A program made the translations under genes and the position numbers. DNA of 64,000 nt from Eledone cirrhosa (taxonomy: Eukaryota), in the NCBI GenBank assembly GCA_964016885.1, contig OZ024745.1, forward strand, positions 39,928,001 to 39,992,000, read 5' to 3'. The notes beneath the pieces were generated by a model that made no database searches, was not told the DNA's origin, and worked only from the letters and a program-made list of their open reading frames with translations. Each line of letters opens with the position of its first letter. Position 1 is the stretch's first letter. Below are positions 1-64,000 of the stretch, one piece after another.

Positions 1-25
1 TATATATATATATATATATAGATAT

Positions 26-212
26 AAAAGATGAAATCGAAAATGCAACTGGAGTCTTAGTTTTGAAAAAATATATATATTTATTTGGTTCCTTCTCAAC
101 TCTACTTTTGAAAAGCAGAAGAACTGCGAAACCGGTAAAGTAACAAAATACATATATATATATTTTTAAATATAAGACTCCAGTTGCATTTTCGATTTCA
201 ATTTTTTTCTTT
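26..212. mobile_element. Small fold-back (inverted-repeat) element with hammerhead in the loop; Penelope pLTR-derived
   Basis: TGAAATCGAAAATGCAACTGGAGTCTTA (~32-59) is the reverse complement of TAAGACTCCAGTTGCATTTTCGATTTCA (~173-200). Flanked by (TA)n. Confidence 0.7.
103..142 (+). ncRNA. Minimal type I hammerhead ribozyme, U3-A8 core variant
   Basis: TACTT(103-107) TTGAAAA(108-114) GCAG-aagaa-CTGC GAAA(128-131) CCGG TA(136-137) AAGTA. Stems I and II pair perfectly, stem III is the palindrome ACCGGT, and the cleavage triplet is GUA. Confidence 0.8.
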
Positions 213-216
213 ATAT

Positions 217-234
217 TTATATATATATATATAG

Positions 235-290
<56 letters not shown>

Positions 291-291
291 T

Positions 292-334
<43 letters not shown>

Positions 335-363
335 GTATATGTATATATATATATATGTATATG

Positions 364-415
<52 letters not shown>

Positions 416-416
416 A

Positions 417-504
<88 letters not shown>
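217..504. repeat. (TA)n/(GT)n compound microsatellite
   Basis: Seen directly. Confidence 0.98.
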
Positions 505-672
505 GTTACGGCCTTTAACGCTCTGAGTTCAAATCCGGCCGAGTTTAACTTTGCCTTTTATCCTTACGGGATCGATAAAGTAAAGTACCAGTAACGTAAT
601 GCTGGCCGATTTAATCGACTTTCCAGTCGCCATAAATTACTGGGCCTGTGCATATACTAGAAAGCATTATTG
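505..672 (+). mobile_element. 5'-truncated tRNA-derived SINE (octopus-type)
   Basis: B-box GAGTTCAAATCC at ~525-536, followed by AACTTTGCCTTTTATCCTT..GATCGATAAAGTAAAGTACCAG and an ATTATT tail. Resembles common octopus SINEs (recognised from memory). Confidence 0.6.
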
Positions 673-695
673 TATATATTTATATATATATATAC

Positions 696-1320
696 AATGA
701 TATTAAACAAACGGAAACTATATTTATAAAACCATATTTATTCTATTATATATATTTCAAGGGTACTACAAACTTTGGTACGCTTTCATTAGATAAAATA
801 CAAAGTGTGTTTTAGAAATGTTGACATAGCCAAGGAACATACCTTATAAGTTGAATTTTCCATGGAAAATAAATTTAAAGAACGGATTTTTCAAAATTGT
901 TAGGATGTGTATACCAATGAATATGTAAACGAGGTTGTGGTATATGATTGAAAAACCGTTATTTTAAACGGAATGGAAAATTTATATATATGTTTATATT
1001 AGTAAGAGAGAAAGAAAGAAAAAGAAAAAGGAAAAAGAAAAAGAAGACCACTTATATACGTTAATTTGGGGGAGAAAATTTGAATATTTACCTATATTAG
1101 GTATATAATTATATGGAGAATTATGTTTGTAAGTATTTATCTTATTACAATATTGTAGTGGGTTAAATATATAAATATCTATATATATTTTAATAATAGC
1201 ATATCCATTATTAATAAAGAGATATAGATAATTTGCAATTATTAGTTGTTTACAATATTAGTTACGAGGGATGTTGTTTTTTTGTTTTATGTAGATAAAT
1301 GAATAAATAAATAAAATATC
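696..1320 (-). mobile_element. Decayed copy of the hammerhead-bearing element family also at 20526-21540
   Basis: 696-960 is alignable with 20526-20790. The minus-strand hammerhead at 739-800 has core CTAATGA (G5A, expected inactive). Confidence 0.7.
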
Positions 1321-1329
1321 CCTTCTGCT

Positions 1330-1360
<31 letters not shown>

Positions 1361-1532
1361 ATTAAAATAACAGATTAAAGTTTAAACAAAGAATCGGTGC
1401 TTTCACCCTTAACGGGATCTTGTGAAGATCTGTTATTTTAATAAATATCTGCACTAGGGTTCTTATATATTTGCTATATATTTATCATTATCGAGCCCTC
1501 TTTGAATTTTAGTCTTCAAATTAATATTTATT

Positions 1533-1578
<46 letters not shown>

Positions 1579-1619
1579 GGAGAACGCAGAATCAGTGATG
1601 CATCGCAACACAATTTATT

Positions 1620-1712
1620 ACGTATTACAATTGTTTCTCCGGAGTACAGCTCGAGGTGTGATCTGTTTGTGGCTCGAACCTGACTCTGGATTCGCAATTT
1701 CCTCAGATACGT
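1620..1712 (-). ncRNA. Type I hammerhead ribozyme with long stem II and 9-nt insertion after A9
   Basis: Minus strand: ACGTAT CTGAGGA aattgcgaa TCCAGAGT..ACTCCGGA GAAA CAATTG TA ATACGT. Perfect 6-bp stem I, palindromic stem III, GUA site. Confidence 0.7.
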
Positions 1713-1781
1713 CTATTGATTTCGAACCAAATCCTCTTTTATATATATGTATGTATATATTTGAAATATATGTATGTATAT

Positions 1782-2044
1782 ATTTGAAGTCATAGAAAAA
1801 CGTGAAAGCTCGTTGCTAGAACAGCTGTTAAAAGAGCTAAATGTTATCAATGAGAGCGATGGGCAAAGATGTCTTGATCTTTTCTAATCTGTTTCTCACG
1901 CACAGCATAGATTCTCTCAATAACCACCGGTCACTGGTCTCTGTCCTCTGAGTCATTTGTAATAATTATTGTCATTGACAGCATTTAGGATGATGTAACA
2001 GCTGTTCTAGCGAGGAGTTTTCTTATTTGTCTATGAATTCAAAT
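1782..2044. repeat. Imperfect inverted repeat (~48-bp arms)
   Basis: ..GCTAGAACAGCTGTTA (~1815-1830) versus TAACAGCTGTTCTAGC (~1996-2011), extending outward to TTTGAAGTCATAGA / TCTATGAATTCAAA. Confidence 0.65.
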
Positions 2045-3085
2045 AAAATGTCGCTGCCTCTGGATTAGAGACACCAAAGTTTATATAAACACATTATAGC
2101 GCAAAATGTCAGGAGGTCGCATATGTTGTATTCCTTTATATTTTTATTACTGCAAACAGTATACACATTTCAGGGGACAGGTTACGTTTTGGCTGGTGTC
2201 CAATCATGTTCAGCGGGGAGTTAGTAGTAACCGACTCACTCAATTAACAGTGCAACACCTGCCATATAACACTACAAATACTGAGTTATTACTCAGAGGA
2301 AATTTGCCGAAATGACAACAGGGCATTCAATTAACTGTGAGTAAAAAATATGTCATTAATGATAGATGTATAAGTGAAATACTCAGTAACTTAGAATATA
2401 AGCAGATGAGCAGTTCTGGTGATCGAGGAATTGGAAATATACCTCAGCCATACTGATGGATGATAAATTTAATCTATTCAAGTAAGTACATAGGTACGTA
2501 GGACCGTACGTACGTATGTATGTATTTATGTATCTATGCATGTTTGTATATGTATGTATGTGTACATATGTATTTATTTATGTGTGTGTATGCATGTATG
2601 CATTTACTATAAAAGCAACAATATTTAACAGTCGTAAATGAAACAATACAATACAAATTCAAACTGTTTGGATTTCCAGCATTAATATATAATTAATATT
2701 AATAATGTTATGCATCAAAACAAAGTTATATTTTATTCGATAACAGTGATATGAGCCAAGCCTATATATGCTCCGAAATATCTTCAATAAAATGGAGCTA
2801 CTGTCATCAATTTTACTGATTATTTATTTTGAAAGTAGTATGCAAATCATTTAAAAGAAGTATAAGACATCCAATCGTCAAGGTGCCTAAAACAGCTGAG
2901 TCAGAGTAATGAATGGCTTTCTACTCTCATAATCAACAACAGAAATGCTGACCACGAAGAATTTAATTCCAATTCATTATATTCGCATAGCTTTACTTCT
3001 TTTTCTTAATGAATATAAATTACACATCCAACTACTAATAGATTTAATGAGTTTTCACTACATTTACATCTGTACCTTTCATTTA

Positions 3086-3116
<31 letters not shown>

Positions 3117-3342
3117 GATTATTATTGAATGCTATGGTTGACGGAGGCTCGGCTCTGTAAGGTATTGTAAATTTTAACCGCTATAACAATTGTAAATTGT
3201 TTAAAACTTTAACCAAATTGTAGATAAAAAAACCCTCCTCCTCGTGAGAGGGGTCTTTCTGTCCGTTATTTGGCCCTTCTGGCTTAAATAACCACTTATT
3301 GGGGTTTTGTGCCCAATATTTATTTTAAACCAAAAAAGAAAC

Positions 3343-3692
3343 ATGGCTACAAAAAATATTTTTCCTCAATCGTCACTACACCAGAGAGAAGATTGTCCTC
3401 TCCCCCCTTCTCTATATGTGTCTCTCTCCCTCCCTTCTCTTTCGCAAGAGACGCCAGTAAAGAAAAATAGTTTCCAAAATCACGTGCCCAACGTGGAACA
3501 TTTCTCCACGACGACGACAACGACGAAAAAGGTGTGCGGTAAATACGAAAACCCATTTCATTCGTCTGACGTCATGAATAATAGCAGTAGCAGCCGTAAT
3601 AACAGCAGCAGCAGCAACAGTCACAAGGAAAACAACAGTAACAGCCGCAACAGCATCAGCAGCAGCATAAACAACAACAGAATTAGCAGCAA

Positions 3693-3724
<32 letters not shown>

Positions 3725-5236
3725 ACAACCACAGCAACAACGGCGGCAGTCATAGTACCAGCAGCAACAACAAAAGTAACAGCAGCTCTGACGACGACAA
3801 CAACAACAACATAAAGAAAAACCAATCTCGTTTGCAGGTATCGCAAAGAACCTGGAAACCATCCTTATAACAAATGAGGAATTACAGGAAGCAAAGAAGA
3901 TGCTGACGAAAACCGGAGACCGAGCAATCTGCAAGGCAGCCGAAACATTTTTCGAAACCCAACAGCACTGTACGGTCACGTACCGTACAGTAAGCACAGA
4001 ATCCCGTAGGGTTGAAAGGGCCACAGAGGCTCAGTTACGAAAAGCTTTAGGGTTTGTGTGGCAGCGGAAAAGGCATATCACCCGAGGCAAGAAATATGCC
4101 ACCGTGGACGTGCTTTTGCCACACCCCAGGGGGCAAAGGCTCAATCCTTAGTGACCCTAAGGAGCCAGGAAATGGTGTTGGTGCCCTCCTACTGCGGACA
4201 AAAAATTGAGAGGGTCAAACTGACATACCACCCCCACCCCACCCCCTCATGGCCCCTTCTTGGCTGGCCGCGTCTGTCCTCGTCGGAATTGAGGACAAAA
4301 CAACTGTTCTGCAAGTACAGAAAAAAGTACGAGAAGATTGGGTCGGCACCTCCATTGAGATGTTAATCCAAACCAACCAGGAGTGCATCGAAGCTATCCT
4401 GGATGTGATAGACTTCGATAAGGCACTCAACTGCCCGAAATGCTTTCGCTGTGGATTGAAGACTCACCTCAGGGCCTTCTGCAATGAGAACACCCTGAGA
4501 AAGGAGAAAACCCCCCTCCTTCCGAAACCGGCTCCACTGCTACCAGCAACAGGACAGGCGGCAACCAGGAAGGATAGGTCCCTGGCACCCATACCCACGC
4601 CACGGAAATCAAGAACAGCAGCAGCAGTGGAAGTATTAACAACAACAACAGCAATACCAACTGCAGCTGCAACAGAGACTCCACTACAAACCTCACCAAC
4701 AACAACAAGTGAAAGAGTGGAGCTGGTACCCCTCCCCGACCTCAATAGAATCGGACATGGAGTGTGAGATAGGAGAGGGATGGCAAAAGGTCGCAAGAAG
4801 GCACAAACGCAGAAGCAGCGCATCGTCGCCTTCGAAAAGGGAGGAAAGAAACGAAAAAAGAGTAAAGGCTACTACAAAGATACTTACAGCAGCAACACCA
4901 CTAACACCATCACCACCCACACTAGCACCAACAATACCACCGGCGGCAACCCCACTGGCACCAACAACAACACCTTCAACACCACCACCACAAACACCAG
5001 CATCGCAAACACAACAAAACACACACACCCTGCAACAACGACAAGAAAATAGCAGAACCACACCCCGCCCCCAGAAAAACAAACGCACAGCAATAAATGC
5101 ACACAAAAAGAAATTAATGACTTACATAATTGAACACAGACATTTCAAAGCACGATTACATAATACCAGCACCAATCAAAACAGCAACGAACATAAGGCT
5201 GGTAAAAATAGCACAGAAACAATACACAAACACTAA
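3343..5236 (+). pseudogene. LINE ORF1 (gag-like), frameshifted
   Basis: CCHC knuckle CFRCGLKTHLRAFC (~4441-4482), N/S-rich N-terminus, P/T-rich tail with GWQKVARR; split over several frames. Confidence 0.75.
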
Positions 5237-5460
5237 AACGAAATTCCCCAACGTGGTTGGTGATTTCAGAGACCTAGGAGGGACACTCAACCGGAGGGTA
5301 TATTCGGATATACTCACAGAAGAGCCGACGACCAGCCGAAGGGGCGATTCAACGGTCCCTTCACCAGACGATCAACTGAAAAGGGATGGTGAAACCATCC
5401 TTCCTCTGCGAGAAGAAGTAAGGTAAGTGGTCTTTCCCATCTTTTCCACTCCATTTCAAC

Positions 5461-7885
5461 ATGACCTTACTCAGAATAGGCAGCATAAATGCGCGTGGCT
5501 TGGGGTCGTCATGGAAGCAGGACCACCTGCTCAACGACCTCAGCTCACTAAACATAGATGTAGTGGCCATCAGCGAGACGAGAATCTCCGAAGCACGGGC
5601 CTTCGCACCAGTCTTCGCATCTCCCAGCCGTCCTGGATCGGAGGAAGGAATTGCTGTGCTTTTTCGGAGAGGTTTGGATCTCGCCATACGGGCCATCTTC
5701 CTGGACCCAAAAGGTAAGTTGATGAGCTGGACGTGACCAGCGGAGAAGGGCAAGCTTTCAGGCTAGTGGCCGTCTATGCCTCGACAGGAGCAGGGCGGCC
5801 TGATTTCTTCCGGCGTCTGGAGACCTTTCTAGGAACGTCCCGCTCTTTAGTGTTAGTGGGCGACTGGAACGCGATCTTAGATGCACGCTGGGACTGTGTG
5901 GGATTAGCGGATAGGGGAGGAGGGTGCACGAGTCTCACCAACCTGCTCAGGCGTTTTGAACTGTCTGACAGGTACCGATTGGATTTCCCGAATGTGCCAA
6001 TGTGGACTTGGACAAATCGCATCGGGTCATCCATATCATATCTAGTGTATTTTGTAGGGAAATAGATAGGTCTAGCATAAGCTGTCCACAATTCAAGATA
6101 GTCAGCTACACGGACCACAAATTCGTGGTCTGTGTGCTTGACTTAGATAGGCTTCATAGACGAGGACCTTGACTGGGGCCATCGTCACCAACAAGTGGTG
6201 GTTTGCTTTGAAAAGAGCGATTAGAATAGAGTCCATTAGGTTTAGTAAGGCTTTAGCAATAGAGAAAAATAGAGCAGAGGGAGAACTAGTTAGAAAATTA
6301 GACGATGCGCTTAGCAAAGGCATCGCGACCGACGTACTTAGGCGAAATTGGCCCTTGACCAATTCTTCAATGCAAAGCACGAAGGCTGCGTTGTCAGAGC
6401 TAGGGTGCGTGCTCTCAGACACGAGGGGACGAAAGCCATTCAATGGGCCCGAGTGACGGAGTCGCGTCGTGCCAACAAAACCACGATCCGATCTTTGGTG
6501 GACCACTACGGGCGCAAGCTACTCGATCCCGGGCAAATGTGTGAAGCTTTTCAGCGACACTTCGCTCAAATGCTCGGAGGCAGCGGTGGGCCGGATCGAG
6601 GGATGGACTTTAGTGTCTACCTCGACGGACTGCCGCGGCTTTCGGCCACTGAGGCGGAGTGTTGCGAAAAGCCGATAACAACCGCTGAAGTAGGGGAGGC
6701 AATGACTGGCTGCACAAGGGGTAAATCGCCTGGTTTAGATGGTCTGCCCTATGAACTTTACGTACAAATGCCAGACTTGTTCGGAGGCCTCTTAGCGGAC
6801 GTCTACTGCAACTGGCAACAGAACGGGAGAATTCCCAGCTCTGTGAACCGAGGAGCGGTGGCGCTGCTGAGAAAGGATCCGAACAAGGGGGATAACATAG
6901 ATAATTTTAGGCCCATAACTCTGCTAAACACAGAGTTCAAGATTTTGGCCAAGCTGCTAGCAAAGAGGTTGGCGCTTGTCGTTGGTGGACTGGTGGGAGA
7001 GGCACAGACATGCGCCATTCCCGACATATCCATCCACGACAACCTCCACCTCATGCGATACATCGTAGCTAGGGAACCAAGCACGGGTGGGTCTTTGATC
7101 AATTTAGATCAGTCGAAAGCTTTCGATAGGGTCGATCATCGTTACCTAGCGGCAGTCCTGAGGGCGGCTGGCTTTGGGCCTGTCTTCAGAGGCTGAATCG
7201 CTGCCATGCACAGCGACATCTGCTCTGTGGTGAGAGTGAACGGTCACCTTTCGGAACCGTTCAACATCAAGCGCTTGGTCCGCCAAGGATGTCCCCTCTC
7301 GTCCCTCTTGTACGTATTGACTCTCGAGCCATTACTGCACAAACTGGAGACGTTGAAGGGGGTCCCGCGCGAACTAGGATGCGGACGATCCGTGTCAGCA
7401 GATACAAACGATGTCATCGTAGTGGTGTCGAACGCCAAACGCATCGAGGCGATCGGCACTACACTAAGAGAATACGAAGCGGTGACAGGAGCAATGATCA
7501 ACCAGGAAAAGTCAGTGGGCCTGCAGCTCCGCACCTAGAGAGGCAGGTCCATGCCGTCAAACAGCGTCGTCGGTTGCTGGGCGGACGGACCGGTTAAATT
7601 GCTAGGGGTCTGATTCGGTCCGGACCTCCAGAATGACAAAGACTGGGACGAGGTGACGAGTAGGGTGGCTTCTCTCACCCAGAAATGGGCGGAGAGGAAG
7701 CTATCCCTGAAAGGTCGAGCGGTGGTGGCTAACGCGTATATCGTGTCTGTCGTCTGCTACCGCCTGACCGTAGTACCTTTTCCTAAGTCCCGCCTGACTG
7801 CGCTGGAGCGTTTGCTCTTTCGCTTTTTGTGAAAGGGACGCGCTCCGATGGTCAGGCGGTCCATCTTTTGTCAACACCGGCTACG
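5461..7885 (+). pseudogene. LINE ORF2 (APE endonuclease + reverse transcriptase), disrupted
   Basis: LRIGSINARGL, VVAISET, LVGDWNA, TDHK; RT motifs GKSPGLDGLPYELY, NFRPITLLNTEFKILAK, DQSKAFDRVDH, RQGCPLS. The YADD position reads ADTND; multiple stops and frameshifts. Confidence 0.9.
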
Positions 7886-7887
7886 TG

Positions 7888-8170
7888 GTCTGAATCGGTC
7901 ATCAGACAGAGATATTATGGATAACAAATATGAAATGAGATTTAAAATCTGTTAAAAATTGGAAGTGAGGCTGGAAAGTATATATTGCAATAGCAATCTT
8001 TATACTTGTATATATTATTTTTCTTACCCTTCTTTTCTTATCTATATTTCCCGTTATTTTTCCAGCCTCACTTCCAATTTTTTTATCCTTAACTCCCTGT
8101 CTGATGACCGATCCGGACGTTTATTAATATTGTCTGGGATCCAGAAATATCTGGTAATCAGTATACAGCA
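7888..8170. mobile_element. Fold-back element with degenerate hammerhead-like core
   Basis: Inverted arms ~7888-7912/8094-8118 and ~7955-7978/8059-8082. CTGATGA(8101-8107)..GATCCGGAC/GTCTGGGATC..GAAA is present, but stems I and III are imperfect. Confidence 0.5.
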
Positions 8171-8399
8171 ACATTCGACAGCAACATTCGACAGCTAAAA
8201 CGTAAATGTTAATAAGAAAAAAAGATACACCTTATATGTTTTATGAATTGATGTGCAACTGGGAAACTTATACATGTCTCTATCTATGCATCTCTCTATA
8301 CCCTGACTGATTATCTCTTCTTACTCTCATCTAGCCCTACTCTCATGAACGAGCCATTCCGAAAGACGGCAGATCCTGACATGTGCCAGCTGCAGGAGT

Positions 8400-8920
8400 T
8401 AGCTCTGACCAATTGGACCGACAAAAGCCTTGATTATTCAATTTGTGCGATGGCCATCGTAAATGAGACGACATCAATGGCTGCTCTACATTCGAGGAAA
8501 TTGAGTTCTTCTTTGACCAGCATCGTCTTACTTACCTCCAATCCGCCGTGCAAACCAACATCCGTGCATAGATCAATACTTTGCCCTCCTCATGAAGTAG
8601 TATCTATATTGATTATGGTTGAAACTGTATCGAAGTGGCAGAGAGACTCGGCATTCACGTGTGTAAGCCATACACATGCTACTGTGCAGCTGTAGTTGAC
8701 GAGTTCGGTCACCAGCCCCCATATCAATCTTTTATAGCGCACGCAATTTCCTCCGGCAGACTGCTCAGATTGACACGATTAGAAGGAGTCTCAACATAAC
8801 GGTTATCCCGTAACTTCTGAAGCCAACTAGCCTTGACCGAGATAATAGTAAGCGCCCCATTGAAACAAACTTCTTCCCCTTTGAAGGAGATTAAATTCTA
8901 CTTTGAGAGGTGCCAGATTG
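8400..8920 (+). pseudogene. Old CRE-type retrotransposon fragment (C-terminal zinc-finger/RLE region)
   Basis: Hand translation from 8512: FDQHRLTYLQSAVQ..A*INTLPS..VAERLGIHVCKPYTCYCAAVVDEFGH, then PTSLDRDNSKRP..FFPF. Collinear with the protein encoded at 35100-35720 (-). Confidence 0.7.
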
Positions 8921-9699
8921 CAACTCAATCTCCGCCTCTAAACCTGTTGCTTTTGCCGCAAACCTAAGTACCTCCATCCGCAACGCTGAGAAGAGTAAGT
9001 TCTTTTTTGTAGCGGTCACATTCGAAACAGCATATGTAATTGGTCTATTTATTTCCTTCAGAAAATCCGAAAGATAGCAGTCAATGTGAGTAAAGCGTCC
9101 CGTGAGGTGGAGGGGCTGCTGCAGCGTGTATCGTTGGATATTCTCCTCGATAATACCTGTGCCATTTTATTCACGGGCTGCCGCTCAAACACTGCTTACA
9201 TATGCGTATAAAGTATATCACTCAAACCCTCTTGTTTATTTTATTTGCTTGATTTCCTTTTTCGGTATATATTTTTTCCAATTTTCCTCTTTTTTGTTGT
9301 TTCCTTATTGCTGCGTATATTTCACTGGATATTTTGAATGGCAATAAATACTTTACAATGTATTAAATGCTTTTAAAACATCATATCTATATCATATATT
9401 TCTGTAACATATCTTGAAAATTTCATCTTTGTTTTCCTGAATCATAAATTATATAATACTAAAAAAAAGTAGAAGGCTGTCTAAATACGACTGAAAACTG
9501 TTTTTCAACGGTACGATGTCCCTGCCTTTTTGAGGGCAAGCTAAGTGAATAATCTAGCTCGTATGACCTTTTTTCCTGCTAATTCAGAGATAGAATAGAT
9601 GTACCAATTCTAAATATGGTGCTCTGTTAAGTGGAATCGCAACACAATGAACAACGGTAAATTCATTGCAGGTCAGATTTCTGATATTAAATAAGTCGA

Positions 9700-9820
9700 C
9701 GGATTTAATCAACGAGCCAAGTAGGCCATGGCGGAATTAAGAATCAGAGATAAGAAATACACTACAAATAACTTTTCTCGTCTGACGCTCTAAAAATGTC
9801 ACTAACCAACCGCCATGGAT
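9700..9820 (-). mobile_element. Highly decayed SINE fragment
   Basis: GGCGGAATTAAGAATCAGAG..GTCTGACGCTCTAA..CAACCGCCA resembles the reverse complement of an octopus tRNA-SINE head. Confidence 0.35.
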
Positions 9821-10282
9821 TGGAATATTCTAGTTGGCGATTACTCGAAAAAGTAGGTTTGCTCGCCTATGTCCAATATCTCCGCCTTATTGTAAATAAA
9901 TGATGTCAGTTGTAAGGGCGGGCATTGTCTTTCATTCTCAACGCATATATTCAAGCACAAGGCATGGACAAGAGCGAGTTAATAAATAATACAAAATGAA
10001 AGAGACAAAAGAAAGAAATATATAACATAAGATATAGAAAAGATAAATCAAGCTAATGTATTTTCTGCACTTTATTTAAGGTTGCTAGACTACCATCGGT
10101 TACGTACCCATAATTCTCAGAAAGTATTAACTACTTTGATCAGAAAGCTCCAAGTTTAAGTTCACATTAGAAGGTAAGTGATTGATTTCCATATACAAAG
10201 AAGTTATTTCATCTCGCAATCAATACTCTAACTAGTGCGTGCTTAGATGTACAAATAAAAGCACACGCACAAACACACGTAC

Positions 10283-10356
<74 letters not shown>

Positions 10357-10958
10357 ATATATGTATATATATATATAACTATGAATGTGTCTGTATAAGC
10401 AGTGGGTGGGTATCTGCTTTTGCACTGAGTAAACTATAAAATATGGCTACATGGATGATTTTTAGCCTTCTATGAGATTTCAGCCATTATGCAATCGATC
10501 ATGTCGGATGCCTACTATCACTGAATCCACACACACACACGCGCGCATTCATACATGGGGGATAAACTTATATATATATACATATATATATACACACGCA
10601 CACACATATTTATATATAAATGCAATCTGAGTTTTTCGAATATTAATAATAACATTCGATTCGTTTGCAATTGTGCAAACAAGACTCAATTTTAGAGCCA
10701 TGTCAGCAGAATGAACACTTCATTCTTTCTCTTGTGTTGGCATGTGAACAGAACAACAGGCACTAATGTTTCTGGGCATCACCCTTCATCAGTACAGCTC
10801 ACTGTTCACCTGCCAAACTGTCAGAGGTAGTGAACATATATGGTATTTTCAAAAGTACACAGTGACTGATTGGCCTGATTTGCATTTAAGCAGACTGGGT
10901 GATTAGTCTGATCTGCATATTAGCAGATCCGCTGATCAGCCAATTTGCATATATATAC

Positions 10959-11053
<95 letters not shown>

Positions 11054-11994
11054 CAATATCGGAGAAAGCTTTTTAGCGACACTCCGGCCAAATTCTAACT
11101 CACTCAACAAACATTATGAAATAAGTGATTATATTCCCAATTATGTGTTCGGGGTGCTATATATATATTCAATAGGGAGGACCCGCACGCTTGGCCGGTG
11201 AATTACCGTATGCTAGGCAATCACCAATTAGAAAGACCAGTTACGTTAATGGTTCTAATTATAGAGTTGTGTAAATCACGGACCTAATAAGCAAATAACA
11301 TAATGTTAGTTAAGGTAAGCTAAGTCACAATCCGATTTGGGGTCCTCTCGTCGGTCAATGTCATATTATAATATATTAGTAGCATGTTATGGCGGTTAAA
11401 AATAATTGCATATGGCAACTCCAAATACACACAGCGCCCATAGGCTCACCGTCCGTTCCGAGTATAACGGTATACCATAGAAAAGGAAAATTTAATTCAT
11501 TTCCAAGCACTCAAGGAGGTGGGCAGTCACGGGCGCGCTGAGCGCAGCTAGAAGGGTCCCCATCGCCAGCCGGTGTCGTAATATATGCTATGTATTCCTA
11601 GTTATCCATAATAGCGAAGTTAATGCTAAAGTCCAGAGGTATCAAAACAATCTAATAAATAAACATATAGTTAATGGTAAATTTGCGAAAGCGTATTTAA
11701 TTACTGGACAGTATGATGTGTTGGAGAAATAGAAAGTAAAAGAATTTAGGTAAAGGATGAGTAAAATCTCTATAACTATTCCAAACACATACAGAATGGT
11801 AAGCAAAAGAGACTGGAAGAGGAAACATATGAATAAGAATGATAAAGTAGTTTCCTTACTAGCACAAAGATGGGAAAAACGAAACGTACAAAAATGAAAT
11901 TATCACATGATGCACATGACAGATGCGATGTGGCTGACCACGAACGAGCGAACTCCCACCGTCATCTCCCCCACCTCTCTCGCCCGCCCCATCT

Positions 11995-12112
11995 CTCTAT
12001 ATGGTGAGCATATGGGGACCCACGTGCTGGCCACCCTACAGCTCCCACGGACAGAATGGAGAAGGCGTTGTCCCGGAGGATGGTAAGGGAGATGCGCTGG
12101 AAGAGACATTAG
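11995..12112 (-). mobile_element. 3'-terminal fragment of the CRE family at 34902-37294
   Basis: Nucleotide similarity to ~34965-35075. Minus translation CLFQRISLTILRDNAFSILS matches the CRE C-terminal QRxS..RGNA motif. Confidence 0.8.
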
Positions 12113-14203
12113 TCATGGGAGTAAAAAATATATAAAATAATAAAAAAAATATATAAGTTATAGGAGTACAAGATAACAAATTGGGTGTAACAGATAAACA
12201 AATATACAGCAGAGCTCAAAAAGCAGTATAACTTAGAAATAGTGAAGTTTAAAGTTTTAAAAAGTTTGAAAGATACATAGTTTCAAAGGAAGAGTATAGA
12301 AGAAAAGTATATAGAGGTGTAGCAGGCGAGAAGTAGCGTATGGTGTGAGCAGTAGCTGTGTATGTAAATACCTAGAAACCAAGAACCACAACGGTAAGAT
12401 TCAATCAGTATAAGTTATAGGACGTCAGGAAGAGAAGGGGTCGTGTGGATGCTTGAAAGAATTTGTCAGGTACTACGGAGTTTTGATTGTTCCAAGTCTG
12501 AATACGTTTTGATTGTTTCAAGTCTGGGGCAGGCTTGTTTTCGTCAGACAAAAGCATATTGGTATGGTATCAATCTCACCGTGGTAAAGGTCTCTCATCG
12601 GCTAAAATACCTCTGTTTTCCGTTACATCATAAAACGCTCAACTGGATAAGGAGCATTATTCGTTAAATTTACTGGTATACCACTGGGCAGAATTGGTCA
12701 TTGGGCAATGTTGAGCATGAGGTAATATGAGAAAAGCACTCCTCCATATTTGACGTTGACACATGTTGACACAAGAAACAAGCAAAAAAAAAGAACAGAG
12801 AAGAAAAAAGTGTTTATGTTTTTCAACCAAAAGACGAAGGAATTATGTTGTTATCATAGAGAGAGAGAGGCAGAAACAGAGAAAGAGAAAGATATATATA
12901 TATATATATTTATTTATTTATTTACTTATTTATTTATTGATAGATGGGTTGATATATAGATAAATAGACATAGAGATAGATGAATATATTGATAGACACG
13001 TGTGTGCGTGCTATTTTCTGTTTCGGGATAGATTTTTTGTAAAGTTTATGTCAGTATTTTAGAGTTTTCCTACATATTTAGATGACACCAAACTTTCTTG
13101 ACGATAAAGACTGTCCAAAGACCGGAATGTAGGTACAAGTTCAGCAATTGGCTGAGGGGCAACCGTTTGAATCAAACTAGTACTTGAATGATATGGATTT
13201 GACATATCTTCACTGGGGGGATGAAAAACAGTTAATCTAGGTAAAACACTGTAAAACATATTCCCGACTGTTCTAAATAGTATGCCAACCTACTGCCATA
13301 ATAATAGTAATGTACCTTCTAGTATAACAACAAAGCTTCACTGAATCGAAAAGATTGTAATGAATTAGTTGAACTTAATTTATTATATGATTCGTAGGTT
13401 TCCAAAACCTTTCCAGACATTGCTATTTTCTGGATTATGCGTGGAGCATCCCTAAATAAATGTGTGTGGAAATAACAGTGGGGCAACCAGCCCGGCACAT
13501 CCAGACGTACAAATTTATAATTATATTATCTAATCGTACGTATGGTGTAAATTGTACACACGTTTTCATTTACTTGCTTCTTGCAGATCACAAATAAATG
13601 AATTGCAGTGTTATATGGAAATTAAAAAAACTGAATGAATATATCAGGTAGAGAATCAAGTGTTGGTATAACAAAATAGTTAAATGATGGGTGCAGGTGC
13701 GGAGGGAACATGCGTTTAACACGAATGAGAATTTTGGGTAGATTGATATATGTAATGGAATAGTGCACATCGTCAATGAACGAGGCTATATCCAATGTTT
13801 TTGTATCTAAAATATCTAAAAGATATAAACATGTAAGTTAAAATGTGACATCGAATGCAAGCCATTTGAATCGTATTTTAGGCTGAAGTACTTACGTACT
13901 TATGTAGGCATGCATGTATGCACGCATGAATGTATGTATGATTTAGTTCCTATGTATGTAGGTATGAATATTTGTATCTATATATATATATTTGTAAGTA
14001 TATATATATGCATCTATACATGTGAATGTGTATGTATATGTATGTAATCAAGTATGTATGTAATCACGTAGGTCTGGGTGTATGCTTGTAGATTTCAAAT
14101 TTTCGTTTGTCTTGAAGAATTACTAAAGACAAAACATGTTGCAATGAACACTAAGTTCTACTTTTAATAATGTCAACGGTGCCATCACTTATTGTTTTTG
14201 CAG

Positions 14204-14430
14204 GTCTGGAGTCTTCCGTCACTATTTACGAAACTAGAGATTTTGAAGGGTTTTCCCCTCAAAATAGAAACGCTGGAAGACCGATTAGCTACACTGGGAA
14301 GATACAGTCCAAAACGATGTATGACGTCGTATTAAATCGGTCATACATTAACCAAGACAAATCTGTCCGGCCTATTGTGTTAGTAGATGAATCATCTTCT
14401 AATCAAGCTTTTGCTCTCGTTCAGGGTTGA
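14204..14430 (+). CDS. Possible terminal coding exon of an unknown host gene
   Basis: Polypyrimidine acceptor TTGTTTTTGCAG followed by an open 75-codon frame (GLESSVTIYETRDFEG..ALVQG*) in unique-looking sequence. No recognisable domain. Confidence 0.25.
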
Positions 14431-15114
14431 CACAGACAATTTGAGATGCATGTATCACTATTTCGCTGAGCATGGTACTCTTGTCTGCACAATATTACTC
14501 GTGAGCAAATTGTAGCGTACGAGTTTCTTTGTTCATATTAATGCTCCACGTGTGAATATCTCCTAGTGTTAAGTAATTCTATCACAAACCTCAAAAAATG
14601 TCTCGTCGTCATAAGTAGAGATTCGAGAATAGTAATGTTGTGCTCTGCTTCTTTCAAAACCTATTTACAGAAATGTCTATTTGAATAAATATTTCGTATA
14701 TGATTCTATATAGAATCCAATCATGTCTCCTTGACGCTACATCATTAATTAGAGTTCATCAATTTTCATTTGTATACAAATAGGCTTCGTCAGCCAATGT
14801 TCATAAGCTATACCTTCTTATCGTCTTTCCACCCTAAAAGCATTTACCCACACTGAAGATGTTTAAAGAATCAGAAACGGTGTGGTCAGGGTGCTATCCA
14901 TTGTTGCTAAGACGAATGGAAAATAACTACCCTCTTCTAAAATTCAAGCTGAAGCAACACAAATATTTGTTTACATGGAGATGCGCATATAATTCAATAT
15001 ACAACCCCAGTTACAGACACAAACACGCACACCCATATATATATATTTGTTTGTCTGTGTGTTTATATGTATATATGCGTGTGTCTGTGTTTACGTTTAC
15101 TATTTGTTTGTTTC

Positions 15115-15272
15115 TCTTTGACTATTGGTTCGAGAACATCAGATCTATAATATATGTAACGGACTTACGAAAATTAGAGCTAAGATCGATATGATCAACT
15201 GAATCCCTTAAAAACATGCCCCAGCATCACCGCCGTTTAATGACTCAAACAAGTAAAATAATAAAAGAATAG
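15115..15272 (+). mobile_element. Decayed SINE 3' portion
   Basis: GCCCCAGCATCACCGCCGTTTAATGACTCAAACAAGTAAAATAATAAAAGA resembles a common octopus SINE tail. Confidence 0.45.
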
Positions 15273-15477
15273 ATCATAGTAGTTTCAGATAAAATTATGT
15301 TACGGTGAATACGTTGGGAGTTAAATCTAGTTGATTAAAAGTAAACGTGTTTACTGGAAAACTTGATTGTACAAGCGTATACTGTAAATCCAATTACGAA
15401 CAACTCTAAATACACGAAGAAAAAACTTTCAGGCAAATTGAATGACAATAATATAAATCATCGCCGTCGTCGTAAGA

Positions 15478-15491
15478 GCAATAGTAGTAGT

Positions 15492-15528
<37 letters not shown>

Positions 15529-15529
15529 A

Positions 15530-15594
<65 letters not shown>

Positions 15595-15640
15595 GTAGTA
15601 GTAGTAGTAGTAGCAGCAGCAGCAGCAGCAGCAGTAGTGT

Positions 15641-15693
<53 letters not shown>

Positions 15694-15702
15694 ATAGTAG
15701 TA
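15478..15702. repeat. (AGT)n/(AGC)n trinucleotide microsatellite
   Basis: Seen directly; explains the poly-S and poly-L ORFs. Confidence 0.97.
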
Positions 15703-16799
15703 AAATATTGAGGAGGAAGTGGAGGGTGAGGTGTAAAAGAAGTAGTCGTAGAGACATTAACAACAATAATGATATGATATTAATATTGAATGTAAAGATG
15801 ATGGTAGCGTGGACGAGGAGGAGTGGGACGAGGAACAAGCGGAAGGAGAAGGGGATTAGGAAGAGGAAAAGTAAGAGGTGGATGATGGTGCTGGTGTTGG
15901 TGATGATATGAATCGTAATGCTGATTGGTGCTATAATTATTTATAATAAGTATAATATTTGATACAATGAGAACGGAGTATGAATGCAACGGAAATGAAC
16001 AAAGGGATAGAAATGAATAAAACCAGCTATTCGAACAATGAAGTTATCATGAATAACAACTGTAACAAGCATCGTTGCTAGAACAAGATTAACGAGAATT
16101 GGATAACAGATCACACAATGTAAATTATAAAATCAACAAGGTAAAGAGGAAAAGGAATACTAATAATGCTTTCTAACTTTTCCGTTGCTCAGCCCATTCC
16201 TTATACTATTTCTAAATTATCGGGCTCACGATCCTGAGTTCGACCCGTGCACGTGAAGAATTCTTGTGTACATGAGAATAGTACTTATTTTAACGTTAGG
16301 CCAATTTACTCATTATAGCTTCCAACTTTTTGCTACTTCAATAGAAGTTTCTCTAGCCTGGTTTTATTAAAAGTGTATAGAGACTTTAATCATCTTCCAC
16401 ACTTCCATATTTTTTCATTAATCCCAAGAGTCATAAGAGTTTAGAGGAATAATGATGATGGTAGAGTAATCTGAAATTATATGCGGTAAAATGAAATTAG
16501 CCTCTAGCTGTGCCAGGAGGCAATTTGGCAAGGATCTTACCTTATCTCTTGAAAGATAATTAAAGATATCCAGAACGTTATTTTAAGATACTGAAATGTA
16601 GTTTGAAGCAGTGGTAATCTGAAATCGTTACACCAGCACACGCCCTACGTTTTTTTCATTTACCATTTACTTCTGAGGGAGACTTGGTTTCAGTATGTAG
16701 TTTGGAAACAAGAATCTATGTGGAATCCAATAGAAAACAAATTGTACCTTAAAGCCTAACGATCATCTGTTAATAACATTTTGTAAAGATTACAAGTGA

Positions 16800-17100
16800 A
16801 GTCCTTTCCATAATATTTTTTTTCGGAAAATAAATGAAAGGCACAACTACAGACACTACTCATATTTACAACTAGAATTTTTGAGAAGTTCGGACTATAA
16901 AGATGCACAATATTAAACCTGCATTATTCGTTTGCTAGTTATATCTCGACAATATATCTACAGCATTTTGCCAGTGACTAGCATAGACTTTGGCGAGGCT
17001 TAACAGCGGGATCTCCTCTATAATTGCAGCAGTCTCTATTGTTTCCCTTTTTTTTGGAAAATTGAGATTATCACTCATTATATGTAATTGTTTGGGTATC
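16800..17100 (-). pseudogene. Decayed RTE-like reverse transcriptase fragment
   Basis: Minus translation KKGNNRDCCNYRG/(frameshift)IPLLSLAKVYA matches the non-LTR RT motif KKG..DC.NYRGISLLS..KVY. Confidence 0.55.
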
Positions 17101-19034
17101 TATCCAGTGATCAATGCTAGCCGACACATACGAGGCAAACATAAGATATATTCACTATTTAATACATTTATTGGCTCGAGCCGGATTTCGACTCCCCAGT
17201 GGTCATGCCGCATTCGAGATCTTTAATTAATCTTGTCTCATCAGCCCCCGAGATGTAAATATTTGCATCGAGATCCACCTCATGCACATCAGAAATTGTT
17301 CTTGTCATAAGTTTTAGGAGATCAACAAATAAATTTATCAAACTCAGGAGGATGCAGATCTCCGAGGACAGGGGACCATAGTAGGCGTTCCTGGTGTGGA
17401 GGTGGACTTCATATTAACATGTTGGCGGACTTCATATTAACATGTTGGCGGATGGTATGCCACAACACTATATATGATGCTCTGAAATCGGATTTCTTTT
17501 GTCTCATGCATTGATTTTGGATGCCTTTACTTTTTTCTGCAGCCACTTTTCGTGCCTGCTTGTACTAAAATACAAGAATGAAAACTAAACTTGTTTCCAA
17601 GCCAAATTTATAAGATTCTTTCTCTCTTCAGATGGTACCTTTGATCTCTTGATTGATCATATTGATCATACGGGACCACGTGTCACTTAGTACCGCATGA
17701 ATCCGTTTCCGCTCGCAGCATTTGACAGCTGAAACAGAAATTACCTAAGTGAAAGTCTTTATTCCGTGTCAGTATCTTTAATGAATGTATCCGAAATGAA
17801 TGCAATAATTTACGTATACCTGTTCTTGACACCTTATGTGACAACGCTTCACATTTTATCATCTATGTCAAGTTGGACCTGCTAGTTCTGTTGGTTTTCT
17901 TGGCTTTAGTTAGACCCAGGTTGCAGATAACAGAATGGTTATGAGTTTAGATCTTAGTCCCTCCCTTATGGGAACATCGACCACAGAATCGGAGATATCA
18001 GCAATTATATTATAATCTATTATTGATTTCTGTCCCGTACATTATCAGATGAAGTCACTGTAGCTTTAGATCTACTTATGACTGAGTCATGGGGGAAGAC
18101 TTCAATGCATAGGTTGACACTGTTATACGTATATTACTCAGATTAATTTCAATACAATAGAAACAAAACTAAAACAAAAAGAAAAAAAAATGTCCTTAGC
18201 CCGCAATGTAGTGAAAACACGCAATGTAAATAATAATATGATAATAATTTAAGTGATATTGGGAAATGAAGTATTTTCAAGAAAAATTCAACAAGAAAAA
18301 CAAAGACAATACAACAATTAAAGACAGAAAAAATGTGTGCCAAAATAAATAAATAAATTAAACATGAAAGAAAATTAACAGCATAAAAACAGTCATATCG
18401 CAATGATGGAGGGGGGGGGGGGTCGTATTATATTAAACCAGCTCTTGTAAACATATTACCTTTTATTGTGATTCATTTCCTGGCAATAATAAATAATTAA
18501 TTGTATATCTATAACAATGAATTATATGGTTATTAACTCATATATCTCCTCTCGTTATGTAGTATGTTACCTGTTATCGTTCAGGGTGCTTTTGTGATGT
18601 GTTTACTATAAGGTACCTTGATTTCAAAATCCTCTGACATATAAATCCTCAACGAAGTAGTATCAAGAAGACAACTGATCCCCAGAAAAATGTTTTACAT
18701 TTTTTTTACATATTTTTCTAATAACACGAGATCTGCTTCAAAGTCATTCTTTCTCAAATGCACCTGTCCCAGTCGTAGCTACATTTAAATATATAATATT
18801 GTCATCATTATGTCCAAAACAAACTTCTTTTAGTTGTCATCTGTAAAAAGAGCCAATGTGACCCCAAAATTATGCCACGTCACATACACTCATATTACTG
18901 TAAATAAAATTGCAATTATTCTCACCACCATCCTTGATATTATCGTTTTAATCAACTAAAATTATCACCTTTGAGATTTATCATTTTTTAGCCTACGCTC
19001 GGCCGTCTTAATTCCGAAATGATATATATATTCG

Positions 19035-19668
19035 TATTCCCACTGCATTTTAAGTTACCTTAAATAGCAACTACACAGCCATTTCTATTCTCTATATATT
19101 TCATCATGTTTTTCACTGTGACCATTCTTCTCTCCCCTTTTACCTACCTATTTCGCTACTTTATACTCTCACCCCTCTTTCTTCCCCTCCCTTTCTCCAT
19201 ATCTACTCTTACCCCACTTTCTTCCTCTCCCTTCCTCCCTCTCACCCCCCCTCCCTCCACCGCCTGACAGTTTAGCAGTTCTTTCTCACTTACAACTGCG
19301 GCGATCGGACGTGTGTCTTTTCTCTCGATTACTCGGTCTCGAACTTAAGTTCTATTATCGAGTGGTCTTGGATTTCCTACCTATAGTTGCTCGCATATTG
19401 CTCGAATTGTTGTTTCTTTTCACTGTTTTGTTACTGTTTTTTCTTTTCTTTCCATTTGCTTCTTCTTCCGTTTTCCCAATAACTTACCCAGTTATTGAAC
19501 GCCCTGGAGCGAGGTATATCGTCTTTGAAGCGTAGAATATCCGAGACCCCCAGTAGACAACAGATGAGGAAAACTCCTCCCGCCCCCTTTTCTTGCTTTC
19601 TACTTATTCCCACTGCATTTTAAGTTAACTTGAATAGCAACTACAAAGCCATTTCTATTCTCTATATA
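19035..19668. mobile_element. Non-coding element with ~63-bp direct terminal repeats
   Basis: TATTCCCACTGCATTTTAAGTTA..AATAGCAACTAC..GCCATTTCTATTCTCTATATAT occurs at ~19035-19098 and ~19605-19668. Confidence 0.65.
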
Positions 19669-19762
19669 TGTAATTATATATATATAACGAAGGAAGTGTG
19701 GTAAGGAACCAGATGGACCATAACGCACAAGAGTACTCAATACTTAGGGTAGTGAGTGGGTA

Positions 19763-20518
19763 ATAGGAGAATGTTTAACCCCGACAGCAGAGCTCAGCCG
19801 TTTCGACGTCGGGGTCATTAGAATTTTTAGCGTGGTAATAAATAGCCGAACTTTTAAAGAGGTAATTCCTTATATGGGAAGATTTTAGTTGTCAAAAGGA
19901 TTGGTCAACATTTCTTTTAAACACAATTAAGTCGTTCATGGCGGTAGGTGGGTGGTGGGGTGGCTGAACCTGCCTGTAGAACAATGAGGGAGTGGGTGGA
20001 GCCGGTCAAGCGTTGAAATTAAATTCTATACAGCAAATTCTAAGGAGTTTGTATGAAATTAAGCTAGGTAGAAAGCAGGCGAAAAAGAATTCTGGGGAAA
20101 TTTGAGAGTGGGTCATTATTAAATTAAATGGTTAATAATTTGAGATTAAAAGATAATAACTAAAAAAATAATTAAAAATTTAAATAGTAAAAAATAATAA
20201 AAAATCTCTAGAGTCTAAAGGAGCTGCTATATTTTTAGCTGGTATTGCGTTTTCGGCCAATGCTATATAGAATTTACTGGGTGGGGGTACTGAAGCTACA
20301 GAACCCTGATGGGCTGCTTCAGGGTAGGGGAAAGAGAAACAAGGAAAAGAGAGAGGACGGGGAGTGGAAGGAAGTGAAAAGAAGAGATAACGGGAAAAAG
20401 AAAATAAGTACATCTACCTATGTATGCTGGGGTTACCACGCTAAAAAATTATAATTTAGTCCAGAAATAGCCGCCCAAACAGCTTGAGCTCTGCCGTCGG
20501 GGTTAAACATTCTCCTAT
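19763..20518. mobile_element. Fold-back element family; further copies at ~22850-23575 (-) and ~30190-30315
   Basis: TAGGAGAATGTTTAACCCCGACAGCAGAGCTCA versus TGAGCTCTGCCGTCGGGGTTAAACATTCTCCTA. The interior 20220-20330 is the reverse complement of ~22980-23085. Confidence 0.7.
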
Positions 20519-20567
20519 ATATATATAATGATATTAAATAAATGGAAACTATATTTATAAAAATATT

Positions 20568-20630
20568 TATTTTATTATATATATTTCAAGGGTACCAAAA
20601 TACTTTGGTACGCTTTCTTCAGATAAAATA
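20568..20630 (-). ncRNA. Type I hammerhead ribozyme, intact core
   Basis: Minus strand: TATTTTAT CTGAAGA AAGcGTACCAAAgtatTTTGGTACcCTT GAAA TATATA TA ATAAAATA. 8-bp stem I, AUA site. Confidence 0.8.
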
Positions 20631-20827
20631 CAATATTTGTTTTATAAATAGATACATACCTAGGAAAATCATACCTTATCAGTTGGATATTCTCTGGATA
20701 GTGGAAATGTATTAGGGATTTTTCAAACTTATGGGTGAATATGCAAATGAATATGTAAATAATCTAAAAACAACCGTTTATTTAAACGACAATGGAGAGA
20801 GAGGAGAGAGAAGAGAAGAACGACAAA

Positions 20828-20867
<40 letters not shown>

Positions 20868-21439
20868 GCGAGAGAGAGAGAGAAGAAGGAAAAATGCGAA
20901 GAGGAGTAAAAAAAACTCATATAACGTTAATTTGAGGGAAATGGGAAATATATTCGGACAATTATCTATGTATATATTTAAATATATATCTTAATATTAT
21001 GTGTATTTATATTAAAAGGATATTTTACGATTATTAGTTGTTTAAAATTTGTTTATAATATAATATTGTCCATTCGTTTATAAGTAGATAAATAAATAAA
21101 TAAATAGATGGGTATATCATGTTATAGATAGTTGTTCAAAAGAGTTATGAGGGATATTGGTTTTGTATTTTATGTAAATAAATAAGTATTTAAAATTGAG
21201 AATAATTAAAATTAAATTAAATTAAATTAAATTAAGTGAGTTAAGTAAGAATATTTATATTTATATAATTGAAAAGGGAAGATAAGGAAAAAATTCGGTT
21301 TCATTTATTTATTTGTTAGTGTGAGACTATTTAGTCAAAATAAGTATGGATGTTTAAGATACATTTAGCCAGAATCAGTTAGTGGTTAGAAAAAATATTG
21401 AAAAAATATTGAGAAAATATTGAAAAAATATTTTTAAAA

Positions 21440-21503
21440 TATCTTATCTGAAGAAAGCGTACCAAAGTCTTTTGGTACCCTTGAAATATATATAATAAAA
21501 TAT
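21440..21503 (+). ncRNA. Type I hammerhead ribozyme, intact core
   Basis: TATcTTAT CTGAAGA(21448-21454) stem II GAAA(21483-21486) TATATA TA ATAAaATA. Confidence 0.78.
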
Positions 21504-21636
21504 ATATGGTTTTATAAATATAGTTTATTTAATATCATTGAATATTTACTCCAGGATGATGTTGAGTGCTTTAAATCAGTTATAAACATTTATATTTATA
21601 TTTGTCGGATTTCCAACAAATTAAATACCCCTTCTA

Positions 21637-21702
<66 letters not shown>

Positions 21703-21771
21703 TACATACACACACACATATATATAGATATGTGTGTGTGTATGTGTGTGTGTATGCATAATTATTATGTT

Positions 21772-21803
<32 letters not shown>

Positions 21804-22655
21804 TATACAAATATATATATATATATATACGTGTTTTTGTATGTTTGCGTGTGTGCTTAAAATATCAGGTTGATAAACTCTTTATTGAGAAGAACACAAA
21901 TACTTATATAAAATTCCAACAATTACATTTTATTATATTTAGCAAATAAAAAAAAATCAAGTGTTTACTTCCCATTCATATCAGATTTATTCTAGCTTTG
22001 AAGTAATGAAGAAATGTAAGAAAAGAAGCAAATAATCAGCTATTGTTTGTAGGCTATCTTTTTATGTGTTACTTCCTGCGAACATTAGATAGATTGTTTA
22101 AATGAAATCAAATAAAATATGAGGGAATTCTGATTCTATATAAGAAACAAAACGCCAAATCTTTAATATAAAAAAATGATTTCAACGCATCAAAATTCAG
22201 ATATTTCAATATCTACACCAACTATGTACGCTCATTAAACATATATTCAATGGATTATATCCTTGAAAAGATTATACATTACGTTTATATGCTGACTTGA
22301 CGGATAACCACGCCAGCATGTCCAAAATATGAATGGTGTAAAATATATAAATACCGAAGTTACGGCGGGATCTTAAAAATGGTAAGACCATTATTCAACT
22401 TACTTCTCCATACTCTGTGAATATTTCTATCAACATTGCCGTATTCACAGCTAAATCAACATATTGTAAATAATGTATAACGCATAATTGCGTGTTACCA
22501 TCGGGGAAATTGGTACTATATTTCTGTGTTATAGCTACTCTCTAGCCGTCTTTAGCTACACTCTAGCCCCGTTTTTCCTAGGTCATTTTGCAGCATGCCA
22601 TTTGAAACACACATAGAGGACAGATCGTCAATCTGATAGTAATTTACACCCATCT

Positions 22656-22824
22656 TGTTACAGCCATTGTCTACCCACCGGGTCGTGAGGGGGTTTAAAG
22701 GCAAGGTAAGTCCTACGCAATCGCTGTTTTACATGCGGTTACAAGTTCGTCTTTTTTGTTTAGGAGTTGATCCTACGTAAAGAGCATTTGTATCTACACG
22801 GGTGGGTAGACAATGGCTGTAACA
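22656..22824. mobile_element. MITE-like element, 169 bp, perfect 24-bp terminal inverted repeats
   Basis: TGTTACAGCCATTGTCTACCCACC (22656-22679) / GGTGGGTAGACAATGGCTGTAACA (22801-22824). TCT flanks both sides (CATCTT if overlapping the termini). Confidence 0.6.
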
Positions 22825-23572
22825 TCTTTCTTTTCCCCACTTGCCGAACAAGGTAGGGGAAAGCCAGCATACCCTAGGTAGATGTAATATTTTTCTTTCT
22901 TTTTTCCCTTCCTGTTATCTCTTCACCTCACTTCCGCCCACTACCTCTCTCTTCCTTTTCCTTTTTCCTCTTACGCTTACCCTGAGGCAGCCCATCGGGT
23001 GTTTGTAACCTCAGTATCCCCACCCCCGTGAAATCTATATAACATTGGCTAAAACACAACACCAGCTAAAAATATAACAGCTGTTTTCTTTTTTTAGTGT
23101 ACACTACGAGATGAAGCCCCAATGTACTGAATTAGATGTATTTTATTAATCCCGGTTTTTTGTTTTAGACTCTAGTTTTTTAATTTTCAGATTCCTGTAT
23201 AATTCTATTTTCGTTTGCTTTTTAGCTAGCCTATTATACCCACACTCCTTAGAAATTGCTGTATACATTTTACTTGTAACGCTTGACCAGCTTCACCCAC
23301 CACATCTTTGTTCTACAGGCACGTTCAGCCACCCCTACCCCCTACCCGCCACCATGAAAGATTTAACTGTGTTTACAAGGAAATTCGACCACTACTTTTG
23401 ATAACTACAACCTTCAGAAATGCCTAATTATCGCATGCCCATATATTATATACCCCTTAAAGAGTACGGCTACATCTACACCACACAAAAAATTTTACAC
23501 CTAACTAAAAATTTAATTTAGTCCAGAAAAAGCCGTCGAAACGGCTCGAGCTCTGATGTCGCGGTCCTGACA

Positions 23573-23850
<278 letters not shown>

Positions 23851-23939
23851 TCTAGTCGATCGACTTTCGTCAAATCGGACCGAGGAAACTATGTTTCCGT
23901 TGGTCTTTCCAATTGCTAATACTATCTATCGGTCGCAAC

Positions 23940-24070
23940 TCCAGGTAGAAGGAGCAACGTGAAATAAAGTGTCTTGCTCAAGGACATAACGCATCGCCTG
24001 GTTCAGGAATCGAACTCACAACCTCACGATTGTGAATCCAATACTCTAACCACTCAGCCACACGCCTTCA
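23940..24070 (-). mobile_element. tRNA-derived CORE-type SINE (5' part)
   Basis: Minus strand: A-box TGGCTGAGTGG, B-box GAGTTCGATTCC, then CORE-like TGTCCTTGAGCAAGACACTTTA. Confidence 0.8.
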
Positions 24071-24074
24071 CTAT

Positions 24075-24598
<524 letters not shown>

Positions 24599-24945
24599 GG
24601 TGACTGCCAACTCGTTTTCGAGTACGGCTACTACTTTATATCTATGTAGGAGAACCCCTACCGATGCGCTGAACGAGTGTGACTTTTTAGTTCAGCCAGC
24701 GACATGAAAACTCTGGTACAAACACTCCACCTGTGACAATTATTGACACATAGTGCTGGGCCCATGGTACCATGTGACGACAAGTGCAGAGAGATCTCCA
24801 CATATAAAGCAATGCCTGTGCCGTGAAGCTTTTATAGTGAGCAAAGGCACTGCACAAAGCCAGTCCCACTCTCTTAACCAAGATGATATTTACCAAAAAG
24901 AAGAACAAGTCAACATCATTGGATATTACATACATACATACATAA

Positions 24946-24980
<35 letters not shown>

Positions 24981-25052
24981 ACGGCGATGAATTAGTTTTG
25001 CGAGGTTTTTTTATATGAAATCGTGTATCGAAACAAATATTGTTATACTTGG

Positions 25053-25497
25053 GGAGGGTCATATTTGTGTAATTTTTCCAGAATTAATAACAGAACACAC
25101 TCACTGTTTCGTTGGTTTTCGCTTTTCGCTGCTGTGTCTTTTATATTGGGAATCTAATTTATTCGGTCCTCAATGTTGCCATGTATTTTCTACGCCATCT
25201 TTATTTAGTCTCTAAATAAAGATGGCGTAGAAAATACAATGCAACGGGAGGAAACAATAGCACCACTGACGATGTTGCAGATGTGCAACGAAAGAACTTT
25301 GATAAACTATATATATGTGTTTGTGCCTATATTGTATCTGTATAGTTTTTGACCGTTGGTCAGTCAATGGCAACATTGAGGACCGAATAAATTAGATTAC
25401 CGATATAAAAGACACGGAAGCGAAAAGCGAAAACCAACCAAACAGTGAGTGTGTTCTGTTATTAATTCTGGCAATATTACACAAATATGACCCTCCT
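25053..25497. mobile_element. Nested fold-back element with hammerhead core
   Basis: Outer arms ~25053-25182 / 25367-25497; inner perfect 27-bp hairpin 25182-25238. CTGACGA-T-GTTGCA-gatg-TGCAAC-GAAA at 25266-25293, with a weakened stem I. Confidence 0.75.
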
Positions 25498-25520
25498 CAC
25501 ATATATATATATATTTATAT

Positions 25521-28500
25521 ATTCAGGTTTGAAGTTCACCACTGGATAGAGCTGGTCAATTCCGTGTGGTCAATCGCAATGTAATAATATAGAGAGTATT
25601 CAACGTAAAGCAGTTCAACCGTCTTTGTTTTTGTAGTTGGTGGTGCTATTACGGAGTTAAATATTATAATGAAATGACAGGAGGCTGGATTTGTGTAAAT
25701 CTTTGAAAGGTTTATTATACTATGATCATTTCAATGACCGGGTTCCGTCTGAATCCGGTGATATAATCAGGTATTCGAAATATAATAAGTGAATGTAATA
25801 TATAAAATCCATGGGGCTGAAAATCAAAGACCAGAGGGCGACCGCCATCCAGCATCTTCTACCTTTGCCCGTCGCCTTCGAGTGACGTGGCTAAAGCTTA
25901 CAGTGTGCTACTACCGGTCAAATAAAGGAAAACAGAAAGGGATAGGGACATAAGTTAGCGTTAATATCATGCCACAAGAAAAAGTAAAGAAACAAATAAA
26001 GAAAGAAGAGAGAAGAAGGGGAAGGAAGAAGAAGAGAAGCCAGGGTTAATGTCAGCTATAAGAAGAAAGACAGAAAGAAAGGGGAGGAACGGTCGGTATT
26101 ACAGTCAGGCCAGGATTTTCGCGAAACATTTTTTTTTATTCTAAGGGTACGTATCTTAACAACTACTACCGGTCAAATATAGGCAAACAAAAAGGAGAAG
26201 GAAGATAAGTCAACGGGAGGAAGACAGAAAGTAGGGAGAAGAGAAGGAAGAAGTAGAAAAGTCACGGTTGATGGCTACAAGAAGAAAGATAGAAAGAAAG
26301 AGGAAGAAAGGTCGATATTAATGTCAGACTACAGTCAGGCCAGGAATGTCGCGACAACAATTTTCACAGGGACCCGTATCTTAGCAGAGGTAAATATAGT
26401 GGGGTTCAGTGTGTTATAATGTGTGAGCAGATGGATGAAGTTAAAAAATTAATATTTAATATTAAAGAAATTAGAAAATTTAACATTTTTAAGGTTGCAA
26501 GGTTTAAGCAAAGAAAGAGTCTTTTATGAAGACACTTAAATTTTATTATAGAGTAAAGATTATGTCTTTGTTTAGCCGTCAAACAACATGCGGCGACTAC
26601 AAGCTAGGGCAGCCTATAACTCCGAGTGATATCGCCTAGCGAAAGATATGGAAATCGATTTTTCGCCAGCCTGAAGTCATCCCGCATCGTTAGGCCATTC
26701 TTGTACAAAACCAGTACTATTCCTTTACCCAGGAGGGTTTTTTTGCTTAAGTAGAGGGAGGCGTGATATATCTAATAGTTCTGATTTGATCTGTAATTTA
26801 AAGGTACTATATGGCGGTTAAAAAATCGGCTGTGCGCCGGGCCCCTGGAGCAAATCAACCCACTCCGAGTAGTTTCATTTACTGAAAGAAGGGGAATTTA
26901 TTTTTCCATCCACTCAAGGTAGGCCTATGCGCCAGGGGGCCATTCCGCCTTTAGGAAAATCAACCCAACAGTCCGACAGAAAGTTGGAACGTTAAAATAT
27001 TGTTTAAATTTATAGGATGAAGTTGAAAGAATTCAGAGTAACATTATAAAATTAAGGAGTAAGAAGATTGAGAATTGAACAAACAGAAACTTTAAAATTA
27101 AACATTTAAAAAAAAATTTTTAAGGTTTTGGGTTGCGGGGTTTAGTTAAAGAGAGTCTTTTATGAAGAAATGTTAATTGTATTATGTAGATCTTCTATAA
27201 GCTATCCTAGTGGGGTGTAGAGTAAGGGATATAGTCGGGTAATATTTATTTTTGTTCTCAGGAGGAGACATTCTAGTGTCGTGTGCTAATGGGTACAAGT
27301 GAGAAAAAGTCCCAATAAGAGGAGTAGAAATACATGGATACATAGAAGTGGAATAGGTGGAAAAGCACATTAATAAAGCAAAGGTATAAATATATAAATA
27401 TATAAATAAACCAACAAGAGTGGTGGTGAAGTAAGATGGGGAAATTAAGACATAGGAGAAATACAATATAGTTCAGGTTGCAGTATTTATGTTCCCAGGG
27501 GGAAACATTCCAGTGCCGTGTGCACGCAAAAGTCCCAACAAGAGGAGTAGAAATATATGGATGTATAGAAGTAGAATACGTGGAAAAAGCATTAATACAG
27601 CAACGGTATAAAGATATATAGATATAAATAAACAAACAAGAGTGGTGGTGGAGTAAATGGAGAGATCAAGACACAGGAGAAATATATATAGTTCAAGTTG
27701 CAGTCAGATAATGCATATAGATGTGGAAATGGAATCAGTGTGTGTTCGAGTCTGAGAATTCAGTGTGAATTATACATGCCCTGGAGTATAGGATAGCGAA
27801 TTTAGTTAATACAGTGCAGTACAATACATGTTATGGTATAATCCGTAGAATTTCGTCGATGTCCGAATATTCTGAGAGGGAAGTAGCAATGGGCGGTAGG
27901 CAAAAACACTGGGTAGCCAAAATCCGAATGGTGGTTAGATCTATTCAGTCCCATGGCGCTGTTCATTATTACATTTGGAAGTGCTCAACATTTCAGGAGC
28001 ATTATTTATTCAGGTTTGAGGTTCACCACTGGATAGACCTGGTCAATTCCGTGTGGTCAATCGCAATGTAATAATATTGAGAGTACTCAATGTAAAGCAG
28101 TTCAACCGTCTTTGTTTTTGTAGTTGGTGGTGCTATTACGGAGTTAAATATTATAATGAAATGAGAGGAGGCTGGATTTGTGTAAATCCTTGAAAGGTTT
28201 ATATTCCCCATCTTACTTCACCACCACTCTTGTTGGTTTATTTATATATTTATATATTTATACCTTTGCTTTATTAATGTGCTTTTCCACCTATTCCACT
28301 TCTATGTATCCATGTATTTCTATTCCTCTTATTGGGACTTTTTCTCACTTGTACCCATTAGCACACGACACTAGAATGTCTCCCCGTGAGAACAAAAATA
28401 AATATTACCCGACTATATCCCTTACTCTACACCCCACTAGGATAGCTTATAGAAGATCTACATAATACAATTAACGTTTCTTCATAAAAGACTCTCTTTA

Positions 28501-30054
28501 ACTAAACCCCGCAACCCAAAACCTTAAAAAAATTTTTTTAAATGTTTAATTTTAAATTTTCTGTTTGTTCAATTCTCAATCTTCTTACTCCTTAATTTTA
28601 TAATGTTATTCTGAATTCTTTCAACTTCATCCTATAAATTTAAACAATATTTTAACGTTCCAACTTTCTGTCGGACTGTTGGGTTGGTTTTCCTGGCGGC
28701 GGGACCGGCCCCCTGGCGCATAGGCCTACCTTGAGAGCATGGAAAAATAAATTCCCCTTCTTACGGTAAATGAAACTACTCGGAGTGGCTTGATTCGCCC
28801 CAGGGACCCGGCGTGCAGCCGATTTTTTAACCGCCATATCGTACCTTTAAATTACAGATCAAATCAGAACTATTAGATATATCACGCCTCCCTCTACTTA
28901 AGCAAAAAACCCCTCCTGGGTAAAGGAATAGTACTGGTTTTGTACAAGAATGGCCTAACGATGCGGGATGACTTCAGGCTGGCGCAACTGCAGCCTGTTA
29001 TACATTCCTAGAGTGCTCGGAAAAATCGATTTCCATATCTTTCGCTAGGCGATATCACTCGGAGTTATAGGCTGCCCTAGCTTGTAGTCGCCGCATGCTG
29101 TTTGACGGCTAAACAAAGACATAATCTTTACTCTATAATAAAATTTAAGTGTCTTCATAAAAGACTCTTTCTTTGCTTAAACCTTGCAACCTTAAAAATG
29201 TTAAATTTTCTAATTTCTTTAATATTAAATATTAATTTTTTAACTTTATGCTATAAGTCTAAACAAAAACGTAACGTTCCAATCTTCTGCACACACATTA
29301 TAACACACTGAACCCCACTATATTTACCTCTGCTAAGATACGGGTCCCTGTAAACATTTTTTTCGCGCCATTCCTGGCCTGACTGTAGTCTGACATTAAT
29401 ATCGACCTTTCTTCCTCTTTCTTTCTATCTTTCTTCTTGTAGCCATCAACCCTGACTTTTCTACTTCTTCCTTTTCTTCCTTCTCCTCTCCCTACTTTCT
29501 GTCTTCCTCCCGCTGACTTATCTGCCTTCTCCTTTTTGTTTGCCTATAATTGTCCGACAGTAGTTATTAAGATACGGGTCCCTTAGAATAAAAATTTATT
29601 TTCGCGACAATCCTGGCCTGACTGTAATACCGACCGTGCCTCCTCTTTCTTTCTGTCTTTCTTCTTATAGCTGACATTACCCTGGCTTCTCTTCTCTTCC
29701 TTCCCCCTTCTTCTCTCTTCTTTCTTTCTTTCTTTCTTTTTTTCTTGTGGCATGATATTAACGCTAACTTATGTTCCTATCCCTTTCTGTTTTCCTTTAT
29801 TTGACCGGTAGTAGCACACTGTAAGCTTTAGCCACGTCACTCGAGAGCAACAGGGCAAAGGTAGAAGATGCTGGATGGCGGTCGCCCTCGGGTCTTAGAT
29901 TTTCAGCCCCATGGATTTTATCTATTACATTCACTTATTATATTTCGAAAACCTGTTGATATCACCTGATTCAGACGGAACCCGGTCATTGAAATGATCA
30001 TAGTATAATAAACCTTTCAAGGATTTACACAAATCCAGTCTCCTGTCCATCCAT

Positions 30055-30057
<3 letters not shown>
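25521..30057. mobile_element. 4.5-kb non-coding Penelope-like/retrozyme-like insertion: direct repeat plus 1.8-kb inverted duplication
   Basis: 25521-25715 is repeated directly at 28008-28202, and 25666-27443 is repeated inverted at 28204-30057. Hammerhead motifs at 25717-25774 (-) and 29949-30006 (+). (TA)n on both flanks. Confidence 0.85.
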
Positions 30058-30602
<545 letters not shown>

Positions 30603-31353
30603 AATATATCTACTAACATAAGCGCACAGATGTACGCTAATGCCAGCAAATACACAGGTTATGTCATAAAATAATTAGTTGGAGTGAAAATTTAAGTAAG
30701 TATGTTAATTTTTTTAACATTTTTTTTTTTTTTTTTTCTTATTTTACGTCTTTTATATATACATATATATAGCACGATCTATACGTGGATAATTTACGTC
30801 TTGATGTGGGAGCTAAGTATATGTTTTGTTTATTCCTTTACTTATTTGCATAGGTAAGTATATATTATCCGTATGTTTTGTGAAGGTATGTATACCTTCT
30901 CGTACGTATATTTGACTGTTATAGCGTATAATTTTTACATATTCTGGTATTTAGTGTTTGGCTATGTGTATACGGGAGTTTTGCGTCCGCGTGAGTGTGC
31001 AGGTTCGTACGTATGGTGGGTGTGTGTATATGTGTACTTCTTGTTTTAGTTGACTTACGTCTCCGAACATTCGTGTATTTATATGTAGGAATGCGTGTGC
31101 GCTTGTTATATACGTATTTATTTACTTATATACGTTTATATAATTATTTATTTATTTGTACACAAGCATACACACACACACATATTTATATGTGCGTGGT
31201 TTTGTATACCCATGGCAAGGTTTTGCGTATGCTTGTGTATGTACGTATCTGTTTGCGTGTATGTATTTATTTGTTTCTATTACTTCTGTATTGTATTTAT
31301 TTACTTTGTTCTTAACTCTGTAGCGGAGACTCATTTGGTCTCCTAGTTAGAAT

Positions 31354-31612
31354 TTTAGTCTACGATTTCTGCTATACCATTTACGTGGTTTTGTCTTTGC
31401 GTGCTATTGTTCTCCACGCTCCACATATGACGTATTATCTTCGTTTTTTCGTTCATTGCCAGAGAACGTCTCTATGCACCACCTAAGAGAACATTAGTCT
31501 ACGACCTCTTTTATACCATAACGTGGTTTTGTCTTTGCGCGTAATTGTTTTTCACCGCTCCTATTAATGACGTATTATTCGCTTTTTCCCGTTCTTCGCC
31601 AGCGAACGTTAC
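31354..31612. repeat. Diverged tandem duplication, ~140-bp unit
   Basis: TTAGTCTACGA..ACGTGGTTTTGTCTTTGCG..ATGACGTATTAT..GCCAG.GAACGT occurs twice. Confidence 0.75.
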
Positions 31613-31699
31613 CACGAACCAAAGTATCGTCTTCCTGTCTTCCTTCGGGTGCAACGTTTTTTGAAATATCCAGTTCTGCGTTTACAGATTGACTTTGTT

Positions 31700-31750
31700 A
31701 GTTTCAGAAGATCCCGTTAAGGGTGAAAGCAGCGATTCTTTGCTTAAACT
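31700..31750 (+). ncRNA. Hammerhead-topology motif with U4A core and U-U at stem II base
   Basis: AGTTT CAGAAGA T CCC gttaa GGG T GAAA GCA gcgattctt TGC TT AAACT. All three stems pair. Further copies at 33876-33924 (+), 33822-33868 (-) and ~1378-1425 (-). Confidence 0.55.
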
Positions 31751-32015
31751 TTAATCTGTTATTTTAATAAATATATATATGTATATATATATATAAGTAT
31801 GTGTGTATACGTACATACATATACGTACATACATTTAAGTAAGTGCCGTACTAAGAGTGAGAAATGAAATTTCGTTTTCATTTTATTTCAACTTATCGTT
31901 TTCGGTATGCCTGACCGACTATACTCACTCGATATGCAAATTAAGCTGCTCAGCCGTGAATTTTCATAAGGAAAGTATATACTTTCGAACGTTCAACTAT
32001 CTGGCAGAAGGGTAT

Positions 32016-32058
32016 ACGGTGCTGATGATAGCTAACAAGCTTGAAACTAGTACATCGT
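32016..32058 (+). ncRNA. Minimal type I hammerhead ribozyme
   Basis: ACGGTG CTGATGA T AGCT aaca AGCT T GAAA CTAG TA CATCGT. Palindromic stem III ACTAGT, GUA site. Confidence 0.8.
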
Positions 32059-32215
32059 TCCTGTGTCAGTGTTGAACAAAAAGGTGACTTGGTTGCCTTA
32101 ACACCGTACGGCATAAAATTCAGGTTGTTCAGTTTGTTTACAAACGAACAAAGCGGCGTTATAATAAGCGTCCGCTAAACTGATACGTGCATAAATGTAT
32201 GTGTACCTGTATGTA

Positions 32216-32287
<72 letters not shown>

Positions 32288-32413
32288 TGCTACTGTACGT
32301 CTGTATACATATATGTATGTACGTATACACACATACTTACATTTAAATAAGTGCCGTACTAAGAGTGAGAAATGAAATTTCGTTTTCATTTTATTTCAAC
32401 CTATATATATATA

Positions 32414-32482
<69 letters not shown>

Positions 32483-32511
32483 GTATGTATGTATATATAT
32501 ATATATATATG

Positions 32512-32578
<67 letters not shown>

Positions 32579-32579
32579 G

Positions 32580-32632
<53 letters not shown>

Positions 32633-32838
32633 TATATATATATATATATATATGCAGTTTTGAATCAACATTTGTTGATACAAAACTGCACTATTCACAA
32701 GTGTTTTTTAACCTTCATATCATGTCTTCCTATTTTATATGATGTAAACACAAATATTATTGCATGATGATATTTGTTTTTGAAATGCGCATAATAAAAT
32801 ACATGGAACTCTTTTAAACATCTTTTGATCTTATATAT

Positions 32839-32882
<44 letters not shown>

Positions 32883-33339
32883 TACTCGGGGCGGGCATTG
32901 CACCGGTTACACCGCGCCGCCTGTTTTGGCCGCCGCATTATACTTTTACAAACTCCAAGTTGGGCATGACTATTAGCTGTGTCATGCCTCCACTGACACG
33001 TAAATAAACCCCTAATGTTTGATTTAATAGTATTTGTGGTATAGACGATGGCCTGTCGAAATTGTGGAGTTCCCGCTAGCGATCTCGAGTCCAAAGTTCG
33101 CTACGTTCCTAGAGTACTCCATTTGTTTCGCTGGACGATACCATTTGAGACTGGCTGACTCATGGTGGTGGGTGTGCTGGCTGGGTCTCCCAATCGAAAT
33201 ATTTACTCTATATCCCATCCTAATATCTAAAAATTTATTCTCCGTAATTTCATTAAATAAATAAATCTCGCTACCTCTATTTTTCAATTTACCATTTTGC
33301 AATTTAATATTTTTAATTTAATTTAATTTCATCGTATAA

Positions 33340-33790
33340 CTAGCAACATAAATTTAACGTTCCAATCTTCGGTTCACACATTAGACCATACAAACAAACA
33401 TTATAGATTATTTGGGTAGTATTTTTTCGCGGCATTTTCTAACATGAATGTAGTTTGACCCTCACACTACACCTCTTTCTCCGTTTCTTTCTTTCTTCCC
33501 CTTCTTTTTTGACAGAGTGGTGGTAGCGCATTTTAAGCCTTCGCCCCCTCACCAGATATTCATTGGTAGTTTTCGGTTGCCAACACTTTGGGGGCGGCTG
33601 GCTGAGCTGCTAGTCGGCCAGCCGTCCGCTCTGTTTCTGATTTTTCGGACCCATGCTTTTTTCCTTTGTTATATTCCAATACCCGATGATATCACCGGAT
33701 TCATATGGAACCCGGTCATTGAAATGATTATAGTATAATAAACATTTCAAGGATTTACACCAGTCCAGCCTGCTGTTATTTCTTTTATAT
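33340..33790 (+). mobile_element. Older diverged copy of the 25521-30057 family with hammerhead (core CCGATGA)
   Basis: Alignable with ~29270-30050; hammerhead motif at 33679-33736. Confidence 0.7.
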
Positions 33791-33801
33791 ATATATATAT
33801 A

Positions 33802-33949
33802 TTTATTAAAATAACAGATTAAAGTTTAAGCAAAGAATCGCTGCTTTCACCCTTAACGGGATCTTCTGATGGTTTGTTTCAGAAGATCCTGTTAAGGGTG
33901 AAAGCAGCGATTCTTTGCTTAAACTTTAATCTGTTATTTTAATAAATAT
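33802..33949. repeat. Near-perfect ~68-bp-arm palindrome of two head-to-head hammerhead-like units
   Basis: TTTATTAAAATAACAGATT..GGGATCTTCTGA tggtttgtt TCAGAAGATCCTG..AATCTGTTATTTTAATAAA. Confidence 0.9.
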
Positions 33950-34057
33950 TTGCTCTACTGTTCTTATATATTTGATATATATTTATCCTTATCGAGCCCC
34001 TTTGGATTTTAGTCATCAAATTTATTATTATTACTATACATATATATATATATATAT

Positions 34058-34092
34058 ATACGTGAAACATTTATTATATATATATTATAAAG

Positions 34093-34141
<49 letters not shown>

Positions 34142-34606
34142 TATGTATACGTACGTATATATATGTATACAGACGTACAGTAGTATGTATATATAAATAT
34201 ATATATACATACATGTACACATATATATATATATATGTACGTATGGATTCACCGAACATTTATTATAATGCTCGGTGTGTTTGTAAACAAACATCCCGAA
34301 ATAAGCCGTACAGTGTCTAGCAACCATCGTTGCTCATTTGTTCAACACTGACAATGGAACTCTGTACTAGTTTCAAGCTTATTAGCTATCGTCAGCAACG
34401 TATACCTTCCTGCCAGATGGTTGAACGTCTGAAACTATATACTTTCCTAATGCATATTAACGGCTGAGATTGAAGCGAGTACAACGTTCCTTTGTCAGTA
34501 TTGAAAAAATGAGCGACGATGGTTGCTAGACACTGTACCGCTTAATTCGGGATGTTTGTTTACAAACACACAAAGCATTATAATAAATGTTCGGTGAATC
34601 CATACT

Positions 34607-34684
<78 letters not shown>

Positions 34685-34688
34685 CATG

Positions 34689-34744
<56 letters not shown>

Positions 34745-34821
34745 CTACTGTACGTATACATACTTATATTTAAGTAACAGCCGTACTAAGAGTGGGAAAT
34801 GAAATTTCGTTTCATTTTTCC

Positions 34822-34867
<46 letters not shown>

Positions 34868-34901
34868 CTATAATATATATATAAGAAATGTTTCACGTAT
34901 A
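34058..34901. mobile_element. Doubly nested fold-back element with minus-strand hammerhead
   Basis: Outer arms ~34058-34100/34862-34901; inner arms ~34240-34377/34470-34605. Hammerhead at 34359-34401 (-): CTGACGA T AGCT aata AGCT T GAAA CTAG TA. Same family as 31850-32180. Confidence 0.75.
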
Positions 34902-35009
34902 TTTTTTTTTATTGTTGTTACAATAGGTTTATGTACAATAGTTTATAACTGTACCTATTAATCCGTATGGTGAGCAAATGGGGTCCCACGTGCTGGCCTC
35001 CCCACAGCC

Positions 35010-37294
35010 CGGCGGACTGAATGGAGAAGGCTTTTCCCCGAGGTTGGTAAGGAAGATACGCTGGAAGAGCCATTCCAACTCGCGTGGCAAACACTTACGG
35101 CTGGCCAACTCAGCGCCTAGGTGGTGAATAGGGAGGTAGCTCTAGGGCCAAGGACACCAGAAGTATCGACTGCCAAGGGCACCATCACGAACCTTTTCGA
35201 GCGCGACCAGTACTTGGAGACTTTGGCGTCCTCAGCCCGACGAGCAGCAGTACCTGGGTTAGTCGCACACTGCACTAGGTTGCAGCTGGAGAAAGTGTCA
35301 CTGCAAGAGGCATCCCAGACGAAGGGTTTGCCACCGCGGAACGGGAAGAAAGTCATACTGTCTGGCCTTTTTCTATCCCCTCGGCGCAGCCCTACCAACT
35401 CAAGCTGGGAGGGGAAGCCTGCAGCGCCCAATCCATGCTTAATTGCCTCGTTCAGAGCAGTATGGCGTGGAAGGCGGTCGGCACTGTGGCGACAAAAATG
35501 CTGGTATGAGGCCGAATATGTCCACGATGGATCCACAGCGAAATGTATATGGCTGGCAGATCCGGAGTCCACGTCTTAATGAAACGCCCATGCGCAGGCT
35601 ATCGTTATCCAGCTGCCTGCCAGTGGAGAAGGAGGGCAAGGCTTGGATTCAAGCACCACTGAGGGGTTTGGGAGGTTGCGCGAAAACAGGCAAGGCGGCG
35701 TTGGTCAAGCTGGCGCCTGAGCCTGTCTGAGGCCAGGCTGCACTGGATGGCATCCCACACGCGTTGGGGGGACTTGACGTTAGTAGAGGGAGAAGGAAGA
35801 GGGACGTCTACTAGGCTAAATCCCAGCCTCTTCCACATCTCACAGGCGACCTGACTTTCCTTGAACACAGAGGGTTCTATTGTGTTTTGGAGAACCCTGC
35901 TGACGAGGACGCGGCATGAGGTTACCGATGAAAGAAACGCCGTCAAAGCCAGCGAGATCGGGGACAGGAGGCCAAGGCCGCCATATCTGACAGGTAAAGT
36001 GGCCTGTTGCCATCCAATGTCGTCAAACCTGACGTTGCATAACTTCTCAGCTGCCGCTCGGATACAATTATCGAAATCAGCGAGGAGAGATGCAGGCTGT
36101 AGCACGGAGAGCTGCGAAGGGTGTAGAGGAGCTTCGGCATGGCGAAGCAGTTCCTCTACAGGAAGAGAGCTGGGTGGCCCTCGATCAAGCCCAGTAGGTT
36201 CGTGAGGGTCTAGAGTTTTTGGGAGCCTAGACCTGATGGTGGAGCGGTTGGCCGGCGGGTGGTTCGATGACCCGAGGATGAGGACATCCTCTTTGGCGGT
36301 CAACTGTACCTGGTGGAGGATGGATCGATCGTCCGAAACGGAGACTGCGATGCTCTCAGTATCATGGCTGACATTCACCACCTCCGACTTGGACGAGTTG
36401 ACCTGGAGGCCGATTCCGAACAGGGCAGGAACCATCGATTGAAGGTCATGGCCGACAGTCTCCACGGGCCCACCCATCCTAGCATCATCTAGGTACCAAA
36501 CGTTGAGAGCACCCGTGATACTCCAGGCAATGTGATCTATACCAAGGGAAAACAGGAAGGGGCCCAAATGGTCACTCTGCTGGACCCCACATGCCGTAAA
36601 TATGACCATATCAGCAGAAAGGATCATGCTCGGAGCTCCATATGATTGGTAGGCCAGCGGGTTTGCGAAGTAGGGTCGGCTGCGGCAGGTATCGAGCAGA
36701 TGGTCCTGGGGTATACGGTTAAAGGCATTCCCCATGTCAAGCTTGACAATGAGGTACCTTTAGTCCCTGGATGCCGGTTCCAGTGAGCAGCTATTGAATA
36801 ATTGCCTGGTTGCATGTGCAGCCCCCTCCCAACAACCGGACACGCCTAAACCCAGTTGCACCGGACTGAACTCTTCAACCAGTTCAGTCGTTATGGATCT
36901 GCAGACCACCTTAGCAGCCAGCCACCGGAGGACCTTGCCCACAGCGATGGCACGTATGCCAAACTCTTTCTTCCTGAGAGCGGTCAGACTAGCCGAAAAA
37001 AAAAAGTATCGGGCGTGAGGATCCAGGGCACCATGGATAAGCCTATTGATGAGTGCTACAATTGCACTCAGAAGGCGGCGCCCGGCCTCAACGAGGAGAG
37101 GCGATAGCAACTCCTAGAGGTGGCCTGGTCGGAGAGCATCAGCACGGGCTGCTAGCTGGGAAGGACTTGATAGTAGGCATATCTGCGTTGGAAGTCATAA
37201 GGAGCAGGTGGGGATCGGGTGGGGGTATTTGTCTGAGGTCAGCGGGTGGCTCAAGGTGGTTGAGTCGCAGGGCAGCCTGGAACTCCTCGGTGGG
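35010..37294 (-). pseudogene. CRE ORF, RT and RLE part
   Basis: FFSASLTALRKKEFGIRAIAVG, PVQLGLGVSGCWEGAAHA, KLDMGNAFN, GVQQSDHLGPFLFSL, WYLDDA, QATLPVRYGGLGL; RLE motif RH..E....KRPD..WD; WLFQRI. Stops and frameshifts present. Confidence 0.9.
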
Positions 37295-40200
37295 TTATTT
37301 TGGTGGGCACCCAAATAAAACGGGGCACCCAAATAAAAAACGGGGCACCCAAATAAAAAACGGGGCACCCAAATAATAAACCGGGCAACCAAATAAAAAA
37401 ACGGGGCACCCAAATAAAAAACGGGGCACCCAAATAAAAAACGGGGCACGCAAATAAAAAAACGGGGCACCCAAATAAAAAACGGACCCCCACATAAAAA
37501 AAACGGGGCACCCAAATAAAAAACGGGGCACCCAAATTATAAACGGGGCACCCAAATAAAAAACGGGGCACCCAAATAAAAAACGCGGGCACCCAAATAA
37601 AAAACGGGGCACCCAAATAAAAAACGGGGCACCCAAATAAAACAACGGAGCACCCGAATAAAAAACAGACCCACCCATAAAAAAATGGGGCACCCAAATA
37701 AAACACGGGGCACCCAAATATAAAAACGGGGCACCTAAATAAAAAAACGGACGATCCCCATAAAAAACGGGGCACCCAAATAAAAAATGGACACCCCTAT
37801 AAAATAACGGGGCACCCAAATAAAATACGGGGCACCCAAATAAAAAACAGAACCCAAATAAAAAACGAGGCACCCAAATAAAAAACGGATCCCCCATAAA
37901 AAAACGGGGCACCCAAATAAAAAACGGACAAACCCCCCCCCCCATAAAAAAACGGGGCACCTAAATAAAAAACGGGGCACCCAAATAAAAAACGGTGCAC
38001 CCAAATAAAAAAACGGTGCACCTAAATAAAAAACGGACCCCACATAAAAAAACGGAGCAACAAATAAAAAACGGGGCACCCAAATAAAAAACGGGGCACC
38101 CAAATAAAAAAACGGGAAACAAACATAAAAAAACGGGGCACCCAAATAAAAAACGGGGCACCCAAATAAAAGACGGGGCACCCAAATCAAAAACGGTGCA
38201 CCCAAATAAAAAACGGAGCACCCAAATAAAAAAATGGACAGCCAAATAAAAAACGGGGCACCCAAATAAAAAACGGAGCACCCAAATAAAATACGGATCA
38301 CCAAATAAAGAATGGGGCACCCAAATAAAATACGGGGCACCCAAATAAAAAACGGGTGATCACCATAAAAAAACGGGGCACAGAAATAAAAAACGTGGCA
38401 CACAAATAAAAAATGGGGCACTCGAATTAAAAAAGGGGCACCCTAATAAAAAACGGGGCACCCAAATAAAAACACGGGGCACCCAAATAAAAAACGCCCC
38501 CCCCCATAAACAAACGGGGCACGCAAATAAAAAACGGGGCACCCAAATAAAAAACATGGCACCCAAATAAAAAAGGGGCACCCAAATAAAAAATGGGGCA
38601 CCCAAATAAAAAACGTGGGGCACCCAAATAAAAAACGGCGCACCCAAATAAAAAACGGGGTACCCAAATAAAACAACGGGGCACCCGAATAAAAAACGGA
38701 CCCACACATAAATAAATGGGGCACCCAAATAAAACATGGGGCACCCAAATATAAAAACGGGGCACCCAAATAAAAAACGGGGCACCCAAATAAAAAATAC
38801 GGGACAGCCAAATAAAAAACGGACCCTCCCATAAAAATACGGGGCACCCAAATAAAAAACATGGCACCCAAATAAAAAAAGGGGCACCCAAATAAAAAAT
38901 GGGGCACCCAAATAAAAAACGCGGGGCACCCAAATAAAAAACGGCGCACCCAAATAAAAAACGGGGTACCCAAATAAAACAACGGGGCACCCGAATAAAA
39001 AACGGACCCACACATAAATAAATGGGGCACCCAAATAAAACATGGGGCACCCAAATATAAAAACGGGGCACCCAAATAAAAAACGGGGCACCCAAATAAA
39101 AAATACGGGACAGCCAAATAAAAAACGGACCCTCCCATAAAAATACGGGGCACCCAAATAAAAAACAGGGCACCCAAATAAAAAACGGGGCACCCGAAAA
39201 AAACGGGGCACCCAAAAAAAAAAACGGGGCGCCCAGATAAAAAAAACGGGACACCTAAATAAAAAACGGACGATCCACATAAAAAACGGGGCACCCAAAT
39301 AAAAAAAGGACCCCCCATAAAAAACGGGGCACCCAAATAAAAAAAGGACCCCCCATAAAAAAACGGGGCACCCAAATAAAAGACGGGGCACCCAAATAAA
39401 AAAACGGGGCACCCAAATAAAAAAACGGGGCACCCAAATAAAAAAAGGATCCCCCATAAAAAACGGGGCACCCAAATAAAAAAAGGACCCCCCCATAAAA
39501 AAACGGGGCACCCAAATAAAAGACGGGGCACCCAAATAAAAAAACCGAGCACCCAAATAACAAACAGGGCACCCCAAAAAGATACGGGGCACCCAAATAA
39601 AAAACGGATCCCCATGAAAAAACGGGGCACCCAAATAAAAAAAGGACCCCCCCATAAAAAAACGGGGCACCTAAATAAAGACGGGGCACCCAAATAAAAA
39701 ACGGTGCACCCAAATAAAAGACGGGGCACCCAAATAATAAAACGCTGCACCCAAATAAAAAAACGGGAAACAAACATAAAAAAACGGGGCACCCAAATAA
39801 AATACAGGGCACCCAAATAAAAAAATGGACAGTCAAATAAAAAACGGGGCACCCAAATAAAATACGGGGCACCCAAATAAAAAACGGGTGATCACCATAA
39901 AAAAACGGGGCACAGAAATAAAAAACGTGGCACACTAATAAAAAACGGGGCACTCGAATTAAAAAAGGGGCACCCTAATTTAAAAACGGGGCACCCAAAT
40001 AAAAAAACGGGGCAGCCAAATAAATAACGGGGCACTCCAAAAAAAACGGACCACCCAAGTAAAAAACAGTGCACACAAATAAAAAACGGGGCACCCAAAT
40101 AAAAACACGGGGCACCCAAATAAAAAACGCCCCCCCATAAACAAACGGGGCACGCAAATAAAAAAAGGGGCACACAAATAAAAAAAACGGGCACTCAAAT

Positions 40201-43200
40201 AAAAACGGGGTACCCAAATAAAAAACGGGGCACACAAATAAAAAACATGGCACCCAAATAAAAAACGGGGCACCCAAATAAAAAATGGGGCACTCAAATA
40301 AAAAACGCGGGGCACCCAAATAAAAAAAGGACCTCCCCCATAAAAAAACGGGGCACCTAAATAAAAACGGGGCACCCAAATAAAAAACGGTGCACCCAAA
40401 TAAAAGACGGGGCACCCAAATAATAAAACGGTGCACCTAAATAAAAAACGGACCCCACATAAAAAAACGGGGCACCCAAATAAAAAAACGGGAAACAAAC
40501 ATAAAAAAACGGGGCACCCAAATAAAAAACAGGGCACCCAAATCAAAAACGGTGCACCCAAATAAAAAACGGGGCACCCAAATAAAAAAACGGAACGCCA
40601 CCCCCCCCCCATGAAAAACGGGCCACCCAAATAAAAAACCAGGGCACCCAAATAAAAAAAACGGGGCACCCAAATAAGAAACGGACCCCCCCATAAAAAA
40701 ACGGGGCACCCAAATAAAAGACGGGGCACACTAAAGAAAAATACGGCACCCAAGTAAAAAACGTGGCACCCAAATAAAATAAGCGGGGCACCCAACAAAA
40801 AACGGGGCACCCGAATAAAAAACGGAGCCCCCCCCCCATAAAAAAACGGGACACGCAAATAGAAAACGTAACCCTCCCCCATAAAAAAACCGGGAAACCC
40901 AAATAAAAAACGTGGTACCCAAATAAAAAAACCGTGGCACCCAAATAAAAAAACCGTGGCACCCAAATAAAAAAATTGGCACCCACACAAAAACGGGGCA
41001 CCCGAATAAAAAACGGAAACCCCATAAAAAAACGGGTCACACAAATAGAAAACGTAACCCCCCCCCCATAAAAAAAGGTGGCACCCAAATAAAAAACGGC
41101 GCACTCAAATAAAAGAAAGGGCAACCCCCCAAAAAACGGGGCACCCAAATAAATAACGGAGCACCCAAATAAAAAAACGGGGCACCCAAATAAAAAACGG
41201 TCCAGACTATAAAAAAACGGTGCACCCAAATAAAAAATGGACCCCTCCCCATAAAAAAACGGGGCAACAAAATAAAAAATTGGGTACCCAAATAAAAAAC
41301 GGGGCACCCAAATAAAAAAACGGGGCACCCAAATAAAAAAAGGGGCACCCAAATAATATACGGGGCACGCAAATAAAAAACGGACGATCCCCATAAAAAA
41401 ACGGGGCAGAGAAATGAAAAACGGGGCACACAAATAAAAAACGGGTCACCCAAATAAAAAAAGGGGCAAAAAAATAAAAAACGGGGCAACCCAAATAAAA
41501 AAACCGGGCACCCAAATAAAAAACGGGGCACCCCTTCCAAAAAAACGGGTCACCCAAATAAAAAACGGGGCACCCAAATAAAAAACGGTCGATCCCCATA
41601 AAAAAACCTACCACACAATTAAAAAACAGTGCACCCAAATAAAAAACGGCCCTCCCCATAAAAAGACGTGGCAACTAGATAAAAAACGGGGTACCCAAAT
41701 AAAAAACGGGGCACCCAAATAAAAACACGGGGCACCAAAATAAAAAACAGACGCCCCTATAAATAAGCGAGGTACCCAAATAATAAACAGATACCCCAAT
41801 AAAAAAAACGGGGCACCCAAATAAAAAAAACGAGGCACCCAAATAAAATAACGGGGCACCCAAATAAAGAACGGTCACCCACATAAAAAAAACGGGGCAC
41901 CCAAATAAAAAACGGGGCACCACCCAATTTAAAAAAAGGGCACCCAAATAAAAAACGGGGCACCCAAATTAAAAACGGGGCACCCAGACAAAAAACGGGG
42001 CACGCAATTAAAAAACGCCCCCCCCCCTTTAAAAAGACGCAAATAAAGTACAGAGACCCCCATAAAAAAACGGGGCACCCAAATAAAAAACGGGGCACCC
42101 AAATAATAGAACGGTGCACCTAAATAAAAAACGGACCCCACATAAAAAAACGGGGCACCCAAATAAAAAAACGGGAAACAAACATAAAAAAACGGGGCAC
42201 CCAAATAAAAAACAGGGCACCCAAATCAAAAACGGTGCACCCAAATAAAAAACGGGGCACCCAAATAAAAAAACGGAACGCCAACCCCCCCCCCCCCCAT
42301 AAAAAAACGGGGCACCCAAATAAAAGACGGGGCACACTAAAGAAAAATACGGCACCCAAGTAAAAAACGTGGCACCCAAATAAAAATACGGGGCACCCAA
42401 CAAAAAACGGGGCACCCGAATAAAAAACGGAGCCCCCCCCCCCCATAAAAAAACGGGACACGCAAATAGAAAACGTAACCCTCCCCCATAAAATAACGGG
42501 GCGCCCAAATAAAAAACGGGGCACCCAAATAAAGTAACGGGGCACCCAAACAAAAAACGGGGACACAAATAAAAAACGGACCCCCCCATATAAAAACGCG
42601 CACCTAAATAAAATACGGGGCACCCAAATAAAATAACGAGGCACCCGTATAAAAAACGGAACCCGCCATAAAAAAACGGGGCACCCAAATAGAAAAAGTA
42701 ACCACCCCCATAAAAAACGGGGCTCCCAAATAAAAAACGGGGCACCCAAATAAAAAACAGGGCACCCAAAAAAAACCCGGCACCCAAATAAATAACGGAG
42801 CACCCAAATAAAAAACGGGGCACCCAAATAAAAAATGGACCCCCCATAAAAAAACAGGGCACCCAAATAAAAAACGGGGTTCCCAAATAAAAAACGGGGC
42901 ACCCAAATAAAAACACGGGGCACACAAATAAAAATATGACGCCCCCTATAAATAAGCGAGGTACCCAAATAAAAAACAGACACCCCAATAAAAAAAACGG
43001 GGCACCCGAATAAAAAACACGGCACGCATATAAAAACGGGGCACCCAAATAAAAAAACGGGGCACCCAAATAAAAAACGCCCCCCCCCCCCATAAAACAC
43101 GGCGCACCCAAATAAAGAACGGTGCATCCAAATAAAAAAGCGGGGCACCCAAACAAAAAACGAGGCACCCAAATTAAAAACGGACCCCCACATAAAAAAA

Positions 43201-46200
43201 CGCGGCACACAAATAAAAACGGGGCACCCAGATAAAAACCGGGACACCAAATAAAAAACGGACGGTCCCAATAAAAAACGGGGCACCCAAATAAAAAACG
43301 GGGCACCCAAATAAAAAAACGGGGCACCCAAATATAAAAACGGGGCACCCAAATAATAAACAGACACCCCCATAAAAAAACGGAGCACGCAAATAAAAAA
43401 CGCCCCCCCCCCCATAAAATAACGGGGCACCCAAATAAAAAAGGGACCACCACATAAAAAAACGGTCACACAAATAAAAAATGGGCGCCCAAATAAAAAA
43501 CGGGGCACCCAAATAAAAAAACGGGGCACCTGAATAAAAAACAGGGCACCCCAAAAAAACCCGGCACCCAAATAAATAACGGAGCACCCAAATAAAAAAA
43601 CGGGGCACCCAAATAAAAAATGGACCCCCCATAAAAAAACAGGGCACCCAAATAAAATACGGACCCCTCCCCATAAAAAGACGTGGCAACTAAATAAAAA
43701 ACGGGGTACCCAAATAAAAAACGGGGCACCCAAATAAAAACACGGGGCACCAAAATAAAAAACAGACGCCCCTATAAATAAGTGAGGTACCCAAATAAAA
43801 AACAGACACCCCAATAAAAAAAACGATCACACAAATAAAAAACGGGGCGCCCAAATAAAAAACGGGGCACGCAAATAAAATAACGGGGCACCCAAACAAA
43901 AAACGGGGACACAAATAAAAAACGGACCACCCCCATAAAAAAACGCGCACCTAAATAAAATACGGGGCACCCAAATAAAAAAACGAGGCACCCGTATAAA
44001 AAACGGAACCCTCCATAATAAAACGGGGCACCCAAATAGAAAAAGGAACCACCCCCATAAAAAAACAGGGCTCCCAAATAAAAAACGGGGCACCCAAATA
44101 AAAAACGGGGCACCCAAATAAAAACACGGGGCACCAAAATAAAAAGCAGACGCCCCCTATAAATAAGCGAGGTACCCAAATAAAAAACAGACACCCCAAT
44201 AAAAAAAACGGGGCACCCAAATAAAAACCGAGGCACCCAAATAAAATAACGGGGCACCCAAATAAAAACGGTCACCCAAATAAAAATAACGGGGCACCCA
44301 AATAAAAAACAGGGCACCCAATTAAAAAAAAGGGCACCCAAATAAAAAACGCGGCACCCAAATAAAATAACGGTGCACCCAAACAAAAAACGGGGACACT
44401 AATAAAAAACGGCCCCCCCCATAAAAAAACGCGGACCTAAATAAAATACGGGGCACCCAAATAAAAAAACGAGGTACCCGTATAAATAACGGAACCCTCC
44501 ATAAAAAACGGGGCACCCAAATAGAAAAAGTAACCACCCCCATAAAAAAACGGTGCTCGCAAATAAAAAACGGGGCACCCATATAAAAAAACGGGGCACC
44601 TGAATAAAAAACAGGGCACCCAAAAAAAACCCGGCACCCAAATAAATAACGGAGCACCCAAATAAAAAAACGGGGCACCCAAATAAAAAATGGACCCCCC
44701 ATAAAAAAACAGGGCACCCAAATAAAATACAGACCCCTCCCCATAAAAAGACGTGGCAACTAAATAAAAAACGGGGCACCCAAATAAAAAAACGGGGCAC
44801 CCAAATAATAAACGCCCCCCCCCCCCCATAAAACACGGCGCACCCAAATAAAAAACGGTGCACCCAAATAAAAAACGGACCCCCACATAAAAAAAACGGG
44901 GCACACAAATAAAATACGGACCCCTCCCCATAAAAAGACGTGGCAACTAAATAAAAAACGGGGCACCCAAATAGAAAAAGTAACCACCCCCATAAAAAAA
45001 CGGTGCTCCCAAATAAAAAACGGGGCACCCAAATAAAAAAACGGGGCACCTGAATAAAAAACAGGGCACCCCAAAAAAACCCGGCACCCAAATAAATAAC
45101 GGAGCACCCAAATAAAAAAACGGGGCACCCAAATAAAAAATGGACCCCCCATAAAAAAACAGGGCACCCAAATAAAATACGGACCCCTCCCCATAAAAAG
45201 ACGTGGCAACTAAATAAAAAACGGGGTACCCAAATAAAAAACGGGGCACCCAAATAAAAACACGGGGCACCAAAATAAAAAACAGACGCCCCTATAAATA
45301 AGTGAGGTACCCAAATAAAAAACAGACACCCCAATAAAAAAAACGGGGCACCCAAATAAAAAACGAAGCACCCAAATAAAAAACGGGGCACCCAAATAAA
45401 AAACGGGGCACCCAGATAAAAACGGGGCACCCAAATAAAAAACGGACCAACACATAAAAAAAACGATCACACAAATAAAAAACGGGGCGCCCAAATAAAA
45501 AACGGGGCACCCAAATAAAATAACGGGGCACCCAAACAAAAAACGGGGACACAAATAAAAAACGGACCACCCCCATAAAAAAACGCGCACCTAAATAAAA
45601 TACGGGGCACCCAAATAAAAAAACGAGGCACCCGTATAAAAAACGGAACCCTCCATAAAAAAACGGGGCACCCAAATAGAAAAAAAAACCACAACCATAA
45701 AAAAACGGGGCTCCCAAATAAAAAACGGGGCACCCAAATAAAAAACGGGGCACCCAAATAAAAACACGGGGCACCAAAATAAAAAACGGACGCCCCCTAT
45801 AAATAAGCGAGGTACCCAAATAAAAAACAGACACCCCAATAAAAAAACGGGGCACCCAAATAAAAACCGAGGCACCCAAATAAAATAACGGGCCACCCAA
45901 ATAAAAACGGTCACGCACATAAAAATAACGGGGCACCCAAATAAAAAACGGGGCACCCAATTACAAAAAAGGGCACCCAAATAAAAAAGCGGGGCAACCA
46001 AACAAAAAACGGGGCACCCAAATAAAAAACGGACCCCCACATAAAAAAAACGGGGCACACAAATAAAAAACGGACCCCACATACAAAAAACGGGGCACAC
46101 AAATAAAAACGGGGCACCCAATTAAAATGACAGGGCACCCAAATAAAAAACGGTCCCCCCATAAAAAAACGGTCCCCCCATAAAGAAACGGGGCACCCAA

Positions 46201-49200
46201 ATAAAAAAACGGGGCACCCAAATAAAAAAGGCCCCCCACCCCATGAATAAAACGGGGCACCTAAATAAAAAACGGGGCACCCAAATAAAAAAACGGGGCA
46301 GCCAAATAAAAAACGGGGCACCCAGATAAAAACGGGGCACAAAAAATATAAAACGGACGATCCCCATAAAAAAACAGGGCACCCAAATTAAAAAAAAGGG
46401 GCACACAAATAAAAAACGGGGCACACAAATAAAAAACGGGACACCCAAATAAAAAAACGGGGCACCCAAATAAAAAACGGACCACCACATAAAAAAACCG
46501 GCACACAAATAAAAAACGGGGCGCCCAAATAAAAAACGGGGCACCCACATAAAACGGGGCACCCAAATAAAAAACGGACGATCCCCATAAAAAAACGGGG
46601 CACCCAAATAAAAAAAGGGGGCACACAAATAAAAAACGGGACACCCAAATAAAATAACGGGGCACCCAAATAAAGAACGGTCACCCACATAAAAAAAACG
46701 GGGCACCCAAATAAAAAACGGGGCACCCAATTTAAAAAAAGGGCACCCAAATAAAAAACGGGGCACCCAAATTAAAAACGGGGCACCCAGATAAAAACGG
46801 GGCACCCAAATAAAAAACGGACGATCCCCATAAAAAACGGGGCACCCAAATAAAAAACGGGGCACCCAGACAAAAAACGGGGCACGCAATTAAAAAACGC
46901 CCCCCCCTAAAAAAAACGCAAATAAAGTACAGAGACCCCCATAAACAAACGGGGCACCCACATAAAAAACGGGGCACCCAAATAAAAAAAGGTCACCCAC
47001 ATAAAAAAAACGGGGCACCCACATAAAAAAAACGGGGCACCCGAATAAAAGACGGGGCACCCAAATAAAAAAAGGTCACCCACATAAAAAAAACGGGGCA
47101 CCCACATAAAAAAAACGGGGCACCCGAATAAAAGACGGGGCACCCAATTAAAAAAAAGGGCACCCAAATAAAAAACGGCCCCCCCACATAAAAAAACCTG
47201 GAACCCAAATAAAAAACGGGGCACCCAAATAAAAAACGGGGCATACAAATAAAAAACAGACGCCCCCCATAAAAAAGCGAGGTACCCAAATAAAAAACAG
47301 ACACCCCAATAAAAAAACGGGGCACCCAAATAAAAAACGAGGCACCCAAATAAAAAACGAGGCACCCAAATAAAATAACGGGGCACCCAAATAAAAAACG
47401 GACGATTTCCATAAAAAACGGGTCACACAAATAAAAAAACGGAGCACCCTAATAAAAAAACGGTGCACCCTAATAAAATAACGGGGTACACAAATAAAAA
47501 ACGCGGCACACAAATAAAAAAAAACGGGGCACGCAAATAAAAAACAGCCACGCCCCTAAAAAAACGGAGCACGCAAATAAAAAACGCCCCCCCATAAAAT
47601 AACGGGGCGCCCAAATAAAAAACGGGGCACCCAAATAAAATAACGGGGCACCCAAACAAAAAACGGGGACACAAATAAAAAACGGACCCCCCCCCCATAT
47701 AAAAACGCGCACCTAAATAAAATACGGGGCACCCAAATAAAAAAACGAGGCACCCGTATAAAAAACGGAACCCGCCATAAAAAAACGGGGCTCCCAAATA
47801 GAAAAAGTAACCACCCCCATAAAAAACGGGGCTCCCAAATAAAAAACGGGGCACCCAAATAAAAAACAGGGCACCCAAAAAAAACCCGGCACCCAAATAA
47901 ATAACGGAGCACCCAAATAAAAAACGGGGCACCCAAATAAAAAAATGGACCCCCCATAAAAAAACAGGGCACCCAAATAAAAAACGGACCCCTCCCCATA
48001 AAAAAAAGGGGCAACTAAATAAAAAACGGGGTACCCAAATAAAAAACGGGGCACCCAAATAAAAACACGGGGCACACAAATAAAAATATGACGCCCCCTA
48101 TAAATAAGCGAGGTACCCAAATAAAAAACCGACACCCCAATAAAAAAAACGGGGCACCCGAATAAAAAACACGGCACGCATATAAAAACGGGGCACCCAA
48201 ATAAAAAAACGGGGCACCCAAATAAAGAACGGTGCATCCAAATAAAAAAGCGGGGCACCCAAACAAAAAAGGGGGCACCCAAATTAAAAACGGACCCCCA
48301 CATAAAAAAACGGGGCACACAAATAAAAACGGGGCACCCAGATAAAAAACGGGACACCAAATAAAAAACGGACGGTCCCAATAAAAAACGGGGCACCCAA
48401 ATAAAAAACGGGGCACCCAAATAAAAAAACGGGGCACCCAAATAAAAAAACGGGGCACCCAAATAATAAACAGACACCCCCATAAAAAAACGGAGCACGC
48501 AAATAAAAAACGCCCCCCCCATAAAATAACGGGGCACCCAAATAAAAAAGGGACCACCACATAAAAAGAACGGTCACACAAATAAAAAATGGGCGCCCAA
48601 ATAAAAAACGGGACACCCAAAAAAAATAACGGTGCACCCAAACAAAAAACGGGGACACAAATAAAAAACGCCCCCCCCCCCCATAAAAAAACGCGGACCT
48701 AAATAAAATACGGGGCACCCAAATAAAAAAACGAGGTACCCGTATAAATAACGGAACCCTCCATAAAAAAACGGGGCACCCAAATAGAAAAAGTAACCAC
48801 CCCCATAAAAAAACGGTGCTCGCAAATAAAAAACGGGGCACCCATATAAAAAAACGGGGCACCTGAATAAAAAACAGGGCACCCCAAAAAAACCCGGCAC
48901 CCAAATAAATAACGGAGCACCCAAATAAAAAAACGGGGCACCCAAATAAAAAAACGGGACACCCAAATAATAAACGCCCCCCCCCCCCATAAAACACGGC
49001 GCACCCAAATAAAAAACGGTGCACCCAAATAAAAAAGCGGGGCACCCAAACAAAAAACGGGGCACCCAAATTAAAAACGGACCCCCACATAAAAAAAACG
49101 GGGCACACAAATAAAATACGGACCCCTCCCCATAAAAAGACGTGGCAACTAAATAAAAAACGGGGCACCCAAATAGAAAAAGTAACCACCCCCATAAAAA

Positions 49201-52200
49201 AACGGTGCTCCCAAATAAAAAACGGGGCACCCAAATAAAAAAACGGGGCACCTGAATAAAAAACAGGGCACCCCAAAAAAACCCGGCACCCAAATAAATA
49301 ACGGAGCACCCAAATAAAAAAACGGGGCACCCAAATAAAAAATGGACCCCCCATAAAAAAACAGGGCACCCAAATAAAATACGGACCCCTCCCCATAAAA
49401 AGACGTGGCAACTAAATAAAAAACGGGGTACCCAAATAAAAAACGGGGCACCCAAATAAAAACACGGGGCACCAAAATAAAAAACAGACGCCCCTATAAA
49501 TAAGTGAGGTACCCAAATAAAAAACAGACACCCCAATAAAAAAAACGGGGCACCCAAATAAAAAAACGAAGCACCCAAATAAAAAACGGGGCACCCAAAT
49601 AAAAAACGGGGCACCCAGATAAAAACGGGGCACCCAAATAAAAAACGGACCACCACATAAAAAAAACGATCACACAAATAAAAAAGGGGGCGCCCAAATA
49701 AAAAAACGGGGCACCCAAATAAAATAACGGGGCACCCAAACAAAAAACGGGGACACAAATAAAAAACTGACCACCCCCATAAAAAAACGCGCACCTAAAT
49801 AAAATACGGGGCACCCAAATAAAAAAACGAGGCACCCGTATAAAAAACGGAACCCTCCATAAAAAAACGGGGCACCCAAATAGAAAAAGGAACCACCCCC
49901 ATAAAAAAACGGGGCTCCCAAATAAAAAACGGGGCACCCAAATAAAAAACGGGGCACCCAAATAAAAACACGGGGCACCAAAATAAAAAAACAGACGACC
50001 CCTATAAATAAGCGAGGTACCCAAATAAAAAACAGACACCCCAATAAAAAAAACGGGGCACCCAAATAAAGACCGAGGCACCCAAATAAAATAACGGGGC
50101 ACCCAAATAAAAACGGTCACCCACATAAAAATAACGGGGCACCCAAATAAAAAACGGGGCACCCAATTAAAAAAAAGGGCACCCAAATAAAAAAGCGGGG
50201 CAACCAAACAAAAAACGGGGCACCCAAATAAAAAACGGACCCCCACATAAAAAAAACGGGGCACACAAATAAAATAACGGGGCACCCAAACAAAAAACGG
50301 GGACACAAATAAAAAACGGACCACCCCCATAAAAAAACGCGCACCTAAATAAAATACGGGGCACCCAAATAAAAGAACGAGGCACCCGTATAAAAAACGG
50401 AACCCTCCATAAAAAAACGGGGCACCCAAATAGAAAAAGGAACCACCCCCATAAAAAAACGGGGCTCCCAAATAAAAAACGGGGCACCCAAATAAAAAAC
50501 GGGGCACCCAAATAAAAACACGGGGCACCAAAATAAAAAACAGACGCCCCCTATAAATAAGCGAGGTACCCAAATAAAAAACAGACACCCAAATAAAATA
50601 ACGGGGCACCCAAATAAAAAACGGTCACCCACATAAAAATAACGGGGCACCCAAATAAAAAACGGGGCACCCAATTAAAAAATAGGGCACCCAAATAAAA
50701 AAGCGGGGCAACCAAACAAAAAACGGGGCACCCAAATAAAAAACGGACCCCCACATAAAAAAAACGGGGCACACAAATAAAAAACGGACCCCACATACAA
50801 AAAACGGGGCACACAAATAAAAACGGGGCACCCAATTAAAATAACAGGGCACCCAAATAAAAAACGGTCCCCCCATAAAAAAACGGTCCCCCCATAAAGA
50901 AACGGGGCATCCAAATAAAAAAACGGGGCACCCAAATAAAAAACGGCCCCCCACCCCATGAATAAAACGGGGCACCTAAATAAAAAACGGGGCACCCAAA
51001 TAAAAAACGGGGCAGCCAAATAAAAAACCGGGCACCCAGATAAAAACGGGCACAAAAAATAAAAAACGGACGATCCCCATAAAAAAACAGGGCACCCAAA
51101 TTAAAAAAAAGGGGCACACAAATAAAAAACGGGGCACACAAATAAAAAACGGGACACCCAAATAAAAGAACGGGGCACCCAAATAAAAAACGGACCACCA
51201 CATAAAAAAACCGGCACACAAATAAAAAACGGGGCGCCCAAATAAAAAACGGGGCACCCAGATAAAAACGGGGCACCCAAATAAAAAACGGACGATCCCC
51301 ATAAAAAACGGGGCACCCAAATAAAAAAAGGGGGCACACAAATAAAAAACGGGACACCCAAATAAAAAACGGGGCACCCAAATAAATAAACGGGGCACAA
51401 AAATAAAAAACGGGACACCCAAATAAAAAAACGGGGCACCCAAATAAATAAACGGGGCACCCAAATAAAAAACGGGGCACCCAAATAAAAACACGGGGCA
51501 CCAAAATAAAAAACAGACGCCCCCTATAAATAAGCGAGGTACCCAAATAAAAAACAGACACCCAAATAAAATAACGGGGCACCCAAATAAAAAACGGTCA
51601 CCCACATAAAAATAACGGGGCACCCAAATAAAAAACGGGGCACCCAATTAAAAAATAGGGCACCCAAATAAAAAAGCGGGGCAACCAAACAAAAAACGGG
51701 GCACCCAAATAAAAAACGGACCCCCACATAAAAAAAACGGGGCACACAAATAAAAAACGGACCCCACATACAAAAAACGGGGCACACAAATAAAAACGGG
51801 GCACCCAATTAAAATAACAGGGCACCCAAATAAAAAACGGTCCCCCCATAAAAAAACGGTCCCCCCATAAAGAAACGGGGCATCCAAATAAAAAAACGGG
51901 GCACCCAAATAAAAAACGGCCCCCCACCCCATGAATAAAACGGGGCACCTAAATAAAAAACGGGGCACCCAAATAAAAAACGGGGCAGCCAAATAAAAAA
52001 CCGGGCACCCAGATAAAAACGGGCACAAAAAATAAAAAACGAACGATCCCCATAAAAAAACAGGGCACCCAAATTAAAAAAAAGGGGCACACAAATAAAA
52101 AACGGGACACACAAATAAAAAACGGGACACCCAAATAAAAAACGGGGCACCCAGATAAAAACGGGGCACCCAAATAAAAAACGGACGATCCCCATAAAAA

Positions 52201-55200
52201 ACGGGGCACCCAAATAAAAAAAGGGGGCACACAAATAAAAAACGGGACACCCAAATAAAAAACGGGGCACCCAAATAAATAAACGGGGCACAAAAATAAA
52301 AAACGGGACACCCAAATAAAAAAACGGGGCACCCAAATAAATAAACGGGGCACACAAATAAAAAACGGGGCACCCAAATAAAATAACGGGGCACCCAAAT
52401 AAAAAACGGACCACCACATAAAAAAACGGGCACACAAATAAAAAACGGGGCACCCAAATAAAAAACGGGGCACCCAAACCAAAAACGGGGACACAAATAA
52501 AAAACGGACCCCCCCCCCCCCACCATACAAAAACGCGCACCTAAATAAAATACGGGGCACCCAAATAAAAAAACGAGGCACCCAAATAGAAAACGTAACC
52601 ACCCCCATAAAAAAAGGGTCTCCCAAATAAAAAACGGGGCACCAAATAAAAAAAACGGGGCACCCAAATAAAAAACAGGGCACCCAAACAAAACCCGGCA
52701 CCCAAATAAATAACGGAGCACCCAAATAAAAAAACGGGGCACACAAACAAAAAATGGACGCCCCCCATTAAAAAACAGGGCACCCAATTAAAAAACGGAC
52801 CCCTCCCCATAAAAAGACGGGGCAACTAAATAAAAAACGGGGTACCCAAATAAAAAACGGGGCACCCAAATAAAAAACGTTCCCCCCACATAAAAAAAAC
52901 GGGGCACGCAAATAAAATAACGGGGCAGCCAAATAAAAAACGGTCCCTCGCATAAAAAAAAACCGGGCACCCAAATAAAAAACGGCGCACCCAAATAAAA
53001 GAGCGGGGCAACCAAATAAAAAAACGGGGCACCCAAATAAAAAACGGACCCCCCCCCATAAAACACGGCGCACCCAAATAAAAAACGGTGCACCCAAATA
53101 AAAAAGCGGGCACCCAAACAAAAAACGGGGCACCCAAATAAAAAACGGGGCACCCAAATAAAAACACGGGGCACCAAAATAAAAAACAGACGCCCCCTAT
53201 AAATAAGCGAGGTACCCAAATAAAAAACAGACACCCAAATAAAATAACGGGGCACCCAAATAAAAAACGGTCACCCACATAAAAATAACGGGGCACCCAA
53301 ATAAAAAACGGGGCACCCAATTAAAAAATAGGGCACCCAAATAAAAAAGCGGGGCAACCAAACAAAAAACGGGGCACCCAAATAAAAAACGGACCCCCAC
53401 ATAAAAAAAACGGGGCACACAAATAAAAAACGGACCCCACATACAAAAAACGGGGCACACAAATATAAACGGGGCACCCAATTAAAATAACAGGGCACCC
53501 AAATAAAAAACGGTCCCCCCATAAAAAAACGGTCCCCCCATAAAGAAACGGGGCATCCAAATAAAAAAACGGGGCACCCAAATAAAAAACGGCCCCCCAC
53601 CCCATGAATAAAACGGGGCACCTAAATAAAAAACGGGGCACCCAAATAAAAAACGGGGCAGCCAAATAAAAAACCGGGCACCCAGATAAAAACGGGCACA
53701 AAAAATAAAAAACGGACGATCCCCATAAAAAAACAGGGCACCCAAATTAAAAAAAAGGGGCACACAAATAAAAAACGGGGCACACAAATAAAAAACGGGA
53801 CACCCAAATAAAAGAACGGGGCACCCAAATAAAAAACGGACCACCACATAAAAAAACCGGCACACAAATAAAAAACGGGGCGCCCAAATAAAAAACGGGG
53901 CACCCAGATAAAAACGGGGCACCCAAATAAAAAACGGACGATCCCCATAAAAAACGGGGCACCCAAATAAAAAAAGGGGGCACACAAATAAAAAACGGGA
54001 CACCCAAATAAAAAACGGGACACCCAAATAAATAAACGGGGCACAAAAATAAAAAACGGGACACCCAAATAAAAAAACGGGGCACCCAAATAAATAAACG
54101 GGGCACACAAATAAAAAACGGGGCACCCAAATAAAATAACGGGGCACCCAAATAAAAAACGGACCACCACATAAAAAAACGGGCACACAAATAAAAAACG
54201 GGGCACCCAAATAAAAAACGGGGCACCCAAACCAAAAACGGGGACACAAATAAAAAACGGACCCCCCCCCCACCATAAAAAAACGCGCACCTAAATAAAA
54301 TACGGGGCACCCAAATAAAAAAACGAGGCACCCAAATAGAAAACGTAACCACCCCCATAAAAAAAGGGTCTCCCAAATAAAAAACGGGGCACCAAATAAA
54401 AAAAACGGGGCACCCAAATAAAAAACAGGGCACCCAAACAAAACCCGGCACCCAAATAAATAACGGAGCACCCAAATAAAAAAACGGGGCACACAAACAA
54501 AAAATGGACGCCCCCCATTAAAAAACAGGGCACCCAATTAAAAAACGGACCCCTCCCCATAAAAAGACGGGGCAACTAAATAAAAAACGGGGTACCCAAA
54601 TAAAAAACGGGGCACCCAAATAAAAAACGTTCCCCCCACATAAAAAAAACGGGGCACGCAAATAAAATAACGGGGCAGCCAAATAAAAAACGGTCCCTCG
54701 CATAAAAAAAAACCGGGCACCCAAATAAAAAACGGCGCACCCAAATAAAAGAGCGGGGCAACCAAATAAAAAAACGGGGCACCCAAATAAAAAACGGACC
54801 CCCCCCCCCCATAAAACACGGCGCACCCAAATAAAAAACGGTGCACCCAAATAAAAAAGCGGGCACCCAAACAAAAAACGGGGCACCCAAATAAAAAAAC
54901 GGACCCCCACATAAAAAAAACGGGGCACACAAATTAAAACGGGGCACCCAGATAAAAAACGGGACACCCAAATAAAAAACGGACGGTCCCCATAAAAAAA
55001 CGGGGCACGCAAACAAAAAACAGGCACCCCCATAAAAAAACGGGCACCCAAATAAAATAACGGGGCACCCAAATAAAAAACGGACCTCCACATAAAAAAA
55101 ACGGGGCACACAAATAAAAAACAGGGCACCCATATAAAAAACGGGGCACCCTAATAAAATAACGGGGCACCCAAACAAAAAACGGGGCACACAAATAAAA

Positions 55201-55744
55201 AACGGCCCCCCCTCCACCACCATAAAAAAACGGGCACCTAAATAAAATACGGGGCACCCAAATAAAAAAACGAGGCACCCACACAAAAACGGGGCACCCG
55301 AATAAAAAACGGAACCCCCCATAAAAAACGGGGCACCCAAATAGAAAACGTAACCACCCCCACAAAAAAACGGGGCACCCAAATAAAAAACGGGGCACCC
55401 AAATAAAAAAAACGGGGCACCCAAATAAAAAACAGGGCACCCCCCAAAAAACGGGGCACCCAAATAAATAACGGAGCACCCAAATAAAAAAACGGACCCC
55501 CCCATAAAAAAACAGGGCACCCAAATAAAAAACGGACCCCTCCCCATAAAAAAACAGGGCACCCAAATAAAAAACGGACTCCCACATAAAAAAAAACGGG
55601 CCACCCAAATAAAAAACGGGGTACCCAAGTAAAAGACGGGGCACCCAAATAAAAAAACGGGGCACCTAAATTTAAACGGACGCCCCCCCCCCCCCCCTAA
55701 AAAAACGGGGCACCCAAATAAAAAACGGGGCGCCCAAATAAACC
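37295..55744. repeat. Satellite/minisatellite array, consensus 20-bp monomer CGGGGCACCCAAATAAAAAA, roughly 900 head-to-tail units
   Basis: Seen directly (e.g. exact 20-bp period at 37321-37360). Single orientation throughout, many variant monomers, higher-order duplications. The unit count is an estimate from length divided by ~20.5. Confidence 0.97.
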
Positions 55745-56410
55745 ACGCATGGCGATGGCCTCAGGGGAGGAGGATTAGTGACACCCAAGAGCAGAGTTTG
55801 TGCGTCTTTTGTCACGCTTTGAATGGGGGTTTGTCCAAGGACGAATCATTGGCCTTGACAAAGGCTCCTGTCGACAGCCCGTCTCGATCAGCTCCAGAGG
55901 TGGGGACGCCGAGGGTGAGTGGGACGAAATAGAAGAGGCGCTCCAGTCGCTGGCTCGCTCGGAGTCCAGAACACTCTCTATCGAGGAAATGGGGTATTGG
56001 CTACCGGCACCCTGTCCGCTCTTGGGATCCTGAGCGGAATCTTCTCGAACCGCCTGCGCCGAGCGATGTTGACTAGCGAGGGTTTGGATATCAGGAAAGC
56101 TCGCTGTCTCATCTGATGGAGTACCTGACGGCCGTGGATGAGCAGATGAGAGGAAGAGACAGGTTCTGCATCTCCACGCTGCGAGGGCACTAGAAGTTCG
56201 ACCCGTCAAATCAACACATGTCAGGTGGTGGAAGCAGCCGCACCACGACCAGTTCCAGCTCATTTTCCGTCTGTTCGTGGTGCTGCAAGTGCTACAGATG
56301 TCGACTGGTGGGGATGGAGAATGGGGCGTGGATCCGGGGACCGGTTCACAAAGTGGTATCAGGGGTGAGTGACTGGTTCTCACCAGCCTAGGTGCTAGGC
56401 ACAACTGCAT
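55745..56410 (-). pseudogene. CRE ORF N-terminal part with PHD-like finger
   Basis: CSTC..WSWCGCFHHLTCV..WRCRTC (degenerate C4HC3), followed by KIPLRIPRADRVPVA..SIESVL..W, as expected upstream of a CRE RT. Confidence 0.75.
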
Positions 56411-57689
56411 GTGGGTGGAAGGGAACGTGTTGGTATGAGTGAGGACTCATAGCTCACCTACATCAGATATGGAGGCGACAGAAGACAAGATAATATAGAA
56501 GCGGGGTTGCCTGGAGGGGGACACACACGAAAGTAGGTTAGAAAATAAATAAATAAATGAATGGATGAATGTACAAAAAGAAAACGGGTTTGTTCCCAGC
56601 GAAATGACCCAAATGTCGTTATTTTGTCACTGATTCTGCAGATGGCTTCCTCCTGTTACTGTTGGTGGTGGTGATCGTATAATTAGTATAGATTGTTTCA
56701 AAAGAATATTTGGTGTCGGAATTGGGGAGATTTGCATGGAATAATAAAACCCACGTGACATAAAACAGCAACGCATTTTCAACTCTCTTTTAGACATACA
56801 TCCGTTCACTCCGTTCATTGGGTCATCCAAATCTATATATTTTATTTTTTATATCATATACTATATTTCAATGGAGATGCACTTGCCATGCTGTCAGGAT
56901 ATATAGCAACAAATCTTATTGTTTTAAGATGATCATATGTTTACTTGAAACAGCTAAACTATATTGTCCACTGGAAATTGAAAGTGTATGTTTCAGTGGT
57001 TTAACATTTGATATAAAACGAGTCATCAACTGGATTGCTTTTAATTCTCGTTTAAATGTTAATATCAACTGCTTAACTTTCACAAATTTGCCATGACAGT
57101 AGTTGACAAATGTCACTATGATTGAATTAATTATTAATTAGGAGCATCGGTTTGCATAAATGATGAATTCTATTAAATCATTTCAGTAGTCTAAGCAATA
57201 TACGTTTTGACGAGGTTATATGATATACCACACAATGAACTTATACGTTAAAGCCGGTGTACCATGTGCAAATCTACTAATATTAAATTAAAATTAAATA
57301 CTACCACTAACCGTAAACACACACAAGGATGTATTTCTAGAATGTGTTCCGAATTCCTGTAAGATTTCAAATGCAATCGACATAAAACGTATACCTGTGT
57401 TCAAAGTAAAATTGTTAATAACGCACTATTATTAAGAACTTTATTGTCAGGTCACTCTTGAGGGCTACTGGTAACATGTAAACCAGTACAACCTGTCGCA
57501 TGGTCGGATTGTCGGCGACTAAACTGGCAACCCCACCAAGTTTACTTGGTGAGGAGGGTGATTTTGGATACCCTGCAGGACAAAAAACAAAACATGACAA
57601 AGGGCGGAAGAACTCATCCAAAAATGTATAAAAATGTATCTAAACATCTACATATGTTTGTGTATGTATATGCGTGTGTATATATGCCT

Positions 57690-57875
57690 GGGGTGTCAGG
57701 GAGGGGCATGTACGTCTTGAGGGAGGGCTAGCTATGCCCTTTTTAGGACAGCTCGTCCTGCATTAGGACCCACCTGACACTCAGCTCTCACCTGTGGCCC
57801 CAAGTAGCTGTAGCATACGACAGCGGCCACACCCCGGTAAACCACCTTGGCTGGCAGGCCGAACCAGGTTGAGAG
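57690..57875 (+). ncRNA. Candidate HDV-like self-cleaving ribozyme
   Basis: P1 GGGGTGT(57690-96)/ACACCCC(57829-35); P2 CTCTCA-CCTG/CAGG-t-TGAGAG; P3 GGC/GCC; P1.1 CC/GG(57836-37); J4/2 CGAA(57860-63). Confidence 0.55.
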
Positions 57876-58365
57876 TAGCCGTACGGGTCTGACCCCCCCC
57901 CCCCCCCCACCGGTGAGTTAGATAGAGGATGCATGCGAAGACTGCATGAGAATGCTGGACGCGTGGAGTGAGTGGAGGAGGACAACATCGTCCCAATGGT
58001 CACGAAGGCGGCTACAGCAAGTGGTGTGGAGCGCTAGGGCACGGCAAGGCACTACAGACGTCGTGGCCATCCACTGCAGCTAAGGAAGCCTCTGGTCGTG
58101 AGAGTCCTCCGTACCACCGGATTCTGGCTTCTGCTGCCGAGTGAGTGGGACCGTCAGTGTGCACTGGCCCTCCCACTGTAAACCTTTCCCGCACAGGTTT
58201 CTTCTTTGGCGTGCACTGCCAAAGCCCTGTGGCGATGGGCGAGAGGTGGAGGTAACCTCTGGGAGTTGCCAGTCTGACTCCAATCTCTTCCCCTGCCCCC
58301 ACTGACCCCGGAATTGCAAGTCAAGGATCGGCCTCCACAGCCACCTTCGTGCCCACGGCATATGG
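57690..58365 (+). mobile_element. GC-rich 5' UTR-like segment of an RTE-type LINE (no ORF retained)
   Basis: Sharp GC-rich island beginning after a (TA/TG) tract. Resemblance to RTE 5' UTRs is from memory. Confidence 0.45.
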
Positions 58366-58764
58366 GAACAATAATAAAGAAGATGTCATCAGCGTTTACG
58401 ATGGACAACCAAGATTAATAACTTTATTAAATTTGAAAACTCAGTGACTCATTGGGAGAAGATCGTTTGAATAAATCAGTTTATTTATTCATTTATTTTT
58501 TAAAATTTGTCGTGAGATGCATGATAAGATATTGTTTATTCTGTGATGATAATAATAAACATAGAAGATCTTCAATTTCAAATCAAAAATGTGACGATAA
58601 TTGCTTATGAATATAACGGGAATAATATTCTCCAAAGACGAGATAAGTACCGAATAGAAATAAAGATAATTTAAATGCTTAAAGGGGACATGATTAAAAT
58701 GAAAACTTCCTAGATATGGCAATACAATGTTAGTGGAACTATTTAGACCGAAACTTAGCTGAAG

Positions 58765-58834
<70 letters not shown>

Positions 58835-58902
58835 GAGCAATGGGGAGGTGTTACATAGAAGCTTTATATATATATATACAAATACAATCACACACGTACA
58901 CA

Positions 58903-58958
<56 letters not shown>

Positions 58959-60843
58959 CTAGAACACTGGAATGTAATATATGTAGTGGTAGAGCACTCA
59001 GTCCAAGGGACGAGTTTGGTAGAAGTAGTAACACAACAGTTTGTTCGTCATACCTTCAATCGGATGGTCTATCTGGAATGAATATCCGTAATGTCATATG
59101 TGCCTTAACATTAAGGATTCTTATGGTAATAGTCTTCCCTGTCTACTACTACGTTACGAATCCACCCTTGAAGACCAGATCATTCATATGATTTCGTCTT
59201 CATATATTGATACAGTAATAAATAAATGAATGAAGAAATAAATAAAATATTTGGTTAAAAATTAGACGTAAAAATTACAAAATTTCAAAATACGTAATGG
59301 ATTATGCAGCTGTCAGTTGAAGTCAGGTTGATGAATGCGTAATTTTAAACTCCACAGAAATATGTATTATGACAGATTTTGACTCTTAATATAGTCCAAA
59401 TCGTGCGCTGAGGCTGTTAACGTTAAGTAAGCTTTCAAACTTCGTGTGTTTGCACCGGTCTTTATTAGTCATATATAGTATTTTCTTATGAGTTATTTAA
59501 GCTTCATTTAGAACAGTGGCACATTTGTATTCATTTGGGCTTGACCTCTTTCTGAAGATATAGCTGTGAATATTGCGAAATATTTATACATATAATGATT
59601 TAGTAAATCTTCATACTTAAACAGAAATGGGGCACAAGCATATTTTCAATATGGCATGCTTCAAAGTTAAGCTATTGTGTGTGTGTTTTGTTAATGTTTA
59701 ATCTATGTATTTCTGCATGTGTCTGTTAATGCCATAAAGTAAGTTAACGAATGAATAAACATATCGATATGCATTATGGTCAAAAATACCTATCTACCGG
59801 AATTAGTATATTTGACTAACCCAAGTCAAGATTGTTTTCTATCAAAGCCGTAATCCAATGTCCCAAACCGTCTTTTTCTCTGTTTCTTATAAAGTGAGAA
59901 CGTTCAACATTGATGTGTAATATATAGTTTCCAATATACAGTTTATGATTCTACAACATCAATAATACGTTTGGTATGAATAGAAATCAAAACTCACAAA
60001 AATAGCAAATCTTTGCTGTAATGTCTATTCATTGTATTAAGTAAACAAATATAAGACGGAATTTAAATTAAGATAAAATTGAATTAAATTAAATTATATT
60101 AAATTAAACAAATCTAATGAAAAAATATCATTGATCCGGAAGGAGAGAAAAATTAAAGTAATGAAATATTCTCAGCTCATCCAATTTGTAAAGAATATAG
60201 ATAATATAATTTATAGTAACGAATCATTCATTATTTGTTCACTTTCTTCGTTATTTTAGTATATGCTGCACAACAATTTGCAAGTAAAACAATAACGATT
60301 TTATTGATAGGTCTTTATAAATATGCTACGAAGAATATCCTCATATTGCCTCTATCAAGAACAACACCTTGCATAATAATGAATTACTCATTTTATTGAA
60401 TTTCCTGTAGATTCTATTCAAACGAAAGACGGATAAGGTGACCGGCGTACGCTATGTTAGTTTCGCTCTTTGCAAGACAACTTCATATACTTCAGTGTTC
60501 TAAATATTTTATGGAAAAATTTATGGAAATTAAATTAGGAAGTGTTGTATAGTATAATTCGATGTTACATCTAGAGAGATATACATCGTATTTAAATTCG
60601 AAATCGATAGTGTATATTTTTGTTAAAATTCTTTATTTTTTCATTTCGTATTACCATAATATATTTGTCAAATACAGATACACAAATAATCATTCAAACA
60701 CACAAATACAAACACAGCAAGACACATATACATTACCCGCAATCTGTCTATCTATCTAACTATCTATATATTTGTCTACCTGCTTGCCTACCAGTCTGTC
60801 CATCTATCTACATATCTTTCTCTCTCTCTCTCCCTCTCTCCGT

Positions 60844-60897
<54 letters not shown>

Positions 60898-61450
60898 TAT
60901 TGCGTTTGAGAAGGTGTGTATAGGACAGCATTTGCGATTGAGTATGTGGTATATTGCAGACTCGTTATTTGCGTTCTTGCTCCATGCGCTTTGATTTCAA
61001 ATACCGTGTTAATCCGCCAGAATTCGAGGCTTAAAAATAGTATCTACATTGACATAACTAATACAAACGTTTGATTATTTGGTTCCTCAACATTTCCAAT
61101 CTACTACCAGCTAAAATGCTATGATATGTGTTTGCGAGAAAATGATGTTCATGATTGCTGCTCTAATCCCACCTATACAGAGAAATTATTCAATGTCAAT
61201 AATTAGCTATCGTTATATAGCAGGGTCATCGACATTCACGAGAGTTTTATATTTCCACTGACACACATAACTATCTGCTTGAAATAAATGTTCACATCTG
61301 TATTGTATCAAGTTGATAAATATTTATAAGTTCCACTCTCACAAAGTAGTTTATACTTGTATGTATATATATATGAAAATTAGAGTTAAAACTCAATTGG
61401 AACCGTGTAACTATTAAGCTCCAAGTATAAAAATACTGAGCCGATTAATA

Positions 61451-61677
61451 ATATATAGTAAGAAACACAGATGAAGCCCAGGATTATCTGGTACAAACAC
61501 ACTCAGGGCGAAACAGATTAGGGATAATCTGTCCGAGAGATGTAATGGTTATTGAGGCGGTTTGTATAAGAATATATTTTTATTTTTTATCATTCTGTCT
61601 GCTTCTTGGTTAAATATTTCATACAAATGTGGTTTTTCAACCCTTGTAATTTTAGACACACGGTTTACTGTGTTTCT

Positions 61678-61687
<10 letters not shown>
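61451..61687. mobile_element. Small fold-back element with 5'-clipped hammerhead
   Basis: 20-bp inverted ends 61451-61470/61668-61687. cagATGA A GCCC..GGGC GAAA CAGATTA ggga TAATCTG TC (61468-61533). Confidence 0.65.
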
Positions 61688-61734
<47 letters not shown>

Positions 61735-61888
61735 TATATATATAAATATTTATATATATATATATATAAATATATATATAAATATATAAATATATAAATA
61801 TATATATAAATATATAAAATATAAATATATATATAAATATATATATAAATATATAAATATATATATAAATATATATATAAATATATAA

Positions 61889-61918
<30 letters not shown>
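61681..61918. repeat. (TA)n / (ATATAA)n low-complexity tract
   Basis: Seen directly. Confidence 0.95.
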
Positions 61919-61919
<1 letters not shown>

Positions 61920-62604
61920 GAAAGGATAAAAAGGACGATTGTTTATTCCTTCATTGCATTTGTTGATAGGTGACGCGCGTTTCGCCACTGATCAGCTCAA
62001 GGTTCGATCTATATCGATCCTACCCGACTCAATAATCGGCAGCTCGACGGACCCTCTTAAAATGCTATAAGAAAATGAAATACATGCTATGTGGTAAAGT
62101 CAGAGTTTCAAGAGTTTGACAAAATGAGATGTTTTGATTGGTGAGAAGGATCAAGGCGATGTAGAAGGTGTTTTACATATATACATACACATACATACAC
62201 ATGGGTATGGGCACATGGACTCACACTCATGTATGCAAGATATACACATACACACTCGCACACACGTATACTCACACATATATATATATTCACATATATA
62301 TATATATATACACATACATGTACCGACAACACACACATACACGCACATATACACATACATGCACATATATGAGCTCACCTACACATCCGGTCAGATTTAC
62401 CCATATACATATATGTAGACGTACACATACACACACATACATACACATACATATATACACACACATACACATATGCATACACATACACATAGGCATACAC
62501 ATACACATATATATATATACACAGATATATATATACACACACATAGACATATGTATATACATGTGTTCACATACACACACACATACAGATAAATTTGCGT
62601 ACAT

Positions 62605-63396
62605 CGTAATGTCCAATTGGACTAATCGAACATTCGACTTAGTTTCAATGGCACAAAGCCAGTCTATTACCTCCTTTATACAAGACCATAGGCTGAGTTT
62701 AGTTCTAATCTTAAGTTCAGGTAATATTCGGTCAATGATTGATTTGCTAAGTCTACCAAGGTCCGATTTGGAGGGGGCTATGAGCCTGACCGGTAGTTTT
62801 GACTGGAAGTCCGGTTTATGGTCTTTAATGGATATTCTCGGTGTCCTAGGGTTGTAAGGAAAGGTCCTGTCGTCAATACTCAGTTCGGTCATTATTGATT
62901 TCGCCTGTTTATTTATGTGTGCTAGGTTTTCTCGTGTTGATGTTTTGTATATTTTAGAGATTTCGTTTGTAATCCATTTGTTGTAGGTTTTGTACTCTAA
63001 GTTATATAGGTTTCCAGTTTTATCCGCTGGTACAATAATCCCAGTGCTATTCTTGATTTTTTTAAAGGTAGAGGCGAGTCCGGACAGGAATGCACTTCTG
63101 TCAGGGTTTCGCGGTGGTTTCCTGAATCTAATTTTCAGGATCACGGTAATGATCCTGCTCTCAAATTCTTCAAGGAGTGGGTTGTGCGGTGGGATTTTCG
63201 TTGATTTGAAAAGTCTTTTTATGTGGTTGGTGGGATTGTTAATTGATCCCGGGGCCTTCCTGTTGTTGTAGTGGTAGGCCCTCCAACGGATCCTTCTGAT
63301 GACATTGTTTGTCTGCTTTAGTAATAGGTCCATGTAGACATCTTCAGAAGGCAAAGGAATGTCCTTTAGGGAGGAAGTGCTGTAGAACAATTCCAT
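62605..63396 (-). pseudogene. Penelope-like element RT, N-terminal part (Naiad-like), truncated at RT motif A
   Basis: Uninterrupted frame SLKDIPLPS..IRRIRWRA..FKS..PP..FE..VPADKTGN.Y..ISIKDHKPDF..RLIAPSKSDLGRLSK..W..VIDW..QLDI, after which it runs into inverted low-complexity sequence. Confidence 0.85.
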
Positions 63397-63560
63397 GGTG
63401 TTCCGTGTAAGCGCTCGACAAATCGACTGTATTATATACCCCCCACCCCCCACCCCCCGTCTGCCTACCATATAACACACCGTAACCTCTAATCATGTAA
63501 TCATATTGCCGAACATATTACCCCAGCACCACCACCATCACCATGTCCACAACACACATC

Positions 63561-63775
63561 ACCGTACGTCCATAAACGCTTTTCCCCCGCGTACCCTATG
63601 TCACCTTTTAACCGGTATTCGATCCGGTATATATATTTTTGTCCCTCACAACTCCACAACCACCACCACGTACGTCCATAAACGCTTTTCCCCCGCGTTC
63701 CCTATGTCACCTTTTAACCGGTATTCGATCCGGTATATATATTTTTGTCCCTCACAACTCCACCACCACCACCAC
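63561..63775. repeat. Tandem duplication, ~107-bp unit, upstream of the PLE ORF
   Basis: CGTACGTCCATAAACGCTTTTCCCCCGCG..ACCGGTATTCGATCCGGT..CTCACAACTCCAC occurs twice. Confidence 0.9.
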
Positions 63776-64000
63776 AAAACACAACTCCATACTTCATCAA
63801 CACCGACAAAACATACCTCCACTCCCCAACCAACAATAGTGTGTGTGTCTGTGTGTAAGTATTTTACCTATACGGGCGTTTTAAGTGTGCGTGCATGTAC
63901 GCAAATTTATCTGTATGTGTGTGTATGTGAACACATGTATATACATATGTCTATGTGTGTATATATATATATCTGTGTATATATATATATGTGTGTATGT

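What the first reader, a model, noticed from the sequence alone, without database searches (positions are those of the whole stretch)
37290..55746. 18.4-kb unidirectional 20-mer array sits inside a CRE retrotransposon ORF, apparently replacing ~25 codons, with no target-site duplication
Seen: collinear CRE coding remnants on both sides (minus strand ..SSSPEAIAMR | array | PTEEFQAALRLNH..), no flanking direct repeat, and no array monomers elsewhere in the window. Inference: CRE proteins normally carry a V..KL..GD..GA.R.L.S.D-like stretch between those two motifs, so about 75-90 bp appear lost. That points to the array arriving at a resected break (capture of satellite or extrachromosomal circular DNA, rolling-circle or RT-templated synthesis) rather than ordinary transposition or slippage of CRE sequence. 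The host element bounds the age of a complex satellite block.
Basis: partly seen in the sequence, partly recalled or inferred. Interest (0 to 1): 0.8.

Follow-up and report, generated by a model that had tools for sequence, protein, structure and literature searches.

The report
Satellite seed patched into broken retrotransposon
An 18-kb run of a 20-base repeat splits one old retrotransposon copy, with 85 host bases gone and no flanking duplication; it is one of at least 18 such arrays in this genome and was likely planted as a short seed during DNA-break repair and then likely grew in place, a known way for satellite DNA to spread.

Summary
Observation confirmed and sharpened. The array (37305-55744, about 900 monomers, one direction) splits a single non-LTR retrotransposon copy whose own 6-bp target-site duplication survives. 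24 of 29 other copies carry 83-85 bp where the array sits, 0 of 29 carry the monomer. The left junction has an 8-nt insert that is an inverted copy of the monomer. The same satellite forms at least 18 loci on 10 contigs (1.5 to >400 kb), with no shared ends. Two more arrays split other repeat families the same way (73 and about 35-41 bp lost, no duplication, 5-6 bp microhomology). The 18.4 kb probably did not arrive at once: 46% copies earlier stretches at 94-99% identity, a private variant has 10 of 10 genome hits inside this array, and no donor was found. Best reading (0.68): a seed of a few kb joined into a double-strand break by microhomology/template-switch repair (polymerase-theta-like footprint), then local kb-scale duplication. 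This works like Drosophila Rsp-like spread and the human de novo alpha-satellite insertion: new member of a known kind. No independent reads cover the junctions. The host is old, so it bounds the age only loosely.

The parts
34896..34901 (.). Left copy of the host element's 6-bp target-site duplication
   Evidence: identical to 56676-56681, at the tail boundary
34902..34910 (-). A-tail of the host element
   Evidence: sequence
34911..37296 (-). 3' part of the host non-LTR retrotransposon: decayed RT and C-terminal restriction-like endonuclease region
   Evidence: RVT_1 E 1.5e-5; 80-86% identity to 29 copies; motifs
37297..37304 (.). 8-nt junction insert; 37295-37305 is an inverted copy (10 of 11) of 37308-37318, a fold-back of the monomer
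   Evidence: the only exact genome match is this site; 3.2% of background 8-mers come as close to the monomer
37305..55744 (+). Satellite array, 20-bp monomer (example 37322-37341) mixed with a C-run variant, one direction, about 900 units
44840..46109 (+). Internal duplication, 97.8% identical to 49042-50315
50451..51514 (+). Young internal duplication, 99.1% identical to 53098-54160
52097..53145 (+). Young internal duplication, 98.9% identical to 53851-54898
55740..55747 (.). Right junction: 3 bases shared by monomer and host in register, preceded by 2 bases that fit neither
55745..56675 (-). 5' part of the same host copy, 5'-truncated at 56675
56676..56681 (.). Right copy of the host element's target-site duplication

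Best explanation
The array replaces 85 bases of one old retrotransposon copy and likely began as a seed of a few kilobases, taken from another array of the same satellite and likely joined into a double-strand break by microhomology-guided repair, after which it likely grew in place by repeated kilobase duplications. Shown: single host copy, 85-bp loss, no duplication, inverted 8-nt junction insert, at least 18 loci of the satellite, the same footprint at two more loci, nested internal duplications of different ages, no donor among the arrays sampled. Inferred: that the break ends were trimmed by tens of bases and joined by a polymerase-theta-type pathway (short microhomology, templated inverted inserts); that the seed was 2-4 kb (upper bound about 10 kb). 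Whether the seed was a free fragment (linear or opened circle) or was copied by template switching cannot be told from sequence.
For: Empty site from paralogues: 85 bp in 22 of 29, 83-85 in 24 of 29. One host copy: 6-bp duplication at both ends of the element; distances of left and right halves to other copies correlate, rho 0.65, n=23. Same footprint elsewhere: C10:26,415,534-26,423,983, 19 of 19 host copies bridge, 73 bp lost in 18 and 72 in 1, 6-bp microhomology; C2:114,610,609-114,649,037, 11 of 14 copies fit the bridging pattern, about 35-41 bp lost, 5-bp microhomology; C5:115.266 Mb right junction overlaps its host family by 6 bp and about 40 bp of that element's end is missing in comparison with 14 of 14 copies. 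Random joins give 5 bp or more in 0.3-1.3% and 6 bp or more in 0.1-0.4% of cases. Templated inverted inserts: this left junction, and an 18-nt inverted copy of host DNA at a duplication junction repeated 4 times at C5:46.85-46.87 Mb. Growth in place: private 24-mer 10 of 10 genome hits in this array, from 37,744 to 53,931; longest exact match to 16 other array groups 68 bp against 553 bp within; no 70-mer share with 18 other sets at three decimals; 8,469 bp copy an earlier stretch at 94% or more over 250 bp or more; markers recur 8-13 times, commonest spacing 1.6-1.7 kb; short arrays show almost no internal copies; at C8:30.87, C6:49.66, C5:46.85 and C3:133.56 Mb short blocks were amplified together with host DNA. 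A young group (C5:46-47, C6:83, C134, C1:290) shares 14-43% of 70-mers and exact runs up to 239 bp across contigs, so blocks do move.
Against: The window's own junction microhomologies are short (2 bp left, an imperfect 3 bp right) and within chance; the case for microhomology rests on other loci, and there I judged overlap against the best-fitting monomer variant. The fold-back has one mismatch and a 2-nt loop, so it is not a clean snap-back, and it could be the stub of an older internal inversion, which other arrays have. The fourth array tested (C5:115) has non-collinear flanks (0 of 19 and 0 of 14 copies bridge). A second variant was not private: 12 of 32 hits here and 13 in C5:46.87-46.90, in different contexts. 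The large arrays were sampled, not read whole, so a donor may hide in unread or unassembled DNA. No read covers either junction. Duplications could be unequal exchange rather than end joining.
Confidence: 0.68

Rival explanations
1. The whole or most of the 18.4 kb arrived at once, as a captured fragment or a rolling-circle copy of a donor that is now lost or unassembled.
For: De novo insertion of 50-300 kb of alpha satellite with a deletion and no duplication is documented (PMC8662618, passages). About 10 kb of the array has no earlier copy at 94% or more.
Against: Duplications span 94-99% identity; if all predate insertion, the donor should be nearly identical, yet the private 24-mer has no hit outside and top hits to other arrays are 85-92%. 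Duplication offsets are irregular, not one fixed circle length.
Confidence: 0.12
2. A satellite transcript was reverse-transcribed into a break (endonuclease-independent retroposition), then expanded.
For: Such events leave deletions and no duplication (recalled). The genome holds many RT-encoding elements.
Against: No poly-A tail on either strand at the array ends seen; ends fall at many monomer phases; the inverted inserts fit DNA template switching. No RNA evidence was sought.
Confidence: 0.08
3. The array came in a transposon (Helentron, MITE or foldback type), or inserted cleanly, and a later deletion removed the ends and 85 host bases.
For: Helentron-borne satellite-like arrays are reported in oyster (PMC7492417, search listing only). 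The two ends of this array look loosely like a 16-bp inverted repeat (13 of 16, by eye).
Against: The left-end motif is not shared by any other array end (and ends); that likeness is explained by the fold-back plus host bases. Flanks of different arrays share only common interspersed repeats. Three independent loci would each need a secondary deletion of 35-85 bp taking both ends.
Confidence: 0.07
4. Assembly artefact: satellite reads joined into the element.
For: No independent read crosses the junctions.
Against: No gap in the window; the host's target-site duplication pairs the two halves; the array has private variants along its length; two other loci show the same biological footprint.
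Confidence: 0.04
5. The array grew out of the retrotransposon's own sequence by slippage.
For: 8 of 29 copies have a 9-base match to the monomer about 35 bp right of the site.
Against: 0 of 29 hold the monomer core at the site; the match is not at a junction; the satellite sits in unrelated hosts at 17 other loci.
Confidence: 0.01

Closest known systems
Rsp-like satellite spreading on the Drosophila simulans/mauritiana X (PMC7403614; passages)
   Same: New clusters with 4-7 bp microhomology at junctions, 2-36 bp deletions, complex second junctions, later local expansion; MMEJ, MMBIR/FoSTeS and eccDNA proposed.
   Different: Rsp-like enters an existing satellite (1.688) and reuses junctions. 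Here the hosts are unrelated interspersed repeats, minisatellites and unique DNA, each junction differs, and arrays reach tens to hundreds of kb.
De novo D18Z1 alpha-satellite insertion at human 15q26 (PMC8662618; passages)
   Same: Satellite block replaces target DNA, no target-site duplication, 4-bp ambiguous junction, double-strand break inferred.
   Different: One event, 50-300 kb at once from an identified donor, 2,851 bp deleted. Here repeated events, 35-85 bp deleted, no donor found, growth after arrival.
Cast1-9 euchromatic satellites of Tribolium castaneum (10.1101/2023.04.24.538079; passages)
   Same: Arrays dispersed over chromosomes, no favoured monomer phase at ends, A/T-rich microhomology, bursts of spread.
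   Different: eccDNA was shown there by 2D gels and is untested here; in the passages read no empty-site deletions were measured.
Polymerase-theta-mediated / synthesis-dependent end joining (PMC5728401 and PMC13031928; passages)
   Same: Small deletions, microhomology, short templated inserts that form inverted repeats; the same marks at tandem-duplication junctions.
   Different: Those are induced or mutant-accumulated events with genetic support; here only fossil junctions, enzyme unproven.

Membership tests
Dispersed satellite spread by repair-mediated insertion (Rsp-like type) | Same satellite at many unlinked loci | tested here: met
   at least 18 loci on 10 contigs
Dispersed satellite spread by repair-mediated insertion (Rsp-like type) | Host collinear across the array, bases lost, no target-site duplication | tested here: met
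   3 of 4 arrays tested; the fourth has non-collinear flanks
Dispersed satellite spread by repair-mediated insertion (Rsp-like type) | Microhomology at junctions | tested here: met
   5-6 bp at 3 of 7 junctions with known host; the window's own two are within chance
Dispersed satellite spread by repair-mediated insertion (Rsp-like type) | Satellite present on extrachromosomal circles | not testable with these tools
   needs 2D gel or circle sequencing
Polymerase-theta-type end joining | Short templated inserts copying nearby DNA | tested here: inconclusive
   8-nt insert with one mismatch here (3.2% by chance); clear 18-nt case at C5:46.85 Mb, but at a duplication junction
Polymerase-theta-type end joining | Dependence on the enzyme | not testable with these tools
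   needs genetics
Transposon-borne satellite (Helentron, MITE, foldback) | Shared non-satellite ends or terminal repeats, target-site duplication | tested here: not met
   features of these families are recalled
Target-primed retroposed insert | Poly-A tail and target-site duplication | tested here: not met
   array ends; junctions
Host: RLE-encoding non-LTR retrotransposon | One frame with RT and C-terminal zinc knuckle plus restriction-like endonuclease; A-tail; target-site duplication | tested here: met
   RVT_1; knuckle and endonuclease motifs read by eye in L029 and the window (motif forms recalled, no profile hit); tail and duplication; class described in PMC4640811 (passages)
Host: CRE clade | RT phylogeny with named CRE, R2, R4, NeSL, HERO references | not tested

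The most novel reading that the evidence does not exclude
One repair pathway both plants and grows these arrays: the 20-mer is a protein-free mobile element whose lopsided, G-run-rich, near-palindromic monomer provokes fork breaks and fold-backs, and polymerase-theta-type joining then seeds 1-3 kb pieces into unrelated breaks (35-85 bp lost) and writes the kilobase tandem duplications that enlarge them. The genome holds the whole life cycle, from 1.5-kb seeds to >400-kb blocks, with empty sites readable from repeat paralogues.
Probability: 0.3. Interest if true: 0.7.

Novelty: new member of a known kind. Interest (0 to 1): 0.42.

Why it matters
How a satellite founds an array at a new, non-homologous site is still argued (circles, gene conversion, transposons, RT). 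The empty site is usually unknown. Here arrays landed in high-copy repeats, so paralogues give the pre-insertion sequence base by base at three loci, and they agree: tens of bases lost, no duplication, short microhomology. With arrays of all sizes and ages in one genome, seeding and growth can be separated and tested. The locus itself has no sign of function.

Tried and rejected
Giant element with inverted satellite arms: the plus and minus arrays on C1 are parts of compound satellite blocks, with other satellites between them. Terminal inverted repeat: not shared (besides this site on both strands it listed one 1-mismatch site on C6 that I did not inspect). Donor search: none among 16-18 array groups and 7 further groups; C5:46.87-46.90 looked like a sister through one variant, but the contexts differ. 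Reads: only three RAD runs were listed; depth is zero at both junctions. Empty-site test at C5:115 gave no bridge. At C6:49.66 the flank is an inverted retroelement piece abutting the array, order of events unclear. A DNA search with array sequence scored 1 of 1087 candidates, so arrays were listed with rare-variant patterns instead; the count is a lower bound. A first megablast self-comparison printed nothing and was replaced. Earlier findings: none. Paper searches: octopus or cephalopod with satellite terms listed no paper on such an array (the animal group is my guess from a recalled SINE likeness, untested); CRE clade search 0 papers; the library lacks most subscription journals.
Full report
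Setting. The window is G000:C5:39,928,001-39,992,000 of a 3.0-Gb genome, rich in microsatellites and decayed retroelements. The organism was not identified.

Observation. TRF reports one array of period 20 with 905.6 copies. It runs in one direction with no foreign interruption, and the monomer is absent from the rest of the window. The left flank found 1983 candidates, 40 scored; I took the top 30 loci, 29 besides the window. Both flanks align collinearly to them. Between the junction points 22 of 29 have 85 bp, 2 have 83-84, 4 have private deletions and 1 is truncated. None of 29 holds the monomer core there. So 85 bp, about 28 codons upstream of the RT, are replaced, without duplication.

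One host copy. The element has an A-tail at 34902-34910 and is 5'-truncated at 56675; the same 6 bases flank both ends (34896-34901, 56676-56681). Distances of the two halves to other copies correlate (rho 0.65, p 0.0009, 23 of 29 copies with enough overlap). This argues against a misjoin or a recombination of two copies. The host has RT and, by eye, a C-terminal zinc knuckle and restriction-like endonuclease, the class described in PMC4640811 (passages). The CRE label was not tested. This copy is 12.1% from the column majority, the others 4.4-8.6%: an old host.

Junctions. Left: host to 37296, then 8 bases, then the monomer; 37295-37305 is an inverted copy of 37308-37318 (10 of 11). The only exact genome match is this site; 3.2% of background 8-mers are as near the monomer. 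Right: three bases shared in register by monomer and host, preceded by two that fit neither. Alone, these overlaps are within chance.

The family. The perfect dimer has 3001 genome hits, 4 in the window. Rare-variant patterns (37, 36 and 32 hits) and searches give at least 18 loci on 10 contigs; C134 may be an alternative version of the C3:179 locus, though the junctions differ. Sizes run from 1.5 kb to over 400 kb by sampling. Ends fall at many monomer phases, in retroelements, other satellites, microsatellites and unique DNA, with no shared motif or tail; flanks share only common repeats.

Empty sites elsewhere. I tested three further arrays whose flanks looked like repeats. C10:26.42 Mb (8.4 kb): 19 of 19 host copies bridge, 73 bp lost in 18 and 72 in 1, a 6-bp overlap at one end and two mismatched bases before a 4-bp in-register match at the other. 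C2:114.61 Mb (38.4 kb): 11 of 14 copies fit the bridging pattern, about 35-41 bp lost, 5-bp overlap left, right end blurred by a SINE. C5:115.27 Mb (1.5 kb): no bridge (0 of 19, 0 of 14), but the right junction overlaps its host by 6 bp and about 40 bp of that element's end are gone. Random joins reach 5 bp in 0.3-1.3% of cases; 3 of 7 junctions do here, of order 1e-4 by hand and soft, because I allowed monomer variants.

Growth in place. A private 24-mer has 10 of 10 genome hits in this array, over 16 kb. The longest exact match to 16 other array groups is 68 bp, within the array 553 bp. 8,469 of 18,440 bp copy an earlier stretch at 94% or more, on a ladder from 99.2% down; top hits to 17 other groups are 85-92%, and 0 hits at 94% and 250 bp in 7 more. 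Markers recur 8-13 times, most often 1.6-1.7 kb apart, with partly different sets left and right of about 41.4 kb: a seed of 2-4 kb is my inference, 10 kb the bound. Against this, a second variant also occurs 13 times in C5:46.87-46.90, in other contexts, and the large arrays were only sampled. At four loci short blocks were amplified with host DNA between them; at C5:46.85 Mb that duplication junction carries an 18-nt inverted copy of host DNA, 4 times. Fold-back inversions occur in the C10, C4:193, C2:156, C3:133 and C1:296 arrays. A young group shares 14-43% of 70-mers across contigs (within-array values for C1:208, C1:290 and C3:179 are inflated by overlapping loci).

Mechanism. Small deletions, microhomology and templated inverted inserts are the described marks of synthesis-dependent, polymerase-theta-type end joining, also at tandem-duplication junctions (PMC5728401, PMC13031928; passages). 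I commit to a seed joined or copied into a break by that kind of repair, then local duplication (0.68). Enzyme, free fragment versus template switch, and seed size are inferred.

Comparison. It works like Rsp-like spread (PMC7403614), the human D18Z1 insertion (PMC8662618) and Tribolium Cast satellites; all read as passages, no supplements seen, and supplements may hold junction tables that bear on novelty. It fails the tests for a transposon-borne or target-primed insert. PMC7492417 was seen as a listing only. Searches listed no paper on this kind of array in cephalopods; that group is a guess.

Limits and verdict. No read covers the junctions. A real, well-resolved case of satellite colonisation: new member of a known kind, interest 0.42, valuable mainly because repeat paralogues supply the empty sites.

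Noticed in passing
G000:C1:208.727-208.823 Mb (L086-L092): Compound block: 35-kb plus-strand 20-mer array, about 7 kb of a 5-bp A-rich microsatellite, then a 10-bp-period satellite with about 1-kb minus-strand 20-mer blocks at orientation switches.
   Followed up: partly
G000:C1:290.39-290.87 Mb (L093-L100, L118-L120, L250): Over 400 kb of mixed satellite: a 66-bp repeat, the 20-mer in both orientations and a related variant with a different core; candidate master or centromere-like block.
   Followed up: partly
G000:C3:179.429-179.474 Mb and C134:17.6-52.5 kb: Two arrays sit in related 22-bp minisatellites with different junctions; one has about 170 bp of 5-bp simple-repeat filler. Echoes Rsp-like entering 1.688, or one is an alternative haplotype.
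   Followed up: partly
G000:C8:30.866-30.876 Mb; C6:49.664-49.713 Mb: Short 20-mer blocks amplified in tandem with SINEs and AT-rich 5-bp repeats, forming new composite macro-repeats.
   Followed up: partly
G000:C2:156.368-156.398 Mb: Array bracketed by an inverted duplication of about 0.8 kb of retroelement DNA, with short fold-back blocks at the ends.
   Followed up: partly
L111:8330-9140 (C6:49.663 Mb): RT remnant with an inverted 5' part and a short duplicated motif at the break, as in twin priming (recalled), abutting the array.
   Followed up: partly
L029:323-3112 minus strand: A family copy with an unbroken 930-aa frame spanning RT and most of the endonuclease region.
   Followed up: partly
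window 55775-55790: Host family has a 9-base match to the monomer about 35 bp right of the junction in 8 of 29 copies; not at a junction, possibly chance.
   Followed up: partly
L086:8665-8685: A stretch that by recall looks like a Tc1/mariner terminal repeat loosely resembles the monomer; origin of the satellite from a transposon end is untested.
   Followed up: no
window 3400-9000 and 62290-63500: Two other decayed retroelements: an RT-bearing LINE (RVT_1) and a frame like Penelope-type elements by recall (no Pfam hit).
   Followed up: no
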